From NCBI GenBank assembly GCA_029211065.1, contig JARGFK010000003.1, positions 29,111 through 93,110 of the forward strand: a stretch of DNA of 64,000 bases. The letters are read 5' to 3'. Below, in pieces: positions 1-64,000 of this stretch (its first letter is position 1; every line of letters starts with the position of its first letter). The stretch is from Desulfobacterales bacterium. GTDB lineage: Bacteria > Desulfobacterota > Desulfobacteria > Desulfobacterales > JARGFK01. The notes beneath the pieces were generated by a model that made no database searches, had not been told where the DNA came from, and saw nothing but the letters and a program-made list of their open reading frames with translations. Both the position numbers and the translations under genes were made by a program.

Positions 1-1869
1 CGCTTCCAGGGATCCCCAGCGGCTTTGAATCCGGACGACATCTTCCTGTTCGAGCCCATATTGTTTCAGCGTTACCGGATGCATGCGCACCGGTGTCTGC
101 CATGCGATCTGGGTCAGGGAATCCGGAATTTCACAAAGCCAGGGCTTATTGGCGCCCCGGCCGTCATAAAACCGTATGGAGGGTGCGGCCATAAACGTGA
201 GTTCTGATTCAGGGATGGTCGAGAGTCCCGTAAAATCTTCAACCAGCGGTTTTCCGAGCCTTGGTTGCACATATCCGGTCCGGGAGGGCGGACTGAAATG
301 GCCGCCGGCGCTTAAGGCCAGTACCCAGTCGTTCAGGTTTTTGGCAAGCCGCTTTTCTAAAAAAGAGGTGTAAAGATACGCTTTATAGCTTGATTCAGGC
401 CCGGGATTAGCTTCTTTTGGAAAAGAAAAATTTAAAAAGACGTCGCCCAGATGCGGTGCTTCCGTCAACCTTCCCATGGCCGGTTGAAGCGTGGAAACGA
501 CGCCATGCTTTCCGGAATATTCATCCCAGGTTTCCAGGGGAAGGCGGACCGGAAAGATCAGATCGGCCAATTGCGTGGTTTCATCCATAAAATTGGAAAA
601 GCTGACGACAAAAAGGGAATCCTTTTGGAGTATGGCGTCAATGTTGTGTTGGGGCGGCAGGGAGAATGCCGGATTCACATTGTTTAACAGCAGCAGTTCG
701 ATTGCTCCGGTATCCATGGCATTGAAAAACTTTAATACCGCTTCCCGGCTGTGGGCGATTTCTATGGTGTGGCGATTGATAAAATCAAAAAGTTCCAGCT
801 CCGGATTCAGGACCAGGTTCAGCAGGTTGACCGCCATGTTGGCCTGAAGGCTGTTTTTGGCAAGGGACCCGGAACCGGTGCCGAGTATCAGCGGCCGGTG
901 TGACTTTAACAAATGGTTCAGCAGCTGCAGGTATTGTTCAGGGGTAATGCCGGCAAGCTGCGCTGCGCTCTCTTTGGTAAAAGGCAATGCCGCCTTATTA
1001 ATGGCGGCGCGAAGATCTTCAGGCAGCTTCTTGCCCTTGCCCTGCATCATGCTTTCATTCACAAGGCTCAAGGCCAGGGCGGCTTAGCCGCCGGGGTTGC
1101 AGGGGAGCCAAACATCGGCATTGGCCCCGGTCAGGGATTGATACGGGCTGATGTGATAAAAAAGGTTTTTACGGCCGTTTTTAACTGAATGCATTTGTTT
1201 GAATTTGGCGCCGTATTCAACCGGAGACAGCCAGGTTTCAAGAAAGTCGGCGCCAAAGGAAAGCAGAAAATCGGCCCTTTCCATGCGGTAAGAGACCAAT
1301 CCTTCAACCCCCAGGACACGATCATTGGCGGCTTTCAGGGACTCATAGGAAAAGGGTTCAAACACCAGCGGATGCGGGGAGTTCCATTTTTCGAGAGTAT
1401 TGCTAAAAAGCGACAGCAGGCTTTCTCCCACCATTTCCGTGAGCATTCCGATGCGGTTCCGGCCCTTTTGGGCCGCGGTATCGGCCTTTTCTTTTAATAG
1501 GTCCTGGGCCGCTGCAAATGAAATTGGACGCCAATCATTGTTTTCTTTCAGCAGGGGGGTTTTGATCCGGTCCGGGTTGTAGATTCCCTGAAGGGCCGCC
1601 TGACCCCGCAGGCAGAGCTTACCGCGGTTGATGGGATGGTGCGGGTTGCCTTCGATCTTGACGAGGCGGCCTTTTCTGTTTTTGGCGAGAATGCCGCAGC
1701 CGGCCGGACACTCCCGGCAGGTGGACGCATACCAGGTCGGTTTCCCAATGACCATGTCGTCAGGGGCCTGGACCAGGGCATATAGTGATTTTTCAGGCTC
1801 GGAAGAACAGCCGGCCGCGATCGATACACTGCATAGTCCGGCTATTTTTAGGAATGTTCTCCGTTTCAT
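1..1869 (-). pseudogene. Molybdopterin (MopB-family) oxidoreductase with a Tat/lipoprotein-type N-terminus and an N-terminal 4Fe-4S Cys motif. The frame is interrupted by an in-frame TAA at 1084-1086. The 3' end lies beyond the window start.
   Basis: ORF 1084..1995 contains MKRRTFLKIAGL (twin-Arg), an AGCSS lipobox-like site and CRECPAGCG...C. I checked triplet by triplet that the same minus frame stays open from 1083 to 1. It reads ...DVWLPCNPGG*AALALSLVNESMMQGK..., so the stop sits in the conserved PG-x-[DE]-AAlal segment. Start taken at ATG 1869. Confidence 0.75.
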
Positions 1870-2152
1870 TGCGGGAAATGCTTTCCGGTCTGATAAAAAA
1901 ATTGATAATAAAAAAGCTGAAATCTTGGAAGGTGGCCCATGTATCGATTGCCTTTTAAGCATTTTCATTATATTGAATCTATTGCAGATTGTCAATCCTG
2001 CTATTCAGCTGATGTGATGTTGAAAAATCAAAAAACCACCGAAAATCCAAATCAAGGCTGATTTTTTTGGGTCTTCGGAAACTTACTGCTGTCACGGGCA
2101 TTTTAAGGCATTTTTCAACCGGGAGTTGCCGTATTTAAGGAGGGAGGAAAGG

Positions 2153-2446
2153 ATGAGTGTGATTATTGAATTTTCAATTTTTCCCCTGGACAAGGGGGTC
2201 AGTTTAAGTCCCTATGTCGCCAGGGCGGTTAAAATGGTTAAAAAGAGCGGGCTGCCGTATCGGTTCGGACCCATGAGCACGAGTATCGAAGGGGAATGGG
2301 AAGAAGCCATGGCCGTGGTCAATCAGTGTTTTGGAGAATTGAAAAAAGACTGCAGCCGAATCAGTTTGAGTTTAAGGGTCGATTACCGACAAGGCGCCGG
2401 CGACCGGTTAAACGGCAAAATAAAGTCGGTTGAGGATAAACTGTAA
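2153..2446 (+). CDS. MTH1187/YkoF-family (UPF0045, DUF77) small thiamine-binding-type protein
   Basis: MSVIIEFSIFPLDKG..SLSPYVA..GLPYRFGPMSTSIEGEWEE matches the family signature as I remember it. ATG at 2153 is preceded by AGGAGGGAGGAAAGG. The track ORF starts at an upstream TTG (2126). Confidence 0.7.
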   Translation: MSVIIEFSIFPLDKGVSLSPYVARAVKMVKKSGLPYRFGPMSTSIEGEWEEAMAVVNQCFGELKKDCSRISLSLRVDYRQGAGDRLNGKIKSVEDKL

Positions 2447-2562
2447 AAAGAATAGGGCTTGAAGCGCACGGCGCAAGGCACACGGCGCCGGAAAAGGGGC
2501 GGTTGGCAAGACAACGGTTCAACCGGGAGGCCGGGAAGTCGAGAAGCGACCATAAAAGGTCT

Positions 2563-3459
2563 CTAAAATTTAATTTGCAGCGAGGGTATCCGGCGATATA
2601 GCGCCAATACGGATTGCTCTTTGTTTTTGACCTCCAGCATGATGTCCAGGGGCAGGTGTTGGATGCGGCGATAAAATCGTTTAAATCCGGTCACATTGAT
2701 GTTTTCGGAATGACTGCCCACGGGCCCTCCCTTTTTCTGATCGGAATAATGAATTTTTTGGGGGCCGTCCTGGGGCTGCCAGGTCGAAGCGATTGATTCC
2801 AGGATCCGAAGCAGTCCCAGTTTTTGAAGGGAGGGGTTGCAGCGGTGATGGAAGACATCCAGTATCATCGGAACCTGAAGCTCCCTGGCCACGGTCAAGG
2901 TGTCCGCGACTGTATAATTTTTTTCGTCATTTTCTATGACCAGTCGTTTCTGGACCGATAAGGACAGTTTCTCAAAATTCCGGACGAACCGTTTCATTCC
3001 GTTTTTTTTGTCGCCATATGTACCGCCCAGATGCAGGATGATTTTATGCGCTGCATCCAGGGAAAACGCGTCCATCAGTCTGGCATGATATTCCAGCTCG
3101 GCGATACTTGCGGCGACCACCGTTTCCCGGATTGAATTCAGGACAGTATACTGCCCGGGGTGCATGGAAACCCGCATTTTGTATTTAGCAATCAGGCGGC
3201 CCAGTTCGGAAGATTCGGTTTTTAGCAATCGTCGCCACGGCAGCCGGTTAACCGGGTGGGAGCCAAAAGGAATGGTTTCAGAGGAAATACGAAACAGCCC
3301 GATCCCCTTGTCCCGGTTCCAGAGTAGAATTTGTTTGAGGGCGCTCAGGTTCCGGCGGGACAGGCTCAAGATGTTTTCTTCGGATGCATTTTTTAACCGG
3401 CAGGTTCTACCGGCAGAGGGGAGCTGCGTGTTGATACAGGCGTATCCGAGTCTGATCAT
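2563..3459 (-). CDS. uvsE: UV damage endonuclease (UvdE/UvsE family)
   Basis: 298 aa. MIRLGYACIN.., FRISSETIPFGSH, HPGQYTVLNS, HLGG, VIENDEK and LDVFHH are the typical UVDE TIM-barrel motifs. Confidence 0.85.
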   Translation of the reverse strand: MIRLGYACINTQLPSAGRTCRLKNASEENILSLSRRNLSALKQILLWNRDKGIGLFRISSETIPFGSHPVNRLPWRRLLKTESSELGRLIAKYKMRVSMHPGQYTVLNSIRETVVAASIAELEYHARLMDAFSLDAAHKIILHLGGTYGDKKNGMKRFVRNFEKLSLSVQKRLVIENDEKNYTVADTLTVARELQVPMILDVFHHRCNPSLQKLGLLRILESIASTWQPQDGPQKIHYSDQKKGGPVGSHSENINVTGFKRFYRRIQHLPLDIMLEVKNKEQSVLALYRRIPSLQIKF

Positions 3460-3513
3460 TTAGAACGCTCAATCATATTTTTACCGGCAAACGATTTTTA
3501 AGCTTGAACGCTG

Positions 3514-3918
3514 CTAACGTGGTTTTTTAAAAGTCAGAAAAAGTTTGTTGTTTTTGCCGTCAACTTCAAGTCCATTATCATTCCAGTCGAAAATTCTGCA
3601 GGCGTCGGTTTGCCCGGTGGGAACCGAGCAGGCAATAAAGGGCATCAGGGGATCGCCGGCGATGGATTTGAAGTTTATGATCATTGCCTCTGTTTCGGGT
3701 GTTTTTTCGAATTCGAGGAGTTCAACAAAATAGATGGAACAGTCGCCTTCAAAGAAACCGCTGATTTCTCTTTGCTTTTGAATGCGTTCTTTGAACAGCC
3801 CAATGGCGGCGCTGCGGGTTTCGGCCTGGACGATCAGATTGAATTCACCGTGTCGGCGTTCCGACTCCGATGCTTCTTCCTGGTTGGTCTGGTGCAGAAA
3901 ATTTCCAATATAAATCAT
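3514..3918 (-). CDS. Hypothetical cytoplasmic protein
   Basis: ORF with AGGAG 8 nt upstream of ATG 3918. No recognisable motif. Confidence 0.45.
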   Translation of the reverse strand: MIYIGNFLHQTNQEEASESERRHGEFNLIVQAETRSAAIGLFKERIQKQREISGFFEGDCSIYFVELLEFEKTPETEAMIINFKSIAGDPLMPFIACSVPTGQTDACRIFDWNDNGLEVDGKNNKLFLTFKKPR

Positions 3919-4122
3919 AGATTTTCTCCTCATGTGATTTTGGCATAACGGAGGGGTCAATAGTATGGGGCGCCTTTAACATCAACCCGGTGGCAACGCT
4001 TTCAAAAAACTGTTAAATTTATAACATAGTTCCGGCGGTTGGACAACTCAATTTCTGTAGATCAGTTTGCCTTTGTTTTGTGGATAATTTCGAATTATTT
4101 TACCCTAACTGGAGTTTTTAGC

Positions 4123-4653
4123 ATGAACCCAATAATAAAACGGATGTGCATTTTGTTCATTATTCTTTCGCTTGCCGGGCTGCCGACCGTGACGGTCGGT
4201 GGTGAAACAGAAAAAGGGTACAAAGCCCGGGTGCGGCTTTCGGTAATTGCTGCCGAAAAGGTCAGCGGGCTGATCAGCAGCTTTATGACGATCGATTTAA
4301 GAAAGCTGGGGGATGTCGTCATAACGGACATGGACCCCGACTGGCATCTTGCGGTTACGGGGGTGGAATTGCATGCCGACGGCAAACGGACCGGTGTGGC
4401 CGTTTCGACCGTCATTATGGCGCCGGTTCGGGAAGCCGATGCAAAATCTATCATCACGGTTCTTGAAAAAGAGGGGTCGCTGCCGGCAGCGCTGCAGAAA
4501 TTCAAATCGAAGCAACTGGTTGAAGTTAAAAGCAGCTGGCTGCGGGCAGATGCCGATACCGCCTTAAGAGAATTATGCCGGGGGATCATAGCCGATTTTG
4601 ATGCCGAGTATCTTCAGCCCGGGCGGAAGAATGTTCAGCACCGTAATCAGTGA
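4123..4653 (+). CDS. Hypothetical secreted protein
   Basis: Starts MNPIIKRMCILFIILSLAGLPTVTVGG, which looks like a signal peptide. No family recognised. Confidence 0.45.
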   Translation: MNPIIKRMCILFIILSLAGLPTVTVGGETEKGYKARVRLSVIAAEKVSGLISSFMTIDLRKLGDVVITDMDPDWHLAVTGVELHADGKRTGVAVSTVIMAPVREADAKSIITVLEKEGSLPAALQKFKSKQLVEVKSSWLRADADTALRELCRGIIADFDAEYLQPGRKNVQHRNQ

Positions 4654-4952
4654 TATGAACATTGAAGACAAATGTTCAGTCTTAAATCATAAGTTGCCTT
4701 GGGGCGAAATGGATGCAACCGGCCGGCTCAAAACCAAAGAAGGCGTCCGGCAATTTTGTTATTGACGGCCATGCCCATTTGTAGATATATTGTAGCTATA
4801 AATGCAGGCTGCCCTTTTTGACTTTCCTCAACATCTTCGTAAAGTGCATTTACAGTGAGCGTTTCTAATATTTCCGATTAAGGCACGCTGCCCAATAGCC
4901 GGCAGGGGCTTTGTTAAGTACAACACGTTAAACTATCAAAAATGGGGGGACT

Positions 4953-5951
4953 ATGAGAAAACTGACACTGATTATTTCGCTGGTCTTGATGATGACGCTG
5001 ACCGTTGCATCCGCAAGTTACGCCAAACCTTTCTATGATGGAAAGGTTATAACAATAATTGTCACCACCAAACCGGGGGGCGGTTACGACTGGTATGGAC
5101 GCCTGGTTGCCCAATACATGAAGAAATACCTTCCGGGTAGCACCTTTATTGTTAAAAACATCCCCGGCGGCGGGCATATCATCGGCGTCAATACATTGTA
5201 CAAAGCAAAGCCCGACGGGTTGACCCTTGGAACGTTCAACCGCGCTGTCGGTCTTACCCAGGTGGTGGGCTCAAAAGGCGTTAAATTCGATTTTGCCAAG
5301 TTGAGCTGGCTGGGGTCGCCCTGCAGCGAACTGTATGCCTATATCGTCAATCCGAAAATGTTCAAGAATATTGATGAGGTCCTCAAGGCCGATAAAATTC
5401 GTCTGGCTGCCGAGGGGTTGGGAGCGGTCTCGTACGTCAATCCCCTGATGATGTATCAGGCCCTGGAAAAGGACAATTTTCAGATTTCAACGGGTTATTC
5501 CGGAGCTGAAATGGAAATGGCGCTGATCCGCGGCGAAGCCGACGGTATCTGGGGTTCGGTCGGGAGCCGGATGGCGCTCTTCGAGAGTGGCGACGGCCGC
5601 GCGGTGGTCTTGGTGGGCCGGCAGAAACCGGAGCAATTAAAAGATGTGCCGTTTATTGAAGAAGTTTTAACAAAACCGGAGCAGAAGCCTGTTGCAAAAC
5701 TCCTTCGCGGCATCCAGCTGGTGGGGCGTCCGTTTGCCGCTCCTCCGGGCATGCCTGAGGACCGCCTGAAAATACTGCGGGAAGCTTTTGAAAAAGCCTG
5801 CAAGGATCCGGAAGCGGTTGCCCTGGCCCAAAAGGCCGACAAACCGATGGATTTCGTCGATGCGAAAGAGGTCGAAGATTGGGCCAAGGGGCACTTTGAA
5901 CTGTCTCCGAACATCGTGGCGAAACTCAAGGAAGCATATGGGATGAAATAA
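4953..5951 (+). CDS. Tripartite tricarboxylate transporter substrate-binding protein (TctC/Bug family). It is an orphan: no tctAB is adjacent.
   Basis: Signal peptide, then FYDGKVITIIV..KPGGGYDWYGRLVAQ...KNIPGGGH..G, typical of Bug/TctC. Confidence 0.8.
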   Translation: MRKLTLIISLVLMMTLTVASASYAKPFYDGKVITIIVTTKPGGGYDWYGRLVAQYMKKYLPGSTFIVKNIPGGGHIIGVNTLYKAKPDGLTLGTFNRAVGLTQVVGSKGVKFDFAKLSWLGSPCSELYAYIVNPKMFKNIDEVLKADKIRLAAEGLGAVSYVNPLMMYQALEKDNFQISTGYSGAEMEMALIRGEADGIWGSVGSRMALFESGDGRAVVLVGRQKPEQLKDVPFIEEVLTKPEQKPVAKLLRGIQLVGRPFAAPPGMPEDRLKILREAFEKACKDPEAVALAQKADKPMDFVDAKEVEDWAKGHFELSPNIVAKLKEAYGMK

Positions 5952-6007
5952 CTTTTTGTAAAGTTCTTTAGGGGATTTCACAGGTATTTTGTTGAAGACC
6001 TTATAAA

Positions 6008-6052
6008 AACAAAAAAAGCAAGGCAACGTTAGTCTGTTGCCTTGCTTTTTTT
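6008..6052. terminator. Bidirectional rho-independent terminator between convergent genes
   Basis: A-run, then stem AGCAAGGCAAC (6017-6027), 8-nt loop, stem GTTGCCTTGCT (6036-6046), then T-run. Confidence 0.85.
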
Positions 6053-6073
6053 GTTCCTTGAAATCCTTTCGAT

Positions 6074-7351
6074 TCAGGTTTTGCTGAAAATTTCAGTTAA
6101 TCCAAGTTTGTTCACCCGCTGTGCAACCTCTCGCGTATCTGTTGAATAGAGGCCTTTCAGCTTCATACGATCCAGGAACACGGACCCGGAAAAGGTGTAT
6201 TTTAAGCCGAGACCCGCCTCGGTTTTCATCTGGGACCGAACATACTGAATGGCGTCGCCGACCGCCAGTGCAGGCGGCAGGATCAGGGGCTTTTCCCCCT
6301 TGATATATTTTACGGCATTGTAACCGGCCAGGGTGCCGGTACAGATCGCTTCGGTGTGCCCCACCAGCAGCCCGGCCTTTTCTCCGCCGCAGAACAGATT
6401 CTGAATGCCTTCCACTTTGAGGCTGTCGTCCCGGGGGGACATGCCGAAATAGCGGACTGAATTTCCCAGTCCGCCGGCGTAGGGATCTTCATAGCGGGCG
6501 TTTTCAAATCCGGAGATTTCCCGAAGCGCGTCCAGGGGAAAGAAGGGAGACATCAGCTTGGCATGACCGGTATCCAGCAGGACAATGTTGTTCTCAAACT
6601 CCGGCAGCGCATATTGCTGGCAGGCTTTCAGGTTGAGCTTGCCCCTGATGATTTTGGACGGGGGAATGGGAATGACGGCCACGCCCGTTTTGTTCAATTC
6701 ATTCCGGATTTCGGTTGAAAGCGATTCTTTCAGCAATTTACAAGAACCGCTCATGGCGCCGACCTGGTCGCCCTTTCGGCCGATCATCTCCTTTACACCG
6801 GCCTGGGCGGCCAGACTGACGCGGCCGCCAAAAGCATGACAGCGCAAGATACACATGGCACAGCCATTGCCGTACTTGCTGCAATTGGCCGGCGGACCGG
6901 CGGTGCCGGTGGTGTCGATAAAAACATCTCCGGCAAAGGAGAGCGCTTCCTTATTGCATTTGCCGATGATTTTTTTAATTTGACCGCCCGAAATCTCCAC
7001 ATCGGTAATGCGGGTGGAAAGCTGAAGCGTGATGTTGCTTTCCAGCAGAAAGCGCCGGATGATCGGCTCCATGGTGGCCACATTGTACAGCGAAGCATGC
7101 CGGTGCCCCGGGAAATCAAAGTTTCGGTGAAGGGAATTGCGGTCGGTCAGTTGAAAGATCTCGCCGCCGCCCATGGCGATCATTTCCTCTGTGGCCGTGT
7201 AGCGGCCGTTGTTGCGCATAATGCCGCCCACCAGACCGGTCCCCAGCAGCATGTCGGTCCGTTCGACCAGCGTAACCTGGGCCCCTTGCTTTTGGGCTGA
7301 AAGGGCGGCCGCACAACCGGACCAGCCTCCGCCCACGATGATGACTTTCAT
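6074..7351 (-). CDS. FAD-dependent oxidoreductase (GidA/TrmFO-like fold, Cys-rich insert)
   Basis: MKVIIVGGGWSGCAAAL..VTLVER dinucleotide-binding motif, CAMCILRC motif and C-terminal GGEKAG. Confidence 0.7.
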   Translation of the reverse strand: MKVIIVGGGWSGCAAALSAQKQGAQVTLVERTDMLLGTGLVGGIMRNNGRYTATEEMIAMGGGEIFQLTDRNSLHRNFDFPGHRHASLYNVATMEPIIRRFLLESNITLQLSTRITDVEISGGQIKKIIGKCNKEALSFAGDVFIDTTGTAGPPANCSKYGNGCAMCILRCHAFGGRVSLAAQAGVKEMIGRKGDQVGAMSGSCKLLKESLSTEIRNELNKTGVAVIPIPPSKIIRGKLNLKACQQYALPEFENNIVLLDTGHAKLMSPFFPLDALREISGFENARYEDPYAGGLGNSVRYFGMSPRDDSLKVEGIQNLFCGGEKAGLLVGHTEAICTGTLAGYNAVKYIKGEKPLILPPALAVGDAIQYVRSQMKTEAGLGLKYTFSGSVFLDRMKLKGLYSTDTREVAQRVNKLGLTEIFSKT

Positions 7352-7833
7352 AACTGTGACTCCTTGTGAAATGAATACGCCTTTTTAGAGCACCCCCAAG
7401 CTCGTGTCAAGGGCATTTAACAGGCGGTTGATAAACTGCGCCTGATGCCGCCATGCGGCGTTGAGCGGCTCTTGTCAATGCCCACATATGTGCGAAATTG
7501 CTGCGCTTGTCGACCTGATTCTTGTTTCTCAACGGCCTGTTAAAGCCAATCAAAACGCATTGAAAAACAGGTGTCTGTGCGTGCAAGTCCGGCCTGCCGG
7601 TGGCAAGCGAAAGGCAGACCACTGAAATCGCTTGACATTGAATCGGCAAATATTTAATTTTAATTGCTAAATTTGGATCGTCACCAAACCCGAACATGTT
7701 TAGACGTGAACGAAAGCCGCCGTATGTTTCATTAGATGAACCACCCAATCGATCCTGGCCCGGCATTTGATTTTGTCGTTGAGAACCACCTGCCGGCGTC
7801 TCAGCGGCAGCGGAAAAAAGAGAGGAGGGTGTC

Positions 7834-8878
7834 ATGAAAGACAAGATGCGTATCATGAGCGAAAAGCCTCTCAACGCAGAGACCGCGAATGAATACCTGC
7901 GCTCCTGGATCACGGCCAATTCCGTCTTCTTTGATCGCAATCAAAGCGATATCATGGAGAGGCCGGTAGCACTCGACGATTGGGAACTTACCGTCACGGG
8001 AGAAGTATCTCAGGAAACCCGGTTCAGTTTCGGTCAGATTTTAAAGATGCCGAAAGCCATCGTAGCGGATACGCTGGAATGCTCCGGCAACAGCCGCTCG
8101 CTATTAAAAGAAAAGGCCCGGGGAAACCCCTGGACCATAGGGGGGGGTCGGAAATGCGGTCTGGGGCGGCGTATGGTTAAAAGACATCCTGGAAAAGGCC
8201 GGAATTAAAGAGACAGCCAAGCATATCGGGTTTGAAGGGTTTGACAAGCCGCTGGGTTCCGCCGGGATTAAATTTATCCGCATCATACCGCTGGATAAGG
8301 CCATGCCTTCCACCATCCTGGCCTATGAAATGAATGGCGAACCGCTGCCGGTCAAGCACGGGTTTCCCTTGAGGGGGCTGGCGTTGGGATGGACCGGCGC
8401 CAATTGCGTCAAATGGCTCCATAAGATAATGGTAATGGCCCAGCCCTATAAAGGGTTTTTCATGGATAATGTCTACCGGGTTTTTCAGAAAGACGAAGAT
8501 CCCAAGACCGGTCAGGTGGTTACGGGGATTAAAATAAAGTCCATCATTACCCAGCCCGGCAAAGACGAAACCCTCTCCCCGGGTCCGGTTGTGGTCCTGG
8601 GGGCTGCCTTTGCGGGAGAAATCGATATCGAGCGCGTTGATATTTCAACGGACAACGGCCAAACCTGGGCGCCGGCAGCCTTCATCGGTCCCCATGAACC
8701 GTTTGCCTGGAGGCAGTGGCAATACGTCTGGGACGTAAAAGAGCGGGGGGATTATACCCTTATGGCCAGGGCAATGGATGTCAATGGCAATCAACAGCCC
8801 ATGAACTCTTCCTGGAATGTTCTGGGTTATGGAACCAATGGCGTCGAAGAGCATGCCGTCGCCGTCCATATTACCTGA
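7834..8878 (+). pseudogene. Sulfite-oxidase-family molybdopterin oxidoreductase split by a +1 frameshift in a run of 8 G (8140-8147)
   Basis: ORF 7834..8208 reads ..TLECSGNSR..GNPWTIGG and then turns to nonsense. Removing one G gives TIGGVGNAVWGGVWLKDILEKAGIKETAKHIGFEGFDKPLGSAGIKFIRIIPLDKAMPSTILAYEMNGEPLP. That joins ORF 8303..8878, which encodes the Moco and dimerisation domains. RBS GAGAGGAGGG lies before ATG 7834. Confidence 0.8.
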
Positions 8879-8919
8879 AACGGCCGATATCGGTTATAGT
8901 GAAAGGGGTGATCACAATC

Positions 8920-9549
8920 ATGGAACAGGCAGGATTAAATAAAAAATGGCGACTGGTGCTTTTATGCCTGGGGCTGGCATTATTTTTGATAAGCGGCTGC
9001 GCCAAAACCGCAAAAGTGGTAAAGCCGGACAAGGCCGGCATTGATCCCGCATCCATCAAACCGGGCTTGGCGGTCCTTTACTTTGAGGGGTTCTACCGGC
9101 ATATCAACAAGATGCCCATTGGTGAAACCGCCCTGAAAGAAGGCAAACCGGGAAAGCCGATCCCTTATATAAACCATCGTTTCGGCGCCGGTCCGGTGTA
9201 TGACAGCGGGCTGAGCCGCGGGGTGGGGGTGCAGATGACCGGTTTTATCCGGTTCTCTTCGTCGGGCCGGTATCTGATGAAGGCAAAGTCCAATGACGGC
9301 ATTCGCATTTTTGTAAACAACGAAATGATTATTGATGATCCCCTCGTCCATTCGGGGGGGGACCGATTTTCCGGGGAAGCCTCGGTTAGCATAGATAAAC
9401 AGGGATGGTACGCTTTTTTCCTGCAGTATTTCCAGCGGAAAGGAACGTCCATGCTGGAACTTTACTGGCAATTGCCCGGCCAGGCCGATTTCAGTATCGT
9501 GCCGGCCGAGGCTTTCGGGCATATCCCGGAAACACCCAAAACCAAATGA
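8920..9549 (+). CDS. PA14-domain lipoprotein
   Basis: MEQAGLNKKWRLVLLCLGLALFLISGC lipobox. GLAVLYFEG...GVQMTGFIRF..GRYLMKAKSNDGIRIFVNNEMIID...YFQRKGTSMLELYW is PA14-like. Confidence 0.65.
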   Translation: MEQAGLNKKWRLVLLCLGLALFLISGCAKTAKVVKPDKAGIDPASIKPGLAVLYFEGFYRHINKMPIGETALKEGKPGKPIPYINHRFGAGPVYDSGLSRGVGVQMTGFIRFSSSGRYLMKAKSNDGIRIFVNNEMIIDDPLVHSGGDRFSGEASVSIDKQGWYAFFLQYFQRKGTSMLELYWQLPGQADFSIVPAEAFGHIPETPKTK

Positions 9550-9616
9550 TAAGATGCCGGAAAGTTACATGCAGGAACATTCAGTTGCCTAATATGGCTG
9601 GAAAGGAAAGAGATAC

Positions 9617-10072
9617 ATGTCACTTTTGGAAAAGTTAAAAACGGACCTTAAGGCCGCGATGATCAAAAAGGATAATGAGGCCAGAAACACCATCCGTCAG
9701 ATTATGTCGGAATTTCCCAGGCTGACGGTACCCCTGACGCTGGAAAGCGGCAAAAAGACCACGCGGCCCAAAAAGCCGGAAGAAATTACGGATGAAGATA
9801 TTCAGGACATTATCCGGACCCTGGTTAAATCCGAGAAAACCGTGCTTGAATTAACCGGGGGGGACAGTTCAGCGTACCTCGAAATATTAGAAACCTATCT
9901 CCCCCAGATGGCAAGCCGGGCCGAAATTGAAGACTGGATTGGAGCGAACATCGATTTTTCCAATTTCAAATCCCCCATGCAGGCCATGGGAACCATCATG
10001 AAGCACTTCGGCAAGCTCGCCGACGGCAACCTCGTCAAAGAGATCCTTCAAGAAAAGAGCAAGGGGAGTTAG
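9617..10072 (+). CDS. GatB/YqeY domain protein
   Basis: MSLLEKLKTDLKAAMIKKDNEARNTIRQI... plus the C-terminal MGTIMKHFGKLADG signature. Confidence 0.8.
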   Translation: MSLLEKLKTDLKAAMIKKDNEARNTIRQIMSEFPRLTVPLTLESGKKTTRPKKPEEITDEDIQDIIRTLVKSEKTVLELTGGDSSAYLEILETYLPQMASRAEIEDWIGANIDFSNFKSPMQAMGTIMKHFGKLADGNLVKEILQEKSKGS

Positions 10073-10161
10073 GCCCTGTCTGGTACGATCCTCTGAGAAC
10101 GTTCATTTTTTCATAAGCAATTTTAACGACAATCCGTCTGATAAAAAAGGATAATTCTGTC

Positions 10162-11265
10162 ATGAGCCTGGATCGGTTTAAAGTTCCAAAGGAAGAAGAA
10201 GTAAGGGTGTCTGAAGCGGCGTTGCGACGGGTGGTGACATCGATTTTTGAAAAACTGAGAGTCTCTTCGTCCGATGCAACCGAAGCTGCGGAAGCCCTTG
10301 TGACGAGCGATTTGCGCGGGGTGGAATCGCACGGCGTTTCCAATATGTTCCGGATCTATGTCAAAGACTATCAGGAAGGCCGGCTGAATTCAGCACCCGG
10401 CTGGAAAGTGCTGCGGGAAACAGCCGCAATCGCCGTGATCGATGCCGAACGCCGCCTGGGCATCATCATGGGGCCCAGGGCCATGCGTCTGGCTGTGGAG
10501 AAAGCAAAGCGCGTCGGGGTCGGCGTGGTTACGGTCCGAAACAGCGGACATTTCGGCGCCATCGGTCACCATGCCATGATTGCCGCAGAGCAGGACATGG
10601 TGGGTGTTTGCACGGCGGGGGCCGGCACACCCAAGGTGAGCGTGGTGCCGACCTTTTCGGCCGAACCGTTGTTCGGCACCAATCCCATTGCTGTTGCCGC
10701 CCCGGCCCAAAAGGAGGCGCCGTTTCTTTTTGATGTGGCCACATCGGCAATCGCCGGAAATAAGATCCGGCTGGCGGTCAGGACCGGCGCACCCTTGCTG
10801 CCGGGGTGGGTTGCGGACAAACAGGGAAATCTCCTTACGGAAGAGACGCCGGTTCAAGATCGCCATCAGTTCCACCTGCTGCCGTTGGGGGGGACCCGGG
10901 AGCAGGGGTCGCACAAAGGGTACGGGTTAATGATGACGGCGGAGATCCTTGCCTCGTTGCTGTCCGGAGGACTCCCGAACATGCTGGACGACAGCGCCGG
11001 TTCCAAGGCCCATTTCGCGGCATATGATATATCCGCTTTTACGGATCTCGAGGGTTTTAAAAGAGACATGGACCGGATGCTTCAAAAACTGCAAAATGCG
11101 AAACCGGTTGCAGGCCAGGAGCGCGTTCTATACCCCGGACTTCCCGAACACGAAGCGATTCAGGAGCGCCGCAGCCAGGGTATTCCGCTTCATAAGGAAG
11201 TGATCCGGTGGTTTGAGAATATCACCAAAGAATTGAATATCCCGGGGCTTGAAATCTTGCCATAA
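10162..11265 (+). CDS. Ldh_2 family (malate/L-lactate/sulfolactate dehydrogenase-type) oxidoreductase
   Basis: GVESHGVS, NSGHFGAIGHH, FGTNPIAVAAP and GSHKGYGL motifs. Confidence 0.85.
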   Translation: MSLDRFKVPKEEEVRVSEAALRRVVTSIFEKLRVSSSDATEAAEALVTSDLRGVESHGVSNMFRIYVKDYQEGRLNSAPGWKVLRETAAIAVIDAERRLGIIMGPRAMRLAVEKAKRVGVGVVTVRNSGHFGAIGHHAMIAAEQDMVGVCTAGAGTPKVSVVPTFSAEPLFGTNPIAVAAPAQKEAPFLFDVATSAIAGNKIRLAVRTGAPLLPGWVADKQGNLLTEETPVQDRHQFHLLPLGGTREQGSHKGYGLMMTAEILASLLSGGLPNMLDDSAGSKAHFAAYDISAFTDLEGFKRDMDRMLQKLQNAKPVAGQERVLYPGLPEHEAIQERRSQGIPLHKEVIRWFENITKELNIPGLEILP

Positions 11266-11552
11266 GTCAGACATATCGATGGATTTTCAGCAGACCGATA
11301 TCTTTAGGGGTTGGAATGATATCTGGAATTCAGGACTTCCTTGAATGACAAATCGACGTCGTCCCATGAAGGACATTGATTTGGATCCGGAATCATCAAT
11401 CCAAAACCTTGGATACGTGATAGAGGTCACAGACGCAACCAAACCTGTGATATGAGAATAAAATTTCGTGCAGGGGAATCATAGAGGGTACCCCTCTCAT
11501 TGGCGGTGTTTGTTATATCTGCTTTTTATGGGTTTATGGGCAGCAATAAGAA

Positions 11553-12581
11553 TCAGGGGGTCAATACGATCTTGCCGAACTGGTCACCCTTTTCCAGCAT
11601 TCCGTAGGCCTTGACGCCTTCACTCAGGGGCATCACCCGGTCGATGACCGGTTTGAGTCTGCCGGACCACAGCAGGGCGGTGATGTCCCTGAAATCCTGG
11701 TGGGTGCCCATGGTGCTGCCGATGATGCGGATCTGTTTGGTGAAAATAAAGCGAATGTCGATCTGGGCCTCCGCACCGCTGGTATTGCCGACAATGACGA
11801 TGCGGCCGTTGCGGGCAACTGCCTGCATGCTGATGCCCAAAGTCGCCTTGCCCACATTGTCCACAACAACGTCGACCCCGCGTTTTTCGGTGAGTTTATA
11901 AATTTCCTTGCCCCAGTTGACCTGGGAGCGGTCCAGAACCGCATCCGCTCCCAGCTCCAGGGCGCGCTCTCCTTTCGCCTTGTTTCCGGCCACCACAAAT
12001 ACGGTGGCACCGGCCAGTTTGGCAATTTGAATGGCCATACTGTTTACGCCGCCGCCGGCGCCGACGATGAGAACCGATTCCCCGGCGCGTAATTTTGCGC
12101 GGTGAACCAGCATGCGCCAGGCGGTGAGGGTAACCAGCAGGGGGGCCGCTGCCTCGGGAAACGGAATCCTGTCAGAGAGGGAGACCAGATTGCCGGCCGG
12201 CACCGCCACATATTCGGCTGCGCCGCCGCGCACATGTTCCCCCAGAATCTGATAGCCGGGACTGATGGAATCTTCGCCGCGGCGGGTAAAGTCGTCTTCC
12301 ATCGTGGTAATGCCGGGATCCACGATAACCCGTTGGCCTTCTTTCCAGCCGGAAACATCTTTACCAACAGCAGCCACCTCGCCGGCCACATCGGCACCGC
12401 ACCAGTGGGGCATCTCCAGATTAAGGCCGGGCCAGCCGCGGCGCACCCAGATGTCCAGGTGGTTGAGGGCGCAGGCTTGCACCCGAACGAGCACCTGGCC
12501 AGGAGCCGGTTGCGGGTCGGGGACATCGCCGTATTGGATGACGTCGAGCTTGCCGTGCTTTTCAAAATAGAGCGCTTTCAT
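11553..12581 (-). CDS. Zinc-type alcohol dehydrogenase / quinone oxidoreductase (MDR superfamily)
   Basis: MKALYFEKHG..., the GADVAGEV segment and Rossmann motif LIVGAGGGVNSMAIQIAK. Confidence 0.85.
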   Translation of the reverse strand: MKALYFEKHGKLDVIQYGDVPDPQPAPGQVLVRVQACALNHLDIWVRRGWPGLNLEMPHWCGADVAGEVAAVGKDVSGWKEGQRVIVDPGITTMEDDFTRRGEDSISPGYQILGEHVRGGAAEYVAVPAGNLVSLSDRIPFPEAAAPLLVTLTAWRMLVHRAKLRAGESVLIVGAGGGVNSMAIQIAKLAGATVFVVAGNKAKGERALELGADAVLDRSQVNWGKEIYKLTEKRGVDVVVDNVGKATLGISMQAVARNGRIVIVGNTSGAEAQIDIRFIFTKQIRIIGSTMGTHQDFRDITALLWSGRLKPVIDRVMPLSEGVKAYGMLEKGDQFGKIVLTP

Positions 12582-12826
12582 ATTCTCCCCCTTATGTTCC
12601 TGATTATTTCGGTGGACAGGAGCGGTTGTTATTTAAAGTCATATCACGAGCGCCAATGCGGATCAATTGCCATGAAAAACTCATTATGTTGTTCGGCAGG
12701 ATCAACTGATATTGCTTGATTTTTGTTACGAAGGGGTGTTTATATAAATATATTGGTACCTTTGCGGATGCTCCTTTTTCCCTTTCATGTATACTTCATG
12801 AAATAACGCTTAAAGCCGGTGAATCA

Positions 12827-13147
12827 ATGATGCCGAAAAACATGTTGCGAAATATTCCGGATGTTTTGCCCGAGGAACTGGTTGAAGTGCTTCAAACGGG
12901 CAATGGTGTTAAAATTGAACGGATTGTGTCAAGGGGACACGCTTCGCCCAAAGGGTTCTGGTATGACCAGGAACGTCATGAATGGGTTCTGGTTCTGAAA
13001 GGCAGCGCCGGTATTTTGTGGGAAGGCCAACCAGATCCGATTGTCTTAGGGAAGGGGGATTATCTGAATATACCGGCGCATACGCGACACCGGGTCGAAT
13101 GGACCGATTCCAAGCAGGAGACGGTATGGCTGGCGATTTATTATTAA
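12827..13147 (+). CDS. Cupin domain protein
   Basis: ERIVSRGHASP..WYDQ..HEWVLVLKGSA...GDYLNIPAHTRHRVEW. ATG at 12827; the track ORF starts earlier. Confidence 0.7.
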   Translation: MMPKNMLRNIPDVLPEELVEVLQTGNGVKIERIVSRGHASPKGFWYDQERHEWVLVLKGSAGILWEGQPDPIVLGKGDYLNIPAHTRHRVEWTDSKQETVWLAIYY

Positions 13148-13181
13148 ACCGAACGGACATGAAAATGAAAGGCGAATAGAG

Positions 13182-13514
13182 ATGAATTTTTTTGTCAAGC
13201 TGCTGATCAGCAATGCCGTCATTATTTTATGTACCCAGATCGGCAAGCGCTTTCCCTCGCTGGGGGGATTGATTGCCACCATGCCGCTGACCGGCCTGAT
13301 TGTACTCATATGGCTCTTCACCGACAACCCGGAAGATTACGGCCTTATGAAAAACTATACCCGGGGAGCTGTGTGGGGGACGCTGCCCAGCATCCTGTTT
13401 TTTGCGGTGGCGCTCCTTTGTTTCAGCAGGCAATTGCCACTGGCGACGGTGCTTACAGCCAGTTTCGGCGTCTGGCTGACCGGCGCTGCGGTCCACCAGT
13501 TGTTTTTGAGATAA
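13182..13514 (+). CDS. Small membrane protein (DUF3147-like)
   Basis: 110 aa with four hydrophobic segments. The family name is from memory. Confidence 0.55.
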   Translation: MNFFVKLLISNAVIILCTQIGKRFPSLGGLIATMPLTGLIVLIWLFTDNPEDYGLMKNYTRGAVWGTLPSILFFAVALLCFSRQLPLATVLTASFGVWLTGAAVHQLFLR

Positions 13515-13567
13515 CCCAAGGCCCGGAAGCCTCGGGCGGCGTCGTAGAAGGATAAGACTCCGCAAGT

Positions 13568-13945
13568 TTGAGGGATCAGATGCTATTTTACCGGATCATG
13601 GCCGACGGGATTTTGCTGATTCACTTTGCGTTTGTGCTGTTCGTGGTGGCAGGCGGGATACTGGCATATTACCGCCCAAGACTGGCGCTGGTTCACCTGC
13701 CGTGTGTGGCCTGGGGGGCCCTGGTAGAGTTTTACGGGTGGATATGTCCGCTGACGCCCCTGGAGAATTACCTGAGACATCAGGGCGCTGCAGGCGGTTA
13801 TGATGAAAGTTTTTTGGCGCATTATCTCATCTCGGTTCTCTATCTCCAGGGGCTGACGCCGAGGATTCAGGTTGCGCTGGGGGTGATTGTTATGGGAATC
13901 AATGCGCTGCTTTACGGATGGGTGTTATACCGGCTAAAAAAATAA
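13568..13945 (+). CDS. Small membrane protein (DUF2784-like)
   Basis: 125 aa. ..HLPCVAWGALVEFYGWICPLTPLENYLR is typical of that family as I remember it. Confidence 0.55.
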   Translation: MRDQMLFYRIMADGILLIHFAFVLFVVAGGILAYYRPRLALVHLPCVAWGALVEFYGWICPLTPLENYLRHQGAAGGYDESFLAHYLISVLYLQGLTPRIQVALGVIVMGINALLYGWVLYRLKK

Positions 13946-13963
13946 AAAGAGGAGAAGACGACC

Positions 13964-14731
13964 ATGCAAGCTTTTGAGATCTATGCCTTGAAATATGCAG
14001 GCCCATTTACCAGTTCGGGGGCATTTCTGATGTGGATGAAGGACTGGGACCGGACGGAAGAACGAAATTGTTATTTGTGGTGCATCAAAGGGCCGGAAAC
14101 GACGGTGGTTGTTGATGCCGGCGTTCCCCCGCAGCTGGCCGCATCAAAGAAAATGAACGGCTATACCAATCCGGAAGAAATGCTCGACCGGATCGGCGTT
14201 AAGGCTGAAACCGTCCGGCATGTTATCCTGACCCATATCCATTGGGATCATGCTGCCGGGGTAAGCCTGTTTCCGCAGGCAAAAATTTATCTGCAGGAAA
14301 AAGAATATCGTTTCTGGATTAAAGACAAAATAGCGACTCGGCCGGCATTCAGGTTTTACACCGATGATGCCGCCAATTTGCATTTGGCGTCTCTTGAAAA
14401 AACGGAACGGCTGGTTCTTCTGGATGGAGACCGGGAGATCCTGCCGGGGATGGAATGCCTATTGGCGCCGGGTCATAGCGTGGCGTTGCAGGCGGTGGCG
14501 GTGAATACGTCGAAGGGGACGGCCGTGCTCGGTTCGGACAGCGCCCATGTTTTTAGAAATTTTAAGGAGGATTGGCCCAGCGCATTGATCATCGACCTGG
14601 TGGGATGGATGCAAACCTACGATAAACTGCGGGCCAGGGCGGCTTCAGCCGATCTGCTCTTTCCCGGTCATGACCCCCTGATGACCCGGAATTATCCCCT
14701 GGTGGCGGAGGGGGTGACCCGTCTGGTGTAA
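13964..14731 (+). CDS. MBL-fold metallo-hydrolase (N-acyl-homoserine-lactonase-like)
   Basis: ILTHIHWDHAAG (HxHxDH), GHS and GHD motifs. Confidence 0.8.
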   Translation: MQAFEIYALKYAGPFTSSGAFLMWMKDWDRTEERNCYLWCIKGPETTVVVDAGVPPQLAASKKMNGYTNPEEMLDRIGVKAETVRHVILTHIHWDHAAGVSLFPQAKIYLQEKEYRFWIKDKIATRPAFRFYTDDAANLHLASLEKTERLVLLDGDREILPGMECLLAPGHSVALQAVAVNTSKGTAVLGSDSAHVFRNFKEDWPSALIIDLVGWMQTYDKLRARAASADLLFPGHDPLMTRNYPLVAEGVTRLV

Positions 14732-14880
14732 GGCTTCGATACCGGCGGTTCCTTGACATTGCGGAAACCGGCGGATTTAAAATTTGTATTCTGTTGGGAA
14801 TTTTGCTAATTGAACCAGGAGATGATGCAAGGAAGCGATTAAACCGGTGTCAAGGAAAGTCCATTAAAAGGAGGCGTTAT

Positions 14881-15411
14881 ATGTTGATTTCATTGTTGCA
14901 AAAGAGAAGAAGCATCCGAAAATTTCAAGATAAAAAAGTGGAGCCTGAGAAGATTGAAACATTGATCGAAGCGGCGCTAAGGTCGCCTTCGGGCGGAGCA
15001 AAAAATCCTTGGGAATTTGTGGTGGTTACCGACAAGGAGATCCTGGAAAAACTCTCGACGGCAAAAGAGCATGGTTCCGCTCTTATAAAAGGCGCATCTC
15101 TGGGAATTGTTATCTGCGCGGACCCCGGCAAGCAGGACATCTGGATTGAGGATGCCGCCATTGCTTCTACCATTATTCATTTGACGGCAGCCTCTCTGGA
15201 GCTGGGAAGCTGCTGGATTCAGATTCGAGAAAGAATGCACAAGGGAAATGAGCCGGCCGAGTCTTATATTACGGAACTCCTGGGGCTGCCGAAAAATTTG
15301 AAAGTGCTTTCCATGGTGGCCATCGGCTACCCTGCTGAAGAAAAACCGGGGCACGGGAAAGAAGAACTGCTGTATGATAGAATCCACCGCAATCGTTATG
15401 GAAAAAAATAG
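14881..15411 (+). CDS. Nitroreductase family protein
   Basis: LLQKRRSIRKFQDK.., SPSGGAKNPWEFVVV and the C-terminal IGYPAEE motif. Confidence 0.8.
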   Translation: MLISLLQKRRSIRKFQDKKVEPEKIETLIEAALRSPSGGAKNPWEFVVVTDKEILEKLSTAKEHGSALIKGASLGIVICADPGKQDIWIEDAAIASTIIHLTAASLELGSCWIQIRERMHKGNEPAESYITELLGLPKNLKVLSMVAIGYPAEEKPGHGKEELLYDRIHRNRYGKK

Positions 15412-15618
15412 CATGGAACAATCTTTCCGGATGAAACCGGCCGGCCGATCCTGCATATGCATATGGCCTGCGGCCGAAAAGGAAAAACCGTTACCGGCTG
15501 CGTCCGGTCGGGTGTTAAAACCTGGCAGGTGATGGAAGTCATCCTGCTGGAGCTGGTTGACACCCGGGGGGTTCGTTTGCCGGATCCGGTCACGGGGTTT
15601 AAGCTGCTGGCGCCTTAG
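15412..15618 (+). pseudogene. Possible C-terminal remnant of a PPC (DUF296) domain gene. It lies in frame directly behind the nitroreductase TAG stop.
   Basis: My own translation gives HGTIFPDETGRPILHMHMACGRKGKTVTGCVRSGVKTWQVMEVILLELVDTRGVRLPDPVTGFKLLAP*. It follows the C-terminal PPC pattern (P.LH.H...G....G......E..I.E....R..D..TG..L). About 70 N-terminal residues are missing. Confidence 0.3.
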
Positions 15619-15688
15619 TGTATGAGAACACAAATACGATGACATTGTAATTCGTCAGATAACTCCGGTGAATAAAAACCCCTCCCGG

Positions 15689-15750
15689 CCTCCCTTTGTG
15701 AAAGGGAGGAGAATAATTGCCCCCTTTATTAAAGGGGGTTTGGGGGATTT
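15689..15750. repeat. Pair of REP-like GC hairpins
   Basis: CCTCCCTTTgtgAAAGGGAGG (15689-15709) and CCCCCTTTATTAAAGGGGG (15720-15738), followed by TTTGGGGGATTTTTT. Confidence 0.7.
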
Positions 15751-15854
15751 TTTCATAGGAATTCGTTAGAATTCATTATACTGAATTCGTCATCGTACTA
15801 ATGAAGTTGTGTGCTTGGCTCGCAACCATTCGCATAAACCGGGGGTTTTCTTCC

Positions 15855-17477
15855 ATGCCCAACTATCCCCTCCTATTCAAGCCTTTTGATATTCCGCCGC
15901 TGCGACTTAAAAACAGGATTACCACGGCCCCGCTGTTTACGATGTACGCCCAACGGGACGGCAGTGTCGGCGAATTGATCCTGGAACATTACAGCGAACT
16001 GGCCAAAGGCGGTGTTGCCATGGTGGTGGTGGGCAATGTGGCTGTTGACCCCGGCGGGCTATTGGCCCGGCATTCGCTGCGGGCCGACAGCGACCGGTTT
16101 ATCTCCGGATTATCGCGACTGGCCGAAACCATAAAGAAAGAAAATGTTGCGGCGGTGCTCCAGATCAATCACGGTGGTCGGTTCGCCCGCGGTGACAGAC
16201 TGTTAGCGCCGTCGGCGGTTGCGTTGAGCGATATCAGCCTTGGCGGCATATACCGCTCAGCTTTGAAGTCGCTGGATTTCCAACAGCAGTGGTCGATTGT
16301 TTCGGAATTGATCCAACATCGTCCGGAACGGATACGGGTGATGACGAAGTCCGATATCCGCCGTATCATGACCGCGTATGTCGGCGCAGCGGTTCGGGCC
16401 CAAAAAGCCGGTTTCGATATGGTGGAAATACATGGCGGCACGGGTTATCTGCCGGTTCAGTTTCTGTCCCCCAGAACGAATAAACGTATGGATCGATACG
16501 GCGGAGATTTGGAAAACCGGATGCGTTTTCCGCTGGAACTTGTCCGGGCGGTCAAGGATGCCGTCGGGTCTGCCTTTCCCGTGGGCTACCGATTCCAGGC
16601 GGACGAATGGCTTCCAAACGGGTTCGGACTCGACGAAGCCAAAATTTTTGCCCAAAGGCTTTCCGAATTGCCGGCGGCTTATCTTTCCGTGACCGGCGGC
16701 ACCTACGAATCCTTTGCCGACAAAGAAATAATGGAAAAATCCCACCAGCCGTGCTACATGGTACACTTGGCCCGGGCGATCAAACAATGTGTTGCGGTCC
16801 CGGTCATTGCCAGCGGCCGCATCGTAACACCGGATCTGGCAGAGACGGTTTTGCGCGAAGATAAAGCGGATCTGATCGGGCTGGCCCGGCCCCTGTTTGC
16901 CGATCCGCTCTGGCCGCTTAAGGCAAAAGCGGGGCAGCCGGAGGCAATCAACGCGTGCAGCGACTGCGGGACGTGCTTTCAGTTTTTAGTTCTAAATCAG
17001 CCGGTTCGCTGCGCCCAGTGGGAAAAAGATAAGCGGATCCATAGGCAGCGTATGATCAGAAATACCCTCAAGCCCCCCCAAAAAATACTCATTGCCCTGG
17101 ACGGATCGGATAATTCCGCCATGGGCGCGGTATATGCCGGCGATATGCTGGCGGGGCGCAGCGATGTGTTGATAACCCTGCTGCATATCCGAACCGAAGA
17201 GTCGGACCGGAACGAACAAGAGGTCCGAAAGATAATGGAAATCTCCCGGGCCGTCCTGATAAAGGCCGGCATTCCCGCGGAAGCGATTTCGGTTCAGTTC
17301 CGCGATAAAAGAACGGGTATCGCCCGGGATGTCTTGGATGAAATCGAAGCAGGGGACTATGGGACCGTTATCGTCGGGCGGCGGGGCCTTTCCCGCGCAA
17401 AGCAGTTCCTTTTCGGAAGCGTGTCGAACAAGATCGTGCACAATACCAGGGACTGCACCGTCTGGGTGGTCGACTGA
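15855..17477 (+). CDS. Old-yellow-enzyme-family NADH:flavin oxidoreductase (2,4-dienoyl-CoA-reductase-like N-terminal part plus Cys cluster) fused to a C-terminal universal stress protein (USP) domain
   Basis: OYE part: PFDIPPLRLKNRITTAPL.., LQINHGGR, VEIHGGTGYLPVQFLSP..N.R.D.YGG. Then CSDCGTC. Last ~140 aa: KILIALDGSDNS...GTVIVGRRG...FGSVSNKIVHNT.CTVWVV is a USP domain. Confidence 0.8.
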   Translation: MPNYPLLFKPFDIPPLRLKNRITTAPLFTMYAQRDGSVGELILEHYSELAKGGVAMVVVGNVAVDPGGLLARHSLRADSDRFISGLSRLAETIKKENVAAVLQINHGGRFARGDRLLAPSAVALSDISLGGIYRSALKSLDFQQQWSIVSELIQHRPERIRVMTKSDIRRIMTAYVGAAVRAQKAGFDMVEIHGGTGYLPVQFLSPRTNKRMDRYGGDLENRMRFPLELVRAVKDAVGSAFPVGYRFQADEWLPNGFGLDEAKIFAQRLSELPAAYLSVTGGTYESFADKEIMEKSHQPCYMVHLARAIKQCVAVPVIASGRIVTPDLAETVLREDKADLIGLARPLFADPLWPLKAKAGQPEAINACSDCGTCFQFLVLNQPVRCAQWEKDKRIHRQRMIRNTLKPPQKILIALDGSDNSAMGAVYAGDMLAGRSDVLITLLHIRTEESDRNEQEVRKIMEISRAVLIKAGIPAEAISVQFRDKRTGIARDVLDEIEAGDYGTVIVGRRGLSRAKQFLFGSVSNKIVHNTRDCTVWVVD

Positions 17478-17572
17478 TCCGGATTTGCCGAACATTTTGA
17501 TTGAAATGGGACTGCCCCGGAGCTGAATAGGAACAGAACGGTTCATACAAGCCAACGTAAAAAGGAGACCCC

Positions 17573-18604
17573 ATGAAATTCAGCGCCAGTAAAAAAGAAA
17601 CCGTCATCATCGACCCCGGCGAGGGGAAAAAACGACGGGCCATACCGAGTGAAATCAGAAAAGACCCTTTAACCGGTAGAAGTTCACGGATTTGTCACTT
17701 CATGAAACTGCAGTGGCAAAAACCGGATTTTGAGGCCCTGGTGGCAGGGACCGAAAAGACGTGCCCGTTCTGTCCGGACAAGGTCATGAAAATAACGCCA
17801 AGCTTTCCTCCGGAAATTCTTCCGGAAGGCCGTCTGGTTTCTGAAGACATGATCCTTTTTCCGAATATCGCGCCTTATGACAGCCTGGGTGCGGTGGCAA
17901 CCTTCAGCAGCCGCCATTTCATTCCCATGACGGAAATAGAACCAGAGCGCATTGCCAAAGCCTTCGGACTGGCCATGCAGTTTTTCCGGACCGTGCACCA
18001 GGCCGGCCATCCCGAATCGGTCTATCATTTAATTAACTGGAACTATATGCCGGCCTCGGGCAGTTCCCTGATTCATCCGCACCTCCAGGTGTTCGCCACC
18101 TCGTTTGCGCCGAATCTGATGCGTGAGGAGCTGACGGCGGCAAAAGCCTATCTGAAAACCAATGGGAGCAACTACTGGGACGATCTTGTTGAATTTGAAA
18201 AAAAAGAAGAGAAGCGATACCTGGGGAAGATCGGGCGGACAACTTGGTTCGGCGCCTATGCCCCCATGGGGGTTGCCGGCGACATCCTGGCGGTGACAGA
18301 GGGCGTGCGGTCTACGCTGGAGCTTACAGATGGGGATCTTGCAGATATTGCCGCGGGATTAACCCGGGCAATGGCGGCCTATGACAACATGGGAATTTAC
18401 AGTTTTAATATGAATTTTTTTACCGGTGCGCCAGGGGATCATCATGCCCGCTTTCATCTGCTCTTTTCGCCGCGCACCTTTTTTAACCAGGCTCTGGGCA
18501 CGCCGGACGTCGGCGCCCTGCGAAACCTCTACAACGAGACCCTTTGCATGGCGTTTCCGGAAGAGATTACCACGATGCTGAAACCCTATTTTATTCCGGG
18601 GTAG
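17573..18604 (+). CDS. Galactose-1-phosphate uridylyltransferase-like (GalT / HIT superfamily) nucleotidyltransferase
   Basis: CPFCP zinc motif near the N-terminus and the SSLIHPHLQV (HxHxQ) catalytic motif. Confidence 0.65.
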   Translation: MKFSASKKETVIIDPGEGKKRRAIPSEIRKDPLTGRSSRICHFMKLQWQKPDFEALVAGTEKTCPFCPDKVMKITPSFPPEILPEGRLVSEDMILFPNIAPYDSLGAVATFSSRHFIPMTEIEPERIAKAFGLAMQFFRTVHQAGHPESVYHLINWNYMPASGSSLIHPHLQVFATSFAPNLMREELTAAKAYLKTNGSNYWDDLVEFEKKEEKRYLGKIGRTTWFGAYAPMGVAGDILAVTEGVRSTLELTDGDLADIAAGLTRAMAAYDNMGIYSFNMNFFTGAPGDHHARFHLLFSPRTFFNQALGTPDVGALRNLYNETLCMAFPEEITTMLKPYFIPG

Positions 18605-18672
18605 CATACCGGTTCCTGTTGTCCAGATCAAAAGTCAACCGGCTGTGCAGCGGATAATAGCACTAAAAATTC

Positions 18673-18771
18673 AAATCCCAAAAGCCAAATTACAATTAAA
18701 TTCCAATATTCAATGACCCAAACCTCCCTGCAAGAATGTTTGGGTTTTTGAATTTTGGTCATTGGGATTTA
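18673..18771. repeat. Imperfect long inverted repeat (AT-rich CCCAAA/TTTGGG-type extragenic palindrome)
   Basis: AAATCCCA...CAATGAC CCAAAC (to 18722) pairs with GTTTGGG ...GTCATTG GGATTT (18739-18771). Confidence 0.6.
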
Positions 18772-18819
18772 TTTGATAGTTGAGATTTGATGATCTTGTA
18801 AAAAGCCGAAAATGCGCCT

Positions 18820-18892
18820 CTTTCGTCATTCCCACGAAGGCGGGAATCCAATAATTTCAGACGGTTCTGGATGCCGGATCAAGTCCGGCGTG
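18820..18892. repeat. REP-like element with two short hairpins
   Basis: TCATTCCCacgaaggcGGGAATCC and GCCGGAtcaagTCCGGC. I recall this motif pair as recurrent in intergenic DNA of anaerobic Desulfobacterota. Confidence 0.5.
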
Positions 18893-18990
18893 ACAATTGG
18901 AGTACTTTTTACGAGTTCATCAGATTGGATGTTTGGATTTTGTCTGGCAAATGAAATTCTATCCGAGCAAATGCTTTAGTTGTCGGATAC

Positions 18991-20193
18991 TTATTTACAC
19001 TCAACAACGAACAACTCAACACGGCGATCCAGCGCGTCGCTGTCATCGTCCGTGCCGGTTCCAACGATATTTTCGCTGAATCCCTTGCCGACGATTTCGG
19101 AGCGTTGAAACACTTCAGGAAAATATTTTTGTAAAAGGGCCTGAACGCTTTTTGCCCGTTCCAGGGAAAGTTTGTCGTTATATTCTTCAGATCCCGTGCG
19201 GCTGGAATGGCCGACAATTTTCAGGCAAGTGTTCGTTTGATGAAAATATTTTCCGATATTGCGGATCCAGGTTTGATATCTGTCTGCCAGGGTTTTATCC
19301 TTCAGGAATTCAACGGAATTGACGCCGAACAAATACTTGACGGTAAAACTGCGATATTTTTCAGCGCTGATGGCAACCAGTCTGCTAAACGCCTTTTCCG
19401 CTTCTTCCAAACGGCCCAATTTATAATTCGCAAGGTATAAACCGGCATAGGTGTCCATACGCTGGCCGTCTTTTCGTCCGGCCGCCATCCGGAATAATGA
19501 TTCAGCCCCTTCGTAATTGCCGTTTTCATAGGCCATGCGTCCTTCTATTAGGATGGCCGTCGTTTCAAGTGAGGTATCGATAAAATTTTCATCCCGGAGG
19601 ATTTGCGGGGTTTTATCAGGTGTGGGCAAACGGCTTCCCTTTAAATAGAGAGGACTGTCGCGATATATGGGTGTCGGCACTACGTTGATGTCAAGATCAG
19701 CGATCCAGCGGCTTGATTTTCCGATAATTTTTTTGTCCTTTAATCGCGTGACCTCGCCGTGAGCGCGATAATATTTTTGGACTTTTTCGTCATGTTTACC
19801 CGGGTAAAGATCCATCCGGAGAGTTCCGCTTATAATGTAATCGATCTGGCTGATGTTTTTGGAGGTGAGCCGGGCCAACTCGAAACCTTTAAATTTTTGC
19901 GAGCCTTCGGTGATAAAGATGGTTTCGATCTGCCGGCTGACTTGCGGCACCTCATCGGTGTCAGCATCGGCAAAGGGTATGAGCATGACATGGATTTTGT
20001 CTTTACCAGTTGAATCCGGCCGGTCTGCCTTGATCCGGGCCAGCAGATCACCTGCCAGAGCCGAAATCGCTTCTTCGAAGGGAGCAGGCGGCTCAATCGG
20101 CTGCGGCGGTTTTGAGAAGATGGCGCATGATGTCAGCACAGACCATCCCAATGCAATGATGACACATCCCACCAATGAATTCATGCGGCGCAT
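18991..20193 (-). CDS. OmpA-family lipoprotein with a TPR-like middle part
   Basis: N-terminal ...VLTSC lipobox. The C-terminus, GHSSRTGSEEYNDKLSLERAKSV...DALDRRVEL, is an OmpA_C-like peptidoglycan-binding domain. Confidence 0.8.
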   Translation of the reverse strand: MRRMNSLVGCVIIALGWSVLTSCAIFSKPPQPIEPPAPFEEAISALAGDLLARIKADRPDSTGKDKIHVMLIPFADADTDEVPQVSRQIETIFITEGSQKFKGFELARLTSKNISQIDYIISGTLRMDLYPGKHDEKVQKYYRAHGEVTRLKDKKIIGKSSRWIADLDINVVPTPIYRDSPLYLKGSRLPTPDKTPQILRDENFIDTSLETTAILIEGRMAYENGNYEGAESLFRMAAGRKDGQRMDTYAGLYLANYKLGRLEEAEKAFSRLVAISAEKYRSFTVKYLFGVNSVEFLKDKTLADRYQTWIRNIGKYFHQTNTCLKIVGHSSRTGSEEYNDKLSLERAKSVQALLQKYFPEVFQRSEIVGKGFSENIVGTGTDDDSDALDRRVELFVVECK

Positions 20194-20379
20194 GTCAATT
20201 TTACCTCCTTAATCAGGATGCCGGTGCTGATTGAGAGTGAATAAAGCAGATATTTCAATTTCAAAAAAATGAGCTAAAAAGAAGCAATTTTCGAAAGGCA
20301 TTCATGTGTCTTGACGGAATATCATTACCAAAGGCGACCGCGGTTGTCAATCCACGCACGGAAGCGCCGGGGTGCAATG

Positions 20380-20408
20380 TTGATATTTGCCGGGCTCTGG
20401 GTTATAAG
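20380..20408 (+). promoter_or_regulatory. Candidate sigma-70 promoter for the moxR operon
   Basis: TTGATA (20380-20385), 17-nt spacer, TATAAG (20403-20408). Confidence 0.4.
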
Positions 20409-20513
20409 GAACATATGAATAGAACTTAATCATAATCCCATTTGATGCCTGACCGTCCTGCTAAAGACGGGATTTCAGGGAAAATAGCGAAACGACCGAC
20501 AAGATATACATTC

Positions 20514-21428
20514 ATGCAAAGCGAATTTGAATCAATCGTTGACAACATCGGCAAGGTGGTTTTGGGAAAAGAGCCCCAGATTCGATTGGCGCTTACCTGT
20601 TTGTTTTCAGGCGGGCACCTGCTGATCGAAGACCGCCCGGGGATTGGAAAAACGATGTTGGCCAAAGTGTTGTCCAGATGCCTGAATCTCAAATTCAGGC
20701 GCATCCAGTGCACCAACGACATGCTGCCCGGCGACATTTTAGGGATTTCCGTGTTCGACCGCAACAGCAGCGCTTTTATTTTTCATCCGGGACCGATATT
20801 TACCCAGGTGTTGCTTGCCGATGAAATCAACCGGGCGACGCCGAAAACCCAGAGCGCTCTTCTGGAAGCCATGGAAGAGCGGCAGGTGACCATTGACGGA
20901 AAGACCCGTCCGTTGGAAGATCCCTTCTTTGTGATCGCCACCCAAAATCCCCTTGAGCAATCGGGAACCTTTCCGCTGCCGGAGTCCCAACTCGATCGGT
21001 TTCTGATGCGAATTGACCTGGGGTATCCGGACCGCAAAGCAGAAAAAAGACTGCTGCAACATGGAGAGACGAAAGATATCCTTGCCAATATGACGCCCTG
21101 TTTGCAATCCGCGGGCGTCTCTGAAATCCAGGAAAAAATAAAACAGGTTCACCATTCCGATGCCCTGCTGGAGTATGTTCAGAACGTATTGGACTTTACG
21201 CGGACATCGCCCCATTTTCATATGGGGCTTTCGCCCCGGGCCGGACTTGCCGTTTTAAGGGCGGCCGCAACATGGGCGTTTCTGGACGGCCGGGACCATA
21301 CCCTGCCGGAAGATGTGCAGCATATCCTGCCCTGGGTTGCCGGGCACCGGTTGCGTTCCAGTGAAGACCTCATGGAATATCCACGGGGCCGGCTGATTTC
21401 TCTGATAAAAAGCGTACCCATACCCTGA
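20514..21428 (+). CDS. MoxR-family AAA+ ATPase
   Basis: GKEPQIRLALTCLFSGGHLLIEDRPGIGKT (Walker A), LLADEINRA (Walker B), ATQNP. Alternative starts at 20442 and 20445 cannot be excluded. Confidence 0.85.
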   Translation: MQSEFESIVDNIGKVVLGKEPQIRLALTCLFSGGHLLIEDRPGIGKTMLAKVLSRCLNLKFRRIQCTNDMLPGDILGISVFDRNSSAFIFHPGPIFTQVLLADEINRATPKTQSALLEAMEERQVTIDGKTRPLEDPFFVIATQNPLEQSGTFPLPESQLDRFLMRIDLGYPDRKAEKRLLQHGETKDILANMTPCLQSAGVSEIQEKIKQVHHSDALLEYVQNVLDFTRTSPHFHMGLSPRAGLAVLRAAATWAFLDGRDHTLPEDVQHILPWVAGHRLRSSEDLMEYPRGRLISLIKSVPIP

Positions 21429-22339
21429 TGCAAGCATATACCATCCGCGGAAAAGGAATTCGATTCCGCCCCACCGGCTATGGCGTTCTTTTTGGCGTCG
21501 TGGTGGCCGCCATGACGCTGGGTTCGGTGAATTACAACAATAACCTGGGGCTGCTGCTGGCCTTTTTGCTGGGCGCCATGGCCATGGCCTCTTTACTCTA
21601 TACCTACAAAAATATCACGGGCCTTCAAATTCTATCAATGGCCGCCCGGCCGGTATTTGCCGGAGAAACCGCTGTGTATGAATTGCAGGTTTGTGCCGAA
21701 GCGCTCCCCAACCGGTCGATCTTGTTTTCATTTAAGCAATCCGAGGAAACCTGTCAGGATATGATTACCCGTTTGCCCCGGCGCTTGTCCCTCCGCATTC
21801 CGGCAGATCAACGGGGCTGGCATAACCCCGGAGCCTTGCGGGTTGAAACCCGATACCCGTTCGGCCTTTTCCGGTCGATCATGGATATATCGCTCAATAT
21901 CCATTGCCTGGTGTATCCCAAACCTATTTCAGATTCTTTCAGCACGGCTCAGAATTACGCTTTATCCGGAAGCGAAGGGGGGAAGGAGCTTTCGGGGATG
22001 GATGATTTCAAGGGACTGCAACCCTACCTGCCCGGAGAGCCGGTGGAGCATATTTATTGGAAAGCCTTTTCAAGAGGGCAGGGACTCCAGATTAAACAAT
22101 TTGTCGAACCTGCCGGCACGGTGATTGTTTTTGACTGGAATTCAATCAAAAGCGCCGATGTTGAGCATAAACTCTCCCGGTTGTGTGATGCCGTACTGAA
22201 AGCCCATCGGTTCAACCTGTTTTACGGGCTTAACCTGCCGGGAAAATCGATTCCACCCGATGTCGGCAACACCCATCGCCGGAACTGTCTCAAAGCGCTG
22301 GCGCTGTTCCAAACATCCGTTAGCCCGGATATTTCATGA
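21428..22339 (+). CDS. DUF58 domain protein (MoxR partner)
   Basis: Two N-terminal TM segments. DDFKGLQPYLPGEPVEHIYWKAFSRG is the DUF58 core motif. TGATG overlap with moxR. Confidence 0.8.
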   Translation: MQAYTIRGKGIRFRPTGYGVLFGVVVAAMTLGSVNYNNNLGLLLAFLLGAMAMASLLYTYKNITGLQILSMAARPVFAGETAVYELQVCAEALPNRSILFSFKQSEETCQDMITRLPRRLSLRIPADQRGWHNPGALRVETRYPFGLFRSIMDISLNIHCLVYPKPISDSFSTAQNYALSGSEGGKELSGMDDFKGLQPYLPGEPVEHIYWKAFSRGQGLQIKQFVEPAGTVIVFDWNSIKSADVEHKLSRLCDAVLKAHRFNLFYGLNLPGKSIPPDVGNTHRRNCLKALALFQTSVSPDIS

Positions 22340-24309
22340 AAATGCCCGATAAAGATATCCCCGCCATTCTTGCGGCACTCGTTATTGCTGTTATTCCTTA
22401 CTGGGTGAGGCTCCCGATCTGGATCACCCTCTGGTGCCTGTTTTTCTGGGGATATGCCTTCCAGACAACCTGTCGCAACCGGCAGATGCCGAAACCGTGG
22501 TTGCGACAGACGCTGATTCCGTTGGGCCTGTTGGGGGTTTTATTTTCTTATGACTGGGCGCTGGCCGGGGACACCTTTGTCGGTATGCTTGCCATCATGG
22601 TATCCTTAAAACCATTGGAAATAAGGACCTATCGAGACAAAATGATAACGGTCTTTCTGTCTTATGCCGTCATCCTGACCCATCTGCTGTTTGACAATTC
22701 ATTTTTTACCGCACTCCATATGCTGGTGAGTGTTTGCATTACCACGGCGGTCCTTATCCACATCAACCACACCATCGCCGGGGTGTCGGCCAATCTGAAG
22801 CTTTCCGCCCGGATCATGATCCAGGCTTTTCCCCTGACCATCGCCCTGTTCATTCTGTTCCCCCGGATTCAGGGGCACTTTTGGGGCGTTTTCAATCCGG
22901 CAGCGGAAAGGACAGGATTTTCCGAGCGGTTGTCTCCGGGAGATATCAGCAGCCTTGCCCAAGACAATGCGATAGCGTTCCGGGTTGATTTTCATGGCGA
23001 CATCCCGGCACCGGACCACCTGTATTGGCGCGGTATTGTATTTTGGTACTTCACGGGTCAGAGCTGGGAGCGGGGGAACAGGGCGCCCACTCGCCAAGCG
23101 TACTTTCCAGGGACTGAAACCGTACAATACACGATTTCCCTGGAACCGCACCATAAACGCTGGTGGTTTGCACTGGATCTGCCGGAATTTGCACCGCGGC
23201 AGGTCCGCCTGCTCGATGATTTTACACTGACCTCGTGGCGGCGCGTAACAGTGCGAACGGTCTACACCCTCCGCTCCCATAGGACGTACCATACCGGACC
23301 GTTGCGATATTGGGAGGCGGCCGCGCTGGAGCTTCCGCCCCAGGGAAATCCGAGGGCCAGAGCGCTGGCGCAAGACTGGCGGCGTCAGAACCGAGAACCC
23401 GAAGCAATCGTTGCAAACGCCCTGTCATTTTTAAAGGAAAATGGATTCAGCTACACCCTCAGACCGACCCCGCTGGAAGGCGACAGCATCGATGATTTTC
23501 TATTTCGGACCCGAAACGGATACTGTGAACACTTCGCATCTGCTTTCGCTTTTCTGATGCGGGCAGCCCAAATACCCGCAAGGATTGTCGGCGGATATCT
23601 CGGCGGCGAGCGGAATCCATTCGGCAATTATCTGATCGTTCGTCAGTCGGACGCCCATGCCTGGGTGGAAGTCTGGCTGCCGAAAACCGGGTGGACCCGG
23701 ATTGATCCGACATCCGTGATAGCTCCTGCAAGGGTTCAGCAGGGTTCAGCCGCCGCCCTCCCGCCGGCCGAAAGACCGATTTACCTGTCTTCGCAGTATC
23801 TGGCTGCGCTGTATCGCTACTGGAAGCCCGTTCAATTCGCCTGGGACCGGGCGAATATCGGCTGGAACCTCCTGGTTATCGGGTATTCCCGCAGCCAGCA
23901 GCGGGAACTGCTTACGAGCGGGGATTTAATGGGCGCGCCGATCAAGAGAATATTGATCGGGCTCTTGATCCTTTCAGCCGCGATTGCCATGGGGGTATGG
24001 GTGTTTTTCCGGGGTTTAAGAAAATCCGGACCGCTCCAAACCGATAGGGTGCAGCGGGCCTATGAGGTATTCTGTCAAAAGCTTGCCCGGACAATCCGCC
24101 CCAGGCGACCGGCCCAGGGACCCATCGATTATGCCCGGCAGGTCGCCGGCCAAAGAGCGGATCTGGCGGAACGCGTAGCTGAAATCACCGGGCTTTATGT
24201 GCGGCTCAGATACGGGCGCGGCGGAAATGAACGGGATGAAAAACGGTTGCAGACGCTAGTCAAAGGATTTAAGCCCGATAAAATATATCGGACCAATCAC
24301 CCGAATTAA
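22336..24309 (+). CDS. Transglutaminase-domain membrane protein (TgpA-like: DUF3488, TGase core, DUF4129)
   Basis: Multi-TM N-terminus. NGYCEHFASAFAFLMRAAQIPARIVGGY...DAHAWVEVW is the Cys-His-Asp TGase core. ATGA overlap with the DUF58 gene. Confidence 0.85.
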   Translation: MKMPDKDIPAILAALVIAVIPYWVRLPIWITLWCLFFWGYAFQTTCRNRQMPKPWLRQTLIPLGLLGVLFSYDWALAGDTFVGMLAIMVSLKPLEIRTYRDKMITVFLSYAVILTHLLFDNSFFTALHMLVSVCITTAVLIHINHTIAGVSANLKLSARIMIQAFPLTIALFILFPRIQGHFWGVFNPAAERTGFSERLSPGDISSLAQDNAIAFRVDFHGDIPAPDHLYWRGIVFWYFTGQSWERGNRAPTRQAYFPGTETVQYTISLEPHHKRWWFALDLPEFAPRQVRLLDDFTLTSWRRVTVRTVYTLRSHRTYHTGPLRYWEAAALELPPQGNPRARALAQDWRRQNREPEAIVANALSFLKENGFSYTLRPTPLEGDSIDDFLFRTRNGYCEHFASAFAFLMRAAQIPARIVGGYLGGERNPFGNYLIVRQSDAHAWVEVWLPKTGWTRIDPTSVIAPARVQQGSAAALPPAERPIYLSSQYLAALYRYWKPVQFAWDRANIGWNLLVIGYSRSQQRELLTSGDLMGAPIKRILIGLLILSAAIAMGVWVFFRGLRKSGPLQTDRVQRAYEVFCQKLARTIRPRRPAQGPIDYARQVAGQRADLAERVAEITGLYVRLRYGRGGNERDEKRLQTLVKGFKPDKIYRTNHPN

Positions 24310-24554
24310 GGTTGTTTGCTCGACTGTCGAATGAAAGACTTGGTTTTTAGTGACTGTAAAGGCGAATAGAATCTTGTTATTAGGAATTGTTTGTGGATAT
24401 ATTGAGATGATATGGCTATATTAGAGGGGGTGTACAACGGTTCTGTTGTAAAACAAATTTGTTGGATGTACACAGGCAGCAACAACCGATCATTCAGAAG
24501 CAAAGTACCCGACGCCTAGGATTTGCATTGAAGCCGGGAGAACACAGGTAAGAA

Positions 24555-25349
24555 ATGGCACGCTTTAAACTCATTATTGAATATGACGGATCACCCTATC
24601 ACGGCTGGCAGTTTCAGAAGAACAAGCCCACGGTGATGGGGGTTCTCATGAATGCCTGCAAATCGACCCTCGGGGTCGGCGCGTTTGAATTATACGGTGC
24701 CGGTCGCACCGATGCCGGTGTTCATGCCATGGCCCAGGTCGCCCACCTGGATGTTCAAACCCGCCTTCAGCCCGATGTCCTTTGCATGCGCCTCAACGAC
24801 GCCCTGCCGGCTACCGTCAACATCCTTTCCGCTGCAACGGCGGATTCAAAGTTTCATGCCCGCTACGATGCCACGGCGCGCAGCTATGTATATCATGTTG
24901 CCACCCGCCGAACGGCGTTTGCAAAAAAATATGCCTACTGGGTCAAGGACACCCTCGATATAGCGGCAATGGAGCGGGTCTGCCATCTGTTTGAAGGGAT
25001 GCATGATTTTAAATCGTTCGGCAACATCCTTGACGAAAAGCAGTCAACCCGTGTGCATGTTTATCATGTGGCGGTTCAGAAAAAAGGTGCTTCCCTCCTC
25101 ATCCATATTGTGGGCTCTCATTTTTTGTGGAAAATGGTGCGGCGCGTGGTGGGCGTCCTGATTGCGAGCGGGCGGGGCGCCATGGGCGCTAAAGATATCC
25201 GGCGTTTTCTTAAGGCAAATGACCCTGAACCGGCCAAGCACACCGTGCCGCCGGCCGGTTTGTTTCTTGAGCGGGTATATTATGGAGAGCTGCCCCCGGA
25301 TTTCAGTCCGGTCCTGCCGATGGTGATTCCCGAATGGCGAGATTCCTAA
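24555..25349 (+). CDS. truA: tRNA pseudouridine(38-40) synthase
   Basis: MARFKLIIEYDGSPYHGWQFQ...GAGRTDAGVHA... Confidence 0.9.
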   Translation: MARFKLIIEYDGSPYHGWQFQKNKPTVMGVLMNACKSTLGVGAFELYGAGRTDAGVHAMAQVAHLDVQTRLQPDVLCMRLNDALPATVNILSAATADSKFHARYDATARSYVYHVATRRTAFAKKYAYWVKDTLDIAAMERVCHLFEGMHDFKSFGNILDEKQSTRVHVYHVAVQKKGASLLIHIVGSHFLWKMVRRVVGVLIASGRGAMGAKDIRRFLKANDPEPAKHTVPPAGLFLERVYYGELPPDFSPVLPMVIPEWRDS

Positions 25350-26191
25350 TCGATCTTTAAACCGGATTCCAGCAGAATGGGCCGCAGATAGGAAAGACTT
25401 TTCCGTCCGGCTTCCTCGGGGATATCCACATAGGGGTATAGCTCCAGGCTGATGTCGCCCTGGTAGCCCAGCCGGGCCATGGTTTTAAAAACGTCCGGAA
25501 ACGCGATGGCGCCCTGGCCGGCGATGAGGTGGTTGTGGCTGCGGTCGGGCGCGATATCTTCAACATGTACATGGCCGACCCACTGGAAAAGCGTTTCAAA
25601 CGCCCGGCCGGGATCTTCACCGGCGCAGAAAAAATGGCCGATATCAAAATTGATCCCCACCGCCGCAGATTGAACGTCTTTAATGAAGTCCAGGAATTCA
25701 CGGGTATTTTCCAAAAGCAGGCGCGGTTCCGGTTCCACCAGGATTTTCACGTCCAGCGATTCCGCCAGGGGAACAACTTTTTCAAGGCCCCGGTAAAACC
25801 GGGCCATGGCGATTTTTCTGGATATGCCGTCCAGGGGGCCGCCGGGGGGAACGGATATGTTTTTACAGTTCAGATAGTCCGCAATTTTCAAACAGGCGCG
25901 GGTGTGTCGGATGCGGGTTTTGCGGCGTTCTTTTTCAGGTTCGATCCATGACGGCAGATAGGTGTCGCCCACGGCAAAGAGGGTAAAGCTGTTGAGATTG
26001 GTTACCGTGAGGCTGTTATCGTCCAGGACCCCTTTGAGACGGGCAAGATCAGCTTCGTTAAAATCCGGTGGATAGAGGTGGGGCCTGTCCGCCATGATTT
26101 CAACCGCCCTGAAGTCCAGCCCGGCGATTTTTTGTATTGCTTCGGGGAGTGAGAACTTTACAAAGGCATTGGTACTGTATCCGAATCGCAT
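25346..26191 (-). CDS. Sugar phosphate isomerase/epimerase (xylose-isomerase-like TIM barrel)
   Basis: MRFGYSTNAF..., VEPEP and FDIGHF.. motifs of the AP_endonuc_2 fold. Confidence 0.75.
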   Translation of the reverse strand: MRFGYSTNAFVKFSLPEAIQKIAGLDFRAVEIMADRPHLYPPDFNEADLARLKGVLDDNSLTVTNLNSFTLFAVGDTYLPSWIEPEKERRKTRIRHTRACLKIADYLNCKNISVPPGGPLDGISRKIAMARFYRGLEKVVPLAESLDVKILVEPEPRLLLENTREFLDFIKDVQSAAVGINFDIGHFFCAGEDPGRAFETLFQWVGHVHVEDIAPDRSHNHLIAGQGAIAFPDVFKTMARLGYQGDISLELYPYVDIPEEAGRKSLSYLRPILLESGLKID

Positions 26192-26258
26192 GCTATTTTC
26201 CTTATTGGAGCCGTAATTTTTCTATGAACGGGCCAGGTAATCCGCCTGCAGTCAGCGG

Positions 26259-27443
26259 TTATTTATTAATGGCGGAATCGCCAAGGAGCCGCTGATCGCA
26301 GGCCTGCCGTAAGCGGTCTAAACCCATCATCTGATCCTGGAAAGTGACCGGACCATTCTCGCCGACCGGTTTTTTAAAATAAAAACCCAAGTCCGGGACA
26401 GGGCCGGCAAACCCGGCCAGCTTTAATGCGGCCATCCAGCGCGCCAGATCCAGCACCAGCGGGGCTGCCAGAACAGAGTCCCGACCCAGCAGGTTCAGCC
26501 GCAGGCTCATGGGCAGCCCGAAGATGCCGGAAAAGTCGATGACATCCCAGGCCTCCTTGGCATCGCCCCGGGGGGGATAGTAATCGATATGTACCTTGTG
26601 GGAAGACCCGCCGTATTTTGCGCCCACCGGATATCCCAGGATTTCTTCCAGCACTTCAGTTTTATTGGCCATTTTGCCGGATGCCCGCTCCGGGTCCATC
26701 AGGTTTCTGCCGTCTTCGTTTCCCAGGATGTTCAGGCTGTACCATCCGTCAACAACCAGTTTGCGGGCCTTGAGGGCGGAGGCCAGGACCACCTTCAGAT
26801 ACGTCTGACCGGTCTTTCCGTCCCGGCCGGATATCGGTACGCCTCTTTTTTCGGCCTCATCCAGAATCACGGGAACTTCCAGATCATTGGGGGTAAAGTT
26901 GACCACCGGGACATCGCAACGGATTGCGGCCAGCAGGTAGGCAATGTCCGGGCACATGACCGGGTCTGCCTTGGCCAGCAGGCGTTCCAAACTGACATGG
27001 CGGTAAAGATCCGTCTGGAATCCGGCCGGGAGCAGGTTGATGAAAACCGGCAGTGCGTGCGGAAAGTTATTTTTATACCTCTGGATGTCGGCTTGCAGAA
27101 GTTCGACCTGTTCTGCAAGTCCCAGATCGGAGGAAGGGGCCGGCTGCAGCGGAATCTCTTCGATCATGGTTTGAGAAAGCTTCCAAAGGTGTTCGGGTAT
27201 AATCCCCTGGGATGTAATGGACTGGAGCAGGGTTCCGGGCTGTTTATCCCATCCGGCGAAGTGGACGGCCTGGGGCGGGCCTATGTAGGGGAACAGGTCG
27301 GCCGTCATCAAACCGGGCAGCACCGATTCAGGCTGTTGCTGCAAGGCAGCGACAGCGACGGCCAGGGTGGAGGCAACCGCCCCTTTGGCGCCGGCAACCA
27401 GCAGCAGGAGTGATCGCGACGTCTCGTCATTCCGTTTTGTCAT
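26259..27443 (-). CDS. myo-Inositol-1-phosphate synthase-family (NAD-dependent) enzyme
   Basis: LLLLVAGAKGAVAST (NAD site), SGRDGKTGQTYLKVVLASAL, GWYSLNILGNEDGRNL and DYYPPRGDAKEAWD resemble the bacterial/archaeal MIPS family. Confidence 0.65.
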   Translation of the reverse strand: MTKRNDETSRSLLLLVAGAKGAVASTLAVAVAALQQQPESVLPGLMTADLFPYIGPPQAVHFAGWDKQPGTLLQSITSQGIIPEHLWKLSQTMIEEIPLQPAPSSDLGLAEQVELLQADIQRYKNNFPHALPVFINLLPAGFQTDLYRHVSLERLLAKADPVMCPDIAYLLAAIRCDVPVVNFTPNDLEVPVILDEAEKRGVPISGRDGKTGQTYLKVVLASALKARKLVVDGWYSLNILGNEDGRNLMDPERASGKMANKTEVLEEILGYPVGAKYGGSSHKVHIDYYPPRGDAKEAWDVIDFSGIFGLPMSLRLNLLGRDSVLAAPLVLDLARWMAALKLAGFAGPVPDLGFYFKKPVGENGPVTFQDQMMGLDRLRQACDQRLLGDSAINK

Positions 27444-27713
27444 CTCTGCAACCTTTCGAGAAGCTGCAGTCGTCTGGATCGCTGTCCAGCGCGCCTGCAG
27501 TGAAATGTATGTCCAAAAATCGTCTGACTATAGAGAAATGACTTCTGTGTGTCAAGTTCGGCAAAGCCGGGGGGCGATTTCAACCAGAAGCTATCTCAAA
27601 CACTATTTTTGAGCTGGCTTCTAAATGCAGGCTAAAAATTATGACGATGGATCGAATCAATCATCAACAACCATTCACAGGCAAGTCTTTTGCGATTATT
27701 GGGTTCGGGACGG

Positions 27714-28304
27714 TCACTGACCTGTAAGATGCTTGAACAGGGCGATGGATTTTTTTCCGTTCCACGGTCGGGAACCCAGTGCCATTCCCAGAATTTTTCC
27801 GTTTTTATCAATGATCAGGGTTGTGGGAAGGGCCCGTATGGCCATTTTTGTGGTGATTTTTCCGTTCGGATCTAAAAGTCCGATAAACGTCAGTTTATAC
27901 GAATCAAAAAATTTTTTAACGCGTTCGGCCGGCTCTTTCAGATTTATGGTGACCATGGCAAAGCTTTTGCTTTTAAACCGCGTGTGTAATTTTTCCATCG
28001 ACGGCATTTCAGTGCGACAATCCGGACACCAGGTGGCCCAAAAATTAAGAAACACCACTTTCCCCCTGAATTCAGAAAGCTGAATTTCTTTGCCTATAAA
28101 ATCATTTAAAATGATATCATCCGTGGACTCCGGAAAGGGGTATTGCTGAAATCCCATGTCACGCAGCAACTTGTCTGTTTTGCCGGATGGCGTTCCTGAA
28201 GCAAAAGGCCCATCAATTTCGGGCGAAAGCAGATGAAGGGCACTCCCGATCATTACTGTCAAAACCAAGAGCGGCAGGAGTCTATATAAAACAAAATTTT
28301 TCAT
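27714..28304 (-). CDS. TlpA/ResA-family periplasmic thiol:disulfide oxidoreductase
   Basis: Signal/anchor peptide plus FLNFWATWCPDC (CxxC). Confidence 0.85.
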   Translation of the reverse strand: MKNFVLYRLLPLLVLTVMIGSALHLLSPEIDGPFASGTPSGKTDKLLRDMGFQQYPFPESTDDIILNDFIGKEIQLSEFRGKVVFLNFWATWCPDCRTEMPSMEKLHTRFKSKSFAMVTINLKEPAERVKKFFDSYKLTFIGLLDPNGKITTKMAIRALPTTLIIDKNGKILGMALGSRPWNGKKSIALFKHLTGQ

Positions 28305-28413
28305 GGTTGCGATGATGTTTTTTTTAAAAAAATATTTTAATCAGAGTCGATTCATCGGAATTAAGTTGTTATATAATAAATTTTATACGGATTTGCAATT
28401 TCCCTATATAATA

Positions 28414-29148
28414 TCAGTTTAAACATGCAAATTGCCTATCCGGGTCGGGGGCGGGCGTCAAAACGTTCCGGAGTCGGTCTCCCTCAACCAGACGGCCGTC
28501 CGTCATAGTGAGTATCCGCCGGGCGTATTGTGCGCACGAGTGGCTGTGGGTAACCATAATAATCGTCATGCCGCCGCGGTTGAGCTTTAAAAGCAGCGCC
28601 ATGATTTCACCAGAGGTTTTCGTATCCAGGTTTCCGGTGGGTTCATCCGCCAGCAGGATCGGTGGTTCGTTTACAATCGCCCGGGCAATGGCCACCCGTT
28701 CCTTTTCTCCGCCGGATATCTGATTCGGCAGGCGATTCGCCTTATTGGACAGTCCCACACACGCCAAGGCTTCTTGCGCCATCTCTTTTTTCTGTTTTCC
28801 TTTGGTATTGACGATGGCCAGGGGCAGCATGACATTTTCGATGACCGTCAGATAGGAAACCAGATAAAAACTCTGAAATACAAACCCCAGAAATTCTCTG
28901 CGGAAGTCGGCTTGCTGCTCCTGCTTGAGGCTGTAAACATTGATGTCATCGACATGCAAACTTCCTGAAGTCGGTGCATTCATGGCGCCCATTATGGAAA
29001 GCAGGGTCGACTTGCCGGATCCGGACTCGCCCATCACCCCGACAAATTCGCCTGTTCTTATTTCAAAGCTCACGCCTCGCAGGGCCGGCACGACCGCGTC
29101 GCCGCTGCCGTATAATTTTACCAGATTTTCTGCTACAATATAACTCAT
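28414..29148 (-). CDS. ABC transporter ATP-binding protein (MacB/LolD/FtsE-like)
   Basis: GESGSGKST, LSGGEKERVAIARA, LLADEPTGNLD. Confidence 0.9.
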   Translation of the reverse strand: MSYIVAENLVKLYGSGDAVVPALRGVSFEIRTGEFVGVMGESGSGKSTLLSIMGAMNAPTSGSLHVDDINVYSLKQEQQADFRREFLGFVFQSFYLVSYLTVIENVMLPLAIVNTKGKQKKEMAQEALACVGLSNKANRLPNQISGGEKERVAIARAIVNEPPILLADEPTGNLDTKTSGEIMALLLKLNRGGMTIIMVTHSHSCAQYARRILTMTDGRLVEGDRLRNVLTPAPDPDRQFACLN

Positions 29149-29157
29149 AAGCGCCTC

Positions 29158-30315
29158 CTAAAGTGCCCGTAAGGCATCATTCGGGTCCATGCGTGCGGCC
29201 ATCATGGCCGGGTAAATACTGGATGCCAGACCTACGAACAAAGCCAGGCAAAAGGCACCGACGGCCAACTCCAGATTTAACGGGATGGAAACGGAATGGC
29301 TTTCGGTAAAAAATCGGAACACGGACTTTGTTGCTCCCAATCCTAAAAAATAGCCGACAAAACCGGATAGTCCCGACACGATGACGGCTTCAATCAACAC
29401 AATTCGGGCAACATGGCTTTTGCGAAATCCAATGGCCCGGAAAATACCGATCTCTTCGGTCCGCTCCCGGACGCTTCCCATCATGGTAACCAGAACAACC
29501 AGGCTCCCAACCAGCAGCACCACAACGGAGACGCCGTATGAAAACTTTTGGAAATGCTGGATGGCCTCCATACGACTTTTGACGACCTGCTGGATGGCCA
29601 TTACTTTGGCTTCAGGAAGTATTTCGGAAAGCTGTCTGACCATATCTTCAATGGGACAGTCTTTGCACAGGGCGGCGACTTCCGCCATGGAAACCCGACC
29701 TTTTTTTCCCAGGAGCGACTGGGCTGTTGCGAGGCGTGTAAATATCAGCTGGTCATCCTGGGAACCGGTGGGCTCCAGTACACCCGAGACCTGAAGGCCC
29801 CGCTCTTTTACCGTAAAAACGTCGCCTGAATGGAGATTCATGACACGGGCTGCTTCGGCGCCCAGCAAGACACCGTTTTCAGTCGGCAGGGACCCGTTGA
29901 CCTTCCACCAGGGTTTTAATATTTTTGCCGCTTCAAAATCGACACCCGCCAGCAAAACCCGATGGTTTGGGACTTGGACGACCCCCAACACCAGGGGACC
30001 CATGGCCGCCACGTTGGCGGCATTTTTTATGGTGCTCACTTTTGCCAGTTGGTCCTCATGGATTTCTTCCATTTCAAAGGAAACGCCGCCGAGGGAAAGT
30101 CCCCCGTAGGACAGGGTGAGGTTTTCCGTTCGCGGGACGATTAAAATATTTGCGCCGTACTTTTCCAGCTTATGGTTGATATCATCTGTCATGGCATCCA
30201 CCAGGCTGATGACCGTAACGACCGTAGCCACCGCGATCATCAAACCGGCCAGAATAAAAGCGGCTTTACCCTTACGCCGCATCAGGTTTCGATACGCAAT
30301 CTCTTTAAGTGTCAT
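29158..30315 (-). CDS. ABC transporter permease, FtsX/MacB type
   Basis: N-terminal TM, large periplasmic MacB_PCD-like domain, and a C-terminal 3-TM FtsX domain ending ..MDPNDALRAL. Confidence 0.85.
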   Translation of the reverse strand: MTLKEIAYRNLMRRKGKAAFILAGLMIAVATVVTVISLVDAMTDDINHKLEKYGANILIVPRTENLTLSYGGLSLGGVSFEMEEIHEDQLAKVSTIKNAANVAAMGPLVLGVVQVPNHRVLLAGVDFEAAKILKPWWKVNGSLPTENGVLLGAEAARVMNLHSGDVFTVKERGLQVSGVLEPTGSQDDQLIFTRLATAQSLLGKKGRVSMAEVAALCKDCPIEDMVRQLSEILPEAKVMAIQQVVKSRMEAIQHFQKFSYGVSVVVLLVGSLVVLVTMMGSVRERTEEIGIFRAIGFRKSHVARIVLIEAVIVSGLSGFVGYFLGLGATKSVFRFFTESHSVSIPLNLELAVGAFCLALFVGLASSIYPAMMAARMDPNDALRAL

Positions 30316-30317
30316 GG

Positions 30318-30941
30318 CTAAATCCTTCCGGAAAAGTTAAAATATGGACTGCCTTCAAGAATATCGTTGATACGGATGACGACATTGTCACCCTGGATGT
30401 TTCTTGTTAACGGTGAGGGATTGCACCCTCCCTTTACTTCGTTGACTTTAATTGATGCGAATCTCTGGCCGCAATTTCGGCAGACCATGTTGTCGCCGAC
30501 CTGAAAGTAGCCCTTGCCGGCGCGCCAGCAGACATCACAGGCATCAAAGGCAGCCCGGATGACACCGTCCGAACTTTTCAATATGAAATATTTGATCGTT
30601 ACACCGGGTCCTTTATATTCGTAGTGACGGGCATTGCCGTCCTCGAACAGCGCTACCGGATATGCAAACTCAGTTGCAGCTGAATTGGCGGAAACTTGCG
30701 CCTGAACCACAGGGGTATCACTATTTCCGGCATTCATGCGATGGATCACAAAGTAAATACCACCGGCCACCAAAACGACACAGGTTAAAAGAACAGCCAA
30801 AGGGCGATGACGTTTTTTTTCTGTTCCCAGGACGGCCGCTTTTTTGGATGCCATCTTGTCATTGTCGGGAGTGCTTCTGGAAACTTCAGCTTGCTGACCG
30901 GATGCTATTGCTTTTGTAGACTTCTTCTTTTTTCTGGACAT
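30318..30941 (-). CDS. DUF2318 (FtrD-like) membrane-anchored Cys-rich protein
   Basis: One TM, then AAFDACDVCWRAGKGYFQVGDNMVCRNCGQRF...GGCNP. The DUF2318 Cys pattern is recalled from memory. Confidence 0.65.
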   Translation of the reverse strand: MSRKKKKSTKAIASGQQAEVSRSTPDNDKMASKKAAVLGTEKKRHRPLAVLLTCVVLVAGGIYFVIHRMNAGNSDTPVVQAQVSANSAATEFAYPVALFEDGNARHYEYKGPGVTIKYFILKSSDGVIRAAFDACDVCWRAGKGYFQVGDNMVCRNCGQRFASIKVNEVKGGCNPSPLTRNIQGDNVVIRINDILEGSPYFNFSGRI

Positions 30942-30984
30942 GAGCGGGTCCTCCTTATTGAGATTGTATTATTAATAAGTTTTT

Positions 30985-31021
30985 CTAAAAAAGGTTCAGC
31001 TATAGCCTGAACCTTTATTTT
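30985..31021 (-). terminator. Rho-independent terminator (read on the minus strand)
   Basis: AAGGTTCAG (30991-30999), 7-nt loop, CTGAACCTT (31007-31015). A T-run follows on the minus strand (plus-strand AAAAAA at 30986-30991). Confidence 0.7.
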
Positions 31022-31157
31022 GACTCATTGGACAGGTCTGAAGGCATGACGAAACAGACTGTCTTTTATTAAGACCTGTTAACGAATATTTGTTTATATA
31101 CGCTGATTTTTAGAAACAACGACGCTGGGAACGGTTGTGAGCCGTTTTGCGTGGGAA

Positions 31158-31562
31158 TCAACAGATTATGGAAAGGTTCTGGAGGTAAATCGGTACGGAG
31201 CGGGCTTTTGCTTCCACAAGGGAACTTTGATAAAGCACCTTGCCGGGGTGATGTTGACGTTGTAAGTTGGTATCGGCATCGATAATAGTGATAGATCGAA
31301 AGTTGTCAAGGCGACAGGCTGAAACACAGAAAGCCGTCAACTCCTGCGATTGGCGACGCTCCAATTCACAGGGCGCCTGCTGATGCCGGGCGCAGCAGTC
31401 CGATGCCAAAGCCATGGGTTTTGATTGATGATGTCCCGTCGGCACGGCCATCTTCTGGCATGTATTTTCATTACAGCTTTGTTTGGCCGCTGCTCCGCTT
31501 GCAAAGAAACTGATTGCCAGAAAAGGGACCAAGAATAAACATATTAGTTTTCGTATTCGCAT
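31158..31562 (-). CDS. Small secreted Cys/His-rich protein, unknown function
   Basis: MRIRKLICLFLVPFLAISFFASGAAA signal peptide. The mature part has 8 Cys, several His and a CC pair. Start taken at ATG 31562. Confidence 0.5.
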   Translation of the reverse strand: MRIRKLICLFLVPFLAISFFASGAAAKQSCNENTCQKMAVPTGHHQSKPMALASDCCARHQQAPCELERRQSQELTAFCVSACRLDNFRSITIIDADTNLQRQHHPGKVLYQSSLVEAKARSVPIYLQNLSIIC

Positions 31563-31860
31563 ACACATACAATCCGGATCGTATTGGTACCACAATGTTC
31601 AATTTAAAGCATGTTTCTGTTTTTGTCAATTCAAAAAACGAATAGTAAGTTTCCAAAAGTTCAAAATGAAAACCGAAGTTTTAAGCGACGTGCATGTTTT
31701 GTTCCTCAAAGCCTTCCGATTTCAGTCTATCAGCCTATGCTGTTTCAGTATTCAGCCCCTGGGTACCGTCACGGTTTAGAGCGGCCGCCTTTACAAAATA
31801 CATAATAATCGTTATAGTACTGAAAAGTTACGGATTATTCTTATAAAGAAAGGAAAAGAT

Positions 31861-32337
31861 ATGGCATACGATTTTAATGCGGACGAAGTATTTATTATGG
31901 CCGAACAGCTCGAAAGAAACGGTGCAAAATTTTATCGCGATTCAGCCAAAGCGGTTGAAGATTCCGCCTCCCAAAAGTTTTTAAATGAACTGGCCGAAAT
32001 GGAAGATGATCATGAAAAGACTTTCAAGGCGCTTCGTGCTGAAATCACGGAAAAAGAGAAAGAGTCTACGGTTTTTGATCCTGAAGGAGAAGCCGCCCTC
32101 TACTTAAGGTCTTTGGCTGATGCCCGTGTTTTTTTTGAAAAGGAAATGGATGTGTCATCCTTAAGGGGTATTTTAAAAGCGGCCATTACAGCCGAGAAAG
32201 ATTCCATTGTCTTTTACCTGGGTATGAAAGAGGCGGTTGCGGCAAGTCTGGGTAAAGGGCGGATTGAAAATATCATCAAAGAGGAGATGGGACACATCAA
32301 ATTCCTCAGCAACAAACTGATTTCCCTTAAAAAATAA
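31861..32337 (+). CDS. Ferritin-like / rubrerythrin-family di-iron protein (no rubredoxin domain)
   Basis: Two ExxH motifs (EMEDDHEK, EEMGHIKF) in a four-helix pattern. RBS AAAGGAAAAG. Confidence 0.7.
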   Translation: MAYDFNADEVFIMAEQLERNGAKFYRDSAKAVEDSASQKFLNELAEMEDDHEKTFKALRAEITEKEKESTVFDPEGEAALYLRSLADARVFFEKEMDVSSLRGILKAAITAEKDSIVFYLGMKEAVAASLGKGRIENIIKEEMGHIKFLSNKLISLKK

Positions 32338-32413
32338 CTTGGGTATCCAGAAAGCCTTAGTAAGGTGGTTGGCCGCCATAATAATCCGCTTCTACGCGTG
32401 TGAAGCTCACGCA

Positions 32414-33097
32414 TCAGTTCTTGCCATGGGTTGCGAGGGATTCCAGCCCGGATGAATCCAGCAAACGGATCTGGCGGCCGTTTACCGCTATGAGCCCCTG
32501 CTCAGACATTTTGGCAAAAATTCTTGAAAGGGTTTCAGGAATTGTTCCCAGCAGACTGGCCAGCTGACCTTTCGAAATATTGAGCTTTACGGACTGCCTG
32601 TTTTCCTGTTCCCCCGAAAGATAGATGAGATAAGACGCCAGACGGCCGGGCACTTCTTTGAGAGACAGGTTTTCTATTTGAACGGTGAACTGCCGGAGCC
32701 GCATGGACAGGACGGCAAGGATGTTCAATGCCAGCGAGGGGTTGCCGGCTATCAGTTCCACAAATGCGGGTCTGGGAAAAAACAGCAAATGGCTTTTGGC
32801 CAGGGCTTCCGCATAGGCCGGAAAGGTTTGCCCGGTAAAAACCGGAACTTCACCGATGGGTTCGCCGGGTCCGAAAATATGCAGAATCTGTTCTTTCCCT
32901 TCAGATGAAACCTTAAAGACTTTAACCTGGCCGGCGGCAATAATATAAAAACCGCTGCCTGTATCACCTTCCGAAAAGATGACTTCGCCTTTTTGATAGT
33001 TTTTATTCACGGCGATTTGACTCAAGTCCCTTCGCTGGTCTTCGGGAAGACCGCTAAAGAGCGGTACGCCGGATATGATTTCTTCATTTTTCTTCAT
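32414..33097 (-). CDS. Crp/Fnr-family transcriptional regulator (HcpR-like by position, divergent from hcp)
   Basis: cNMP-binding-type N-terminal domain (GDTGSGFYIIAAGQVKVF), C-terminal HTH (QLASLLGTIPETLSRIF). Divergent to hcp. Confidence 0.8.
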   Translation of the reverse strand: MKKNEEIISGVPLFSGLPEDQRRDLSQIAVNKNYQKGEVIFSEGDTGSGFYIIAAGQVKVFKVSSEGKEQILHIFGPGEPIGEVPVFTGQTFPAYAEALAKSHLLFFPRPAFVELIAGNPSLALNILAVLSMRLRQFTVQIENLSLKEVPGRLASYLIYLSGEQENRQSVKLNISKGQLASLLGTIPETLSRIFAKMSEQGLIAVNGRQIRLLDSSGLESLATHGKN

Positions 33098-33121
33098 TTT
33101 TTTTGAAAATTACATTCTTTT

Positions 33122-33135
33122 TTGACCTAAGTCAA
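33122..33135. promoter_or_regulatory. Perfect Crp/Fnr-type palindrome TTGAC-CTAA-GTCAA, candidate HcpR operator
   Basis: Exact 5+4+5 inverted repeat, 95 bp upstream of the hcp ATG and 25 bp upstream of the regulator start. Confidence 0.6.
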
Positions 33136-33229
33136 GGTAAGGGAAATCCGTTTGGGGTAGTAAGGTTGTAATACTTGAAAAAAAGGTTACTTTTCAAATA
33201 ACAGATTAACTTAATTAAAGGAGAAGAAT

Positions 33230-34858
33230 ATGTTTTGTTTTCAGTGTGAGCAGACAGCCAAAGGTGAAGGCTGTAAATCGATGGGTGTATGCGGCAAAAA
33301 ACCGGATGTGGCGGCGTTGCAGGACTTGCTGCTGTATGCGGCTAAAGGGCTTTCACAGATTGCCGTTGAAGGTCGCAAAGTTGGTGTTTCGGATGAGGCG
33401 GTTGATATTTTCAGTTGTGAAGCCATATTTTCAACCCTGACAAACGTTGATTTTGATCCGGACAGATTCGTCGGGCTGATTCATCAATGTATCGATTTCA
33501 GGAATTCATTGAGCGTCAAAGTCAAAGCGGCCGGGGGAAAGGTCGATTTTGCAAAAGGCCCGGCGACCTTTCAGCCCGCCAAAACAGTTGCGGAACTGGT
33601 GATCCAAGGCGAAGCCGTGGGGATCAAGTCTGATCCGGAAGTCAATCCGGACATACTTTCACTAAAGGAGATGTTAACTTACGGTCTTAAGGGCCTATGC
33701 GCCTACGCAGATCATGCACGCATACTGGGCCAGAGCGATGACAAGGTATTCGCCTTTGTCCATGAAGGCATGGCCGCGACCCTGGACCCAAACCTCGGCG
33801 CCGATGAGCTTGTGGGGCTGGTTTTAAAATGCGGAGAGATTAATCTGCGGGCCATGGAATTGCTGGACGCCGGCAATACCGGCGCCTATGGGCATCCGGT
33901 GCCGACACGGGTGCCGCTGGGGGCCAAAAAAGGCAAAGCGATCCTGGTCTCAGGACACGATTTAATGGACCTTGAAAAGATCTTGAAGCAAAGCGAAGGC
34001 AAGGGGATATATGTCTATACCCATGGTGAAATGCTCCCCTGTCACGGGTATCCGGAACTGAAAAAATATGCGCATTTTTACGGGCACTACGGAACCGCCT
34101 GGCAGCGGCAGGGAAAAGAGTTTGCCGAATTTCCGGGCGCCATCCTCATGACGACCAACTGTATCCAGCGGCCGCATGACACCTATAAAAACAATATCTT
34201 CACCACCGGACTGGTAGGCTGGCCGGGGATCAGGCATATCGCCGACAAGGATTTTACCCCGGTGATTGAAAGGGCGCTGGAACTTCCCGGATTTGCCGAG
34301 GACACCGATCGCGGGGCCGTAACGGTCGGTTTCGGCCGCAATGCCGTCATGGGGGTTGCCGATAAAGTTATCGAAGCGGTCAAAAACAAGGCCATTCGGC
34401 ATTTCTTCCTGGTGGGCGGCTGTGACGGGGCCAAACCCGGGCGCAGCTACTATACCGAGTTTGTGGAAAAAGTGCCGGCGGATTGCGTGATCCTGACCCT
34501 GGCCTGCGGCAAGTTCCGCTTCTTTGACAAGGATCTGGGGGATATCGGCGGCATACCGCGGCTGCTGGATGTGGGCCAGTGCAACGATGCCTTCTCCGCC
34601 ATTAAAATCGCATCGGCCCTGGCAGAGGCCTTTGAGTGCGGCGTAAACGACCTGCCGCTGTCCATGGTGCTGTCATGGTACGAACAAAAGGCCTGCGCCA
34701 TTCTCCTGACCCTGCTCTATCTCGGGATCAAGGATATCCGGCTGGGGCCCAGTCTACCGGCCTTTATTACCCCCAATGTGCTCAACGTGCTGGTGGAAAA
34801 GTTCAATATCATGCCGGTTTCTACGCCGGAAGAAGACCTGAAGGCGATTCTGGGATAA
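33230..34858 (+). CDS. hcp: Hybrid cluster protein (hydroxylamine reductase)
   Basis: MFCFQCEQTAKGEGC...GVCGK N-terminal cluster motif; 542 aa length is typical. Confidence 0.95.
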   Translation: MFCFQCEQTAKGEGCKSMGVCGKKPDVAALQDLLLYAAKGLSQIAVEGRKVGVSDEAVDIFSCEAIFSTLTNVDFDPDRFVGLIHQCIDFRNSLSVKVKAAGGKVDFAKGPATFQPAKTVAELVIQGEAVGIKSDPEVNPDILSLKEMLTYGLKGLCAYADHARILGQSDDKVFAFVHEGMAATLDPNLGADELVGLVLKCGEINLRAMELLDAGNTGAYGHPVPTRVPLGAKKGKAILVSGHDLMDLEKILKQSEGKGIYVYTHGEMLPCHGYPELKKYAHFYGHYGTAWQRQGKEFAEFPGAILMTTNCIQRPHDTYKNNIFTTGLVGWPGIRHIADKDFTPVIERALELPGFAEDTDRGAVTVGFGRNAVMGVADKVIEAVKNKAIRHFFLVGGCDGAKPGRSYYTEFVEKVPADCVILTLACGKFRFFDKDLGDIGGIPRLLDVGQCNDAFSAIKIASALAEAFECGVNDLPLSMVLSWYEQKACAILLTLLYLGIKDIRLGPSLPAFITPNVLNVLVEKFNIMPVSTPEEDLKAILG

Positions 34859-34877
34859 TACATAGAGGGAAACCAAC

Positions 34878-34906
34878 GACGGGCAAGGGGCTATTCCTTG
34901 CCCGTC
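34878..34906 (+). other. Intercistronic stem-loop between hcp and the HD gene, with no T-run
   Basis: GACGGGCAAGG, 7-nt loop, CCTTGCCCGTC. Confidence 0.4.
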
Positions 34907-34925
34907 AAACTCAGGGAGGTTTACC

Positions 34926-35657
34926 ATGAAATGTCCGGGACAGGATAGTCGCTATTGGAAACCGGGGGCCATATTTGAGGCCAAATGTCCCAAATGCGAA
35001 CGCGCCGTCGAGTTTTTTAAAGATGATACCACCCGCAAGTGCGACGGCTGCGGCCACCGGTTTGTGAACCCCCACATGGATTTCGGCTGTGCCGCCTATT
35101 GTCAGTATGCCGAACAATGCATCGGCACCCTGCCGCCGGAGCTGGCGGCGCAGCAGGAGAACCTATTAAAGGACCGGGTGGCCCAGGAAATGAAACGCTA
35201 CTTCAAGAGCGATTTTAAACGGATCGGGCATGCGACCCGGGTAGCGCGCCACGCCGAAAGAATCGGAAAAAGTGAAGGCGGAAATCTGGCGGTCATCCTG
35301 GCGGCGGCCTATCTTCACGACATCGGCATCCATGAGGCCGAACGAAAATACAACAGCACTGCGGCGAAATACCAGGAGCAGGAGGGGCCTGCCATCGCCC
35401 GGGAGATCCTGGTCAAGCTGGGTGCCAAGGATAGACTGATCGATGCGGTCTGCGATATTGTCGGCCATCATCATCATCCGCGGCCCGACGACAATCTGGA
35501 TTTCAAGTCTGTTTACGACTCGGACTTGATTGTCGATCTAAAAGAAAAACAGGAGGAAAGCCCGGCAGCGCGGGAAAGGCTGGCGGAAATCATTAATAAG
35601 TCATTTTTAACTAGAAGCGGGCAGGAAGAAGCCAGAAAAGTACTTCTGGAAGCATAA
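34926..35657 (+). CDS. HD-domain phosphohydrolase with an N-terminal Cys4 zinc-ribbon-like segment
   Basis: CPKC..CDGCGH, then HATRVARHAE...AAAYLHDIG...GHHHH. Confidence 0.7.
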   Translation: MKCPGQDSRYWKPGAIFEAKCPKCERAVEFFKDDTTRKCDGCGHRFVNPHMDFGCAAYCQYAEQCIGTLPPELAAQQENLLKDRVAQEMKRYFKSDFKRIGHATRVARHAERIGKSEGGNLAVILAAAYLHDIGIHEAERKYNSTAAKYQEQEGPAIAREILVKLGAKDRLIDAVCDIVGHHHHPRPDDNLDFKSVYDSDLIVDLKEKQEESPAARERLAEIINKSFLTRSGQEEARKVLLEA

Positions 35658-35706
35658 ACCGGTGGGTTAACCCTAACATTCTTTAACGTATAAAAAAGGC
35701 GGTCCT

Positions 35707-36465
35707 ATGAAAGTAATGCGAAAAATCATACAGATTGATGAGGAATTATGCGACGGTTGCGGACAGTGTGTACCGTCCTGTGCCGAAGGCGCCCTGGAAA
35801 TTATAGACGGCAAGGCGCGGATCGTTGCGGACTTGTTCTGCGACGGCCTGGGGGCCTGCCTGGGGGAATGCCCCACCGGCGCACTTGAGGTGATCGAACG
35901 CGAGGCCGAAGATTTTGACGAGGCTGCAGTTGAAGAACGGTTGTCTGAATTGGCCAAAAAGCAGGATAAAAAGGCGCCGACCCATCCCCAGGGGGGCTGT
36001 CCCTCTACCAGATTGCAGACATTTCAGCCGATGGAATCCTGCGGGTGTCAGGATCACAACAAACCGGCTGCCGTTCATGCCGGCGATACGGCGTCGGCGC
36101 TGACCCACTGGCCGATCCAGATCCGGCTCATCCCCCCCACCGCACCCTTTCTCAAGGGCGCTGACCTGTTGGTGGTGGCGGATTGCGCTCCGGTGGCCTT
36201 TGCCCACCTTCACCGGGACTATTTAAAAGGAAAGACCGTCATGATGGGCTGTCCGAAATTTGATGACGCCCAGGCTTATATCGATAAATTTGCCGAGATT
36301 TTTAAAACGGCGGATATCAAGCGAATTACAACGTTGATCATGGAGGTGCCCTGCTGCGCCGGGCTCCCGGTGATCGTGAAAAAAGGCCTGGAACTGTCCG
36401 GCAAAAAGATCCCCCTTGAAGAGGTGGTGGTCAGCACCCGGGGCAAGATCCTGGACCGCATGTAG
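35707..36465 (+). CDS. 4Fe-4S ferredoxin-domain protein (hcp-associated)
   Basis: CDGCGQCVPSC and CDGLGACLGECP cluster motifs. Confidence 0.75.
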   Translation: MKVMRKIIQIDEELCDGCGQCVPSCAEGALEIIDGKARIVADLFCDGLGACLGECPTGALEVIEREAEDFDEAAVEERLSELAKKQDKKAPTHPQGGCPSTRLQTFQPMESCGCQDHNKPAAVHAGDTASALTHWPIQIRLIPPTAPFLKGADLLVVADCAPVAFAHLHRDYLKGKTVMMGCPKFDDAQAYIDKFAEIFKTADIKRITTLIMEVPCCAGLPVIVKKGLELSGKKIPLEEVVVSTRGKILDRM

Positions 36466-36488
36466 AAACCGTTTTAAAACCTGATTTT

Positions 36489-36531
36489 GGCCTGACAATT
36501 CCGCAGAATGCGGGGTCGTCAGGCTTTTTTT
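36489..36531 (+). terminator. Rho-independent terminator of the hcp operon
   Basis: GGCCTGAC...(inner CCGCAgaaTGCGG)...GTCAGGC followed by TTTTTTT. Confidence 0.8.
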
Positions 36532-36950
36532 CAACTGCTCGAATATTTCCGGTCTTTTATAGCGGTTGTCAAAAAAACGTCCCGTTACCCCAATGTTTTT
36601 TCTACAACCGCTTATACCGCAATTCATTGTTTCGGAACTTTATTATGGAAAGCGGTATAGGCCCGCTCTAACTGTCGGTGAACGATCCTGCCTGTATCAT
36701 TCCATGTCCAAACCCGAACAGATAATGTAGTTTGATATTCGGACACCGACAGTATGATATTGATAATTATTTGAAATTTTGATACTATCTTGCAGAAATA
36801 AAATTCTGCGACACCATGCAGAAGGGAGGGAACATTTTCCGTTCTCTCAGCAAGAATCTGCCATAAAGAGCAATTTCTGGTGTTGCACTGCCGGTTTGTT
36901 AAGTCGCATCGTGCGATGCATCGAGGTGAAGGGTGTTATATTCCGAACGC

Positions 36951-38561
36951 ATGCGAGAGTTTCTTTTAGACCTGTCTAATACCAGCCGGTTTGACTTTCA
37001 GTTATGGTCCGCAGAGAAGGGACTGATATTTTCTTCTATTACTCAGTCGTCCGACAAAGACGCCGGCAACGAATTCGGTGCGTTTCATAAGAAAATCATT
37101 TGCTGCGACGGATTCCAGCAAGCCCGGTTTAAGAAAAACGGTGCTGTTTTCGGTATTCAACTGAGGAATGGAACCGATGTGATGGGTTCTTTGGTAACGG
37201 TTCTGCCAGAATTTTACGGCCGCCCGTCATTGAAAAATAAAGATTCCACGAAGCTGTCGAACATCACTGAAGTCCGGACGTTTCTCATCCATCTTGCCCA
37301 GATCGTTGGATCTCAACTGTCCAGCCAGACCGAAACCGAAAAAATGGCCGAAGAACTGGGCCGGAGTTTCGAGGACATGTATCTGTATTCCAAGATCGGG
37401 GTCCAAACCATGCCGTTGAATTTTTCGGGCAAAACACTCCGTACGCTGATTGAAGACCTCCTTGAAACGATGCGTGCGGACCTGGCTTTTGCCTGGTTTA
37501 GTGAGAATCCGGATTACAACGCCGCCATCGCATCAGGGCAGGTGTCAGATATAATTTCCGATCCGGCCGCTTTGGTAGAAGCTTTACTGAACCAAATACC
37601 CACTGCTGTGCGCGCTTCAAATGAAGAGTGTTTTATTGTCAACGATTCCGGAAATGATCCGTTATACCGGAAGCTGCACCCGCAACCCTTTCGCTTTCTT
37701 AGCGTCACCATAGAAACCAAAGATCATCTCTATGGCTGGATGGGGCTGCTTTCATTCAATATGAAAGAATTCTTCCGGCAAAGCGAATTAAAGCTTTTAA
37801 AGTCCCTGGCCTCCGCTTCGGCCGTAGCATTCGAAAACTCCCGGCTGTATTTTGAATCGCTGCAGATGGCAAAGAAGGAACGCTACGTGCGCAATATTTT
37901 TCAAAAATACGTTCCCGAAGCGGTGGCCCAAAAAATATTAGACCGGGGCGATCGCGACCTCATTACCCTGGGTGAAAAAAGGATGGTCACCCTTCTGAAT
38001 GTGGACATGCGCGGATATTCACGCATGTCTAAAAAACTGCAGAGCGAAGATGTGGTATCGGTACTCAATTATTTTTTTATGACCATGGGCTCGGCGATTT
38101 TAAAGCACAACGGCATTCTGGATAAATTCCTGGGGGACGGGATTCTGGCGGTTTTCGGTGCGCCGGTTGAAAGTGAAAACACCTCCCTCGATGCGGCCCT
38201 GGCGGCACTGGAAATGCGGGAAGAAGTTGAAAAGGTGAATGCTTTTGCCCGGGAGAACTATGGCGTATCCTTGGCCATGGGCGTCAGCATCAATACGGGT
38301 GAGGCCATCGTCGGAAATATCGGTTTTGAAAAGAAAATGGAATATACAGTCATCGGCGGCGTAGTCAACGACACGTTCCGCATTCAGGATTTTACCCGGG
38401 AAAAGCCCAACTCAATCCTGGTCAGCAAGTCAACCCACACAAAAATAAAATCTGTTATTTCTACACGATCGCTGGGCGTGAAGACACTGGGCGCCAATGA
38501 AAGCCGGATGGAGGTTTTTGAGGTGGTGGGACGGCGTGAACCGCCGGCCGGCAAAGCTTGA
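36951..38561 (+). CDS. Sensor (N-terminal module plus GAF-like) fused to a class III adenylate/guanylate cyclase
   Basis: C-terminal VTLLNVDMRGYS...FLGDGILAVFGAP...GVSINTGEAIVGNIG....YTVIGGVVN. ATG 36951 chosen by alignment with the paralogous N-terminus at 53477. The track ORF starts at GTG 36933. Confidence 0.85.
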   Translation: MREFLLDLSNTSRFDFQLWSAEKGLIFSSITQSSDKDAGNEFGAFHKKIICCDGFQQARFKKNGAVFGIQLRNGTDVMGSLVTVLPEFYGRPSLKNKDSTKLSNITEVRTFLIHLAQIVGSQLSSQTETEKMAEELGRSFEDMYLYSKIGVQTMPLNFSGKTLRTLIEDLLETMRADLAFAWFSENPDYNAAIASGQVSDIISDPAALVEALLNQIPTAVRASNEECFIVNDSGNDPLYRKLHPQPFRFLSVTIETKDHLYGWMGLLSFNMKEFFRQSELKLLKSLASASAVAFENSRLYFESLQMAKKERYVRNIFQKYVPEAVAQKILDRGDRDLITLGEKRMVTLLNVDMRGYSRMSKKLQSEDVVSVLNYFFMTMGSAILKHNGILDKFLGDGILAVFGAPVESENTSLDAALAALEMREEVEKVNAFARENYGVSLAMGVSINTGEAIVGNIGFEKKMEYTVIGGVVNDTFRIQDFTREKPNSILVSKSTHTKIKSVISTRSLGVKTLGANESRMEVFEVVGRREPPAGKA

Positions 38562-38596
38562 AGCGGGATGTCTTTTCGCCCCAGGCACGCATTATA

Positions 38597-38692
38597 ATGC
38601 CTAAAGTTTGAAATGCCTAAAATGCCTAAATGTCTGAAACATCTGGTTCTTTAACTTTAGGCAATTTAGGCATTTTAGTTCATTTTAGGCAT
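38597..38692. repeat. 9-nt-unit inverted array, element A, between the convergent cyclase and secretin genes
   Basis: ATGCCTAAA at 38597, 38613 and 38622, with degenerate ATGTCTGAA at 38630. Core catctggttctttaac. Inverted units TTTAGGCAA 38656, TTTAGGCAT 38665, degenerate 38674, TTTAGGCAT 38684. Confidence 0.9.
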
Positions 38693-38758
38693 TTTTATAT
38701 CGCAGGGAAAAGCCGTTTTTCTCAGACCTGCCCCCCGGCTGTGTGAAGCGTTTTAAAC

Positions 38759-40192
38759 CTATTGAGGTTGATAGCCCCCCTTCTGCCGCAAATCCTTTTC
38801 AGCCTCTTTTGCTTTCTCAATGGCTTCCTGGAACTGCGGGGCACTATCTTCCAAAACCTGGGGCGTGATTAATACGATCAGCTCGGATTTGTCAATGAGG
38901 TTGCCGGTCCGGCCGAAGAGCAAACGGATGCCGGGAATATCCCCCAGACAGGGAACGCCTGCCCATGTTTCGGTTTTAGTATCCTGAATAAGGCCGGCGA
39001 TAAAAACCGTTTCTCCGTTTTTGGCCATCATCCAAGTGGTGACTTTGGTGGATTTGGTCACAGGGATTCCCTGTTCAATCGTGGCGGAAGTCAGTTCCGG
39101 CTGGACCTTGAGCAGTATGTTGTTATGGATGTCGACATACGGGGTGATGTCAAGGATGGTACCTGTATCGATGAACTGGATGGTCTCGGTGGAGATCCCC
39201 TGATTTACCGTGGTCACGACATAACCCTGCTGACCGCCGACCATGACCTTGGCCGACTTGCTGTGAATCGCCAGTATTTTGGGGGTTGAAAGGGTTTTGA
39301 CGGTGGTCTTTTCCTGCAGCGCATCGATGGCGGCCGCAAATTGATGGGTGGTTCCGGCGCCGGTTATCATGTTGGCGAAGATACCATCTCCTATGAGCGG
39401 CACAGGGGAAACCGGTGCGGTGATGGGCAAGACCGCCCGGCTGAATCCGCCGGTTCCGATCCGAACATCTCCCAGCATTTTTTCCCAGTCGACCCCCAGG
39501 GACATGTCATCGGTTAATGTGATCTCTAATATCTTGGCCTCGATCAGCACCTGTTTTGGCCGGGCATCCCAGTATCGGATCAGCGTTTCTATTTTTTTTA
39601 TGTTTTCCGGGGTGTCTTCAACGATAACCGTTTTGGTGGGTTCATGGATTTTGATCATGCGGATATTGGGGATGGCGGTCAATACCTCCTGGATCTTGTC
39701 CATATCGGCATATTCAATTTTAAATATCTCCATCTTTAGTCGTGATGCCAACGGTTCCGGTTCAACCTTGGGTTTAAATACAAAATAAACATCCCCCTGT
39801 TTATAATAGCTGAACCCGCCGGCCCGGCAAATCGAATCCAGGGCCTTGTCGAGGGGAACCCGGTAGAGGTGCACGGATACTTCTCCGGAGACGTCTTTCG
39901 CCATTACAATATTGAGCTGCTGTTGCACGGCCAGGGCTGAAAGGATTTCGCGGACATCTCTTTTGTAGAAATTCAGGATTAACAGATTTTCGCCGGCGGA
40001 TGGATCAGGGGGCGACTGTTTCGGGTTGCTGGATTCCGGATCGGCCTGTGCGGGGACGCCCGGTGCGGCGGATTGGGCCATCAGCATTGCCGGAGAGGGA
40101 AACAGCAATAGTGTGAAAAATACAATCCACAGTAAGGTTGTCTTTAGCGCTAATCCGGATAAAACCTTTAAAACTTGCTTGTTGGCATTCAT
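38759..40192 (-). CDS. pilQ: Secretin (PilQ/GspD family)
   Basis: Signal peptide, N-domains and a C-terminal secretin domain (..VPCLGDIPGIRLLFG...ELIVLITPQV). Confidence 0.85.
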   Translation of the reverse strand: MNANKQVLKVLSGLALKTTLLWIVFFTLLLFPSPAMLMAQSAAPGVPAQADPESSNPKQSPPDPSAGENLLILNFYKRDVREILSALAVQQQLNIVMAKDVSGEVSVHLYRVPLDKALDSICRAGGFSYYKQGDVYFVFKPKVEPEPLASRLKMEIFKIEYADMDKIQEVLTAIPNIRMIKIHEPTKTVIVEDTPENIKKIETLIRYWDARPKQVLIEAKILEITLTDDMSLGVDWEKMLGDVRIGTGGFSRAVLPITAPVSPVPLIGDGIFANMITGAGTTHQFAAAIDALQEKTTVKTLSTPKILAIHSKSAKVMVGGQQGYVVTTVNQGISTETIQFIDTGTILDITPYVDIHNNILLKVQPELTSATIEQGIPVTKSTKVTTWMMAKNGETVFIAGLIQDTKTETWAGVPCLGDIPGIRLLFGRTGNLIDKSELIVLITPQVLEDSAPQFQEAIEKAKEAEKDLRQKGGYQPQ

Positions 40193-40255
40193 ATCCCTAT
40201 TTCTCCATACGAACGACGCCTGATTTTTAATTTAAAATTCCCCACAGCAGCCCAA

Positions 40256-40449
40256 CTTGTCTTCGACCCGGAGGCTCATGACCGAAGGGCTCGTCGACAA
40301 GTCTTGCTGAGGGGTAACCTCATATTCCCTCTCCCTGGGGAGAGGGTCAGGGTGAGGGGTAATATAAAATCAGCTTTTGTACCCTGCAGCAACGCGGCTT
40401 GTCTTCGACCCTGAGGCTCATGACCGAGGGGCTCGTCGACATGTCTTGC
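40256..40449. repeat. Two 52-bp direct repeats flanking a REP-like GC hairpin
   Basis: Copies at 40256-40307 and 40398-40449: CTTGTCTTCGACCC[G/T]GAGGCTCATGACCGA[A/G]GGGCTCGTCGACA[A/T]GTCTTGC, 3 mismatches. Between them lies CCCTCTCCctggGGAGAGGGTCAGGGTGAGGGG (40327-40359). Confidence 0.85.
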
Positions 40450-40460
40450 CGCAGGGAGAT

Positions 40461-41012
40461 TCATTTGGCCGCGCCGGATATAACCTGAAGCACCTTTCGG
40501 TGCTTTCCCGACTCTAAATACACAGCACTGGGGGTAATCCCGACCACCTGATAATCACCGACTTTTTCCCCCAGCCGCACAAATTTATCATTAATAATGG
40601 CCAGCGGTTCGTTGCCGCCGACGACGGTCCCTTTGAGCTCCACATTGAGAGGCGGCGCCGGCGGCGCAACGACCGGTGCTTTTTCCATCGGTTTCGAAAG
40701 GACTTGGGGTTTCGGTTGAACCACCGGCTTTGGTTTCGGGGGCATCCGCAGCGGAGCGAAAATATCCCTGATATCCATTCTCAAAGGTTCCGTCAAGGCC
40801 GGCCGGGATACCCGCGGCCGTTGCGATTGGGCTGTTTTGGCTGGATCAAGATCGAACTGTGTCTGGGGGGAAGGGGTGCCGGCAACTGTAGCAGGGGTGA
40901 CCGGTTCAGTCCTTTTATGTATAAAGCGAAAATAGGCGACAACGGCCGCTACCAGCGCCAGCGCGATCACAAGGTAGAGCTTGATTTTCTCGCTATTCAC
41001 GGTCGGTATCAA
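40461..41012 (-). CDS. PilP/GspC-like pilus assembly protein (TM, Pro-rich linker, C-terminal beta domain)
   Basis: TTG start with GGAAGGAG 9 nt upstream. N-terminal TM, PPKPKPVVQPKP linker, C-terminal ELKGTVVGG..LAIINDKFVRLGEKVGDYQVVGI. Position is between the pilO-like gene and the secretin gene. Confidence 0.5.
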   Translation of the reverse strand: MIPTVNSEKIKLYLVIALALVAAVVAYFRFIHKRTEPVTPATVAGTPSPQTQFDLDPAKTAQSQRPRVSRPALTEPLRMDIRDIFAPLRMPPKPKPVVQPKPQVLSKPMEKAPVVAPPAPPLNVELKGTVVGGNEPLAIINDKFVRLGEKVGDYQVVGITPSAVYLESGKHRKVLQVISGAAK

Positions 41013-41057
41013 CCTGAAGTGCTCCTTCCCACCCCATTAGCGGCGGAATCATTAAAA

Positions 41058-41117
41058 ATGCCTAAAGTTTGAACTGCCTAAAATTAATAAAATATATGGT
41101 TCTTTCATTTTAGGCAT
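41058..41117. repeat. 9-nt-unit inverted array, element B (shortest)
   Basis: ATGCCTAAA 41058, CTGCCTAAA 41074, core ..tatggttctttca.., TTTAGGCAT 41109. Confidence 0.85.
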
Positions 41118-41132
41118 TCCCGGGTCATCCCC

Positions 41133-41675
41133 TCAGATCGCCTTGGGACGTTCGAAAACAGTAGTCGTTAATTCAACCTGGCACTGATCCGAAATTTCCT
41201 CTCTGGTGATGGTTAAAGTTTCCATGACCATGATACGATTCATTCCTTCAAGATTACGGATCAAATGAAGACTGTTGACAAAGCTTCCCTTGAACAAGAG
41301 TTTAATGGGATTTCTAAGATATATTTTATCCTGGCTGACGGGTAAGGGTTCTATGCTGATCAGGGTGATTTCATGCCGCTTCATCAAGGCATCGATCTGT
41401 TGTAATAACAATCCGATCTTACCGGTCTCCGGAATCCGTTCGTTTAAATCACTCAGTTCTTTTTTGATATCTGTCAGGTTAACCTGAAGCGTCTCCAGGT
41501 TTGTTGCCGCCAGGTTGATTTCCTTCATCTTATTTAAAAGTACGTTTCTTTCAGTTTCAAAAAAACGCTTTTTATTTGTGACATGGCGCACGGCCACAAA
41601 GCCGCATACCAGCGAAACGATAACGACGGTGATAAGGCATGCCCGGTCCAACTGTTTAATGCTTATGGTTATCAT
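41133..41675 (-). CDS. pilO: PilO-like pilus assembly protein
   Basis: N-terminal TM, coiled coil and a C-terminal ferredoxin-like part. Sits downstream of the pilN-like gene in pilMNOPQ order. Confidence 0.55.
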   Translation of the reverse strand: MITISIKQLDRACLITVVIVSLVCGFVAVRHVTNKKRFFETERNVLLNKMKEINLAATNLETLQVNLTDIKKELSDLNERIPETGKIGLLLQQIDALMKRHEITLISIEPLPVSQDKIYLRNPIKLLFKGSFVNSLHLIRNLEGMNRIMVMETLTITREEISDQCQVELTTTVFERPKAI

Positions 41676-41682
41676 GTATAGA

Positions 41683-41815
41683 ATGCCTAAAATTGAAACT
41701 GCCTAAAATGCCTAAAATTTGGAATGCCTAAAATGCCTAAGCTACAATTTGTTGTGTCCGAAATATGAGTTTCTTTAATTTTAGGCAATTTAGACATTTT
41801 AAACAATTTATGAAT
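41683..41815. repeat. 9-nt-unit inverted array, element C
   Basis: Forward units at 41683, 41699 (CTG..), 41708, 41724 and 41733 (..AAG). Core ctacaatttgttgtgtccgaaatatgagtttctttaat. Inverted units at 41780 and 41789, then two degenerate 9-mers. The core is roughly 85% identical by eye to element G. Confidence 0.9.
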
Positions 41816-41851
41816 TTTAACTATCACCCGCTGCGTTAACTCGCCCTCATA

Positions 41852-42451
41852 TCAATTGCTTTTAAACCTTGGGGTGTCACAATCAATCTGAAACTGAATA
41901 ACTTTTAACTTTGATTCCGAATCTCGGGGTGACTGAATATTCTGGGCTTCCCTGGCATATCTGAGCACCACGTTATGGAACAGCGGGGCCTCTGAGAGCC
42001 GGTTTAAAAAATTTCCGACATGGTCGTTAGACAGGGAATACCCGTAAAGTTGTAAGGCGGCGGCGACAGATTCATTTTCAGGGCTGCTGTGAATGGTCAG
42101 CCTTGTGAGCCAGGTCTGGGCATTGATAATATCCGACAATTTCAGGAGCACCTCTGAAAACGGCTGATTTGTGTTGAGCGTTCTCAGGAAAGCATCCTGC
42201 CGGCTCAACTGTTCAATTTCCTGCTGGGAAATCTTGATTTCGGCGATGGTTGCGCCCAACTGGATATGCATGTCCTCGAGGGTTGTCTTCGGACGGTTTT
42301 TCAGCAGCACCGCATGGAGTTGGTATTGATAAAATCCGAAAATCAGGCCCAGGGTAAGCACCAGAGAACCGGCCCATAAAAATAGGTGACGGGCGACATG
42401 TTTTTTGTAAAGCATTTCCGCTGGAATTAAATTGACTTCTCTTAAAGCCAT
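41852..42451 (-). CDS. pilN: PilN-like (fimbrial assembly) protein
   Basis: MALREVNLIPAEML..., a single TM and a coiled coil. Overlaps the pilM-like gene by 10 nt. Confidence 0.65.
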   Translation of the reverse strand: MALREVNLIPAEMLYKKHVARHLFLWAGSLVLTLGLIFGFYQYQLHAVLLKNRPKTTLEDMHIQLGATIAEIKISQQEIEQLSRQDAFLRTLNTNQPFSEVLLKLSDIINAQTWLTRLTIHSSPENESVAAALQLYGYSLSNDHVGNFLNRLSEAPLFHNVVLRYAREAQNIQSPRDSESKLKVIQFQIDCDTPRFKSN

Positions 42452-43575
42452 GTCACTTTCCGCAATGCGAGTCCGAGAGCCAGAGAAAAGGATGCACCCC
42501 TGTCCGTATCCGGGAGCTGTCTACCGTCCGCCATGTTCAGTTTTAGTATCGGGTTTATCGATTCCGTCGGAATACCGAGGTGAGCTTCCAGGTACCGGTC
42601 CAGTGCCCCCACCGAATTTACCTGACCGTACAAAAAGATTTTTTCAAAGCGGATGCCCGATTGATTCGATCGGGCATAACCGAAAATCTGGTAAAGTTCA
42701 TGAACCAGCACATCCACATACGGCGACAGAATCTGGAAAAGCGTCCGGTAAATTTCGATGCCGTCTCCCGACCTTCCATTTTTGCCGTTTCCCGAATCGA
42801 CAGGTTGCTGAATGTGATCGTCATACCTGAGGCCATACATTGCAAGCATCTCGGCTGACTGATGGCTGTCACTGGGGAGTTCAAGGTTGGTCTCCAGTCG
42901 ATTGAAAAGCCCCTGTATGCCCCAAGTCGTCGTTCGTCTCGCCAGGATGCTGTCTTTGGTAACGATGGCGATCAGGGTCTGGCGCTGCCCGATATTGCAT
43001 AAAACAACCGGTTCATCGCCCAGGGGATATAGATAATGGTGCAGCCGCAGAAGGGATGACAGGTCAAAATCGATCGTTTCGGCCGAAAGGCCGGCCCGTT
43101 TCAGCAGCCGGACATGGCGATCAATCTGGTCGCGGTGGGCAGAGATAATATAGGCTTTAAACCTTTGCTTTTCCTCGGAGGGAACTTCGATCAGGCTGGA
43201 ATAATCGATGATAGCATTTTCAAGAGAAAAAGAGAGATGCTTACGACACTCCCGGGCAATCGCCATGTCGATGGTTTCCCCGGCATCGATCCTGAAAGAT
43301 ATCGGAAAACAATTCAAATGTCTGGCGGGAAGATGGATGGCCGCCCGTTTGCCGCGAAACCGTTTGTTTTTAGCGGCTGCTTTTAAAGCGGAAATGAGGG
43401 TGACCTCCCATTCCGGACTGTCCGTCTGCTGTTCGTTCAATTTCCAATAAAATAAGTCGCGTACCGCCGGCCCCTGCCGGGTTTGTTGGAATTGGGCGGC
43501 ATAGACATGCCGATCGTCGATGTCAATGCCGATGGGGTATGTTTCGTTATGTCCAAGCATGATGTTACTGTCCAA
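42442..43575 (-). CDS. pilM: PilM-like actin-fold pilus assembly protein
   Basis: IGIDIDDRHVYAAQF..., ~370 aa, directly upstream of the pilN-like gene. Confidence 0.7.
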   Translation of the reverse strand: MDSNIMLGHNETYPIGIDIDDRHVYAAQFQQTRQGPAVRDLFYWKLNEQQTDSPEWEVTLISALKAAAKNKRFRGKRAAIHLPARHLNCFPISFRIDAGETIDMAIARECRKHLSFSLENAIIDYSSLIEVPSEEKQRFKAYIISAHRDQIDRHVRLLKRAGLSAETIDFDLSSLLRLHHYLYPLGDEPVVLCNIGQRQTLIAIVTKDSILARRTTTWGIQGLFNRLETNLELPSDSHQSAEMLAMYGLRYDDHIQQPVDSGNGKNGRSGDGIEIYRTLFQILSPYVDVLVHELYQIFGYARSNQSGIRFEKIFLYGQVNSVGALDRYLEAHLGIPTESINPILKLNMADGRQLPDTDRGASFSLALGLALRKVTWL

Positions 43576-43666
43576 ATTGATCTAAAACAGTTGAAATGTC
43601 AATTCCTTTGTATGTGTCTTTCACACCGAGTTCGGCAAACGGGCTTCCCTTTCTGCTCTATTATTG

Positions 43667-45073
43667 TTATTTTCTGGCCCAGGCCAAAGACTCATAAGAA
43701 ATATTAAGCTTGTTGACCTCATCATCTTTGCCCAACTGATATCCATCGTCCAGCAGCAGTTGAATGTGGTTGGTTGTGTTCACTTTACTGCTAAAATACA
43801 TGGATTCATCCGCATTTTTGTCGATGGAAGCGGTGCGGTGAATCATGAATCTACCTGCCGATACGGCTCGAACAATGACATATTCGGGCTTGAATCCCAA
43901 ACCGGTCACATTGCGGTTGTCCTGACCGTCGCCCCCATGTCCGCCGAACTGCTGCTGGCCGGCGATGTTGGGCCAGCACACATAGTGGTAGATCACCCCG
44001 TTTTTGTTTACGCGATCATCGCTGCCCAACCGGAAGCCGTCAAACGGAACCGGCGTCGTCAGGCAGTTGCCCTGTCCCTGGCCGTTGCCAAAGTTAAACG
44101 AGAGGTCGGAATAATTGGACCGGTGCATGACCTCGTGATTCTCCTCAGACAGGACGATGATCAGCTCGGGCTGAAATCCGCCCAGCCCGCTGATGACCCG
44201 GCCGCCGGCGCCGTCACCCGTGTAGGTCCCCACTTTCATTTCTCCGGCAACGGCCCTGAATGCCGCCCAGTAATAAATTGTGCCGCCTTTGTTGACCCGC
44301 CAACCGTTTCCCACCGTAAAGCCTGTGGCATCCAGAGACTGTATCAAATTGCTCAAAATCCCAACGGATCCCACCATGGGTTTGGCGCTCTCGCCGCTCA
44401 TGGTCGCAGTGCGGATGATCCCTTCTGTCCCGTAATCCGCCGCCTTGATAATGACCACATCCGGCTGAAAGCCTACGTTCGTGATGGGGCGGTTGTCCGT
44501 TCCATCGCCCATATAAGCCCCTGTGATCATTTGTTGCGGCCCCGATTTTATGTACATCACATAACTTTGGTGCACCACATTGTCGCCCACAACTCCCACG
44601 GTGGCTACAGCGGCAAAGGTGGTATTCGTGTGCACCCTGACCTTGTAGCCGTAACGGCCTCCGCCCAGATCATGCATGTAATAGACGGTCGGGTCGGCCA
44701 GCGAACCCGGGTCGTTGAGCAGCCGCCACAGGGCATGGTCGGCCGCGGCTTCGGCCAGATAATCGGCCTGCATGCCGCTCAGCCGGTTGGCCGTCGCCTT
44801 TGTCAGGGTGCCGGCCTTGAAGAGAAACGCCATGGCCAGGGTGGACATAATTGCCAGGAGTACGAGGATGGCGACGTAGGCGAGGCCGGATTGGGGGAAG
44901 TGCCTGGAAAAGAAATGCCTAAAATGCCTAAAATGAGCTAAATTGCCTACACGGAATGAAATGCCTAAATTGCCAAAAATGCCAAAAATGCCTAAAATTG
45001 CAGATCGTAGACAATTTGCCGTTTGCTTGAAAAATGTAAGTTCATTTGAGTTCATTTTTGGCATCTTTAGCAT
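43667..45073 (-). CDS. PilX/GspK-like pseudopilin: N-terminal hydrophobic helix plus three ~95-aa tandem repeats. The first ~60 codons of the ORF are encoded by repeat element D.
   Basis: QSGLAYVAILVLLAIMSTLAMAFL...QADYLAEAAADHALWRLL is PilX_N/GspK-like. Repeats lie at about aa 183-277, 278-372 and 373-468, with signature G.Y.GDG...R.[IV]..[LV]GF[QK]P[DE]..I[IV]. The only in-frame ATG/GTG/TTG upstream of the helix are at 45073, 45064 and 45055, inside element D. Confidence 0.65.
   Translation of the reverse strand: MLKMPKMNSNELTFFKQTANCLRSAILGIFGIFGNLGISFRVGNLAHFRHFRHFFSRHFPQSGLAYVAILVLLAIMSTLAMAFLFKAGTLTKATANRLSGMQADYLAEAAADHALWRLLNDPGSLADPTVYYMHDLGGGRYGYKVRVHTNTTFAAVATVGVVGDNVVHQSYVMYIKSGPQQMITGAYMGDGTDNRPITNVGFQPDVVIIKAADYGTEGIIRTATMSGESAKPMVGSVGILSNLIQSLDATGFTVGNGWRVNKGGTIYYWAAFRAVAGEMKVGTYTGDGAGGRVISGLGGFQPELIIVLSEENHEVMHRSNYSDLSFNFGNGQGQGNCLTTPVPFDGFRLGSDDRVNKNGVIYHYVCWPNIAGQQQFGGHGGDGQDNRNVTGLGFKPEYVIVRAVSAGRFMIHRTASIDKNADESMYFSSKVNTTNHIQLLLDDGYQLGKDDEVNKLNISYESLAWARK
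44915..45073. repeat. 9-nt-unit array, element D, containing a plus-strand remnant of a four-helix-bundle gene 5' end
   Basis: Units at 44915, 44924, 44933 (deg.), 44942 (deg.), 44961, 44970 (deg.), 44979 (deg.) and 44988. Then ATT GCA GAT CGT AGA CAA TTT GCC (I A D R R Q F A), compared with I V E R K Q F A in the intact gene. Inverted units TTTTGGCAT 45056 and CTTTAGCAT 45065. Confidence 0.9.
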
Positions 45074-45107
45074 TACTCATTTCCCTTTTCAGCCATTTTG
45101 GATCGGG

Positions 45108-45482
45108 TCATTTTCTTCTTCCGATGGAAGTAAAAATAGCAAGCAATTCGCTGCATTCTTCATACAGGGGTTTCACCTTTTCCCATGCCATCCATCCGGC
45201 TTCAACGATGACTTCCAGCCAATACTGAGTTTCGCTGGCTTCACTTTCGCAAATTTTTATTTTGTTTTTAAAATCAGCCCGGCTCCTTGACCGGTTGGCC
45301 TCACGGTAGTTTGCGCCGATGGAGGTTCCGGATTTGGCAATCTGGGTTCGAATCACCGTGCACTCAGGCGTATTGTACAGTGTGGATGATAAACGGATTA
45401 TTTGCACGGCAAATATGCGCGTGCGCTTCTCAAGGTCTTTGGCAAATTGCTTTCGCTCAACAATTTTAGGCATTTCAGGCAT
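45108..45482 (-). CDS. Four-helix-bundle protein (23S rRNA intervening-sequence protein / Avd family, PF05635-like)
   Basis: 124 aa. ...FAVQIIRLSSTL......IAKSGTSIGANYREANRSRSRADFKNKIKICESEASETQYWLEV... is the family core (GANI.EA, F..K..I...E..ET.YWL). The first codons, ATG CCT GAA ATG CCT AAA, are repeat units. Confidence 0.85.
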   Translation of the reverse strand: MPEMPKIVERKQFAKDLEKRTRIFAVQIIRLSSTLYNTPECTVIRTQIAKSGTSIGANYREANRSRSRADFKNKIKICESEASETQYWLEVIVEAGWMAWEKVKPLYEECSELLAIFTSIGRRK

Positions 45483-45535
45483 TTTAGGTCTTTCACACCA
45501 TTTTAGTCATTTTTAATTTTAGGCACTTTAGGCAT
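45465..45535. repeat. 9-nt-unit array, element E. All units are in TTTAGGCAT orientation and overlap the start of the four-helix-bundle gene.
   Basis: TTTAGGCAT 45465, TTCAGGCAT 45474, TTTAGGTCT 45483, degenerate units 45492-45517, TTTAGGCAC 45518, TTTAGGCAT 45527. Confidence 0.9.
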
Positions 45536-45540
45536 TTTCT

Positions 45541-46431
45541 TTACCTCACCCTCTTGCCGGTTTTCTGAAAGACGTTTCTGGGGCAGACATATTCTGTAAA
45601 CGTAGCGCTTTCTCCGTTATCGCCAGTAAGAGATAGGGTAATGCGTATCCGTTCCGGGGCTTCGAAAAAGGCCTCGAAGTTGGTCACGTGATCCGACAAG
45701 ACCACCTTGGGTGCAGAACCCAATATGCCTGTGACAGGGTCGGAATGTATTTCAGTAAGGGTTTTAGCAGCAGAATTATACAAATACACTGCGAAAAGAA
45801 CCACCTCCTCGTTTTTAAGCCCGTCCTCATCATCATCACTATCCTCACCTACTCCTTCGTCCACCTGTCCATCACCATCATCATCTATACCCTTAATACC
45901 GTAGGCACCGTCCTGGTTCATATCTTTCGTCACGTTCTCGTCGATATTCCCGTCCAAATCATTGTCTAACCCATCAAACTTGTCTTCACCAGTGAGTCCA
46001 TCTTCATCATCATCAGATTGTTGTCCTTCATCAAACAGCTCATCACCGTCTTCATCGACGCCCCGGATGCCGTAGCCGCCCGATGAAAAATAATCATGCG
46101 TATCTTCATCGATGCGTGGAAATAAAGGGTTCCCCCACGCCCCGAAGTAGAAGTCACCGTCGGTGTTGACCAAACGGGAAAATGCCAGGATGTCTCGCGA
46201 GGGTTTGCGGTTGTTGGGAACCGTAAGGAAGGTTGTTTTTTTAGCTCCAGCGGTCATGCGTTCAATGGCCAGCAGGCCTTCCTGATAAAGCCGGGAGCGG
46301 GCGATGCCGCTGCGGTGGGCATCCAGGCTGCTGGAAAGAAGGGGGGTGGCCACCGCGGCAATGATCAGCAAAATGGTGACGGTAATCAGCAACTCCATCA
46401 GGGTCAGGCCGTTTTCACCGCATTTCCTCAT
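45541..46431 (-). CDS. Prepilin-type minor pilin/pseudopilin with a large acidic, Ca-binding-like insertion
   Basis: N-terminal GLTLMELLITVTILLIIAAV (prepilin cleavage/methylation type). Residues about 106-208 are Asp/Glu-rich, with duplicated YGI[RK]G[VI]D[ED]DGD...DEG...SDDDEDGL. Confidence 0.7.
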   Translation of the reverse strand: MRKCGENGLTLMELLITVTILLIIAAVATPLLSSSLDAHRSGIARSRLYQEGLLAIERMTAGAKKTTFLTVPNNRKPSRDILAFSRLVNTDGDFYFGAWGNPLFPRIDEDTHDYFSSGGYGIRGVDEDGDELFDEGQQSDDDEDGLTGEDKFDGLDNDLDGNIDENVTKDMNQDGAYGIKGIDDDGDGQVDEGVGEDSDDDEDGLKNEEVVLFAVYLYNSAAKTLTEIHSDPVTGILGSAPKVVLSDHVTNFEAFFEAPERIRITLSLTGDNGESATFTEYVCPRNVFQKTGKRVR

Positions 46432-46856
46432 GTTATCTTCCCCACTCTGCCTTCGTTATCGACCCGGATGGTTGTCAGGGAATGATTGGGCCGCTGGGTG
46501 ACGGACACCGTTATCCGGACCGCGGAGGGTTCCGGAATCGTGTTGCCGTCCAGATCCACCGGCACAACCGTCCAGGTGATGGTAAAACTCTGTCCGTTGA
46601 CGGTGACCGTCTCGAAGCTGCTGCTGAGGGATCCGAAGTTGGTGCTCACAAGCTCTTCCATCTTGCTGCGCAGGCGGCTGTCCAGGAGCATGGATTCGGC
46701 CTGCGCGTCCAGGGCCTGGAATCCGGAAATATAGGGAGCTGAAATCCCCACAGCCACAATCGCCAGGAGAGCCACCGCGATCAGGGCTTCTATGAGGGTG
46801 AAGCCGGTGGGGGATTTTAGGAGGTTAACAAATGTATAAGTTCTTTTGGGAAACAT
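46428..46856 (-). CDS. Prepilin-type minor pilin (PilV/GspI-like)
   Basis: ..SPTGFTLIEALIAVALLAIVAV.. N-terminal methylation motif. ATGA overlap with the next gene. Confidence 0.75.
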   Translation of the reverse strand: MFPKRTYTFVNLLKSPTGFTLIEALIAVALLAIVAVGISAPYISGFQALDAQAESMLLDSRLRSKMEELVSTNFGSLSSSFETVTVNGQSFTITWTVVPVDLDGNTIPEPSAVRITVSVTQRPNHSLTTIRVDNEGRVGKIT

Positions 46857-46864
46857 GGTAAAAA

Positions 46865-47029
46865 ATGCCTAAAGTTTGGAATGCCTAAAATGCCTAAAGT
46901 TTGCAAATGCCTAAAGTTTGTAAATGCCTAAGATGCCTAAAATTTGGAGATCTGGTTTCATGGTCTATGGCAAACTGTTTTCGTTCGTCCATTTTAGGCA
47001 ATTTAGGCATTTCAGCTCATTTTAGGCAT
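46865..47029. repeat. 9-nt-unit inverted array, element F, containing a minus-strand remnant of a four-helix-bundle gene 5' end
   Basis: Forward units at 46865, 46881, 46890, 46907, 46924 (..AAG) and 46933. Inverted units at 46993, 47002, 47011 (deg.) and 47021. Minus strand 47010->46948 reads ATG CCT AAA TTG CCT AAA ATG GAC GAA CGA AAA CAG TTT GCC ATA GAC CAT GAA ACC AGA TCT (MPKLPKMDERKQFAIDHETRS). Compare MPEMPKIVERKQFAKDLEKRT in the intact gene. Confidence 0.9.
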
Positions 47030-47037
47030 TTGTTCTT

Positions 47038-47616
47038 CTATCCACTCACACTCACCCTCCCGGTGAGCGCATTTAAAGTCACCACCTTCTGACGGCCGCC
47101 AAAGGTCAATGTGACCGTTCCGCCTATGGAAGGGGTCCCGGTGGAATCAAAGGTGACCGGGGTGTCGAAGCCCGATGCGTTGATGTCCACGCCGCTGAAG
47201 CGGCTTTCATTGGGAAAGGTGATGGTATAGTCGATGCCCTTGTTCATGGGGTTTCCCAGATAGGCATAACTGCCGTTTTCCACTTCCGCCGCGGTATACG
47301 AGCCAGCACCGCCCAGCAGGTTTACGTTGGGTTTGAATTGTTTGACGTCGATCTTTTTGGTGGTTGCGCTGATGGTGACCTGGGTTTGCTGGCCGGTGAC
47401 TGCGGTGAGCTGCGCGAATTCCAGAGCGTTGACGATTTCTTCGGCGGCAGTCCCCAGGCGGTAATCCCCCATGAACGCATTGATCGCCGGCCAGCCCAGC
47501 ATGGTAAAAATCGATACGATCAGCAGGACGATGAGTAGTTCAAAAAGCGTGAACCCGTCCCTCCGGCGGCGTTTCAGTCGGCATGCTAAAAGGCTGTCTG
47601 CTATCTGGTGTTTCAT
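47038..47616 (-). CDS. GspH/FimT-family pseudopilin
   Basis: ..RRDGFTLFELLIVLLIVSIF.. prepilin motif; ~190 aa. Confidence 0.75.
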   Translation of the reverse strand: MKHQIADSLLACRLKRRRRDGFTLFELLIVLLIVSIFTMLGWPAINAFMGDYRLGTAAEEIVNALEFAQLTAVTGQQTQVTISATTKKIDVKQFKPNVNLLGGAGSYTAAEVENGSYAYLGNPMNKGIDYTITFPNESRFSGVDINASGFDTPVTFDSTGTPSIGGTVTLTFGGRQKVVTLNALTGRVSVSG

Positions 47617-47868
47617 TGGTCATTCATTCATGGAAAAAATATTGATAAAAAATATGGAAACGGGCAGAGGCACACCCGATGCAGCATGAGGTGGGGCATA
47701 CACGGCCATGATCCGCTGGACGGTCAATTGGCTGCAGGGATAACCGCCGCCGATCAAAGCGGAAACCTCGGAACGGTTCATCCCACTGATACAATTTCAG
47801 ACAATGACAGCGGATAGCATCGCACCGACAGGGAGCAACGATACCCGTCTCTTTCAACTTAAGCTGAA

Positions 47869-48405
47869 TCAATAAGTGCCGCTGGTCGCACTGTCATTGG
47901 CGATAAAAACACCCATTTTGACATAGAATTTCCAGCCCGTGCCGTCGGCAGGGGTTGCCGCGCGGAGGGCAAGATCGATTGTAGTGATATCGCAAGTGAC
48001 CGCACTAGATTCATTGTAGGGGTTTTGCGGAAGGGTCGCGGTCTTGAGATACGGGCCGAATATTGGTGCGGTCAATGTGCTCTTATCGCTAGATGTTTTA
48101 CCGTCCAACTGCGAGTAATAAATCAGCTGATCGGTGAAGGCGGCGGGCAGGTCGGCCGCCACCGTGGCCGTGCCGCTACCGTCAATCTTTACAGCCCCGG
48201 GGTAGACATTGTTATGCTGATGGTAGTAAAGCTCGATGGCGTTGCGGATCGTACTCAAGTTGGTTCTCATGGTGCTCAACCGGGCTTCGCCCGTTGAGAC
48301 ATTGATTTGCGGGATGATGATCATTGCCAGGATGCCCAGGACAATAACGACAATAAGCATTTCGATCAACGTAAATCCGGCTTCTTTTCTGAATGGTATT
48401 TTCAT
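47869..48405 (-). CDS. Major pilin / pseudopilin (GspG/PilA-like, prepilin-type N-terminus)
   Basis: MKIPFRKEAGFTLIEMLIVVIVLGILAMIIIPQ. AAGGAGAG lies 7 nt upstream of ATG 48405. First pilin gene after pilC. Confidence 0.8.
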   Translation of the reverse strand: MKIPFRKEAGFTLIEMLIVVIVLGILAMIIIPQINVSTGEARLSTMRTNLSTIRNAIELYYHQHNNVYPGAVKIDGSGTATVAADLPAAFTDQLIYYSQLDGKTSSDKSTLTAPIFGPYLKTATLPQNPYNESSAVTCDITTIDLALRAATPADGTGWKFYVKMGVFIANDSATSGTY

Positions 48406-48527
48406 TGCCCGACTCTCCTTTACATACCTCATGGCTAAAGGGTTAACAAATCATTATAACTTGATTTAATAACGTTTCATCTCTTGATTGCGGCTGCTTA
48501 GACAGGATCTGCTTCAGCGATCCGAAA

Positions 48528-49679
48528 TTACCGCAATGCCTGGGACAACCGGAACAACGGAAGGATGATGGACGATACGATCACCCCCACGACGGCACCC
48601 ATGATAATCAATGCGATCGGTTCGATCCGGGCGGCAAATTTTTTGAGTTCCTGTTCGATCTCTGTATCATAAAACGCGGCCAGACGCAACATTACGTAGG
48701 GCAGTCTGCCGGTTTCCTCGCCGATGACCACCATCTGTTTCACCGTCCGGGGAATATAGGGGTTTGCGGAAAACGGCAGGGAAAATCGTCCGCCGCGATC
48801 CACGCTATCGCTGATTTCATCCAGAAAGCGGCGATAATAGCGATTCCAGATGGTGGGGCGGGTTGCCTTGAGCGCTTCCAGCAAGGGGACCTGGCTTTCC
48901 ATCAAGTGCCCGATGGTCCGGAGCATTTCACAGGTATAAATCTTGTTCGTTAGTCCGGAAATTAACGGCCCGCTGACGAGCAGTCGATCTCGCAATGCCC
49001 GGCCCGGCGGGCTTTTCAGCCAGAGGGTCACGCCCGTCACCGCGCCGCAGGCAAAAAGAGAATACGCCCACCAGTGATGCCGCAACGTTTCGCTGGCCAT
49101 CATAAGGAAACGCGTGGTCCAGGGCAGGATGCTCTCTTTGCCGGCAAAAAAAGCGGCGAATTTCGGCAGCACTCCGACCAGGATAAACACGACCACTCCA
49201 AATCCGATAACGCACAGGAAAGCGGGGTAGGTCAGGGCCAGTTTGACTTGATTGATCATCGCCAGACGCTTTTCCTGCATCTCGACAATCCGGTCCAGGG
49301 TTTTATTCAAAAAACCGCCGGTTTCCCCCGCCTTTACCATGCTGGTGAACTGGTCGTTGAAAATCCGGGGGTGAAGCTTCATGCTTTCGGACAGCTGCCG
49401 GCCTTCCTCAATATCCCGGGATATGGCTGAGATGACTGCTTTAAATGACGGATGTTGAATCTCCTCAGCGATGGTCTGGAGGGCAACATTAATGGGGGTA
49501 TCCACCGCCAGCATGAGGGAAAGCTGGGTTGTGAAAAACATCACCTCGCGGGAACTGATCCGGTTGAACAAGCGGTCGGTGATCCCCCGGGCAAACGCTT
49601 GGTTCAACCGCGCCGCCGGCAGCGGCCGCAGAGCCGTTTGGGGTTCAAGTATTTCTTCCGGTTTGAATTGTATGGCCAT
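48528..49679 (-). CDS. pilC: Type IV pilus / T2SS platform protein (PilC/GspF family)
   Basis: 383 aa with two T2SSF repeats and 3 TM segments (..GETGGFLNKTLDRI.. and ..GEETGRLPYVMLRLA..). Confidence 0.9.
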   Translation of the reverse strand: MAIQFKPEEILEPQTALRPLPAARLNQAFARGITDRLFNRISSREVMFFTTQLSLMLAVDTPINVALQTIAEEIQHPSFKAVISAISRDIEEGRQLSESMKLHPRIFNDQFTSMVKAGETGGFLNKTLDRIVEMQEKRLAMINQVKLALTYPAFLCVIGFGVVVFILVGVLPKFAAFFAGKESILPWTTRFLMMASETLRHHWWAYSLFACGAVTGVTLWLKSPPGRALRDRLLVSGPLISGLTNKIYTCEMLRTIGHLMESQVPLLEALKATRPTIWNRYYRRFLDEISDSVDRGGRFSLPFSANPYIPRTVKQMVVIGEETGRLPYVMLRLAAFYDTEIEQELKKFAARIEPIALIIMGAVVGVIVSSIILPLFRLSQALR

Positions 49680-49687
49680 AATCTAAA

Positions 49688-49818
49688 ATGCCTAAAATGC
49701 CTGAAATTGAAAATGCCTAAAGGTGAAAATGCCTAAAATGCCTGACCTGCAATTTCTTGTGTCAGTAATATGTGTTTCTTTAATTTTAGGCAATTTAGGC
49801 ATTCATCAGTTTAGGTAT
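49688..49818. repeat. 9-nt-unit inverted array, element G, between pilB and pilC
   Basis: Forward units at 49688, 49697 (..GAA), 49713, 49729 and 49738 (..GAC). Core ctgcaatttcttgtgtcagtaatatgtgtttctttaat. Inverted units at 49785, 49794 and 49810 (deg.). Confidence 0.9.
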
Positions 49819-49897
49819 TTATTATTTCACAAGGCTCTGACTGGCCCAGAGGACCAGATTTACGGGATCGACATCTCCATTGTATCGTTTAAACAAG

Positions 49898-51607
49898 TCA
49901 AAGCTCCAGCGATACAGCCCGATGGACCTCCTCTATGGTCGTAAGATTTTGCAGGACGCGCTGATATCCTGCCTGCTCCAGGGTGGTGTATCCGCTTTCC
50001 GTGCATTGTTTTTTTATGGCCGCGATGGTCGGATTCTGCAGGATTAAAGCCCGCAGGCCCTGATCGATCGCCAAGAGTTCATGGATGCTGGTCCGCCCCT
50101 TGTAACCGGAATCATAACAGTCCGGACATCCCTTGCCTTTATACAAACGCAGCCGTTTGTCTTCATCAACTCCCAGCTCCTTGAGTACACTTGCAGGGGG
50201 GAAGTAGGCTGTCTTACACTCGGGACAGATGGTTCGCACCAGCCGCTGGGACATGCAGGCAATCAGGGACGAGGAAAGGAGATAGGGCTCCACGCCCATT
50301 TCCAAAAGTCGCGTGACGGCGCTGGGGCTGTCGTTGGTATGCAGGGTTGAAAGCACCAGATGGCCTGTGAGGGATGCCTGGATGGCAACTTCGGCTGTTT
50401 CGCGGTCACGGATTTCACCCACCATGATGATGTCCGGGTCCTGGCGCAGCGTGTGCCGGATAAAGGTGGCAAATTTCATGCCCAGAGCCGTATGGACCTG
50501 GGTTTGATTGATATTCTCCAACTGATATTCCACCGGATCTTCAACGGTGACGATATTTCTTTCGGTGGTATTGAGCAAGGTGATGGCCGAATACAGGGTG
50601 GTGGTCTTGCCGCTGCCGGTGGGCCCGCAGACCAGAATCAATCCATGAGATTTCCGCAGGAAAGATTTGAATTGATCAAGAATTACAGGTTCAAAACCGA
50701 GGGCATTGAGATCCAGAATGGTTTTGCGCTTATCGAGGATTCGCAGAACCACTTTTTCACCATGAACCCCTGGCATGGATGAAAACCGGAGATCAATGGT
50801 TCGCCCCAGGGCTCTGATCTGAAAGCGGCCGTCCTGGGGCATGCGTCGTTCGGAGATGTTCAGGTTTGCCAGTACTTTCAATCGGGAAACCACCGTGGGA
50901 TGCATCGCTATATTCTGGGGTTTCAATTCGTAGAGAATTCCGTCGATCCGCAGCCGGATCCGCAGTTTGTCCTCCTGAGGTTCGATATGGATATCGCTGG
51001 CTTCGTCCTTGATGGCTTTCAGCAGAATCATGTTCACCAGGTTGATGACCGGACTTTCCTTGGCCTTGTCAGACATTTCGCTGATGTCTATTTCCGGACG
51101 GGCCTCGATCACATCGATACCGGACTCGCTGTCATTGACCATGAAATCTTCGATGGTGATATTCTCCTGATAGGCCTGAGATATCGCCGCTAAAATATCC
51201 TCGACGCGACAGATGACCGGTTGGACTTCCATTTTAGTCAATTTTTTTACTTCATCAATGACAAAAAAGGCATAAGGGTCGGATACCGCCAGCGTCAAGA
51301 CGTTGTTGACGACAAACATCGGAATAACCTGGTGGTAGAGCGCCTTTTCTTTGGGCAGAACATGGACGACTTTCGGGTCTATCAGCCCTTTGCGTAGCCA
51401 GACATGCGGGATGCCGAGCTGTTCTCCCAGGATTTTTACCAGGTCTTCATTGGATATAATCCCTTTTTCGACAACAATCTGGCCGAGGGACTTGGCGGTT
51501 TCCTTTTGGTGCCGGAGAAATTCAGCCAGTTGATCAGGCGAGAGGAGTCCTTGCTGGATCAGAATTTCACCCAGCTTCCTTCTTTTGGGTATCAGGGTGG
51601 TTTTCAT
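49898..51607 (-). CDS. pilB: Type IV pilus / T2SS assembly ATPase (PilB/GspE/MshE family) with an MshEN-type N-terminal domain
   Basis: GPTGSGKTTT Walker A, Asp/His boxes, C-terminal CPECK...CPDC tetracysteine. The N-terminus carries two 24-aa MshEN-like motifs. Confidence 0.9.
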   Translation of the reverse strand: MKTTLIPKRRKLGEILIQQGLLSPDQLAEFLRHQKETAKSLGQIVVEKGIISNEDLVKILGEQLGIPHVWLRKGLIDPKVVHVLPKEKALYHQVIPMFVVNNVLTLAVSDPYAFFVIDEVKKLTKMEVQPVICRVEDILAAISQAYQENITIEDFMVNDSESGIDVIEARPEIDISEMSDKAKESPVINLVNMILLKAIKDEASDIHIEPQEDKLRIRLRIDGILYELKPQNIAMHPTVVSRLKVLANLNISERRMPQDGRFQIRALGRTIDLRFSSMPGVHGEKVVLRILDKRKTILDLNALGFEPVILDQFKSFLRKSHGLILVCGPTGSGKTTTLYSAITLLNTTERNIVTVEDPVEYQLENINQTQVHTALGMKFATFIRHTLRQDPDIIMVGEIRDRETAEVAIQASLTGHLVLSTLHTNDSPSAVTRLLEMGVEPYLLSSSLIACMSQRLVRTICPECKTAYFPPASVLKELGVDEDKRLRLYKGKGCPDCYDSGYKGRTSIHELLAIDQGLRALILQNPTIAAIKKQCTESGYTTLEQAGYQRVLQNLTTIEEVHRAVSLEL

Positions 51608-51984
51608 GATATATTTCGTATCGCCTCGTGAATATCCTTATAGATTAAAATCACGTTGTTCAATCGGGTTGCCGCCAAAATATCCTGGCACACCTGGTTT
51701 AAACCGATGATCTTCAATGCGCCCCTTTTGCTCCTGAGCTCATTATGCGTTTGAAGCAGCAGTTCCAGAGCGGCACTGTCCAGGAGTCCCACGTTTTTAC
51801 AATCCAAAATGACCTCGGTTTTATCCGCTTCAATGGCCGCAAGGATTGATTGTTTAATGTCCGGGCAATTTTCATGGGTGATGGATCTTTCGGGCGTCAA
51901 GACGGTTCGGCTACTAACATTCACGCTTTTGGCCCTGCCCGGTTCATATCGTTTCGTAAGGTTTTCCATAGCGTTCCTTATCAA
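51604..51984 (-). CDS. STAS-domain protein (anti-sigma-factor-antagonist type)
   Basis: ..ILDCKNVGLLDSAALELLLQTHNELRSKRGALKIIGLN.VCQDIL. Start is either TTG 51984 or ATG 51969. 4-nt overlap with pilB. Confidence 0.7.
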   Translation of the reverse strand: MIRNAMENLTKRYEPGRAKSVNVSSRTVLTPERSITHENCPDIKQSILAAIEADKTEVILDCKNVGLLDSAALELLLQTHNELRSKRGALKIIGLNQVCQDILAATRLNNVILIYKDIHEAIRNIS

Positions 51985-53477
51985 TCTGATTTCATATCTT
52001 CAGTGTAGACCGTTCTGAAGACGTTAACCAGTCGGGGATCCAACTGGCTCCCGGCCAGTTTTTCCAAAGTATCGAGAACCTTTCCGTCAACAGAGGCGCC
52101 GCGGTAAGCCCGTGAAAAATTGATCGCATCGAACGTGTCGGCGACGGCGATGATGCGGGCAGACAGGGGAATCTCTTCGCCCTTTAGGCTGCTAGGGTAA
52201 CCGCTGCCGTCAAAGCGCTCATGGTGATGGATGATACCGGGAAGTGAACCGGTAAAATACTCGATGGGTTTCAGAATTTTGCTTCCTTTTACAGGATGGT
52301 TCTTGATGATTTCTAATTCCGCGTCCGTCAGCTGGTCCTTCTTATTCAAAATACTTTCAGGGATGCCGATTTTGCCGATATCGTGCAGAATTGATGACCA
52401 CTTGAGCTCTTCATATTCCTTTTTGCCCAGGCCGAGCCGCGCTCCCATCAACATGCAATAAGTGGAGACCCGCTCCGAATGTCCCCGGGTATACTTGTCC
52501 TTTGCTTCAATGGCAAAAACCAGGGACTTGACCATGTTGACGACAAACTGTTCCAGATTTTTATAAAGGTTCGTATTGTCGATAATCATCGCCAGTTGTT
52601 CTGCCAGGGATAGCAGGAGTTTTAATTCACCCTGCCGGAAGATTTCCGTCAGGTTAAAACAGAGCAGCCCCAGCCAGCCGTATAACTCTCCCTGGTGCTG
52701 GACTCTGACGGCAAGAAAGCGATAGGGATCCGGCAGCAGATCCCGATAGCGTGGATCTTCCCGGGAGTCATTGACAATAAAATAGTTTTCATTTGTTACG
52801 GACGCGTTCAGCGGGATTAGATGGAGAATTTTTCCGAAAAAGTTCTTTTGGGATGAAAATTTTTCGGAAACCTGCGGCAATATTAGATCCAATTTGTAAT
52901 CGCGCTTGTGTGACAAATAGGCAAAGGCCGCGTCCACCCGCATGCTTTCTATCAGTTCTTCCATCAGGAGCTGGAGCATGTCGTCGGATAATTTTAATGT
53001 CTTTATCTGGGAGGCGACCCTGGTGTACAGGTAAAGATCTTCAAAACCCTGATCCATTTTCTGGGTCATTTCTTCGATTTCCTGCTGTGCGTTCAACTTT
53101 TCTTCAACAAGCGTGGCCAGATTGCCGAGGAAGCTTTCCATTTCCATTGATTGAGGGCCTTCGGCGGTATTTGCGGCTTCACCTGTGTCCGGTCTGAACG
53201 AGGACAGACCCCCGGCCAGCAGTGCGCCAAAAATATTTCGGCTGTTTCTGAGGGGATGGCCGCACAGAAAACTTTGGCCGACGGTATGATAGTGGTAGCT
53301 GTTTTGTGCGATGATGGCTTCGGCCAGGGCCTGCGATTTTTTTGATGAAAACTCTTCCGGCATGGCAACGCCCGTGAAAAATATCACCCTGCCGGTGTCG
53401 TCCCATATCTGAAAATGCAACCGGCTGACCGGGGCAAGGCTGGACAGCAAGATTTCGAAGGTTTTTAATTCATTCAT
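51981..53477 (-). CDS. Sensor (same N-terminal module plus GAF-like as the cyclase at 36951) fused to an HD-GYP domain
   Basis: HSERVSTY...LHDIGKIGIP...HHERFDGSGYP. ATG 53477 (MNELKTFEILL..) overlaps the receiver stop in ATGAATGA. Confidence 0.85.
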   Translation of the reverse strand: MNELKTFEILLSSLAPVSRLHFQIWDDTGRVIFFTGVAMPEEFSSKKSQALAEAIIAQNSYHYHTVGQSFLCGHPLRNSRNIFGALLAGGLSSFRPDTGEAANTAEGPQSMEMESFLGNLATLVEEKLNAQQEIEEMTQKMDQGFEDLYLYTRVASQIKTLKLSDDMLQLLMEELIESMRVDAAFAYLSHKRDYKLDLILPQVSEKFSSQKNFFGKILHLIPLNASVTNENYFIVNDSREDPRYRDLLPDPYRFLAVRVQHQGELYGWLGLLCFNLTEIFRQGELKLLLSLAEQLAMIIDNTNLYKNLEQFVVNMVKSLVFAIEAKDKYTRGHSERVSTYCMLMGARLGLGKKEYEELKWSSILHDIGKIGIPESILNKKDQLTDAELEIIKNHPVKGSKILKPIEYFTGSLPGIIHHHERFDGSGYPSSLKGEEIPLSARIIAVADTFDAINFSRAYRGASVDGKVLDTLEKLAGSQLDPRLVNVFRTVYTEDMKSD

Positions 53478-53853
53478 TCCGGACCTCGAGATATTTCTCG
53501 ATGGCGTCCACAATTTTGTTGGGACTGAAAGGTTTTTCCATGAAAAGCGTATCGGTCATCTGCGCGATCCAGTCGCGCTCCTCCGGATTGATCCGGGCTG
53601 TTACGATAATGGTCAGAAAAGGCCTTTTCTTTTTGATCGGGTTGGTTTTTTCACATAAGGCTTTACCGTCCAGTTTGGGCATCATGATATCGGAAACGAC
53701 CACATCAGGCTGCTGGTCTTTAATGGCGGCAAACCCCTCTTCACCATTTGCGGCCGTCAGAACCTGGTAACCCCTGTTTTTCAATTTAAGTTCAAGCACA
53801 CGCCGAATATATGCTTCGTCATCAATGATCAGGATTTTTTTATTTTTCGCCAA
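53470..53853 (-). CDS. Single-domain response regulator (CheY-like receiver)
   Basis: KILIIDDE...VVVSDIMMPKLDG...KPF. Confidence 0.9.
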   Translation of the reverse strand: MAKNKKILIIDDEAYIRRVLELKLKNRGYQVLTAANGEEGFAAIKDQQPDVVVSDIMMPKLDGKALCEKTNPIKKKRPFLTIIVTARINPEERDWIAQMTDTLFMEKPFSPNKIVDAIEKYLEVRNE

Positions 53854-55669
53854 GATAGTCTTCCTTCTTCGGTATTTTCACCGTAAAATGCGTCCCTTTG
53901 TCGATTTTGCTTTCCACCTTGATTTCCCCCCCGTGAAGGCTGATGATTTGAGACGTAATGGCCAGTCCCAGTCCGGTACCCTGTTGCGAAACAATTTGCG
54001 GGTTGCCGGAACGATAGAATTTATCAAAGATGAGGGGAAGTTCTTCCTTTGATATGCCGTAGCCGCTATCACTGATGTCGAAGATAACCATATGGTCATC
54101 CTCACTTAACTCAAATTCGACCTGACCGTTTTCAGGCGTATATTTGATGGCGTTACCCAGAATATTAATGATGGCCCCTTTCAATAATTCCTTGTCACCC
54201 ATCAGGGTGGGAAAGTTGTCCGGCAATCTTTTGAGGATGGAAATATTTTTTTTGCGGGCGGCGCCTTCGATGGTTTCAATGCAGTCCTTGAACAGCCAGT
54301 CGGATTTTACCCGGCTTAAATTCAAGGGAAGGCTGCCCATTTCAATTTGGGACAAATTAAGAAGGTCCTTGATGAGACGGGACAGGCGGTCTGTCTCAGC
54401 GTTTATAATATTGTAAAAATCCTTTTGGGTTGCGGTGTCCGTGATTTCACCGTCCATTAACATTTCGCTGTAGGATTTGATGGTGGTCAAGGGTGTCATC
54501 AGTTCATGGGTCACGTGTGCGGTAAAATCATTGATCGCCTGTGCGGCCTCTTTTTCTCTGGTGGTGTTATTGAAAACGATCAATTTGCCGATCAAGGCTT
54601 TACTGTCATCCGTGAAGTAAGTATAGGAAACTTGGTAAGTTTTATTCGATGCCAGGTTGGGAAAAATGATATCGAGATGGTGGTTGCCAGTTGGGTTTTC
54701 AAACCCTTGTGATTGTGAAATGAAGGATAAGAATTCCGGGTGTTTAATCACCTGGTCCAACGGGCAATCGATCACATCCTGCCGCTTTTGTCTAAGCAGG
54801 TTGAGCATATAATCGTTGATAAAGCCGATATTTTCATGGATGTCGGTTACAATAATACCCAGGTTGATCGAATTCAGGATGTAACTCGATTGATTTTTTT
54901 CAAATCTGATAATGCCGAGCGTGTAGGTCAGGTCTTTATTTTTTGTTTCAACATCATCCAACCGGTCCTTTAATTCCTTTATGGAATTTTTGCACTCCAA
55001 CATCATCGGCTCAATTCCAAAGCTCCTGGAGGAATTTTTCGGGGAGGTGCCGGTGCTGTTGGAGGGGGTGAGTATGTTCGCCAAAAATTTCTCAAGAGGC
55101 TTAAAAGCCCTGACAAACCCATAATAAGACAGAATGATGGACGCAATGATAAAGAATGAGATGATGCCGATAAGGGTGATTCTTTCCGAGGAAAGAATCG
55201 ATATGGGCGGCGGTTTGAAGCCGACTCTTACCGTGCCTGTTTTTTTCCCTTTTTCGAATATCGGTTTGGAAAATTCATATATGCTTGTTTCGGATTCAAT
55301 CGGTTTGAAAAACTGATGCACCAATCCCATGGCTGCCAGAGAATTCTCCTGGATGTTATAGGGGATTTCAGCCGCGATGTGGTTAAGGGCTAAACTAACG
55401 AGAGGCTTTCCATTCTGGTCGTGGATAAAGCAATAGACAATCCCCTCATGAACATCAGACTGCATCAGGGTTTTAATCAGGAGATCGCGTCTTGCCCCCT
55501 CAAAATCTTTAATGGAATGCAGAGAAAGGAGGCCGACGATGTGGTCTCCTTTGCCGTATAAGTCGTTTATGGCCGCTTTTTTTTCTGTTCGGACCAGAAA
55601 CTGCAGGAAAATGGCAAGGCCGAACAATATTAAAACAAAAAAAGCAATGCCGAGCGCTTTAGATTTCAT
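53840..55669 (-). CDS. Sensor histidine kinase (2 TM with a periplasmic loop, PAS-like, HisKA, HATPase_c)
   Basis: FTAHVTHELMTPLTTI (H-box), NAIKYTP (N-box), DSGYGI and GTGLGLAI (G-boxes). 14-nt overlap with the receiver gene. Confidence 0.9.
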   Translation of the reverse strand: MKSKALGIAFFVLILFGLAIFLQFLVRTEKKAAINDLYGKGDHIVGLLSLHSIKDFEGARRDLLIKTLMQSDVHEGIVYCFIHDQNGKPLVSLALNHIAAEIPYNIQENSLAAMGLVHQFFKPIESETSIYEFSKPIFEKGKKTGTVRVGFKPPPISILSSERITLIGIISFFIIASIILSYYGFVRAFKPLEKFLANILTPSNSTGTSPKNSSRSFGIEPMMLECKNSIKELKDRLDDVETKNKDLTYTLGIIRFEKNQSSYILNSINLGIIVTDIHENIGFINDYMLNLLRQKRQDVIDCPLDQVIKHPEFLSFISQSQGFENPTGNHHLDIIFPNLASNKTYQVSYTYFTDDSKALIGKLIVFNNTTREKEAAQAINDFTAHVTHELMTPLTTIKSYSEMLMDGEITDTATQKDFYNIINAETDRLSRLIKDLLNLSQIEMGSLPLNLSRVKSDWLFKDCIETIEGAARKKNISILKRLPDNFPTLMGDKELLKGAIINILGNAIKYTPENGQVEFELSEDDHMVIFDISDSGYGISKEELPLIFDKFYRSGNPQIVSQQGTGLGLAITSQIISLHGGEIKVESKIDKGTHFTVKIPKKEDYLGEK

Positions 55670-55810
55670 AGGTAGTTCCTGCTAAAGACTTGATTTGTCG
55701 TTCAACGCTTCATGATATTTTCTAGACCTGACCCGTTTTCCTTCTCCTTTTGTTGCAGACACCGGCGGCAAAGGCCCCAAAAGTTTCCCGTGCATTTTGA
55801 ATTATTGCAG

Positions 55811-55826
55811 TGCAAAGCGTATGCCA
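55811..55826 (-). promoter_or_regulatory. Candidate sigma-54 promoter upstream of the kinase/pilus operon
   Basis: Minus strand reads TGGCAT-ACGCT-TTGCA, against consensus TGGCAC-N5-TTGCW, with correct GG/GC spacing. About 140 nt upstream of the kinase ATG 55669. Confidence 0.55.
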
Positions 55827-56281
55827 ATCTTTATCCAAGTACCACAAATACAATATTTGATAAGAATTGTATTTTTTCATCTGATTGCAGGATAAACTTA
55901 AACGCAATCCGAAAAACAACTATATTTAACAAATTCAAACGGATATGTCAAGTCACTTTTATTATAACAAAAAAACCATTCCGGAATTTTGGTATCAGGG
56001 AATTCACCCAGGAAGACGATTCGATAGCCTGAATGGTTTCCCTGGTCGAGGGGGCATGACAGATATCATTTGAGGGGAGCTTCCGGGGGCGCAATTGTCT
56101 GCAAAAAATGGTGCTCTACCTCCAAAATTATTAACCGACAATTCAATATCAAAACGCAACTTTCGCCCGGATGCGCCAGTATTCGTAACAGGCATTAAGG
56201 GTTCGGTCCTCCTTTGTCGGAACCGGCGGCTTTGAAGATTCTCCTGCAACCTGCTGCTGGGTCGGCGTGCGCTGTTGGGTT

Positions 56282-57184
56282 TCATAAGCTTGTAATGTTG
56301 GCCAGCGCGTCTTCAATCCCGGGATATTTAAACCGGAACCCGAATCCCAGCAACTTCTCCGGGACAGCACGCTGGCTGCACAGGACCGCCCCGGCAAGTT
56401 CCCCCATCACGAAACGCAGCAGCAGGGAGGGTGTCCGCATGAAAACGGGCCGGTTCAAGACACGACCCAGACTTTTGGTAAAATCAAGATTCCGAACCGG
56501 GTTGGGCGAACAAAAGTTAAGGGGTCCCTTGACGGCGTCATTTTTTAAAACAAACCCGAATGCCGCCAGCAGGTCGTCCATATGGATCCAGGGAAACCAC
56601 TGGGTGCCGTCGCCTAAAGGTCCGCCGATGAAAAAGCGGAAAGGCGGCAGCACTTTCTGCATCATGCCGCCCTGTTTGCCGAGAACGATTCCGAACCGGG
56701 TTAAAACCACCCGGGCGCCTTTTTCTCCGGCGCGCAGGGCTTCCGCTTCCCAATCCTTGCCCACCCGGGCCAGAAAATCATCTCCCCCGGGGGAGGATTC
56801 GGTCAGGATGTCGTCACCCCCATCGCCATAAAAACCGGTGGCGGATGTGCTGCAAAAAATGACGGCTTTATTTTCAGGCAGGGCTTCCACCAGATTACGG
56901 GTGGTCAGAATGCGGCTGTCATAGATGCTTTTTTTATACCGCTCTGACCATCTGCTGAAAATGGATTTTCCGGCCAGGTTGATCACGGCATCTACGTCGG
57001 CAAGGGCTTCCTGCCAGGCCCCCGGTTGGGTGGTATCGCCGGAAATGTAGTTGAAATTTTCATGAGTGATCAGATCCTGGCGGGTACGGGTGCCGATCCC
57101 GGAAACCGAATGTCCCTCAAAGAGGAGTAAATTGGACAAATGCCGGCCGATAAACCCGGTGGCGCCGGTGACTAAAATCTTCAT
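56282..57184 (-). CDS. TIGR01777/YfcH-family NAD-dependent epimerase/dehydratase (with DUF1731 C-terminus)
   Basis: MKILVTGATGFIGRHL... and a C-terminal ..GFRFKYPGIEDAL. Confidence 0.8.
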   Translation of the reverse strand: MKILVTGATGFIGRHLSNLLLFEGHSVSGIGTRTRQDLITHENFNYISGDTTQPGAWQEALADVDAVINLAGKSIFSRWSERYKKSIYDSRILTTRNLVEALPENKAVIFCSTSATGFYGDGGDDILTESSPGGDDFLARVGKDWEAEALRAGEKGARVVLTRFGIVLGKQGGMMQKVLPPFRFFIGGPLGDGTQWFPWIHMDDLLAAFGFVLKNDAVKGPLNFCSPNPVRNLDFTKSLGRVLNRPVFMRTPSLLLRFVMGELAGAVLCSQRAVPEKLLGFGFRFKYPGIEDALANITSL

Positions 57185-57204
57185 AGGCCATCTCCCTAAA
57201 CGTT

Positions 57205-57918
57205 TTAATACATAAACTTCGTGGATTTTATATAAGGACCGTCCTGGGTATCCAGCACCTGAACGATGTCCTGATACATCCTTGGCTTCATTTCGCTGAT
57301 GATGCCGCGTGCTTTATTCAGGCTTTTGGCAAACTTCAGCGTCTCATCCATGAGGGTGTCGATATGACAGGCCTTGGTGATGATGTGATGCCGTTCGCAT
57401 TCGGCTGCGGTCAGGCGCTTGCCGGTGTACTGCAGTTCCTCCAGCTGATACATGGGGATCGCTTTCTTTAACAGGGCGAGCATGCCGGGCAAAAACGGGA
57501 TGCCCAGGTCGATTTCCGGTAGGCAGAAGTAGCCGCGGTCCGATCGCATAAACCGAAAATCAAAGGCGCAGGTCAGGATGGCTCCGGCGGCAAAGGCATG
57601 CCCGTTGATGGCGGCAATAGTGATCATGGGATACAGCAGCATTCTTTTATACAAACGGTTCAACAGGCGAAAGAAGTCGGAAATCACCCCGAACTCCCGG
57701 TTCTGGAAAATCGGGCCCAGCCATTCCAGATCAAGTCCGTTTGAAAAGATCTTTTCATGGGACGAACAAACGACCATCGTCTTTACGGCGGTTTCCTTTT
57801 CAACCTGATCCAGCACGTTCAGATAGGCCTCAATAAAGGGGGGGTTAAATCGGTTTTCACCGCTGTTCATGGTAACGACGGCTATTGTTTCATCTATTGA
57901 AAACTCAACCAGTGCCAT
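57205..57918 (-). CDS. Enoyl-CoA hydratase/isomerase (crotonase) family protein
   Basis: FSNGLDL.., AAINGHAFAAGA and the oxyanion-hole pattern. Confidence 0.8.
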   Translation of the reverse strand: MALVEFSIDETIAVVTMNSGENRFNPPFIEAYLNVLDQVEKETAVKTMVVCSSHEKIFSNGLDLEWLGPIFQNREFGVISDFFRLLNRLYKRMLLYPMITIAAINGHAFAAGAILTCAFDFRFMRSDRGYFCLPEIDLGIPFLPGMLALLKKAIPMYQLEELQYTGKRLTAAECERHHIITKACHIDTLMDETLKFAKSLNKARGIISEMKPRMYQDIVQVLDTQDGPYIKSTKFMY

Positions 57919-57933
57919 AATCGCCTCCGTAGG

Positions 57934-59382
57934 TCAGCCTCTATCCAGCGGTAGATTGTATTTTTTCATCTTCTTGTACAGCAGGGTGCGGTGGATACCG
58001 AGCTTTTTAGCGGCGCCGGTTTTATTATAATTGCAGGACTCCAGGGTGAACCGAATGACTTCTCTTTCCGCCTGGGCCTGCACATGCCGCAGCGAGGGAT
58101 TCCGGGAGCTGGCCTGTTTGCTTTTGCTGCGGCACAGATAAAACGGCAAATCGCACAGATGGACCGTATCCCCCGCCAGGGAAAACAGCAGCCGTTCCAG
58201 GACATTGGAAAGCTCCCGGACGTTTCCGGGCCAGTCGTAAGCCAAAAGCTCTTTTTCGGCGCGGGGCCCCATTTTTATTTCTGAAAGAGAGCCCTCCCGG
58301 GCAATCTGGTCCAGGATATGGCGCGTCAGGGGTATAATATCTTCCCTGCGCTCGCGCAACGGCGGGATATGCAGCGGGATGACATTGAGCCGGTAGAAAA
58401 GATCCTTGCGAAAACTCCCGGTTTTCAGTTTTTCTTCCAGGTTTTGATTGGTTGCGGTGATGAGCCGAAAATCCGCCCGGATAACGGTATTGCCGCCCAC
58501 CCGTTCAAATTCTTTTTCTTCCAGGGCCCGCAACAGTTTCGGCTGCATTTCCAGGGGTAAATCACCGATTTCGTCCAGAAACATTGAGCCGCGGTGGGCC
58601 AGCTCAAACTTTCCCGGTTTGCCTTCCGACCGTGCGCCGGTAAACGCCCCTTTTTCGTAGCCAAAAAGTTCGGACTCCAGCAAATCATTGGGAATGGCGG
58701 CACAGTTGATTCTAACAAAGGGATACATCTTTCTGGGGCTGGCATGATGAATCGACTGGGCAAAGAGTTCCTTGCCGGTGCCGGAGTCTCCCGATATCAA
58801 GACCGGCAGATTTTTGGCGGCGGCATTCAGCGCTTCCCGTTTCAACGATGTGATTGCCGGACTTATCCCCACGATGCTGTCTATGGTATAGCGCGTGGAG
58901 CGAAGGGCGATCAATTCCTGCTCATAATGCTGCACCTTGGATTCCAGCAGAGAGAGATTTTTGGCAAGCCGGCCGACATCGCGCACATCTTTAAACATCA
59001 CCTGACCGAACACTGCAATTACTTCGTTGTTCTTTTTGATGGGGATCCGCTGAACCACCATATCCTGCCCCATAATCCGCTGGGTGTGGTTGATTTCCGG
59101 CACACCGGTTTGGGCCACAATGTGCATGCGGGTATTTTCAACCACTTCGGTGCAGTGCTTTCCGATCTGGGCGGCGGGGTCGATTCCCAAGAACAAGCCG
59201 TAGGGCTTGTTGAAGTAAATAACGTAGCCATCTCTGTTGGTAACAATGCAGCCGTTGTAAATGCTGTCGAATATGAGTTGGAACATATCGGGCTGAAGCT
59301 GGAGATTTTTAACGGTAGGCAAGGAAAGGCGTTGTTTCTTAACCCTACGCTGATTGGTTTCCGGCGCTTGTTTCTTTTTCAC
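57934..59382 (-). CDS. Sigma-54-dependent transcriptional activator (PAS, AAA+ and Fis-type HTH)
   Basis: GDSGTGKELFA, GAFTGA, ESELFGYEKGAFTGA and a C-terminal ..AAKKLGIHRTLLYKKMKK. Confidence 0.9.
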   Translation of the reverse strand: MKKKQAPETNQRRVKKQRLSLPTVKNLQLQPDMFQLIFDSIYNGCIVTNRDGYVIYFNKPYGLFLGIDPAAQIGKHCTEVVENTRMHIVAQTGVPEINHTQRIMGQDMVVQRIPIKKNNEVIAVFGQVMFKDVRDVGRLAKNLSLLESKVQHYEQELIALRSTRYTIDSIVGISPAITSLKREALNAAAKNLPVLISGDSGTGKELFAQSIHHASPRKMYPFVRINCAAIPNDLLESELFGYEKGAFTGARSEGKPGKFELAHRGSMFLDEIGDLPLEMQPKLLRALEEKEFERVGGNTVIRADFRLITATNQNLEEKLKTGSFRKDLFYRLNVIPLHIPPLRERREDIIPLTRHILDQIAREGSLSEIKMGPRAEKELLAYDWPGNVRELSNVLERLLFSLAGDTVHLCDLPFYLCRSKSKQASSRNPSLRHVQAQAEREVIRFTLESCNYNKTGAAKKLGIHRTLLYKKMKKYNLPLDRG

Positions 59383-59566
59383 TTTAACAGCACCTCCGTA
59401 TCATATTTGCTATATGTACCTATTTTGATACGTTTTGATACATATACGCGCTTTGAGCGTTTAAGGCAACAGCTATTTCCACCAATATGTCTAACCGACT
59501 GAAATACATTGTATAAAAACGCTATATGCGGCTGCGGCCAACCCGATGACTGATGATGAGGTGGTT

Positions 59567-59582
59567 CGGCATAAAATTCGCA
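59567..59582 (+). promoter_or_regulatory. Candidate sigma-54 promoter for the SDR-TRAP-acetoacetyl-CoA synthetase operon
   Basis: cGGCAT-AAAAT-TCGCA with correct GG-N10-GC spacing, 110 nt upstream of ATG 59693, divergent from the sigma-54 activator gene. Confidence 0.5.
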
Positions 59583-59692
59583 TAGCCAATAAGTTGACCG
59601 CAAAGGCGAATGCATTCCCCGACTCGTCCAAGCGGACCGCAGGGTTCTTTAATTGTATCTGATTTTTTTTAATAATTTTAGGGAGGACGAAA

Positions 59693-60547
59693 ATGAACAT
59701 AGCAGAGCCGGAAATCATTAAAGACGATATTTTGTTCCTGAAGGACAATGATTTCAATCATGGCAATGTCTGTATTGTCACCGGGGCTGCCAGCGGCATT
59801 GGCCGGGCGGTGGCAATTGCAGCAGCGGCAAACAACCTCGTGAGCGTCGGGTTGGATGTTGATGAAGTTGAAGGCAAAAAGACGCAGCAGCTGGCCCGGG
59901 GTTTCGGGGGCCAGATGATTTTTATAAAAACCGACTTGTCGAACGATGATGATCTCCAGCATGCCGTTTCCGAGGCGGCAAAGGTCGGCGCCATTCGGTA
60001 TCTGGCGAACATTGCAGGGATTCAGCACATTGACGCCATTGAAAATTTTCCCATGGAAAAATACGATTACATGCTGAAAATCATGCTGCGGGCGCCGTTT
60101 TATCTTTCCAAACTGTGTATCCCGCACATCAAAAAAGGAAAGGACGGCAAGGGGGCCATCGGCAACATGGCTTCCGCGCATGCCCACATCTGTACCCTCA
60201 ACAAGCCGGCATATAACATCACCAAGTTCGGACTGCGCGCATTATCCCAATCCATTGCTGCCGAAGGCAACGGGCATATCCGTTCCTTTTCCGTTAGCAC
60301 CGGGTTTGTTAAAACCGCTTTGGCTTTAAAGCAGATCCCTTCCCAGGCCAAGCAACGGGGGATCACCCCGGATGAGGTTGTGCGGGATGTCATGATGGGA
60401 AACTCCCGTGTCAAAGAGATGATGTCGCCCATCGAAGTGGCGAATCTTTTTATCTTCGGGTTTTCACGCTTTGCCAGGTACCTCGTCGGCGGCGATCTGT
60501 TATTTGACGGGGGCATGGTGCTGACTTATGCCGAAAAGAAAATTTAA
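59693..60547 (+). CDS. SDR-family oxidoreductase, 3-hydroxybutyrate-dehydrogenase-like
   Basis: TGAASGIGRA, YNITK (YxxxK) and KQIPSQAKQRGITPDEVVRDVM, which resembles the BDH C-terminal region. Confidence 0.75.
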   Translation: MNIAEPEIIKDDILFLKDNDFNHGNVCIVTGAASGIGRAVAIAAAANNLVSVGLDVDEVEGKKTQQLARGFGGQMIFIKTDLSNDDDLQHAVSEAAKVGAIRYLANIAGIQHIDAIENFPMEKYDYMLKIMLRAPFYLSKLCIPHIKKGKDGKGAIGNMASAHAHICTLNKPAYNITKFGLRALSQSIAAEGNGHIRSFSVSTGFVKTALALKQIPSQAKQRGITPDEVVRDVMMGNSRVKEMMSPIEVANLFIFGFSRFARYLVGGDLLFDGGMVLTYAEKKI

Positions 60548-60641
60548 ATCAGGAATTCCAGGAGGAGGTGATCACTTCATTATATGATTGGGGGGCGATG
60601 GTTTTAATTAGTCACAACAATAATCTACAAAGGAGGATAAA

Positions 60642-61706
60642 ATGAAAAGCAAAATGTTGGCCTTTATCTTTGTCTTGATATGGGTGGGGTCCTTGATTAT
60701 CGGGGGACCTGCGCAAGCGGCAACCAAGGTGAATTGGACGTTGCAAACCACCTGGGCGCAAGGATGGCTGCTGCATCAAATGGCCGAAGACTTTGCCAAG
60801 CGTGTCAAAGAGATGAGTGGTGGAAATTTCAATATCAAGGTGCTTCCTGCGGGCGCCGTTGTCGGGGGGCTTGAGGTTATGGAAGCGACCGCCGCAGGCA
60901 CCCTCGATGCATACCATAGCTGGACCGGGTACTGGATGGGCAAGCATCCGGCCGCGCCTTTTTTCGCATCGATCCCCATGTCACTTGAACCGCTGATGCA
61001 TACGACCTGGCTCTATGCCGGCGGCGGCAAGGAACTCATGCAGCAGATGTACGACGAAATGGGCAAGAATCTTATGGTTGTTCCCGGCGGCGTGACACAT
61101 CCGGAACTTCTGGCGCATTCCAACAAGCCCCTGACGACACTTACAGACTGGAAAGGCTTGAAGTACAGAACGCCGGGCTGGTGGGGTGAAATCCTTAAGG
61201 GAATGGGGGTCGCCGTCACGATGCTGCCCGGTACGGAACTCTATCCTGCTCTGCAAAGGGGCATTCTGGATGCCACGGAATTTTCCTCACCGATTGTGAA
61301 CAAGCAGCAGGGATTCCATGAAGTGACCCAATATGTTGCCGGACCCGGCATGCATCAGCCGACCTGTTATTTTGAGCTTGGTTTCAACAAGGGCAAGTAC
61401 AACGCCCTTCCCGATGAATACAAAGCCATGATCCAGACAGCCTCGATGGCTACCACGCTCTGGAGCTGGACGCAGGATATCGTGCTGGGCATCCAAACGC
61501 TTGACGAATGGGAGAAACAAGGCAAGAAGCTGACACGGGTTTCCGACGAAGCCCAGAGAGAGTTTCGGAAACAGGCCTGGGCTTATATCGATGCCGATGT
61601 AAAGAAGAAAAATAATGCCCTTTACGCTAAAACATGGAAGTCCGTACAGGACTTCTGGGTTCAGTTTTCTGACTATGAGTATTTTATGGTGCCGGTCCGA
61701 AAGTAA
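60642..61706 (+). CDS. dctP: TRAP transporter substrate-binding protein (DctP family)
   Basis: Signal peptide, ..WTLQTTWAQGW.., followed by the DctQ/DctM genes. Confidence 0.8.
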   Translation: MKSKMLAFIFVLIWVGSLIIGGPAQAATKVNWTLQTTWAQGWLLHQMAEDFAKRVKEMSGGNFNIKVLPAGAVVGGLEVMEATAAGTLDAYHSWTGYWMGKHPAAPFFASIPMSLEPLMHTTWLYAGGGKELMQQMYDEMGKNLMVVPGGVTHPELLAHSNKPLTTLTDWKGLKYRTPGWWGEILKGMGVAVTMLPGTELYPALQRGILDATEFSSPIVNKQQGFHEVTQYVAGPGMHQPTCYFELGFNKGKYNALPDEYKAMIQTASMATTLWSWTQDIVLGIQTLDEWEKQGKKLTRVSDEAQREFRKQAWAYIDADVKKKNNALYAKTWKSVQDFWVQFSDYEYFMVPVRK

Positions 61707-61865
61707 TGTTGTTCTGCTGAAGGCAGCGCCGGGGAGTCCCGGCGTTGCCCTTTGTCCGAAGGTTTCTGTTCGGCTGCGCTGACCGGGCGGAACGGTTGCG
61801 AGGGTTCCGGCGTGCCCCTGAGAAGGGGCGCTATCCAGGAGATGAGAAACTTAAGGGATGTGATT

Positions 61866-62387
61866 ATGAAAAACATTATCACGATGATGAAAATCATCAA
61901 TAGCGTCAATGAGAAAATCGCCCGATATGCCTCTTTTCTTGTTTTTCTGTTGATTCTGACCCTGACCTATGAGGTCGTGGCACGCTACGGTTTCAATGCG
62001 CCGACTCAGTGGAGCTTTGATCTGACCTATTTTCTGTGCAGTATGACCATGATCTTCGGAATGGCCACTACCTGGCAGTCCGGCGGACATGTCAGCGTTG
62101 ATCTGATTTCCGCAAATCTCCCGCGCAGGAAGCAGGCCTTTCTGAATGTATTCTTTTTGCTGACGCTGTTTTTTTTGTGCTGGATCAATATCATTTGGAT
62201 GCTGACGCCTCATCTGCTGAATTCATGGAAGATACAGGAACGATCCATGACCGGCTTCATGCCCCCGATCTACCCTTACAAGACATGGATTTATATCGGC
62301 ATTGCCATGTTGATCCTCCAGGGAATCGAGGTGTTTATCAAGGAGCTGTACATGCTGATTAAAGGAAAGGAATTGGAACTCTCATGA
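61866..62387 (+). CDS. dctQ: TRAP transporter small permease
   Basis: 4 TM, ~170 aa. ATG at 61866; the track ORF is extended upstream. Confidence 0.8.
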   Translation: MKNIITMMKIINSVNEKIARYASFLVFLLILTLTYEVVARYGFNAPTQWSFDLTYFLCSMTMIFGMATTWQSGGHVSVDLISANLPRRKQAFLNVFFLLTLFFLCWINIIWMLTPHLLNSWKIQERSMTGFMPPIYPYKTWIYIGIAMLILQGIEVFIKELYMLIKGKELELS

Positions 62388-63703
62388 GCGTAGAAATAAT
62401 CACCTTTTTGATGTTGACCTCTCTGATCGGTGTGATTCTGCTCGGTTTTCCGATCGGTTTTTCCCTGGCCGGCATCGCCATGATCTTTGGCATAATCTTT
62501 GTTGGGCCACAGATCGGCAATGTTTTCATGCTGCGCATGTTCGTTACGCTTTCGGATTATATTCTGATCGCCATTCCGCTGTTTATATTCATGGGAATCG
62601 TCATCGAAAGGGCGGGGATTGCCGGAAGGCTATTCGATGCCATGTATGTCCTGTTCGGGGGGTTGAGGGGCGGGCTGGCGATTGCGACGATTCTGGCCTG
62701 CACGATCTTTGCCGCAGCAACGGGCGTCGTTGGGGCGACGGTGGTGACGATGGGGATTATGGCGCTGCCGGCGATGCTTAAATATAAATACGACAAACCG
62801 CTGGCCTGCGGATCCATTTGCGCCGGCGGCGCTTTGGGTATTCTGATTCCGCCGAGCATCCTGATTCTGGTCTATGCTCCAGTTGCGAACGTCTCCGTCG
62901 GCGCTTTATTGATCGGCGCCTTTATTCCCGGATTGCTGCTTTCACTGCTATATGTTTTGTATGTCATGATTTTATGTTATCTGAAGCCCCAAAAAGGGCC
63001 GGCCATATCTCTGGAAAGAAGAGTCTCTGTTCTCCAAAAGCTCAAAATGATCGTAACCTCGGTATTGCCTGTCTGCCTGCTCATTCTGGCCGTCCTCGGC
63101 ACGATCTTTTTCGGATTGGCCGCGCCCACCGAAGCGGCCGCCATCGGCGCCCTGGCTGCGGTCATCATGGCCGCCGCCTACAAAGCGCTTACCTGGGAAA
63201 CCCTGAAACAAGCGGCGATCGGAACCATGAAGACATCCGCCATGGTCTATCTGGTCGTCATCGGGGCCTCCTTTTTCACGAGTATCTTCATGCGGCTGGG
63301 CTGCGGCGACGTCGTTGAAAACCTGGTGATGGCGCTGCCTTTCGGCAGATGGGGAATCGTCATTACCATGTGGGTAATTATCATTATTATGGGCGCTTTT
63401 CTGGACTGGATCGGCATCGTCATGATTGTCGTGCCGCTGTTTTCGCCCATCGCGTTGAAGCTCGGCTTTGATCCGATCTGGTTTGCCATGATGAATATTG
63501 TTGTCTTGCAGACGTCATTTCTGTCGCCGCCTTTCGCCTATGCGATCTTCTACCTAAAGGGGATCGCACCCCCCGGGATCAAGCTCGCTGATATCTATTG
63601 GGGAGTCGTTCCGTTTCTGCTGCTGATGTGCCTTGCCATCGCCATCCTTGCGATTTTCCCAGGCATCATTCTCTATGCCCCGAAGGCGGCCGGACTTTTA
63701 TAA
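62384..63703 (+). CDS. dctM: TRAP transporter large permease
   Basis: 439 aa polytopic protein; ATGA overlap with dctQ. Confidence 0.9.
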   Translation: MSVEIITFLMLTSLIGVILLGFPIGFSLAGIAMIFGIIFVGPQIGNVFMLRMFVTLSDYILIAIPLFIFMGIVIERAGIAGRLFDAMYVLFGGLRGGLAIATILACTIFAAATGVVGATVVTMGIMALPAMLKYKYDKPLACGSICAGGALGILIPPSILILVYAPVANVSVGALLIGAFIPGLLLSLLYVLYVMILCYLKPQKGPAISLERRVSVLQKLKMIVTSVLPVCLLILAVLGTIFFGLAAPTEAAAIGALAAVIMAAAYKALTWETLKQAAIGTMKTSAMVYLVVIGASFFTSIFMRLGCGDVVENLVMALPFGRWGIVITMWVIIIIMGAFLDWIGIVMIVVPLFSPIALKLGFDPIWFAMMNIVVLQTSFLSPPFAYAIFYLKGIAPPGIKLADIYWGVVPFLLLMCLAIAILAIFPGIILYAPKAAGLL

Positions 63704-63801
63704 GGACCGTGCGATGGATCAAAAGACATACCATGCGCCCGTGACGCTTAAAATCGCAGATGGACCGCAACCGCCGCAAGACAGGAGGAAAAGGATAGAA
63801 T

Positions 63802-64000
63802 ATGGCTGAACTGTTATGGAAACCTTCACAGCAAAGAATTGAAAGTACGAACCTGTACCGGTTTATGGACGCGGTCAACACCCGGTATGGCCGTGAGTTT
63901 GTGGACTATGACGGGCTGTACGGATGGTCCATCGAGAATATTTCAGACTTCTGGGCGGCCATGTGGGATTTTGGCGGCATCATCGCTTCAAAGCCCTATA
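63802..64000 (+). CDS. Acetoacetyl-CoA synthetase (acetoacetate-CoA ligase), N-terminal fragment truncated by the window end
   Basis: My own translation: MAELLWKPSQQRIESTNLYRFMDAVNTRYGREFVDYDGLYGWSIENISDFWAAMWDFGGIIASKPY, the typical N-terminus of this family. RBS ACAGGAGGAAAAGG. Confidence 0.7.
   Translation, partial: MAELLWKPSQQRIESTNLYRFMDAVNTRYGREFVDYDGLYGWSIENISDFWAAMWDFGGIIASKPY

Follow-up and report, generated by a model that had tools for sequence, protein, structure and literature searches.

Nine-nucleotide repeat arrays in a type IV pilus-like gene cluster of a Desulfobacterales bacterium as likely termini of a selfish PF05635 cassette

Results

Distribution of the 9-nt units

The locus raises the question of why a single 9-nt unit is repeated in gap after gap of one type IV pilus-like gene cluster. 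An exact search of the window (the whole stretch of DNA analysed, 64,000 nt) detected 27 ATGCCTAAA/TTTAGGCAT units, with 19 copies of ATGCCTAAA on the plus strand and 8 on the minus strand, against a chance expectation of 0.71 ± 0.88 (maximum 3) in window shuffles. All were located within 38597–49802 and were confined to seven gaps of the cluster. Allowing one mismatch yielded 61 matches against 18 expected, and the surplus fell within the same seven gaps. Arrays occupied 7 of the 11 real gaps in the cluster or at its end, and none of the approximately 50 gaps elsewhere in the window. The first-pass annotation, which had counted about 19 and about 8 exact units by hand, noticed none in the other ~53 kb and placed seven arrays (A–G), was borne out on all three points (Table 1).

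The arrays fill, or nearly fill, the gaps separating the minus-strand genes, as had been described: array F occupies 46865–47029 of a gap spanning 46857–47037, array C comes to within 7 nt of the PilO ATG and array G to within 8 nt of that of pilC. It was likewise confirmed that PilC, PilO and the 142-aa pilin gene have their ribosome-binding regions inside elements. Two of the three frames of the 9-nt unit are open, and the unit contains ATG and AGG, so that the end of an element can replace a lost start codon or ribosome-binding region. The frame kept by the 9-nt period, which had been pointed out before, is in actual use at two places: it provides the start codon of the four-helix-bundle (4HB) gene and apparently also the DUF7483 leader.

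Table 1. Positions of the cassette, its parts and the remaining arrays in the window.
Feature	Position	Strand	Context
Full-length cassette	44906..45545	-	Array E (5' arm), 4HB ORF, array D (3' arm); 640 nt
Array E, 5' arm	45465..45535	-	(A/G)TGCCTAAA-type units in gene sense
4HB gene, PF05635 / 23S_rRNA_IVP / S23p family	45108..45482	-	124 aa, apparently intact
Array D, 3' arm	44915..45074	-	Three sections
Array F, internally deleted cassette	46865..47029	-	Between GspH-like gene and 142-aa pilin gene
Array G, gene-less miniature	49688..49818		pilB-pilC gap
Array C, gene-less miniature	41683..41815		PilN-PilO gap; same subfamily as G
Array B, smallest miniature	41058..41117		Gap between PilO and 183-aa gene
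Array A, miniature	38597..38692		Downstream of secretin gene, cluster 3' end, between convergent genes

An intact cassette and its derivatives

Array E had been listed as an element of its own. This was rejected, as E and D are the 5' and 3' arms of one cassette around a gene of the family PF05635 ("23S rRNA intervening-sequence protein"), which encodes a four-helix-bundle protein. The 4HB protein matched the Pfam profile at 6e-19 (98 of 106 positions covered) and PDB entry 2rld at 6.9e-20, and its homologues form at least 7991 protein clusters. The start codon of the ORF is provided by the last units of array E (MPEMPKIVERK...). Array D consists of inverted units (44915–44996), the first 8 codons of the 4HB ORF copied in inverted orientation (44997–45020) and, directly past the 4HB stop, additional degenerate units (45053–45074) that are covered by repeats I11 and I12; the reading frame of the DUF7483 gene downstream continues through array D. 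In inverted repeat I1, 44973–45020 pairs with 45441–45488 (48 nt, 81% complementary), taking in the first 8 codons. Because this repeat reaches into the beginning of the ORF, the complete cassette is able to fold with a long stem around the gene. The association between the arrays and the 4HB protein that had been suggested earlier is therefore real, but structural: the arrays are the terminal inverted repeats of that gene.

Array F keeps ATGGACGAACGAAAACAGTTTGCC between its arms, which encodes MDERKQFA, the N-terminus of the 4HB protein. The cores of arrays C and G are about 88% identical, close to the ~85% estimated by eye, and array B is made up of two or three units, a short core and one inverted unit.

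Predicted RNA folding

Each element had been expected to fold into a hairpin. Compared to dinucleotide shuffles, this held for arrays A (z = -9.2), C (-4.6), D (-3.6), F (-5.7) and G (-4.5) and weakly for B (-2.2), but not for array E by itself (+0.45). The 633-nt stretch from D to E (44908–45540) folded with z = -7.3. The cassette RNA was predicted to form a terminal stem of about 91 bp, with interruptions, in which 45545–45431 pairs with 45029–44906 and encloses the ORF; 38 and 50 bp were predicted for arrays A and F, respectively. No indication of selection for one RNA strand emerged: the sense strand was the more stable one in 15 of 30 elements (p = 0.80), and a dedicated role in setting subunit stoichiometry, one of the three roles first considered, therefore gains no support. 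The same result neither supports nor excludes cutting by RNase III.

Filled, empty and decayed sites in related pilus clusters

A search for orthologous pilus clusters with empty sites had been proposed, and such sites were found. The pilB-pilC gap is empty in L124, L125, L126, L129 and L130, contains an array in L121, L122 and L123, and contains a decayed 4HB gene in L016, where it is interrupted, and in L128. The site of array F is also filled in L123, L143, L129 and L160. At the PilN-PilO gap, the site of array C, L123 carries an array and the distantly related cluster L172 an intact 4HB cassette. The 4HB gene of L123 is truncated to 56 aa, and in L178 a 5'-truncated 4HB gene is joined to the host stop codon via an 8-nt microhomology, GGTGCTAA.

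Between the filled pilB-pilC gap of L128 and the empty ones of L129 and L126 the flanks are 95–97% identical, and the inserted copy is 93% identical to an element of the same cluster that lies 2.5 kb downstream; the L128 insert is a recent within-cluster copy. The single clean filled/empty pair, at which about 12 nt differ, showed no target-site duplication. Among the three roles proposed at first, MITE-like selfish DNA fits the filled and empty sites, the decayed copies and the recent within-cluster copy best.

On the PilC tree the arrays are patchily distributed, and sister clades with the same pilus genes are entirely without them. The pilus cluster of this window and those of at least three further lineages hold a striking concentration of the elements; in one diverged colonised lineage PilM is just 34% identical and the 4HB protein 81%. 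Local copying by itself is not an obvious explanation for the colonisation of homologous pilus clusters across several diverged lineages.

Other operons and other phyla

The confinement to the pilus cluster holds within the window but not beyond it, since other Desulfobacterales carry arrays in gaps adjoining dnaX, ilvB/N, oppD/F, mutS2/dnaG, parB, hemA and dctP/Q. A liu-like operon contains up to two 4HB genes together with solo arrays, and a 20-kb liu-like locus (L176) three 4HB genes in total. The arrays are thus not a pilus-specific signal, as they also occur in housekeeping and catabolic operons.

The layout also extends to 12 plasmid-borne, independently sampled PF05635 genes from Cyanobacteriota, Chloroflexota, Bacteroidota, Spirochaetota and Bacillota, each of them preceded by tandem units and followed by inverted copies. 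These units are 7–9 nt long and differ in sequence from ATGCCTAAA. Inverted-repeat scores ranged from 26 to 61 for these genes, compared to a median of 17 and a maximum of 29 for 52 control genes (Mann-Whitney, p = 3.6e-8). The 4HB-array layout is likewise present in L007, L086, L094 and L098.

Discussion

Comparison with known systems

The earlier statement that no described repeat family has this structure was too strong. The closest known relatives are S23p-type rRNA intervening sequences (IVSs, e.g., of Coxiella), which share the layout (PMC4990558), and cyanobacterial STRR arrays, which are close analogues. The Coxiella burnetii IVS carries an S23p ORF whose start codon is preceded by tandem heptamers (GACAGAT in 2–3 copies, the number depending on the strain), has a 28-bp terminal stem and is excised by RNase III (PMC4990558). 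In IVSs of this type the stem often outlasts a decaying ORF, and mobility has long been suspected (PMC4990558). The 23S rRNA IVSs with an S23p (PF05635) ORF (Coxiella burnetii, Leptospira, Brucella) share with the cassette the ORF family, tandem direct repeats directly before the start codon and a terminal inverted-repeat stem around the ORF. They are located in helix 25 or 45 of 23S rRNA, whereas the cassette lies between protein-coding genes of an operon, and Rfam detected no rRNA in the window. In addition, the unit is longer here (9 nt), as are the arrays, gene-less miniatures are many and several copies occupy one operon. Excision by RNase III belongs to the IVSs, while cutting of the pilus cassette is suggested by analogy.

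Cyanobacterial STRRs are tandem short units in intergenic gaps within operons; these and the heptamer arrays of Nostoc are often opposed, hairpin-capable and abutting start codons, and STRR function has been described as unknown, with a binding protein "yet to be identified" (PMC2670836; 10.1101/2022.06.06.494920). Opposed tandem units in intra-operon gaps, often at start codons, are common to both, whereas STRRs have 7-nt units and occur in cyanobacteria and the arrays studied here have 9-nt units and occur in Desulfobacterales. Our literature search found no link between STRRs and PF05635 genes. The sampled Planktothrix 4HB gene has AATCCCC arrays on both flanks, a unit which we take to be the STRR1 unit CCCCAAT (Mazel et al., 1990).

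MITEs and REPINs resemble the elements in being short, non-coding and intergenic, with inverted termini, in being internal-deletion derivatives of a longer coding copy, in varying in presence between relatives and in being sometimes nested. Here, however, the product of the parent copy is a 124-aa four-helix-bundle protein and not a recognisable transposase, the termini are arrays of 9-nt units rather than one terminal repeat, and no target-site duplication was seen at the clean pair. Avd binds nucleic acids and is a partner of reverse transcriptase. PF05635 resembles this accessory protein of diversity-generating retroelements, with a homologous fold and family (PMC10053308), but the 4HB gene has no reverse transcriptase, template repeat or variable repeat nearby, and inverted unit arrays at the boundaries, as found here, are not described for Avd genes. 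The TAACTGA repeats of marine Beggiatoaceae are "forward" intergenic heptamer arrays ending a few bases before start codons (PMC4679880), and are similar to the arrays in this proximity. They are nearly all direct, with a single inverted set reported (PMC4679880), and an associated ORF is not described for them.

A probable selfish cassette in the pilus operon

The architecture of the cassette, the homology of miniatures and full copy, the filled and empty sites, the within-cluster copy, the unrelated operons and the generality among PF05635 genes were observed. On this basis we consider it likely that the seven arrays are the termini of a selfish IVS-type PF05635 cassette that has multiplied within the pilus operon. 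A complete copy would comprise a series of 9-nt units (reading ATGCCTAAA in gene sense), the PF05635 ORF and those units again in inverted orientation; the window would then hold one intact copy (E, ORF and D), one internal deletion (F) and the gene-less miniatures A, B, C and G. New copies would land mostly nearby in the same operon, and they would pile up in the pilus cluster because copying is mostly local. Decay by deletion would leave solo hairpins in the intergenic gaps, and cassette copies and host genes would tolerate each other.

In the polycistronic pilus transcript each element would probably form an imperfect duplex of 20–50 bp. By analogy with the rRNA IVSs, RNase III probably cuts these duplexes, in which case the operon mRNA would be split. 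The 4HB protein probably recognises its own units. To our knowledge PF05635 is not a transposase, and Pfam scans detected no transposase, recombinase or reverse transcriptase domains in the 13 cluster genes and five regulatory neighbours, nor, among the 48 remaining ORFs of the window, in the 40 largest.

Alternative explanations

It seems unlikely that the elements are recombination or inversion sites, serving as portable homology that shuffles pilus modules for phase or antigenic variation. L129 and L160 show 100% identity as far as one element, and beyond it an inversion of at least 8 kb, with its ends in elements, sets them apart; in L174, whose contig name and frameshifted genes suggest a long-read assembly, the GspH..DUF7483 segment is inverted relative to PilBC and PilMNO; and the minor pilins of L123 (55–64%, compared to 93% for PilB) have diverged far faster than their neighbours. 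Such inversions may nevertheless be by-products of homologous recombination between repeats or assembly errors at palindromic repeats. No recombinase gene was found nearby in the Pfam scans, and the family also occupies gaps in operons that would not obviously gain from variation.

Repeats of the ordinary REP/REPIN or MITE type, mobilised in trans by a transposase from another part of the genome (e.g., a RAYT or DDE enzyme) and with the 4HB gene as a frequent passenger, appear rather improbable. They would account for the lack of a mobility enzyme in cassette and window in the Pfam scans, for the numerous gene-less copies and for those miniatures with a different inner box, GGAGCGAAGCGACACC, which is absent from 4HB-bearing copies. 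Gene and arrays, however, are systematically associated, with 12 of 12 independently sampled genes across five other phyla having inverted arrays of their own, different units; the inverted repeat reaches into the ORF, the units provide its start codon, and a target-site duplication was not seen either.

We regard it as quite improbable that the arrays serve the pilus cluster as cis-regulatory operators or iterons, bound by the 4HB protein and setting transcription or translation of the subunits. Their concentration in the cluster, at the ribosome-binding regions of several pilus genes, and their recurrence in homologous pilus clusters of other lineages would suit operators, as would units that vary among 4HB lineages, expected if each protein recognises its own. 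Against this, the same arrays occur in the unrelated dnaX, ilvBN, oppDF and liu-like operons, their presence varies between near-identical clusters, sister clades have the same pilus genes without any arrays, and miniatures retain remnants of the 4HB gene.

Least credible are promoters or terminators giving each pilus gene its own transcription unit: although three tandem units yield (T/A)TGCCT, a 17-nt spacer and TAAAAT, and a scan found 24 promoter-like sites, several of which fall in arrays, where 13.8 ± 3.7 were expected by chance, their -35 boxes match only weakly and they face both inward and outward, terminator-like sites number 16 against 17.6 expected with none within an array, and polymorphism and gene remnants point to a mobile-element origin.

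Arrays of a 9-nt unit in a pilus-like gene cluster

Seven arrays of a 9-nt unit (A to G) lie in the gaps of a type IV pilus/T2SS-like cluster of minus-strand genes, and their coordinates and layout had been given correctly in the first-pass annotation. An exact search of the window for the unit ATGCCTAAA returned 27 copies, 19 on the plus and 8 on the minus strand, all within 38597-49802, while dinucleotide-preserving shuffles predict 0.71 ± 0.88; the arrays are thus non-random and confined to the cluster, as had been suspected by eye. With one mismatch allowed, 61 unit matches were found vs 18 expected, and the surplus was confined to the same seven gaps. No exact copy was present in the 53 kb outside the cluster, and a DNA uptake sequence (DUS/USS), which would occur about once per kb genome-wide, was therefore rejected. 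The longest array-free gap of the cluster is the GspH-pilin gap (252 nt, 47617-47868).

Arrays, cassette and genes of the pilus-like cluster (window coordinates unless another locus is named; genes in order of transcription)
Feature	Coordinates	Strand	Remark
STAS, GAF-HD-GYP, response-regulator and histidine-kinase genes			upstream of PilB
PilB	49898-51607	-	first in transcription order
Array G	49688-49818		miniature
PilC	48528-49679	-	after PilB
Major pilin	47869-48432	-	after PilC
GspH-like gene	47038-47616	-	after major pilin
Array F	46865-47029		miniature
Two minor pilins	46428-46856 and 45541-46431	-	after GspH-like gene
Cassette	44906-45545	-	640 nt
Array E	45465-45535		5' arm of cassette
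PF05635 (4HB) gene	45108-45482	-	after minor pilins; 124 aa
Array D	44915-45074		3' arm of cassette
Inverted repeat of cassette	44973-45020 / 45441-45488		48 nt
DUF7483 protein gene (ORF)	43667-45073	-	after PF05635 gene
DUF7483 5' part, window	44861-45073	-	native start lost
DUF7483 5' part, locus L123	6650-6760		native start lost
DUF7483 5' part, locus L160	4860-4990		native start lost
PilM, PilN, PilO, then 183-aa protein		-	after DUF7483 gene
Array C	41683-41815		miniature
Array B	41058-41117		miniature
Secretin	38759-40192	-	last in transcription order
Array A	38597-38692		miniature

The units occur in both orientations and are contiguous or 6-8 nt apart. Three tandem units create promoter-like hexamers, which are weak and face in both directions. 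ARAGORN found no tRNA gene near the arrays. Its sole call, a doubtful 93-nt "tRNA-???" with undefined anticodon (47804-47896, minus strand), overlaps the 3' end of the pilin gene and is probably a false positive. Two paralogous sensor modules flank the cluster (36933-38561, plus strand, and 51981-53513, minus strand). They have about 340 N-terminal residues in common, including GAF (34% identity, E = 2e-56), and differ in the domain fused to them, which is an adenylate/guanylate cyclase in one module and an HD-GYP-type HD domain in its paralog.

A PF05635 cassette and its miniatures

The gene between arrays D and E encodes a four-helix-bundle protein (4HB) of the PF05635 (S23p) family, with matches to the Pfam model (6e-19) and to PDB entry 2rld (6.9e-20). 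In gene sense, array E consists of ATGCCTAAA-type units running into the ORF's own start (MPEMPKIVERKQFAK...); 3' of the stop codon, the first 8 codons recur in inverted orientation, followed by the inverted units of D. The two halves of the 48-nt inverted repeat are 81% complementary. As RNA, the 640-nt cassette is predicted to form an interrupted terminal stem of 91 bp around the ORF, and the fold of the 633-nt stretch from D to E reached z -7.3 relative to shuffles. As inverted repeat and stem enclose the ORF, E and D are the two arms of a single cassette. The first-pass annotation had expected a long imperfect hairpin from every array; against shuffles this held for A, C, D, F and G (z -3.6 to -9.2) and weakly for B, and failed for E, which forms none on its own.

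The miniatures A, B, C, F and G are non-coding elements of 60-165 nt bounded by inverted unit arrays, with predicted imperfect duplexes of 22-50 bp. Array F carries ATGGACGAACGAAAACAGTTTGCC between its arms, which encodes MDERKQFA, the N-terminus of 4HB, and is therefore an internally deleted copy of the cassette. A, B, C and G are shorter and lack the gene; their ends are too symmetric for an orientation relative to the host genes to be assigned. The cores of C and G, judged about 85% alike by eye, proved to be about 88% identical, and both match the element at the G site of a relative (L122). In keeping with derivation from a longer coding element, truncated 4HB genes occur in four further loci (L123, L178, L016 and L128).

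The closest known system is the S23p-type intervening sequence (IVS) of rRNA genes. In the 23S rRNA of Coxiella burnetii the IVS, described as selfish, spans 428 nt: GACAGAT heptamers, two or three in tandem, precede the start codon of its S23p ORF, and RNase III cuts within its 28-bp terminal stem; a role of the ORF in mobility is an older idea cited for it (PMC4990558). The PF05635 ORF, the stem-forming terminal inverted repeats around it and the tandem repeats at its start are alike. However, IVSs reside in 23S or 16S rRNA genes, whereas the cassette lies between protein-coding genes, a minor-pilin and the DUF7483 gene; no Rfam family reached its gathering score in the entire window, and there is no rRNA host gene for the cassette. 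The miniatures also resemble MITEs in being short non-coding copies with inverted termini, derived by internal deletion from a coding parent, present in multiple copies and present or absent in relatives, but the only ORF of the parent is PF05635 and not a transposase. No domain of a transposase, recombinase or reverse transcriptase was detected by Pfam in the 13 genes of the cluster, in five regulatory neighbours or in the 40 largest of 48 other window ORFs, and no RAYT (Y1 transposase) gene in the 64 kb. The feature is real, and we consider it quite probable that it consists of IVS-type 4HB cassettes and their miniatures, multiplying inside the operon. The anatomy of the cassette, the derivation of miniatures, gain and loss, local copying and decay by deletion can be followed directly in the loci compared.

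Filled, empty and decayed sites in related clusters

A PilC-based metagenome scan yielded 41 homologous clusters; the nearest relatives of the window are metagenome-assembled genomes labelled Desulfobacterales. In L121, L122, L123 and L143 (PilC identity 80-95%) arrays occupy gaps matching those of the window, and L123 carries the 4HB gene at the window's site, truncated to 56 aa. Orthologous clusters with empty sites, a search for which the first-pass annotation had suggested, were found; for example, the pilB-pilC gap is without element in L124, L125, L126, L129 and L130. In L016 the same gap holds a decayed 4HB gene, interrupted and flanked by arrays; that of L128 holds one with extensive deletions. 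In the PilC tree the arrays are limited to one upper clade, within which they are patchy, and about 25 deeper loci are without arrays.

The flanks of the pilB-pilC gap are 95-97% identical between L128 and L129, and only L128 has the extra element, which is 93% identical to an element 2.5 kb downstream in its own cluster. The extra element of L128 is a recent copy that arose within its cluster. In this single clean pair, in which about 12 nt differ at the site, no target-site duplication was visible.

Pilus clusters stand out as hosts of the elements. Local copying accounts for the pile-up within a lineage, but not for the recurrence of the elements in pilus clusters of different lineages. Two of the three long contigs first picked by 4HB similarity alone turned out to be homologous pilus clusters. 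One of them, L174, has the synteny of the window. In L172, PilM is only 34% identical but the 4HB protein 81% identical; its cassette lies in the PilN-PilO gap, and the 20-kb locus holds 7 arrays with 35 exact units. The element is thus much better conserved than the host cluster, which argues for independent colonisation of, or horizontal spread into, like operons.

Further repeats are nested in the elements. A second, unrelated small repeat (GTCATTCCCGCGAAGGCGGGAATCCAG ... GGCATGACG) lies within 9-nt-unit elements of L121 (7130-7270) and L016 (2745-2830), where it interrupts the 4HB gene. A third insert (CCCTGGCCCAGACCGATCACC ... CGCGCCAGGGCGGGC) is found in the 3' part of 4HB cassettes in L129 (13230-13370, minus strand) and L176 (10330-10470), hosts that represent two different operons and lineages.

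The same arrays in unrelated operons

A genome scan of 596 Gb for two adjacent units returned at least 120 loci, many of which are noise, as about 170 chance matches are estimated; use was restricted to loci that had at least three units or contained a 4HB or pilus homolog. Clusters of at least three units were present in 74 of the at least 120 loci, and about 48 came from Desulfobacterales or "delta proteobacterium" metagenome-assembled genomes, often several per genome. Composite elements adjoin dnaX (one site in two genomes), ilvB/ilvN, oppD/oppF, mutS2/dnaG, parB, hemA, dctP/Q and cysK. The flanking genes are co-directional in 14 of 17 dispersed copies, and the elements often stop 6-9 nt short of a start codon.

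A second hot-spot, a liu-like catabolic operon, was seen in contigs sampled through close 4HB homologs. Here 4HB genes occur at up to three different gaps (L176 has three within 20 kb), and solo arrays lie at gaps where other genomes carry a 4HB gene. In L178 a 5'-truncated 4HB gene is joined to the host stop codon via an 8-nt microhomology. As a second operon holds several copies, pile-up inside one operon is a property of the element family.

Many miniatures of other genomes (in L008, L028, L033, L054, L108, L128, e.g., 9860-9885, and L129) have a conserved inner box, GGAGCGAAGCGACACC, adjacent to one arm. None of the 4HB-bearing copies examined has this box, which may denote a second subfamily or another cargo that has been lost. 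In L037 (1245-1300), about seven tandem copies of GGTTCARA lie between two inverted sets of the 9-nt unit, downstream of a 4HB gene.

Other identities were weighed against these observations. An operator or iteron set of a pilus regulon would fit arrays in a pilus cluster, but they also occur in unrelated operons and are missing from sister pilus clusters. A sigma-54 promoter was discarded on inspection, since tandem units place GG and GC 8 nt apart and not 10, and terminators were discarded because no terminator-like site lies within any array. A CRISPR array, which has repeats of 25-40 nt with unique spacers of similar length, was ruled out by the size and spacing of the 9-nt units.

PF05635 genes and flanking arrays beyond the Desulfobacterales

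PF05635 is a large family, at least 7991 clusters at 90% identity matching one query, and has been termed "functionally uncharacterized" (PMC11270868), listed as CRISPR-associated (PMC3936711) and related to Avd of diversity-generating retroelements (PMC10053308). For an independent sample, plasmids of cultured organisms were searched by tblastn with the 4HB protein as query; of the 31 records obtained, 12 were analysed (L181-L192), from Planktothrix, Chlorohelix (two), Bernardetia, Nostoc, Pseudanabaena, Anabaena, Gloeocapsa, Treponema, Monoglobus, Chondrinema and Euhalothece. Each of the 12 genes is preceded by short tandem units and followed by inverted copies, with units that vary from gene to gene (AATCCCC/AATCGTA, ATGAAGG, GTAAAAA, ATTTTAG, GGAAAGW, CCAGTGA and others). 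Local inverted-repeat scores were 26-61 for these genes vs a median of 17 and a maximum of 29 for 52 control genes of the window (Mann-Whitney p = 3.6e-8). The only raised control was a Crp/Fnr-type regulator gene (32414-33097, minus strand; score 29, z 4.8). The layout is repeated in four loci of the two-unit scan, L086 (with AATTACGAA and AAATTGTTAAATGGG units), L007, L094 and L098.

Neighbours of the plasmid genes include helicase/methylase, cas2/cas1, csx2/cas1, DUF1156/Swt1-HEPN, hsdS/hsdR and RND adaptor/permease genes, and nine of the 12 are co-directional with both neighbours. The genes at the cas2/cas1, csx2/cas1, hsdS/hsdR, helicase/methylase and DUF1156/Swt1-HEPN sites lie inside defence operons of cyanobacteria, Chloroflexota and Bacillota, a location that may account for the previous listing of the family as "CRISPR-associated". 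Caution is advisable in annotation: where a PF05635 gene separates cas1 from cas2 or hsdS from hsdR, or occurs in a pilus operon, it has probably been inserted there and is not a subunit.

Short-tandem-repeat arrays have a literature of their own. The heptamer arrays of cyanobacteria (STRRs) are intergenic, form hairpins and have a function called unknown (PMC2670836), and for Nostoc heptamers at start codons the binding protein is yet to be found (10.1101/2022.06.06.494920). STRRs resemble the present arrays in their intergenic or intra-operon position and in opposed arrays able to form hairpins, but are heptamers of heterocystous or filamentous cyanobacteria, unlike the 9-nt unit in Desulfobacterales. 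The TAACTGA repeats of Beggiatoaceae are almost all direct (PMC4679880), in contrast to the opposed inverted arrays here. Our search of the literature outside subscription journals found no published link of non-rRNA PF05635 genes to flanking repeat arrays. The IVS-type architecture itself is already known; the cassettes also provide a broader lead on the PF05635 family and on short-tandem-repeat arrays.

With more doubt than conviction, we propose that PF05635 genes with inverted arrays of 7-9-nt units could be widespread, unrecognised mobile cassettes that invade operons. As cargo of such hairpin-bounded cassettes, each protein might bind its own unit, as DNA or RNA, and help the cassette to be copied or maintained; the association with CRISPR-Cas and defence genes would be hitch-hiking. 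If so, rRNA IVSs would be one case within a broader class, merely the first noticed, and STRRs and Nostoc heptamers would be arms or footprints of cassettes. Intergenic arrays of short tandem repeats, the role of which has lacked an explanation since about 1990, would thereby gain a candidate origin.

Possible effects on the host genes

On a pilus transcript each element would form an imperfect duplex of 22-50 bp, and by analogy with rRNA IVSs, RNase III would probably cut these duplexes and split the pilus mRNA. The sense strand folds better in 15 and the antisense strand in 15 of 30 elements (p = 0.80); this gives no indication of strand-specific selection at the RNA level and tempers the RNase III proposal. 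The ends of elements come within 7-8 nt of the PilC, PilO and 142-aa pilin start codons, so that ribosome-binding regions of pilus genes indeed lie inside them, as had been noted before.

The pilin-like DUF7483 gene appears to be affected in its coding sequence. Its element-free ortholog in L137 starts with MEKLRANIIAMRSEAG followed by VGYVAILV. Both in the window and in L123 and L160, the single in-frame start upstream of the conserved SG, followed by (L/M)AY(V/M)AIL, is located within the 3' arm or ahead of it; the ATG of L123 shares bases with the stop codon of 4HB (ATGA). Translation of the inverted units (HFRHFRHF..SG, then LAYVAILV, in the window) therefore seems to supply the prepilin-like leader of DUF7483, and judging by the reading frames the element appears to encode this leader peptide. 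Elements on ribosome-binding sites, an apparent leader peptide and at least two apparent inversions bounded by elements suggest that they may affect expression and rearrangement of the cluster.

Identity between L129 (13296-21080) and L160 (2870-8270) is 100% as far as the element that follows the 142-aa pilin gene; from there on the two run opposite ways for at least 8 kb. In L174 (3252-8868) the segment from GspH to DUF7483 is inverted relative to PilBC and PilMNO. Both inversions have their breakpoints in elements and could be due to recombination between repeats or to assembly errors.

Follow-up and report, generated by a model that had tools for sequence, protein, structure and literature searches.

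The very large PF05635/S23p family of four-helix-bundle (4HB) proteins has two members with solved structures, and to our knowledge its function outside diversity-generating retroelements (DGRs) has stayed unassigned since the 1990s; the arrays of heptamers or nonamers found in the gaps of bacterial operons are a puzzle of the same age. The intervening sequence (IVS) in the 23S rRNA of Coxiella has a 28-bp terminal stem that is cut by RNase III. Its S23p ORF is preceded by three to four GACAGAT heptamers, and the product of this ORF is probably not produced in vivo according to the same study (PMC4990558). In Pfam, Avd-like proteins are likewise recognized through PF05635 (PMC10053308), and a pentamer has been reported in the literature both for Avd and for 2GSC, the PDB structure of the Xanthomonas 4HB gene product XCC0516. 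Concerning the arrays, a GGGAATC array is found in Xanthomonas 6 nt downstream of bccP, where it overlaps the start codon of XCC0516 by 17 nt, the array at XAC0531 is placed in the same way, and inverted array pairs occupy the groES/groEL, atpA/atpG, gltB/gltD and xpsE/xpsF gaps (PMC4692102 supplement). The original prediction for the locus presented here regarded its repeat-bounded cassette as undescribed. The pieces are in fact published: 23S IVSs that combine an S23p ORF with terminal inverted repeats and with heptamers upstream (PMC4990558), and heptamers arrayed in inverted orientation in the operon gaps of Xanthomonas (PMC4692102). What appears to be new is that the gene family and the arrays are linked, a connection of which no description was found in the literature searched on repeats, 4HB proteins and IVSs.

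The locus lies in a 64-kb stretch of Desulfobacterales DNA, the whole of which is called the window below, and is built as follows (positions in the window, strand in brackets).

43667-45073 (-): GspK-like minor pseudopilin gene (DUF7483)
44913-44998 (+): inverted array D, 9.4 period-9 units, 3' arm of the predicted hairpin
44999-45038 (+): inverted copy of about eight post-array codons (IADRRQFA), within the 3' arm of the hairpin
45039-45107 (-): 3' spacer with the degenerate direct units ATGCTAAAG ATGCCAAAA ATGAACTCA
45108-45482 (-): intact 4HB gene, 124 aa, PF05635/TIGR02436, pI 9.4, co-oriented with the operon
45463-45538 (-): 5' direct array E, about 8.6 period-9 units of AAATGCCTA, 5' arm of the hairpin

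As originally proposed, the 124-aa ORF stands between minor-pilin genes (those of a 296-aa minor pilin and of the GspK-like protein), is bounded by arrays D and E, and opens with codons that are themselves repeat units (ATG CCT GAA ATG CCT AAA). Its start codons, ATG at 45482 and at 45473, both fall inside array E, and along the operon strand array D is the reverse complement of array E. The full cassette comprises a direct short-unit array, a 4HB gene starting in or beside that array and the same array in inverted orientation. The unit AAATGCCTA occurs in 22 exact copies against 0.63 expected, and 22/22 of them are found within 38.6-49.7 kb; written as RNA, the array reads (AAAUGCCUA)n. Units of 6-9 nt, convergent pairs and a location in intergenic gaps are the traits of inverted short tandem arrays, and all of them are seen here. 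Rfam gave no match to the arrays above threshold.

Profile searches place the 124-aa ORF in the family to which it had been assigned (PF05635: E = 6e-19, 68.7 bits with a cut-off of 33.8; TIGR02436: E = 4.4e-24, 84.8 bits with a cut-off of 24), and our homologue search returned at least 7991 close homologues for PF05635/S23p. A profile match in the PDB was obtained with 2RLD (E = 8.7e-29). The AlphaFold2 model, which is that of a monomer (pLDDT 92), has helices at residues 7-33, 39-63, 68-94 and 100-122, and the protein is thus predicted to adopt the four-helix-bundle fold of the PF05635/TIGR02436 family. According to Foldseek, the nearest solved folds are 2RLD (TM 0.80-0.91), 2GSC (TM 0.78-0.86) and DGR Avd (8UB7, 4DWL; TM 0.70-0.81). 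The Avd-like fold and the shared Pfam family (PMC10053308) could point to a DGR with this gene as its Avd accessory, which we consider extremely improbable, as sequence identity is 12-14% to Avd against 38-39% to 2RLD and no reverse transcriptase gene is present among the genes read in 38.7-51.6 kb. These genes (ORFs of at least 90 aa) are all pilus/T2SS-like, nine of them by Pfam and the rest by length and sequence. PHROGs and PADLOC gave no match to the 4HB protein, and the exact window protein has no entry in the contig index. Neither a promoter nor a Shine-Dalgarno sequence internal to the cassette was convincing. The dN/dS of the protein (0.03-0.15) indicates strong purifying selection; although dS is often at saturation, the unit AAATGCCTA has stayed the same.

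Folding of 44905-45545 on the minus strand yielded -206 kcal/mol against -157.5 ± 7.2 for shuffled sequences (z = -6.8). The predicted structure is a long imperfect hairpin with arms of about 100 nt, in which array E and the first codons pair with D and the ORF lies in the loop; terminal inverted repeats are thus present here as in an IVS, with a predicted stem enclosing the ORF. Element D had also been proposed to be a truncated copy of the 4HB gene. From 44988 on the plus strand it does encode MPKIADRRQFA, in register with its own array, and seven of eight residues are the same as in homologue P0001 (IADRKQFA), but taken alone at the DNA level its similarity to the adjacent gene is not significant (p = 0.32 against shuffles). 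Moreover, a 48-nt stretch of D shows 81% complementarity to the gene's 5' end, and the 3' arm of the hairpin is a better reading of D than a separate decayed copy. We also considered the arrays as promoters for leaderless mRNA, since each 9-mer unit has TAAAAT about 7 nt upstream of the next ATG and promoter-like matches number 23 against 14.2 expected. Possible for the 9-mer, this was rejected as a general explanation because the heptamer families have no such hexamer.

Besides the cassette, this 13-gene T2SS/T4P-like operon carries six array hairpins, placed in gaps elsewhere along it. The short elements are listed below.

38595-38694 (-): element A, gene-less array hairpin after the secretin gene, core AAAGAACCAGATG, z = -7.8
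41056-41119 (-): element C, short gene-less hairpin in the gap between the PilO-like gene and a 183-aa gene, z = -2.2
41681-41820 (-): element B, in the gap between PilN and the PilO-like gene, z = -4.9
46863-47031 (-): element F, in the gap between GspH and a 142-aa minor pilin
49686-49820 (-): element G, in the gap between GspE and GspF, z = -4.1

The z-scores of their RNA folds against shuffles range from -2.2 to -7.8. Element F consists of an array, a remnant of the 4HB 5' end (46958-46989, MDERKQFAIDHE), ACCAGATCTCC and an inverted array. Homology of F to the 5' end of the gene, part of the original prediction, was borne out: on the minus strand F shows 80% identity over 64 nt, and with the arrays left out the score is 33 against 16.5 ± 2.4 for shuffles (p < 5e-4), which indicates that F is an internal-deletion derivative of the 4HB cassette. 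The same origin had been suggested for A and B and has to be abandoned, as the similarity of A, B, C and G to the gene does not exceed that of shuffles (p = 0.14-0.97) and gene remnants in these four were rejected. Remnants of the 4HB 5' end are confined to F and D. A core of the AAAGAACCAGAT type is common to A, C and F, while B and G (86% identity over 94 nt) have a core that is related to it, yet distinct.

All elements sit in operon gaps or at the operon 3' end, and D in addition reaches into the 5' part of the GspK-like ORF. No rRNA was matched by Rfam in 38-50.5 kb, and the neighbours are protein-coding, so the insertion into a 23S (or 16S) rRNA helix that is typical of IVSs does not apply. 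Element D encodes approximately the first 62 codons of the GspK-like gene, up to the predicted prepilin cleavage site QSG/LAYVAIL. The sole usable in-frame start codons of this gene (45073, 45064 and 45055) lie in the degenerate units of the 3' spacer, and array D is translated within the N-terminal leader of the ORF. At another locus (L137), the ATG of the GspK-like gene overlaps the stop codon of the 4HB gene. The arrangement could be that of a domesticated module, in which the 4HB protein binds the seven operon hairpins as RNA or DNA and sets the expression ratio of pilins, assembly proteins and secretin. The start codon and leader supplied to the GspK-like gene are in line with it, as is the clustering of the seven elements inside 11 kb of one operon, with none elsewhere in the 64-kb window. 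So are the 4HB copy upstream of the GspK-like gene, the synteny of which extends over four genomes (L012, L133, L137 and that of the window) at dS values reaching about 2, and the PilMNO-secretin operon of L136, which holds an intact 4HB gene in its PilN/PilO gap (the gap of element B) together with several arrays; a Xanthomonas array is likewise located in the xpsE/xpsF gap. Nevertheless, we hold domestication to be distinctly unlikely. Cassettes also occupy two different gaps in an operon for leucine catabolism, as well as Xanthomonas accB/accC, pseudogenised 4HB copies exist, and homologues of the window operon proteins were met at only 3/120 array-selected loci, on which ground pilus/T2SS specificity of the arrays was also rejected as a general rule. 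That the other 50 kb hold no element, with seven in one operon, is in itself a counterpoint to random insertion.

Flanking arrays, which the original prediction had led one to look for at further copies, were found around all of the independently sampled close homologues L001, L011, L012 and L135-L138. Among divergent 4HB genes, inverted tandem arrays of other 7-nt units (GATTGCG, GAACGTA, TAATGAA, GACAATT and TAATGTA among them) are present in 17/19. The median inverted-repeat score of the flanks is about 23 for the 19 4HB genes against 8.8 ± 1.9 for 128 random controls (Mann-Whitney p = 1.4e-12). The array unit changes with the 4HB lineage. However, L148, L149 and L150 have proteins closely similar by eye and heptamers that are different, though related; a strict match between protein and unit is weakened by this, and a strict specificity of one protein for one unit is unsupported. 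The 4HB gene is co-oriented with its neighbours at 7/7 annotated loci, and its start codon lies within an array in the window, L011, L012, L133 and XCC0516.

Seen from the side of the arrays, the picture differs: about 95% of arrays are gene-less, while 4HB genes are almost always array-flanked. No 4HB gene is found within 8 kb at about 112/120 array-selected loci, and gene remnants occur only in D and F of the window among about 190 arrays. Since nearly all of the gene-less arrays are without remnants, the arrays could be primary, self-propagating simple-sequence hairpins (like Xanthomonas GGGAATC or the cyanobacterial STRR-like repeats), with the 4HB gene a mere passenger. Such arrays would arise from slippage and recombination, or be under selection for RNA stem-loops or G4-type structures, and the gene would happen to settle or be retained in them. 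Array length, which differs at orthologous sites (the F site is shortest in L012, with 109 nt, against about 160 nt in L133 and 169 nt in the window), would fit this view, as would the fact that only one of the approximately 186 Xanthomonas arrays could be tied to a 4HB gene (two arrays, two species). We judge the view unlikely. It would not lead one to expect inverted arrays at 17/19 sampled 4HB genes with the above difference from controls, a unit that follows the 4HB lineage or start codons placed inside arrays, and a dN/dS of 0.03-0.15 across saturated dS is unexpected for a pure passenger.

The gene-bearing copies also bear on how the elements move. Pseudogenes were recognized in L020, where a decayed cassette lies in the GspE/GspF gap (the gap of element G), in L067 and in a second copy in L138, and L103 has a truncated copy. 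In L136, an independent genome, a mini-gene (MHRKQFANGNSK*, 6517-6555) has the first seven codons fused to the last four. The original prediction saw in the arrays the decayed, MITE-like copies of a gene cassette. F, the mini-gene and the pseudogenes speak for this, and internal deletion of the gene has given rise to some of the gene-less hairpins at least (F here, the mini-gene in L136); the derivation is nonetheless shown for a minority only, because remnants are confined to D and F among about 190 arrays. Comparison of related loci revealed differences in occupancy, as the L138 copies are in the ACAD/ECH and HMGL/HTH gaps of the leucine-catabolism operon, whereas L135 has one in HMGL/HTH only and its ACAD/ECH gap is array-free, but a clean empty site was not found. 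A metagenome scan with the 296-aa minor pilin gave 2 orthologous loci, one of them too short to show an empty site. Ordinary MITEs, moved in trans by a distant transposase (e.g., RAYT-like or IS-encoded) with the 4HB gene as captured cargo, would account for terminal inverted repeats, for the many dispersed short copies (mostly intergenic, with 129/156 arrays outside long open frames), for the differing gaps occupied in related operons and for hosts of very different GC content (28% to 55%). We find this account improbable. No transposase was seen in or beside the gene-bearing copies, the 4HB gene being the sole gene inside full copies; no target-site duplication was recognizable at the array edges, which decay gradually; the termini are tandem arrays of variable length and not defined ends; and cargo leaves unexplained why unrelated units all flank the same gene family.

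Our preferred reading, which we hold to be somewhat more probable than not, is that of an IVS-like palindromic cassette that resides in the intercistronic spacers of operons and in their RNA, the arrays of which probably have the 4HB protein as their partner. As in the 23S rRNA IVSs, which carry the same ORF family, RNase III would probably cut the stem, and the cut element would leave or divide the polycistronic RNA with the neighbouring cistrons unharmed. The basic, putatively ring-forming 4HB protein may bind the tandem units on RNA or on single-stranded DNA, and this binding could control hairpin formation and translation of the protein itself, help the arrays to persist and spread, or both. 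Spread would be slow and proceed via array-array recombination and horizontal transfer, without a dedicated transposase; mobility is taken to be slow because of the age of the present copy, which, being syntenic in four genomes, behaves as a stable resident. More tentatively, PF05635 proteins may be dedicated trans-acting partners of widespread short-tandem-repeat palindromic elements that have so far stood unconnected, the ring reading several units simultaneously, on RNA or single-stranded DNA, and thereby maintaining, processing or spreading the arrays. Such a class, the existence of which we regard as possible and doubtful, would span rRNA IVSs, Xanthomonas GGGAATC, cyanobacterial STRR-type heptamers and the Desulfobacterales nonamers. 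It would then perhaps be a selfish or symbiotic family in which a non-enzymatic protein, host RNase III and recombination replace the transposase. If the 4HB family and the arrays do belong together, a testable hypothesis is gained for each, and one that can be addressed in the tractable Xanthomonas campestris (XCC0516, about 186 GGGAATC arrays). There are also consequences for annotation: arrays give neighbouring genes start codons and N-terminal leaders (here the GspK-like gene), they probably break metagenome assemblies, and because of them gene callers choose inconsistent 4HB starts, with products of 117 to 134 aa.

Compared with known systems, the elements share with MITEs and their autonomous parents the many non-coding copies and deletion derivatives that retain both ends (F and the L136 mini-gene), but no transposase or target-site duplication was seen in them and their termini are not fixed. 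With REP/BIME elements and RAYT they have in common many short intergenic palindromes, a rare gene flanked by the same repeats and a location in operon gaps, where hairpins affect mRNA; the flanked gene here encodes a 124-aa helical bundle without a nuclease or transposase fold, and the repeats are tandem arrays instead of single palindromes. DGR Avd, which forms a pentameric ring holding RNA and the partner enzyme in the DGR complex, is likewise a small, basic four-helix bundle, but differs in its 12-14% identity and in the reverse transcriptase gene that is absent among the neighbours here. The Xanthomonas GGGAATC arrays (Rehm et al., 2015) and the cyanobacterial STRR heptamers are closer, being tandem units of 7-9 nt, often in convergent pairs 20-70 nt apart that are capable of forming a stem-loop, in operon gaps including xpsE/xpsF, with sites that are kept while length varies among related genomes; moreover, the repeats of one Xanthomonas array run over the start codon of XCC0516, a 4HB gene. 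They were published as G4-forming repeats without connection to a 4HB gene, whereas the unit here is an A/T-rich 9-mer incapable of forming a G-quadruplex. Finally, unlike the 23S rRNA IVSs of Coxiella burnetii, Leptospira and others, the cassette lies between protein-coding cistrons and not in a 23S rRNA helix, its array arms measure 60-90 nt against a stem of about 28 bp, its gene-less copies are numerous and dispersed, its ORF is under strong purifying selection whereas decay is reported for that of Coxiella, and RNase III cutting, reported for Coxiella, is putative here. What it has in common with these IVSs is an ORF of the same protein family enclosed in a stem of terminal inverted repeats, short tandem repeats just 5' of the ORF (in Coxiella with a copy number that varies by strain), a poor Shine-Dalgarno sequence, transcription (here putative) only within the host transcript and the existence of versions without the ORF.

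The 124-aa ORF proposed to belong to the four-helix-bundle (4HB) family does so by profile search, as it matches PF05635 (23S_rRNA_IVP) with E = 6e-19 (68.7 bits, cut-off 33.8) and TIGR02436 (four helix bundle protein) with E = 4.4e-24. Its AlphaFold2 model (18 homologues in the alignment) presents four long helices with a pLDDT of 92, and the protein has a pI of 9.4. Foldseek led to BT_0352 (2RLD) as the nearest fold (TM 0.80-0.91, 38-39% identity), followed by Xanthomonas XCC0516 (2GSC; TM 0.78-0.86), while Avd, the accessory protein of diversity-generating retroelements (DGRs; 8UB7, 4DWL), gave TM 0.70-0.81. That the protein is itself a DGR Avd is nevertheless hardly credible, because no reverse transcriptase gene lies among the 4HB neighbours.

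The 4HB gene is part of a 13-gene minus-strand operon in the order GspE, GspF, pilin, GspH, two minor pilins, 4HB, GspK-like (DUF7483), PilM, PilN, PilO-like, a 183-aa protein and a 477-aa ORF, the last being read as a secretin because its homologue in L136, a sampled locus from another genome, carries the Secretin domain. Tandem Repeats Finder located period-9 arrays at 44913-44998 (9.4 copies) and 45463-45538 (8.6 copies), with more at 38.6, 41.7, 46.9-47.0 and 49.7 kb. The unit AAATGCCTA has 22 exact occurrences against 0.63 expected, all within 38611-49735 of the window, and each element bears direct units on one side and their reverse complement on the other:

43667-45073, minus strand: GspK-like minor pseudopilin ORF, overlapping the element D region (44913-45076)
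45108-45482, minus strand: 4HB ORF, 124 aa, PF05635 and TIGR02436
Element G: gap between GspE and GspF
Element F: gap between GspH and minor pilin
E-4HB-D: gap between minor pilin and GspK-like gene
Element B: gap between PilN and PilO
Element C: gap between PilO and the 183-aa gene
Element A: 3' of the putative secretin gene

As first read from the sequence, the opening codons of the 4HB gene (ATG CCT GAA ATG CCT AAA) are array units themselves. Folded as operon-sense RNA, 44905-45545 reaches -206 kcal/mol against -157.5 ± 7.2 for shuffles (z = -6.8); in the predicted long stem, with arms of 48 nt and 81% complementarity, array E and the first dozen codons pair with array D and an inverted codon copy, leaving the ORF in the loop. 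Accordingly, the preferred interpretation of D is the 3' arm of a full E-4HB-D element. The short elements, too, fold more stably than their shuffles (z = -7.8 for A, -4.9 for B, -4.1 for G, -3.4 for F and -2.2 for C). TAAAAT, which would make a good -10 hexamer, is also present in every unit of the window arrays, some 7 nt 5' of the next unit's ATG (e.g., 45481-45510, minus strand; 44970-44998, plus strand), and 38.4-52.2 kb has 23 promoter-like matches where 14.2 ± 2.7 would be expected. For this 9-mer family, leaderless mRNAs that begin at an array ATG can be envisaged.

Concerning the GspK-like ORF, in-frame ATG, GTG and TTG are absent between 45055 and 44848 and the latter position falls within its hydrophobic helix; to judge from the reading frame, its start codon must thus be a degenerate array unit (ATG at 45073, 45064 or 45055). 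Element D encodes its first ~62 residues (MLKMPKMNSNELTFFKQTANCLRSAILGIFGIFGNLGISFRVGNLAHFRHFRHFF...), up to the prepilin-type site QSG|LAYVAIL. The GspK-like ORFs of L012 and L137 likewise take start and leader from the array; the start ATG and the 4HB stop codon overlap in L137. Elsewhere in the operon, the 296-aa minor pilin (45541-46431, minus strand) contains acidic repeats with D-x-D-x-D-G-type motifs (DEDGDELFDEG..., DDDEDGLTGED..., DNDLDGNIDEN..., IDDDGDGQVDEG...), suggesting calcium-binding loops. Two copies, 84% identical, of a separate 75-nt GC-rich palindromic repeat (40240-40314 and 40382-40456) sit between the secretin and 183-aa genes, near a weak, sub-threshold Rfam match to whalefall-1 RNA (40325-40359, E = 0.012).

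Truncated 5' ends of the 4HB gene had been predicted in several other arrays. With arrays removed and dinucleotide shuffles as the null, only the core of F aligned significantly to the gene (score 33 against 16.5 ± 2.4, p < 5e-4), in the correct place and orientation and beginning ~7 codons into the gene; those of D, A, B, C and G showed no significant similarity. The prediction holds for F and more weakly for D, which is in register with its array and reads IADRRQFA where the homologue P0001 has IADRKQFA, but not for A, B, C and G. The F remnant is followed by ACCAGATCTCC, resembling ACCCGATCC 3' of the intact gene's stop codon, so that F has the look of a fusion between the initial ~12 codons and the 3' flank. 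In L133 the gap that holds F in the window has a core of the A and C type (ATTAAAGAACCAGATATTTC) without the 33-nt remnant. B and G are 86% identical over 94 nt.

The protein search gave at least 7991 matches (8000 candidates scored), of which the 120 best show 73-91% identity and derive mostly from Desulfobacterales-type metagenome bins; many homologues are annotated with N-termini MPKMPK..., MPKMPEMPK... or VPKV.... Flanking arrays were found in all seven homologues picked regardless of flanks (L001, L011, L012, L135-L138), and in 7/7 annotated loci the gene points the same way as its neighbours. The orthologous loci L012 and L133 share the window's gene order and D-type arm; in L137 the 4HB gene is followed by an inverted array and a GspK-like ORF. 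L136 (39% GC genome) has its 4HB gene between PilN and PilO, the gap of window element B. This locus also contains several arrays, and a mini-gene there, MHRKQFANGNSK*, fuses the first 7 codons to the last 4. The L001, L135 and L138 genes belong to a leucine-catabolism operon: L135 has a single copy, located in HMGL|HTH, and its ACAD|ECH gap (204 nt) is free of arrays, while L138 is occupied at both sites, by an intact copy in ACAD|ECH and by one with an in-frame TAG in HMGL|HTH. Deletion derivatives and pseudogenes thus exist, and gap occupancy varies between related operons. That these are ordinary MITEs moved by an unseen transposase is quite improbable, as the cassette carries no transposase. 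Between 4HB copies dN/dS is 0.03-0.15, at often saturated dS, by which measure the protein is functional. The unit consensus is identical in 9/9 loci of the subfamily across hosts of 28% to 55% GC and is therefore held constant, which may reflect either selection or continual homogenisation and transfer. Same-unit cassettes whose 4HB proteins share 62-81% identity with that of the window occur in L054 (28% GC, Bacteroidales bin) and in L136 and L053 (~39-40% GC, 'Ca. Anammoxibacter' bin), suggesting horizontal transfer across base compositions, with mis-binning as the alternative.

A scan for two tandem AAATGCCTA-type units, one genome per species, led to at least 120 loci, most of which belong to Desulfobacterales bins, with some in Bacteroidota and further phyla. 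Only ~8 of the 120 listed adjoin a 4HB gene or its wreck: it is intact in L052, L054 and L110, frameshifted and truncated in L020, interrupted by a nonsense codon in L067 and reduced to its 3' third in L103. The L020 wreck follows a GspE homologue, the gap of window element G. Across ~190 arrays, an in-frame run from array into an RKQFA-type peptide is confined to intact genes and window D and F; 129 out of 156 arrays are located outside any long open frame. 4HB genes are almost always accompanied by arrays, while arrays seldom accompany 4HB genes; that the arrays are primary and the gene a passenger is a lesser possibility. Homologues of the window operon's proteins occur in 3/120 listed loci, and domestication of 4HB as a regulator of that operon is unlikely. 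Other short intergenic arrays occur in the same Desulfobacterales-type genomes, often beside AAATGCCTA arrays (L001 2140-2205; L014 1370-1560; L015 1520-1580; L112; L113; L115; L119), with units such as GGTTCAGAG, ACGAACTCA, GGAGATCAG, GGATTGC/AATCCGC, TTGAGTCTA and GTGAGGG. GATTGCG-type arrays also flank divergent 4HB genes (L015, L142).

Two viral-contig scans with 4HB alignments gave 13 distinct loci (38-52% identity to the alignment reference), 11 of which were inspected with the incidental gene in L015. Most have a 7-nt tandem array upstream and its reverse complement downstream (GATTGCG, GAACGTA, ATAACGA, TAATGAA, GACAATT, AAGGGTA, TAATGTA). The best flank inverted-repeat score has a median of ~23 for 19 4HB genes against 8.8 ± 1.9 for 128 random positions of the same loci, exceeding 13.6 in 17/19 (Mann-Whitney p = 1.4e-12). 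L148 and L150, on one 42.6-kb IMG/VR contig, are paralogous genes closely similar by eye, each followed by a GC-rich hairpin and conserved leader. Their heptamers differ (GAACGTA and TAATGAA), which argues against strict protein-unit specificity.

The explanation we find somewhat probable is an IVS-like palindromic cassette in operon spacers, its anatomical part being much firmer than its mechanistic part. RNase III would cut the hairpin stems, and the element would thus be tolerated where transcripts may be split, namely rRNA helix tips and operon spacers; the basic, ring-forming 4HB protein would bind the tandem units, and spread would occur by recombination between arrays. A second direct array lies 3' of the gene in the window, L011, L148 and L155, so that gene loss or gain by recombination would be possible.

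The closest known systems are the S23p-bearing 23S rRNA intervening sequences (IVSs) and the inverted heptamer arrays of Xanthomonas. In Coxiella the IVS is closed by a 28-bp terminal stem that RNase III cleaves, and three to four strain-variable GACAGAT heptamers stand just upstream of the S23p ORF (PMC4990558). In Xanthomonas campestris, a GGGAATC array lies 6 nt after bccP and overlaps by 17 nt the start codon of XCC0516, the crystallised 4HB protein (Rehm et al., supplementary table, PMC4692102); such an overlap is also listed for XAC0531, and the table places inverted pairs in the gaps groES|groEL, atpA|atpG, atpD|atpC, gltB|gltD and holC|pepA, and one array alone in xpsE|xpsF (PMC4692102). 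The main text of Rehm et al. does not mention the 4HB family (PMC4692102), and outside rRNA we found no literature link between this family and flanking tandem arrays (subscription journals lay outside coverage). Both the Coxiella IVS and the XCC0516 array fit the layout of 4HB genes with tandem arrays. The window cassette is built like an rRNA IVS (ORF family, terminal stem, short tandem repeats at the ORF 5' end, lack of clear signals for its own expression, host-sense orientation), but differs in location, being placed between cistrons. The nearest functional analogy is REP/BIME with RAYT, where a rare gene is flanked by repeats that are also scattered gene-less.
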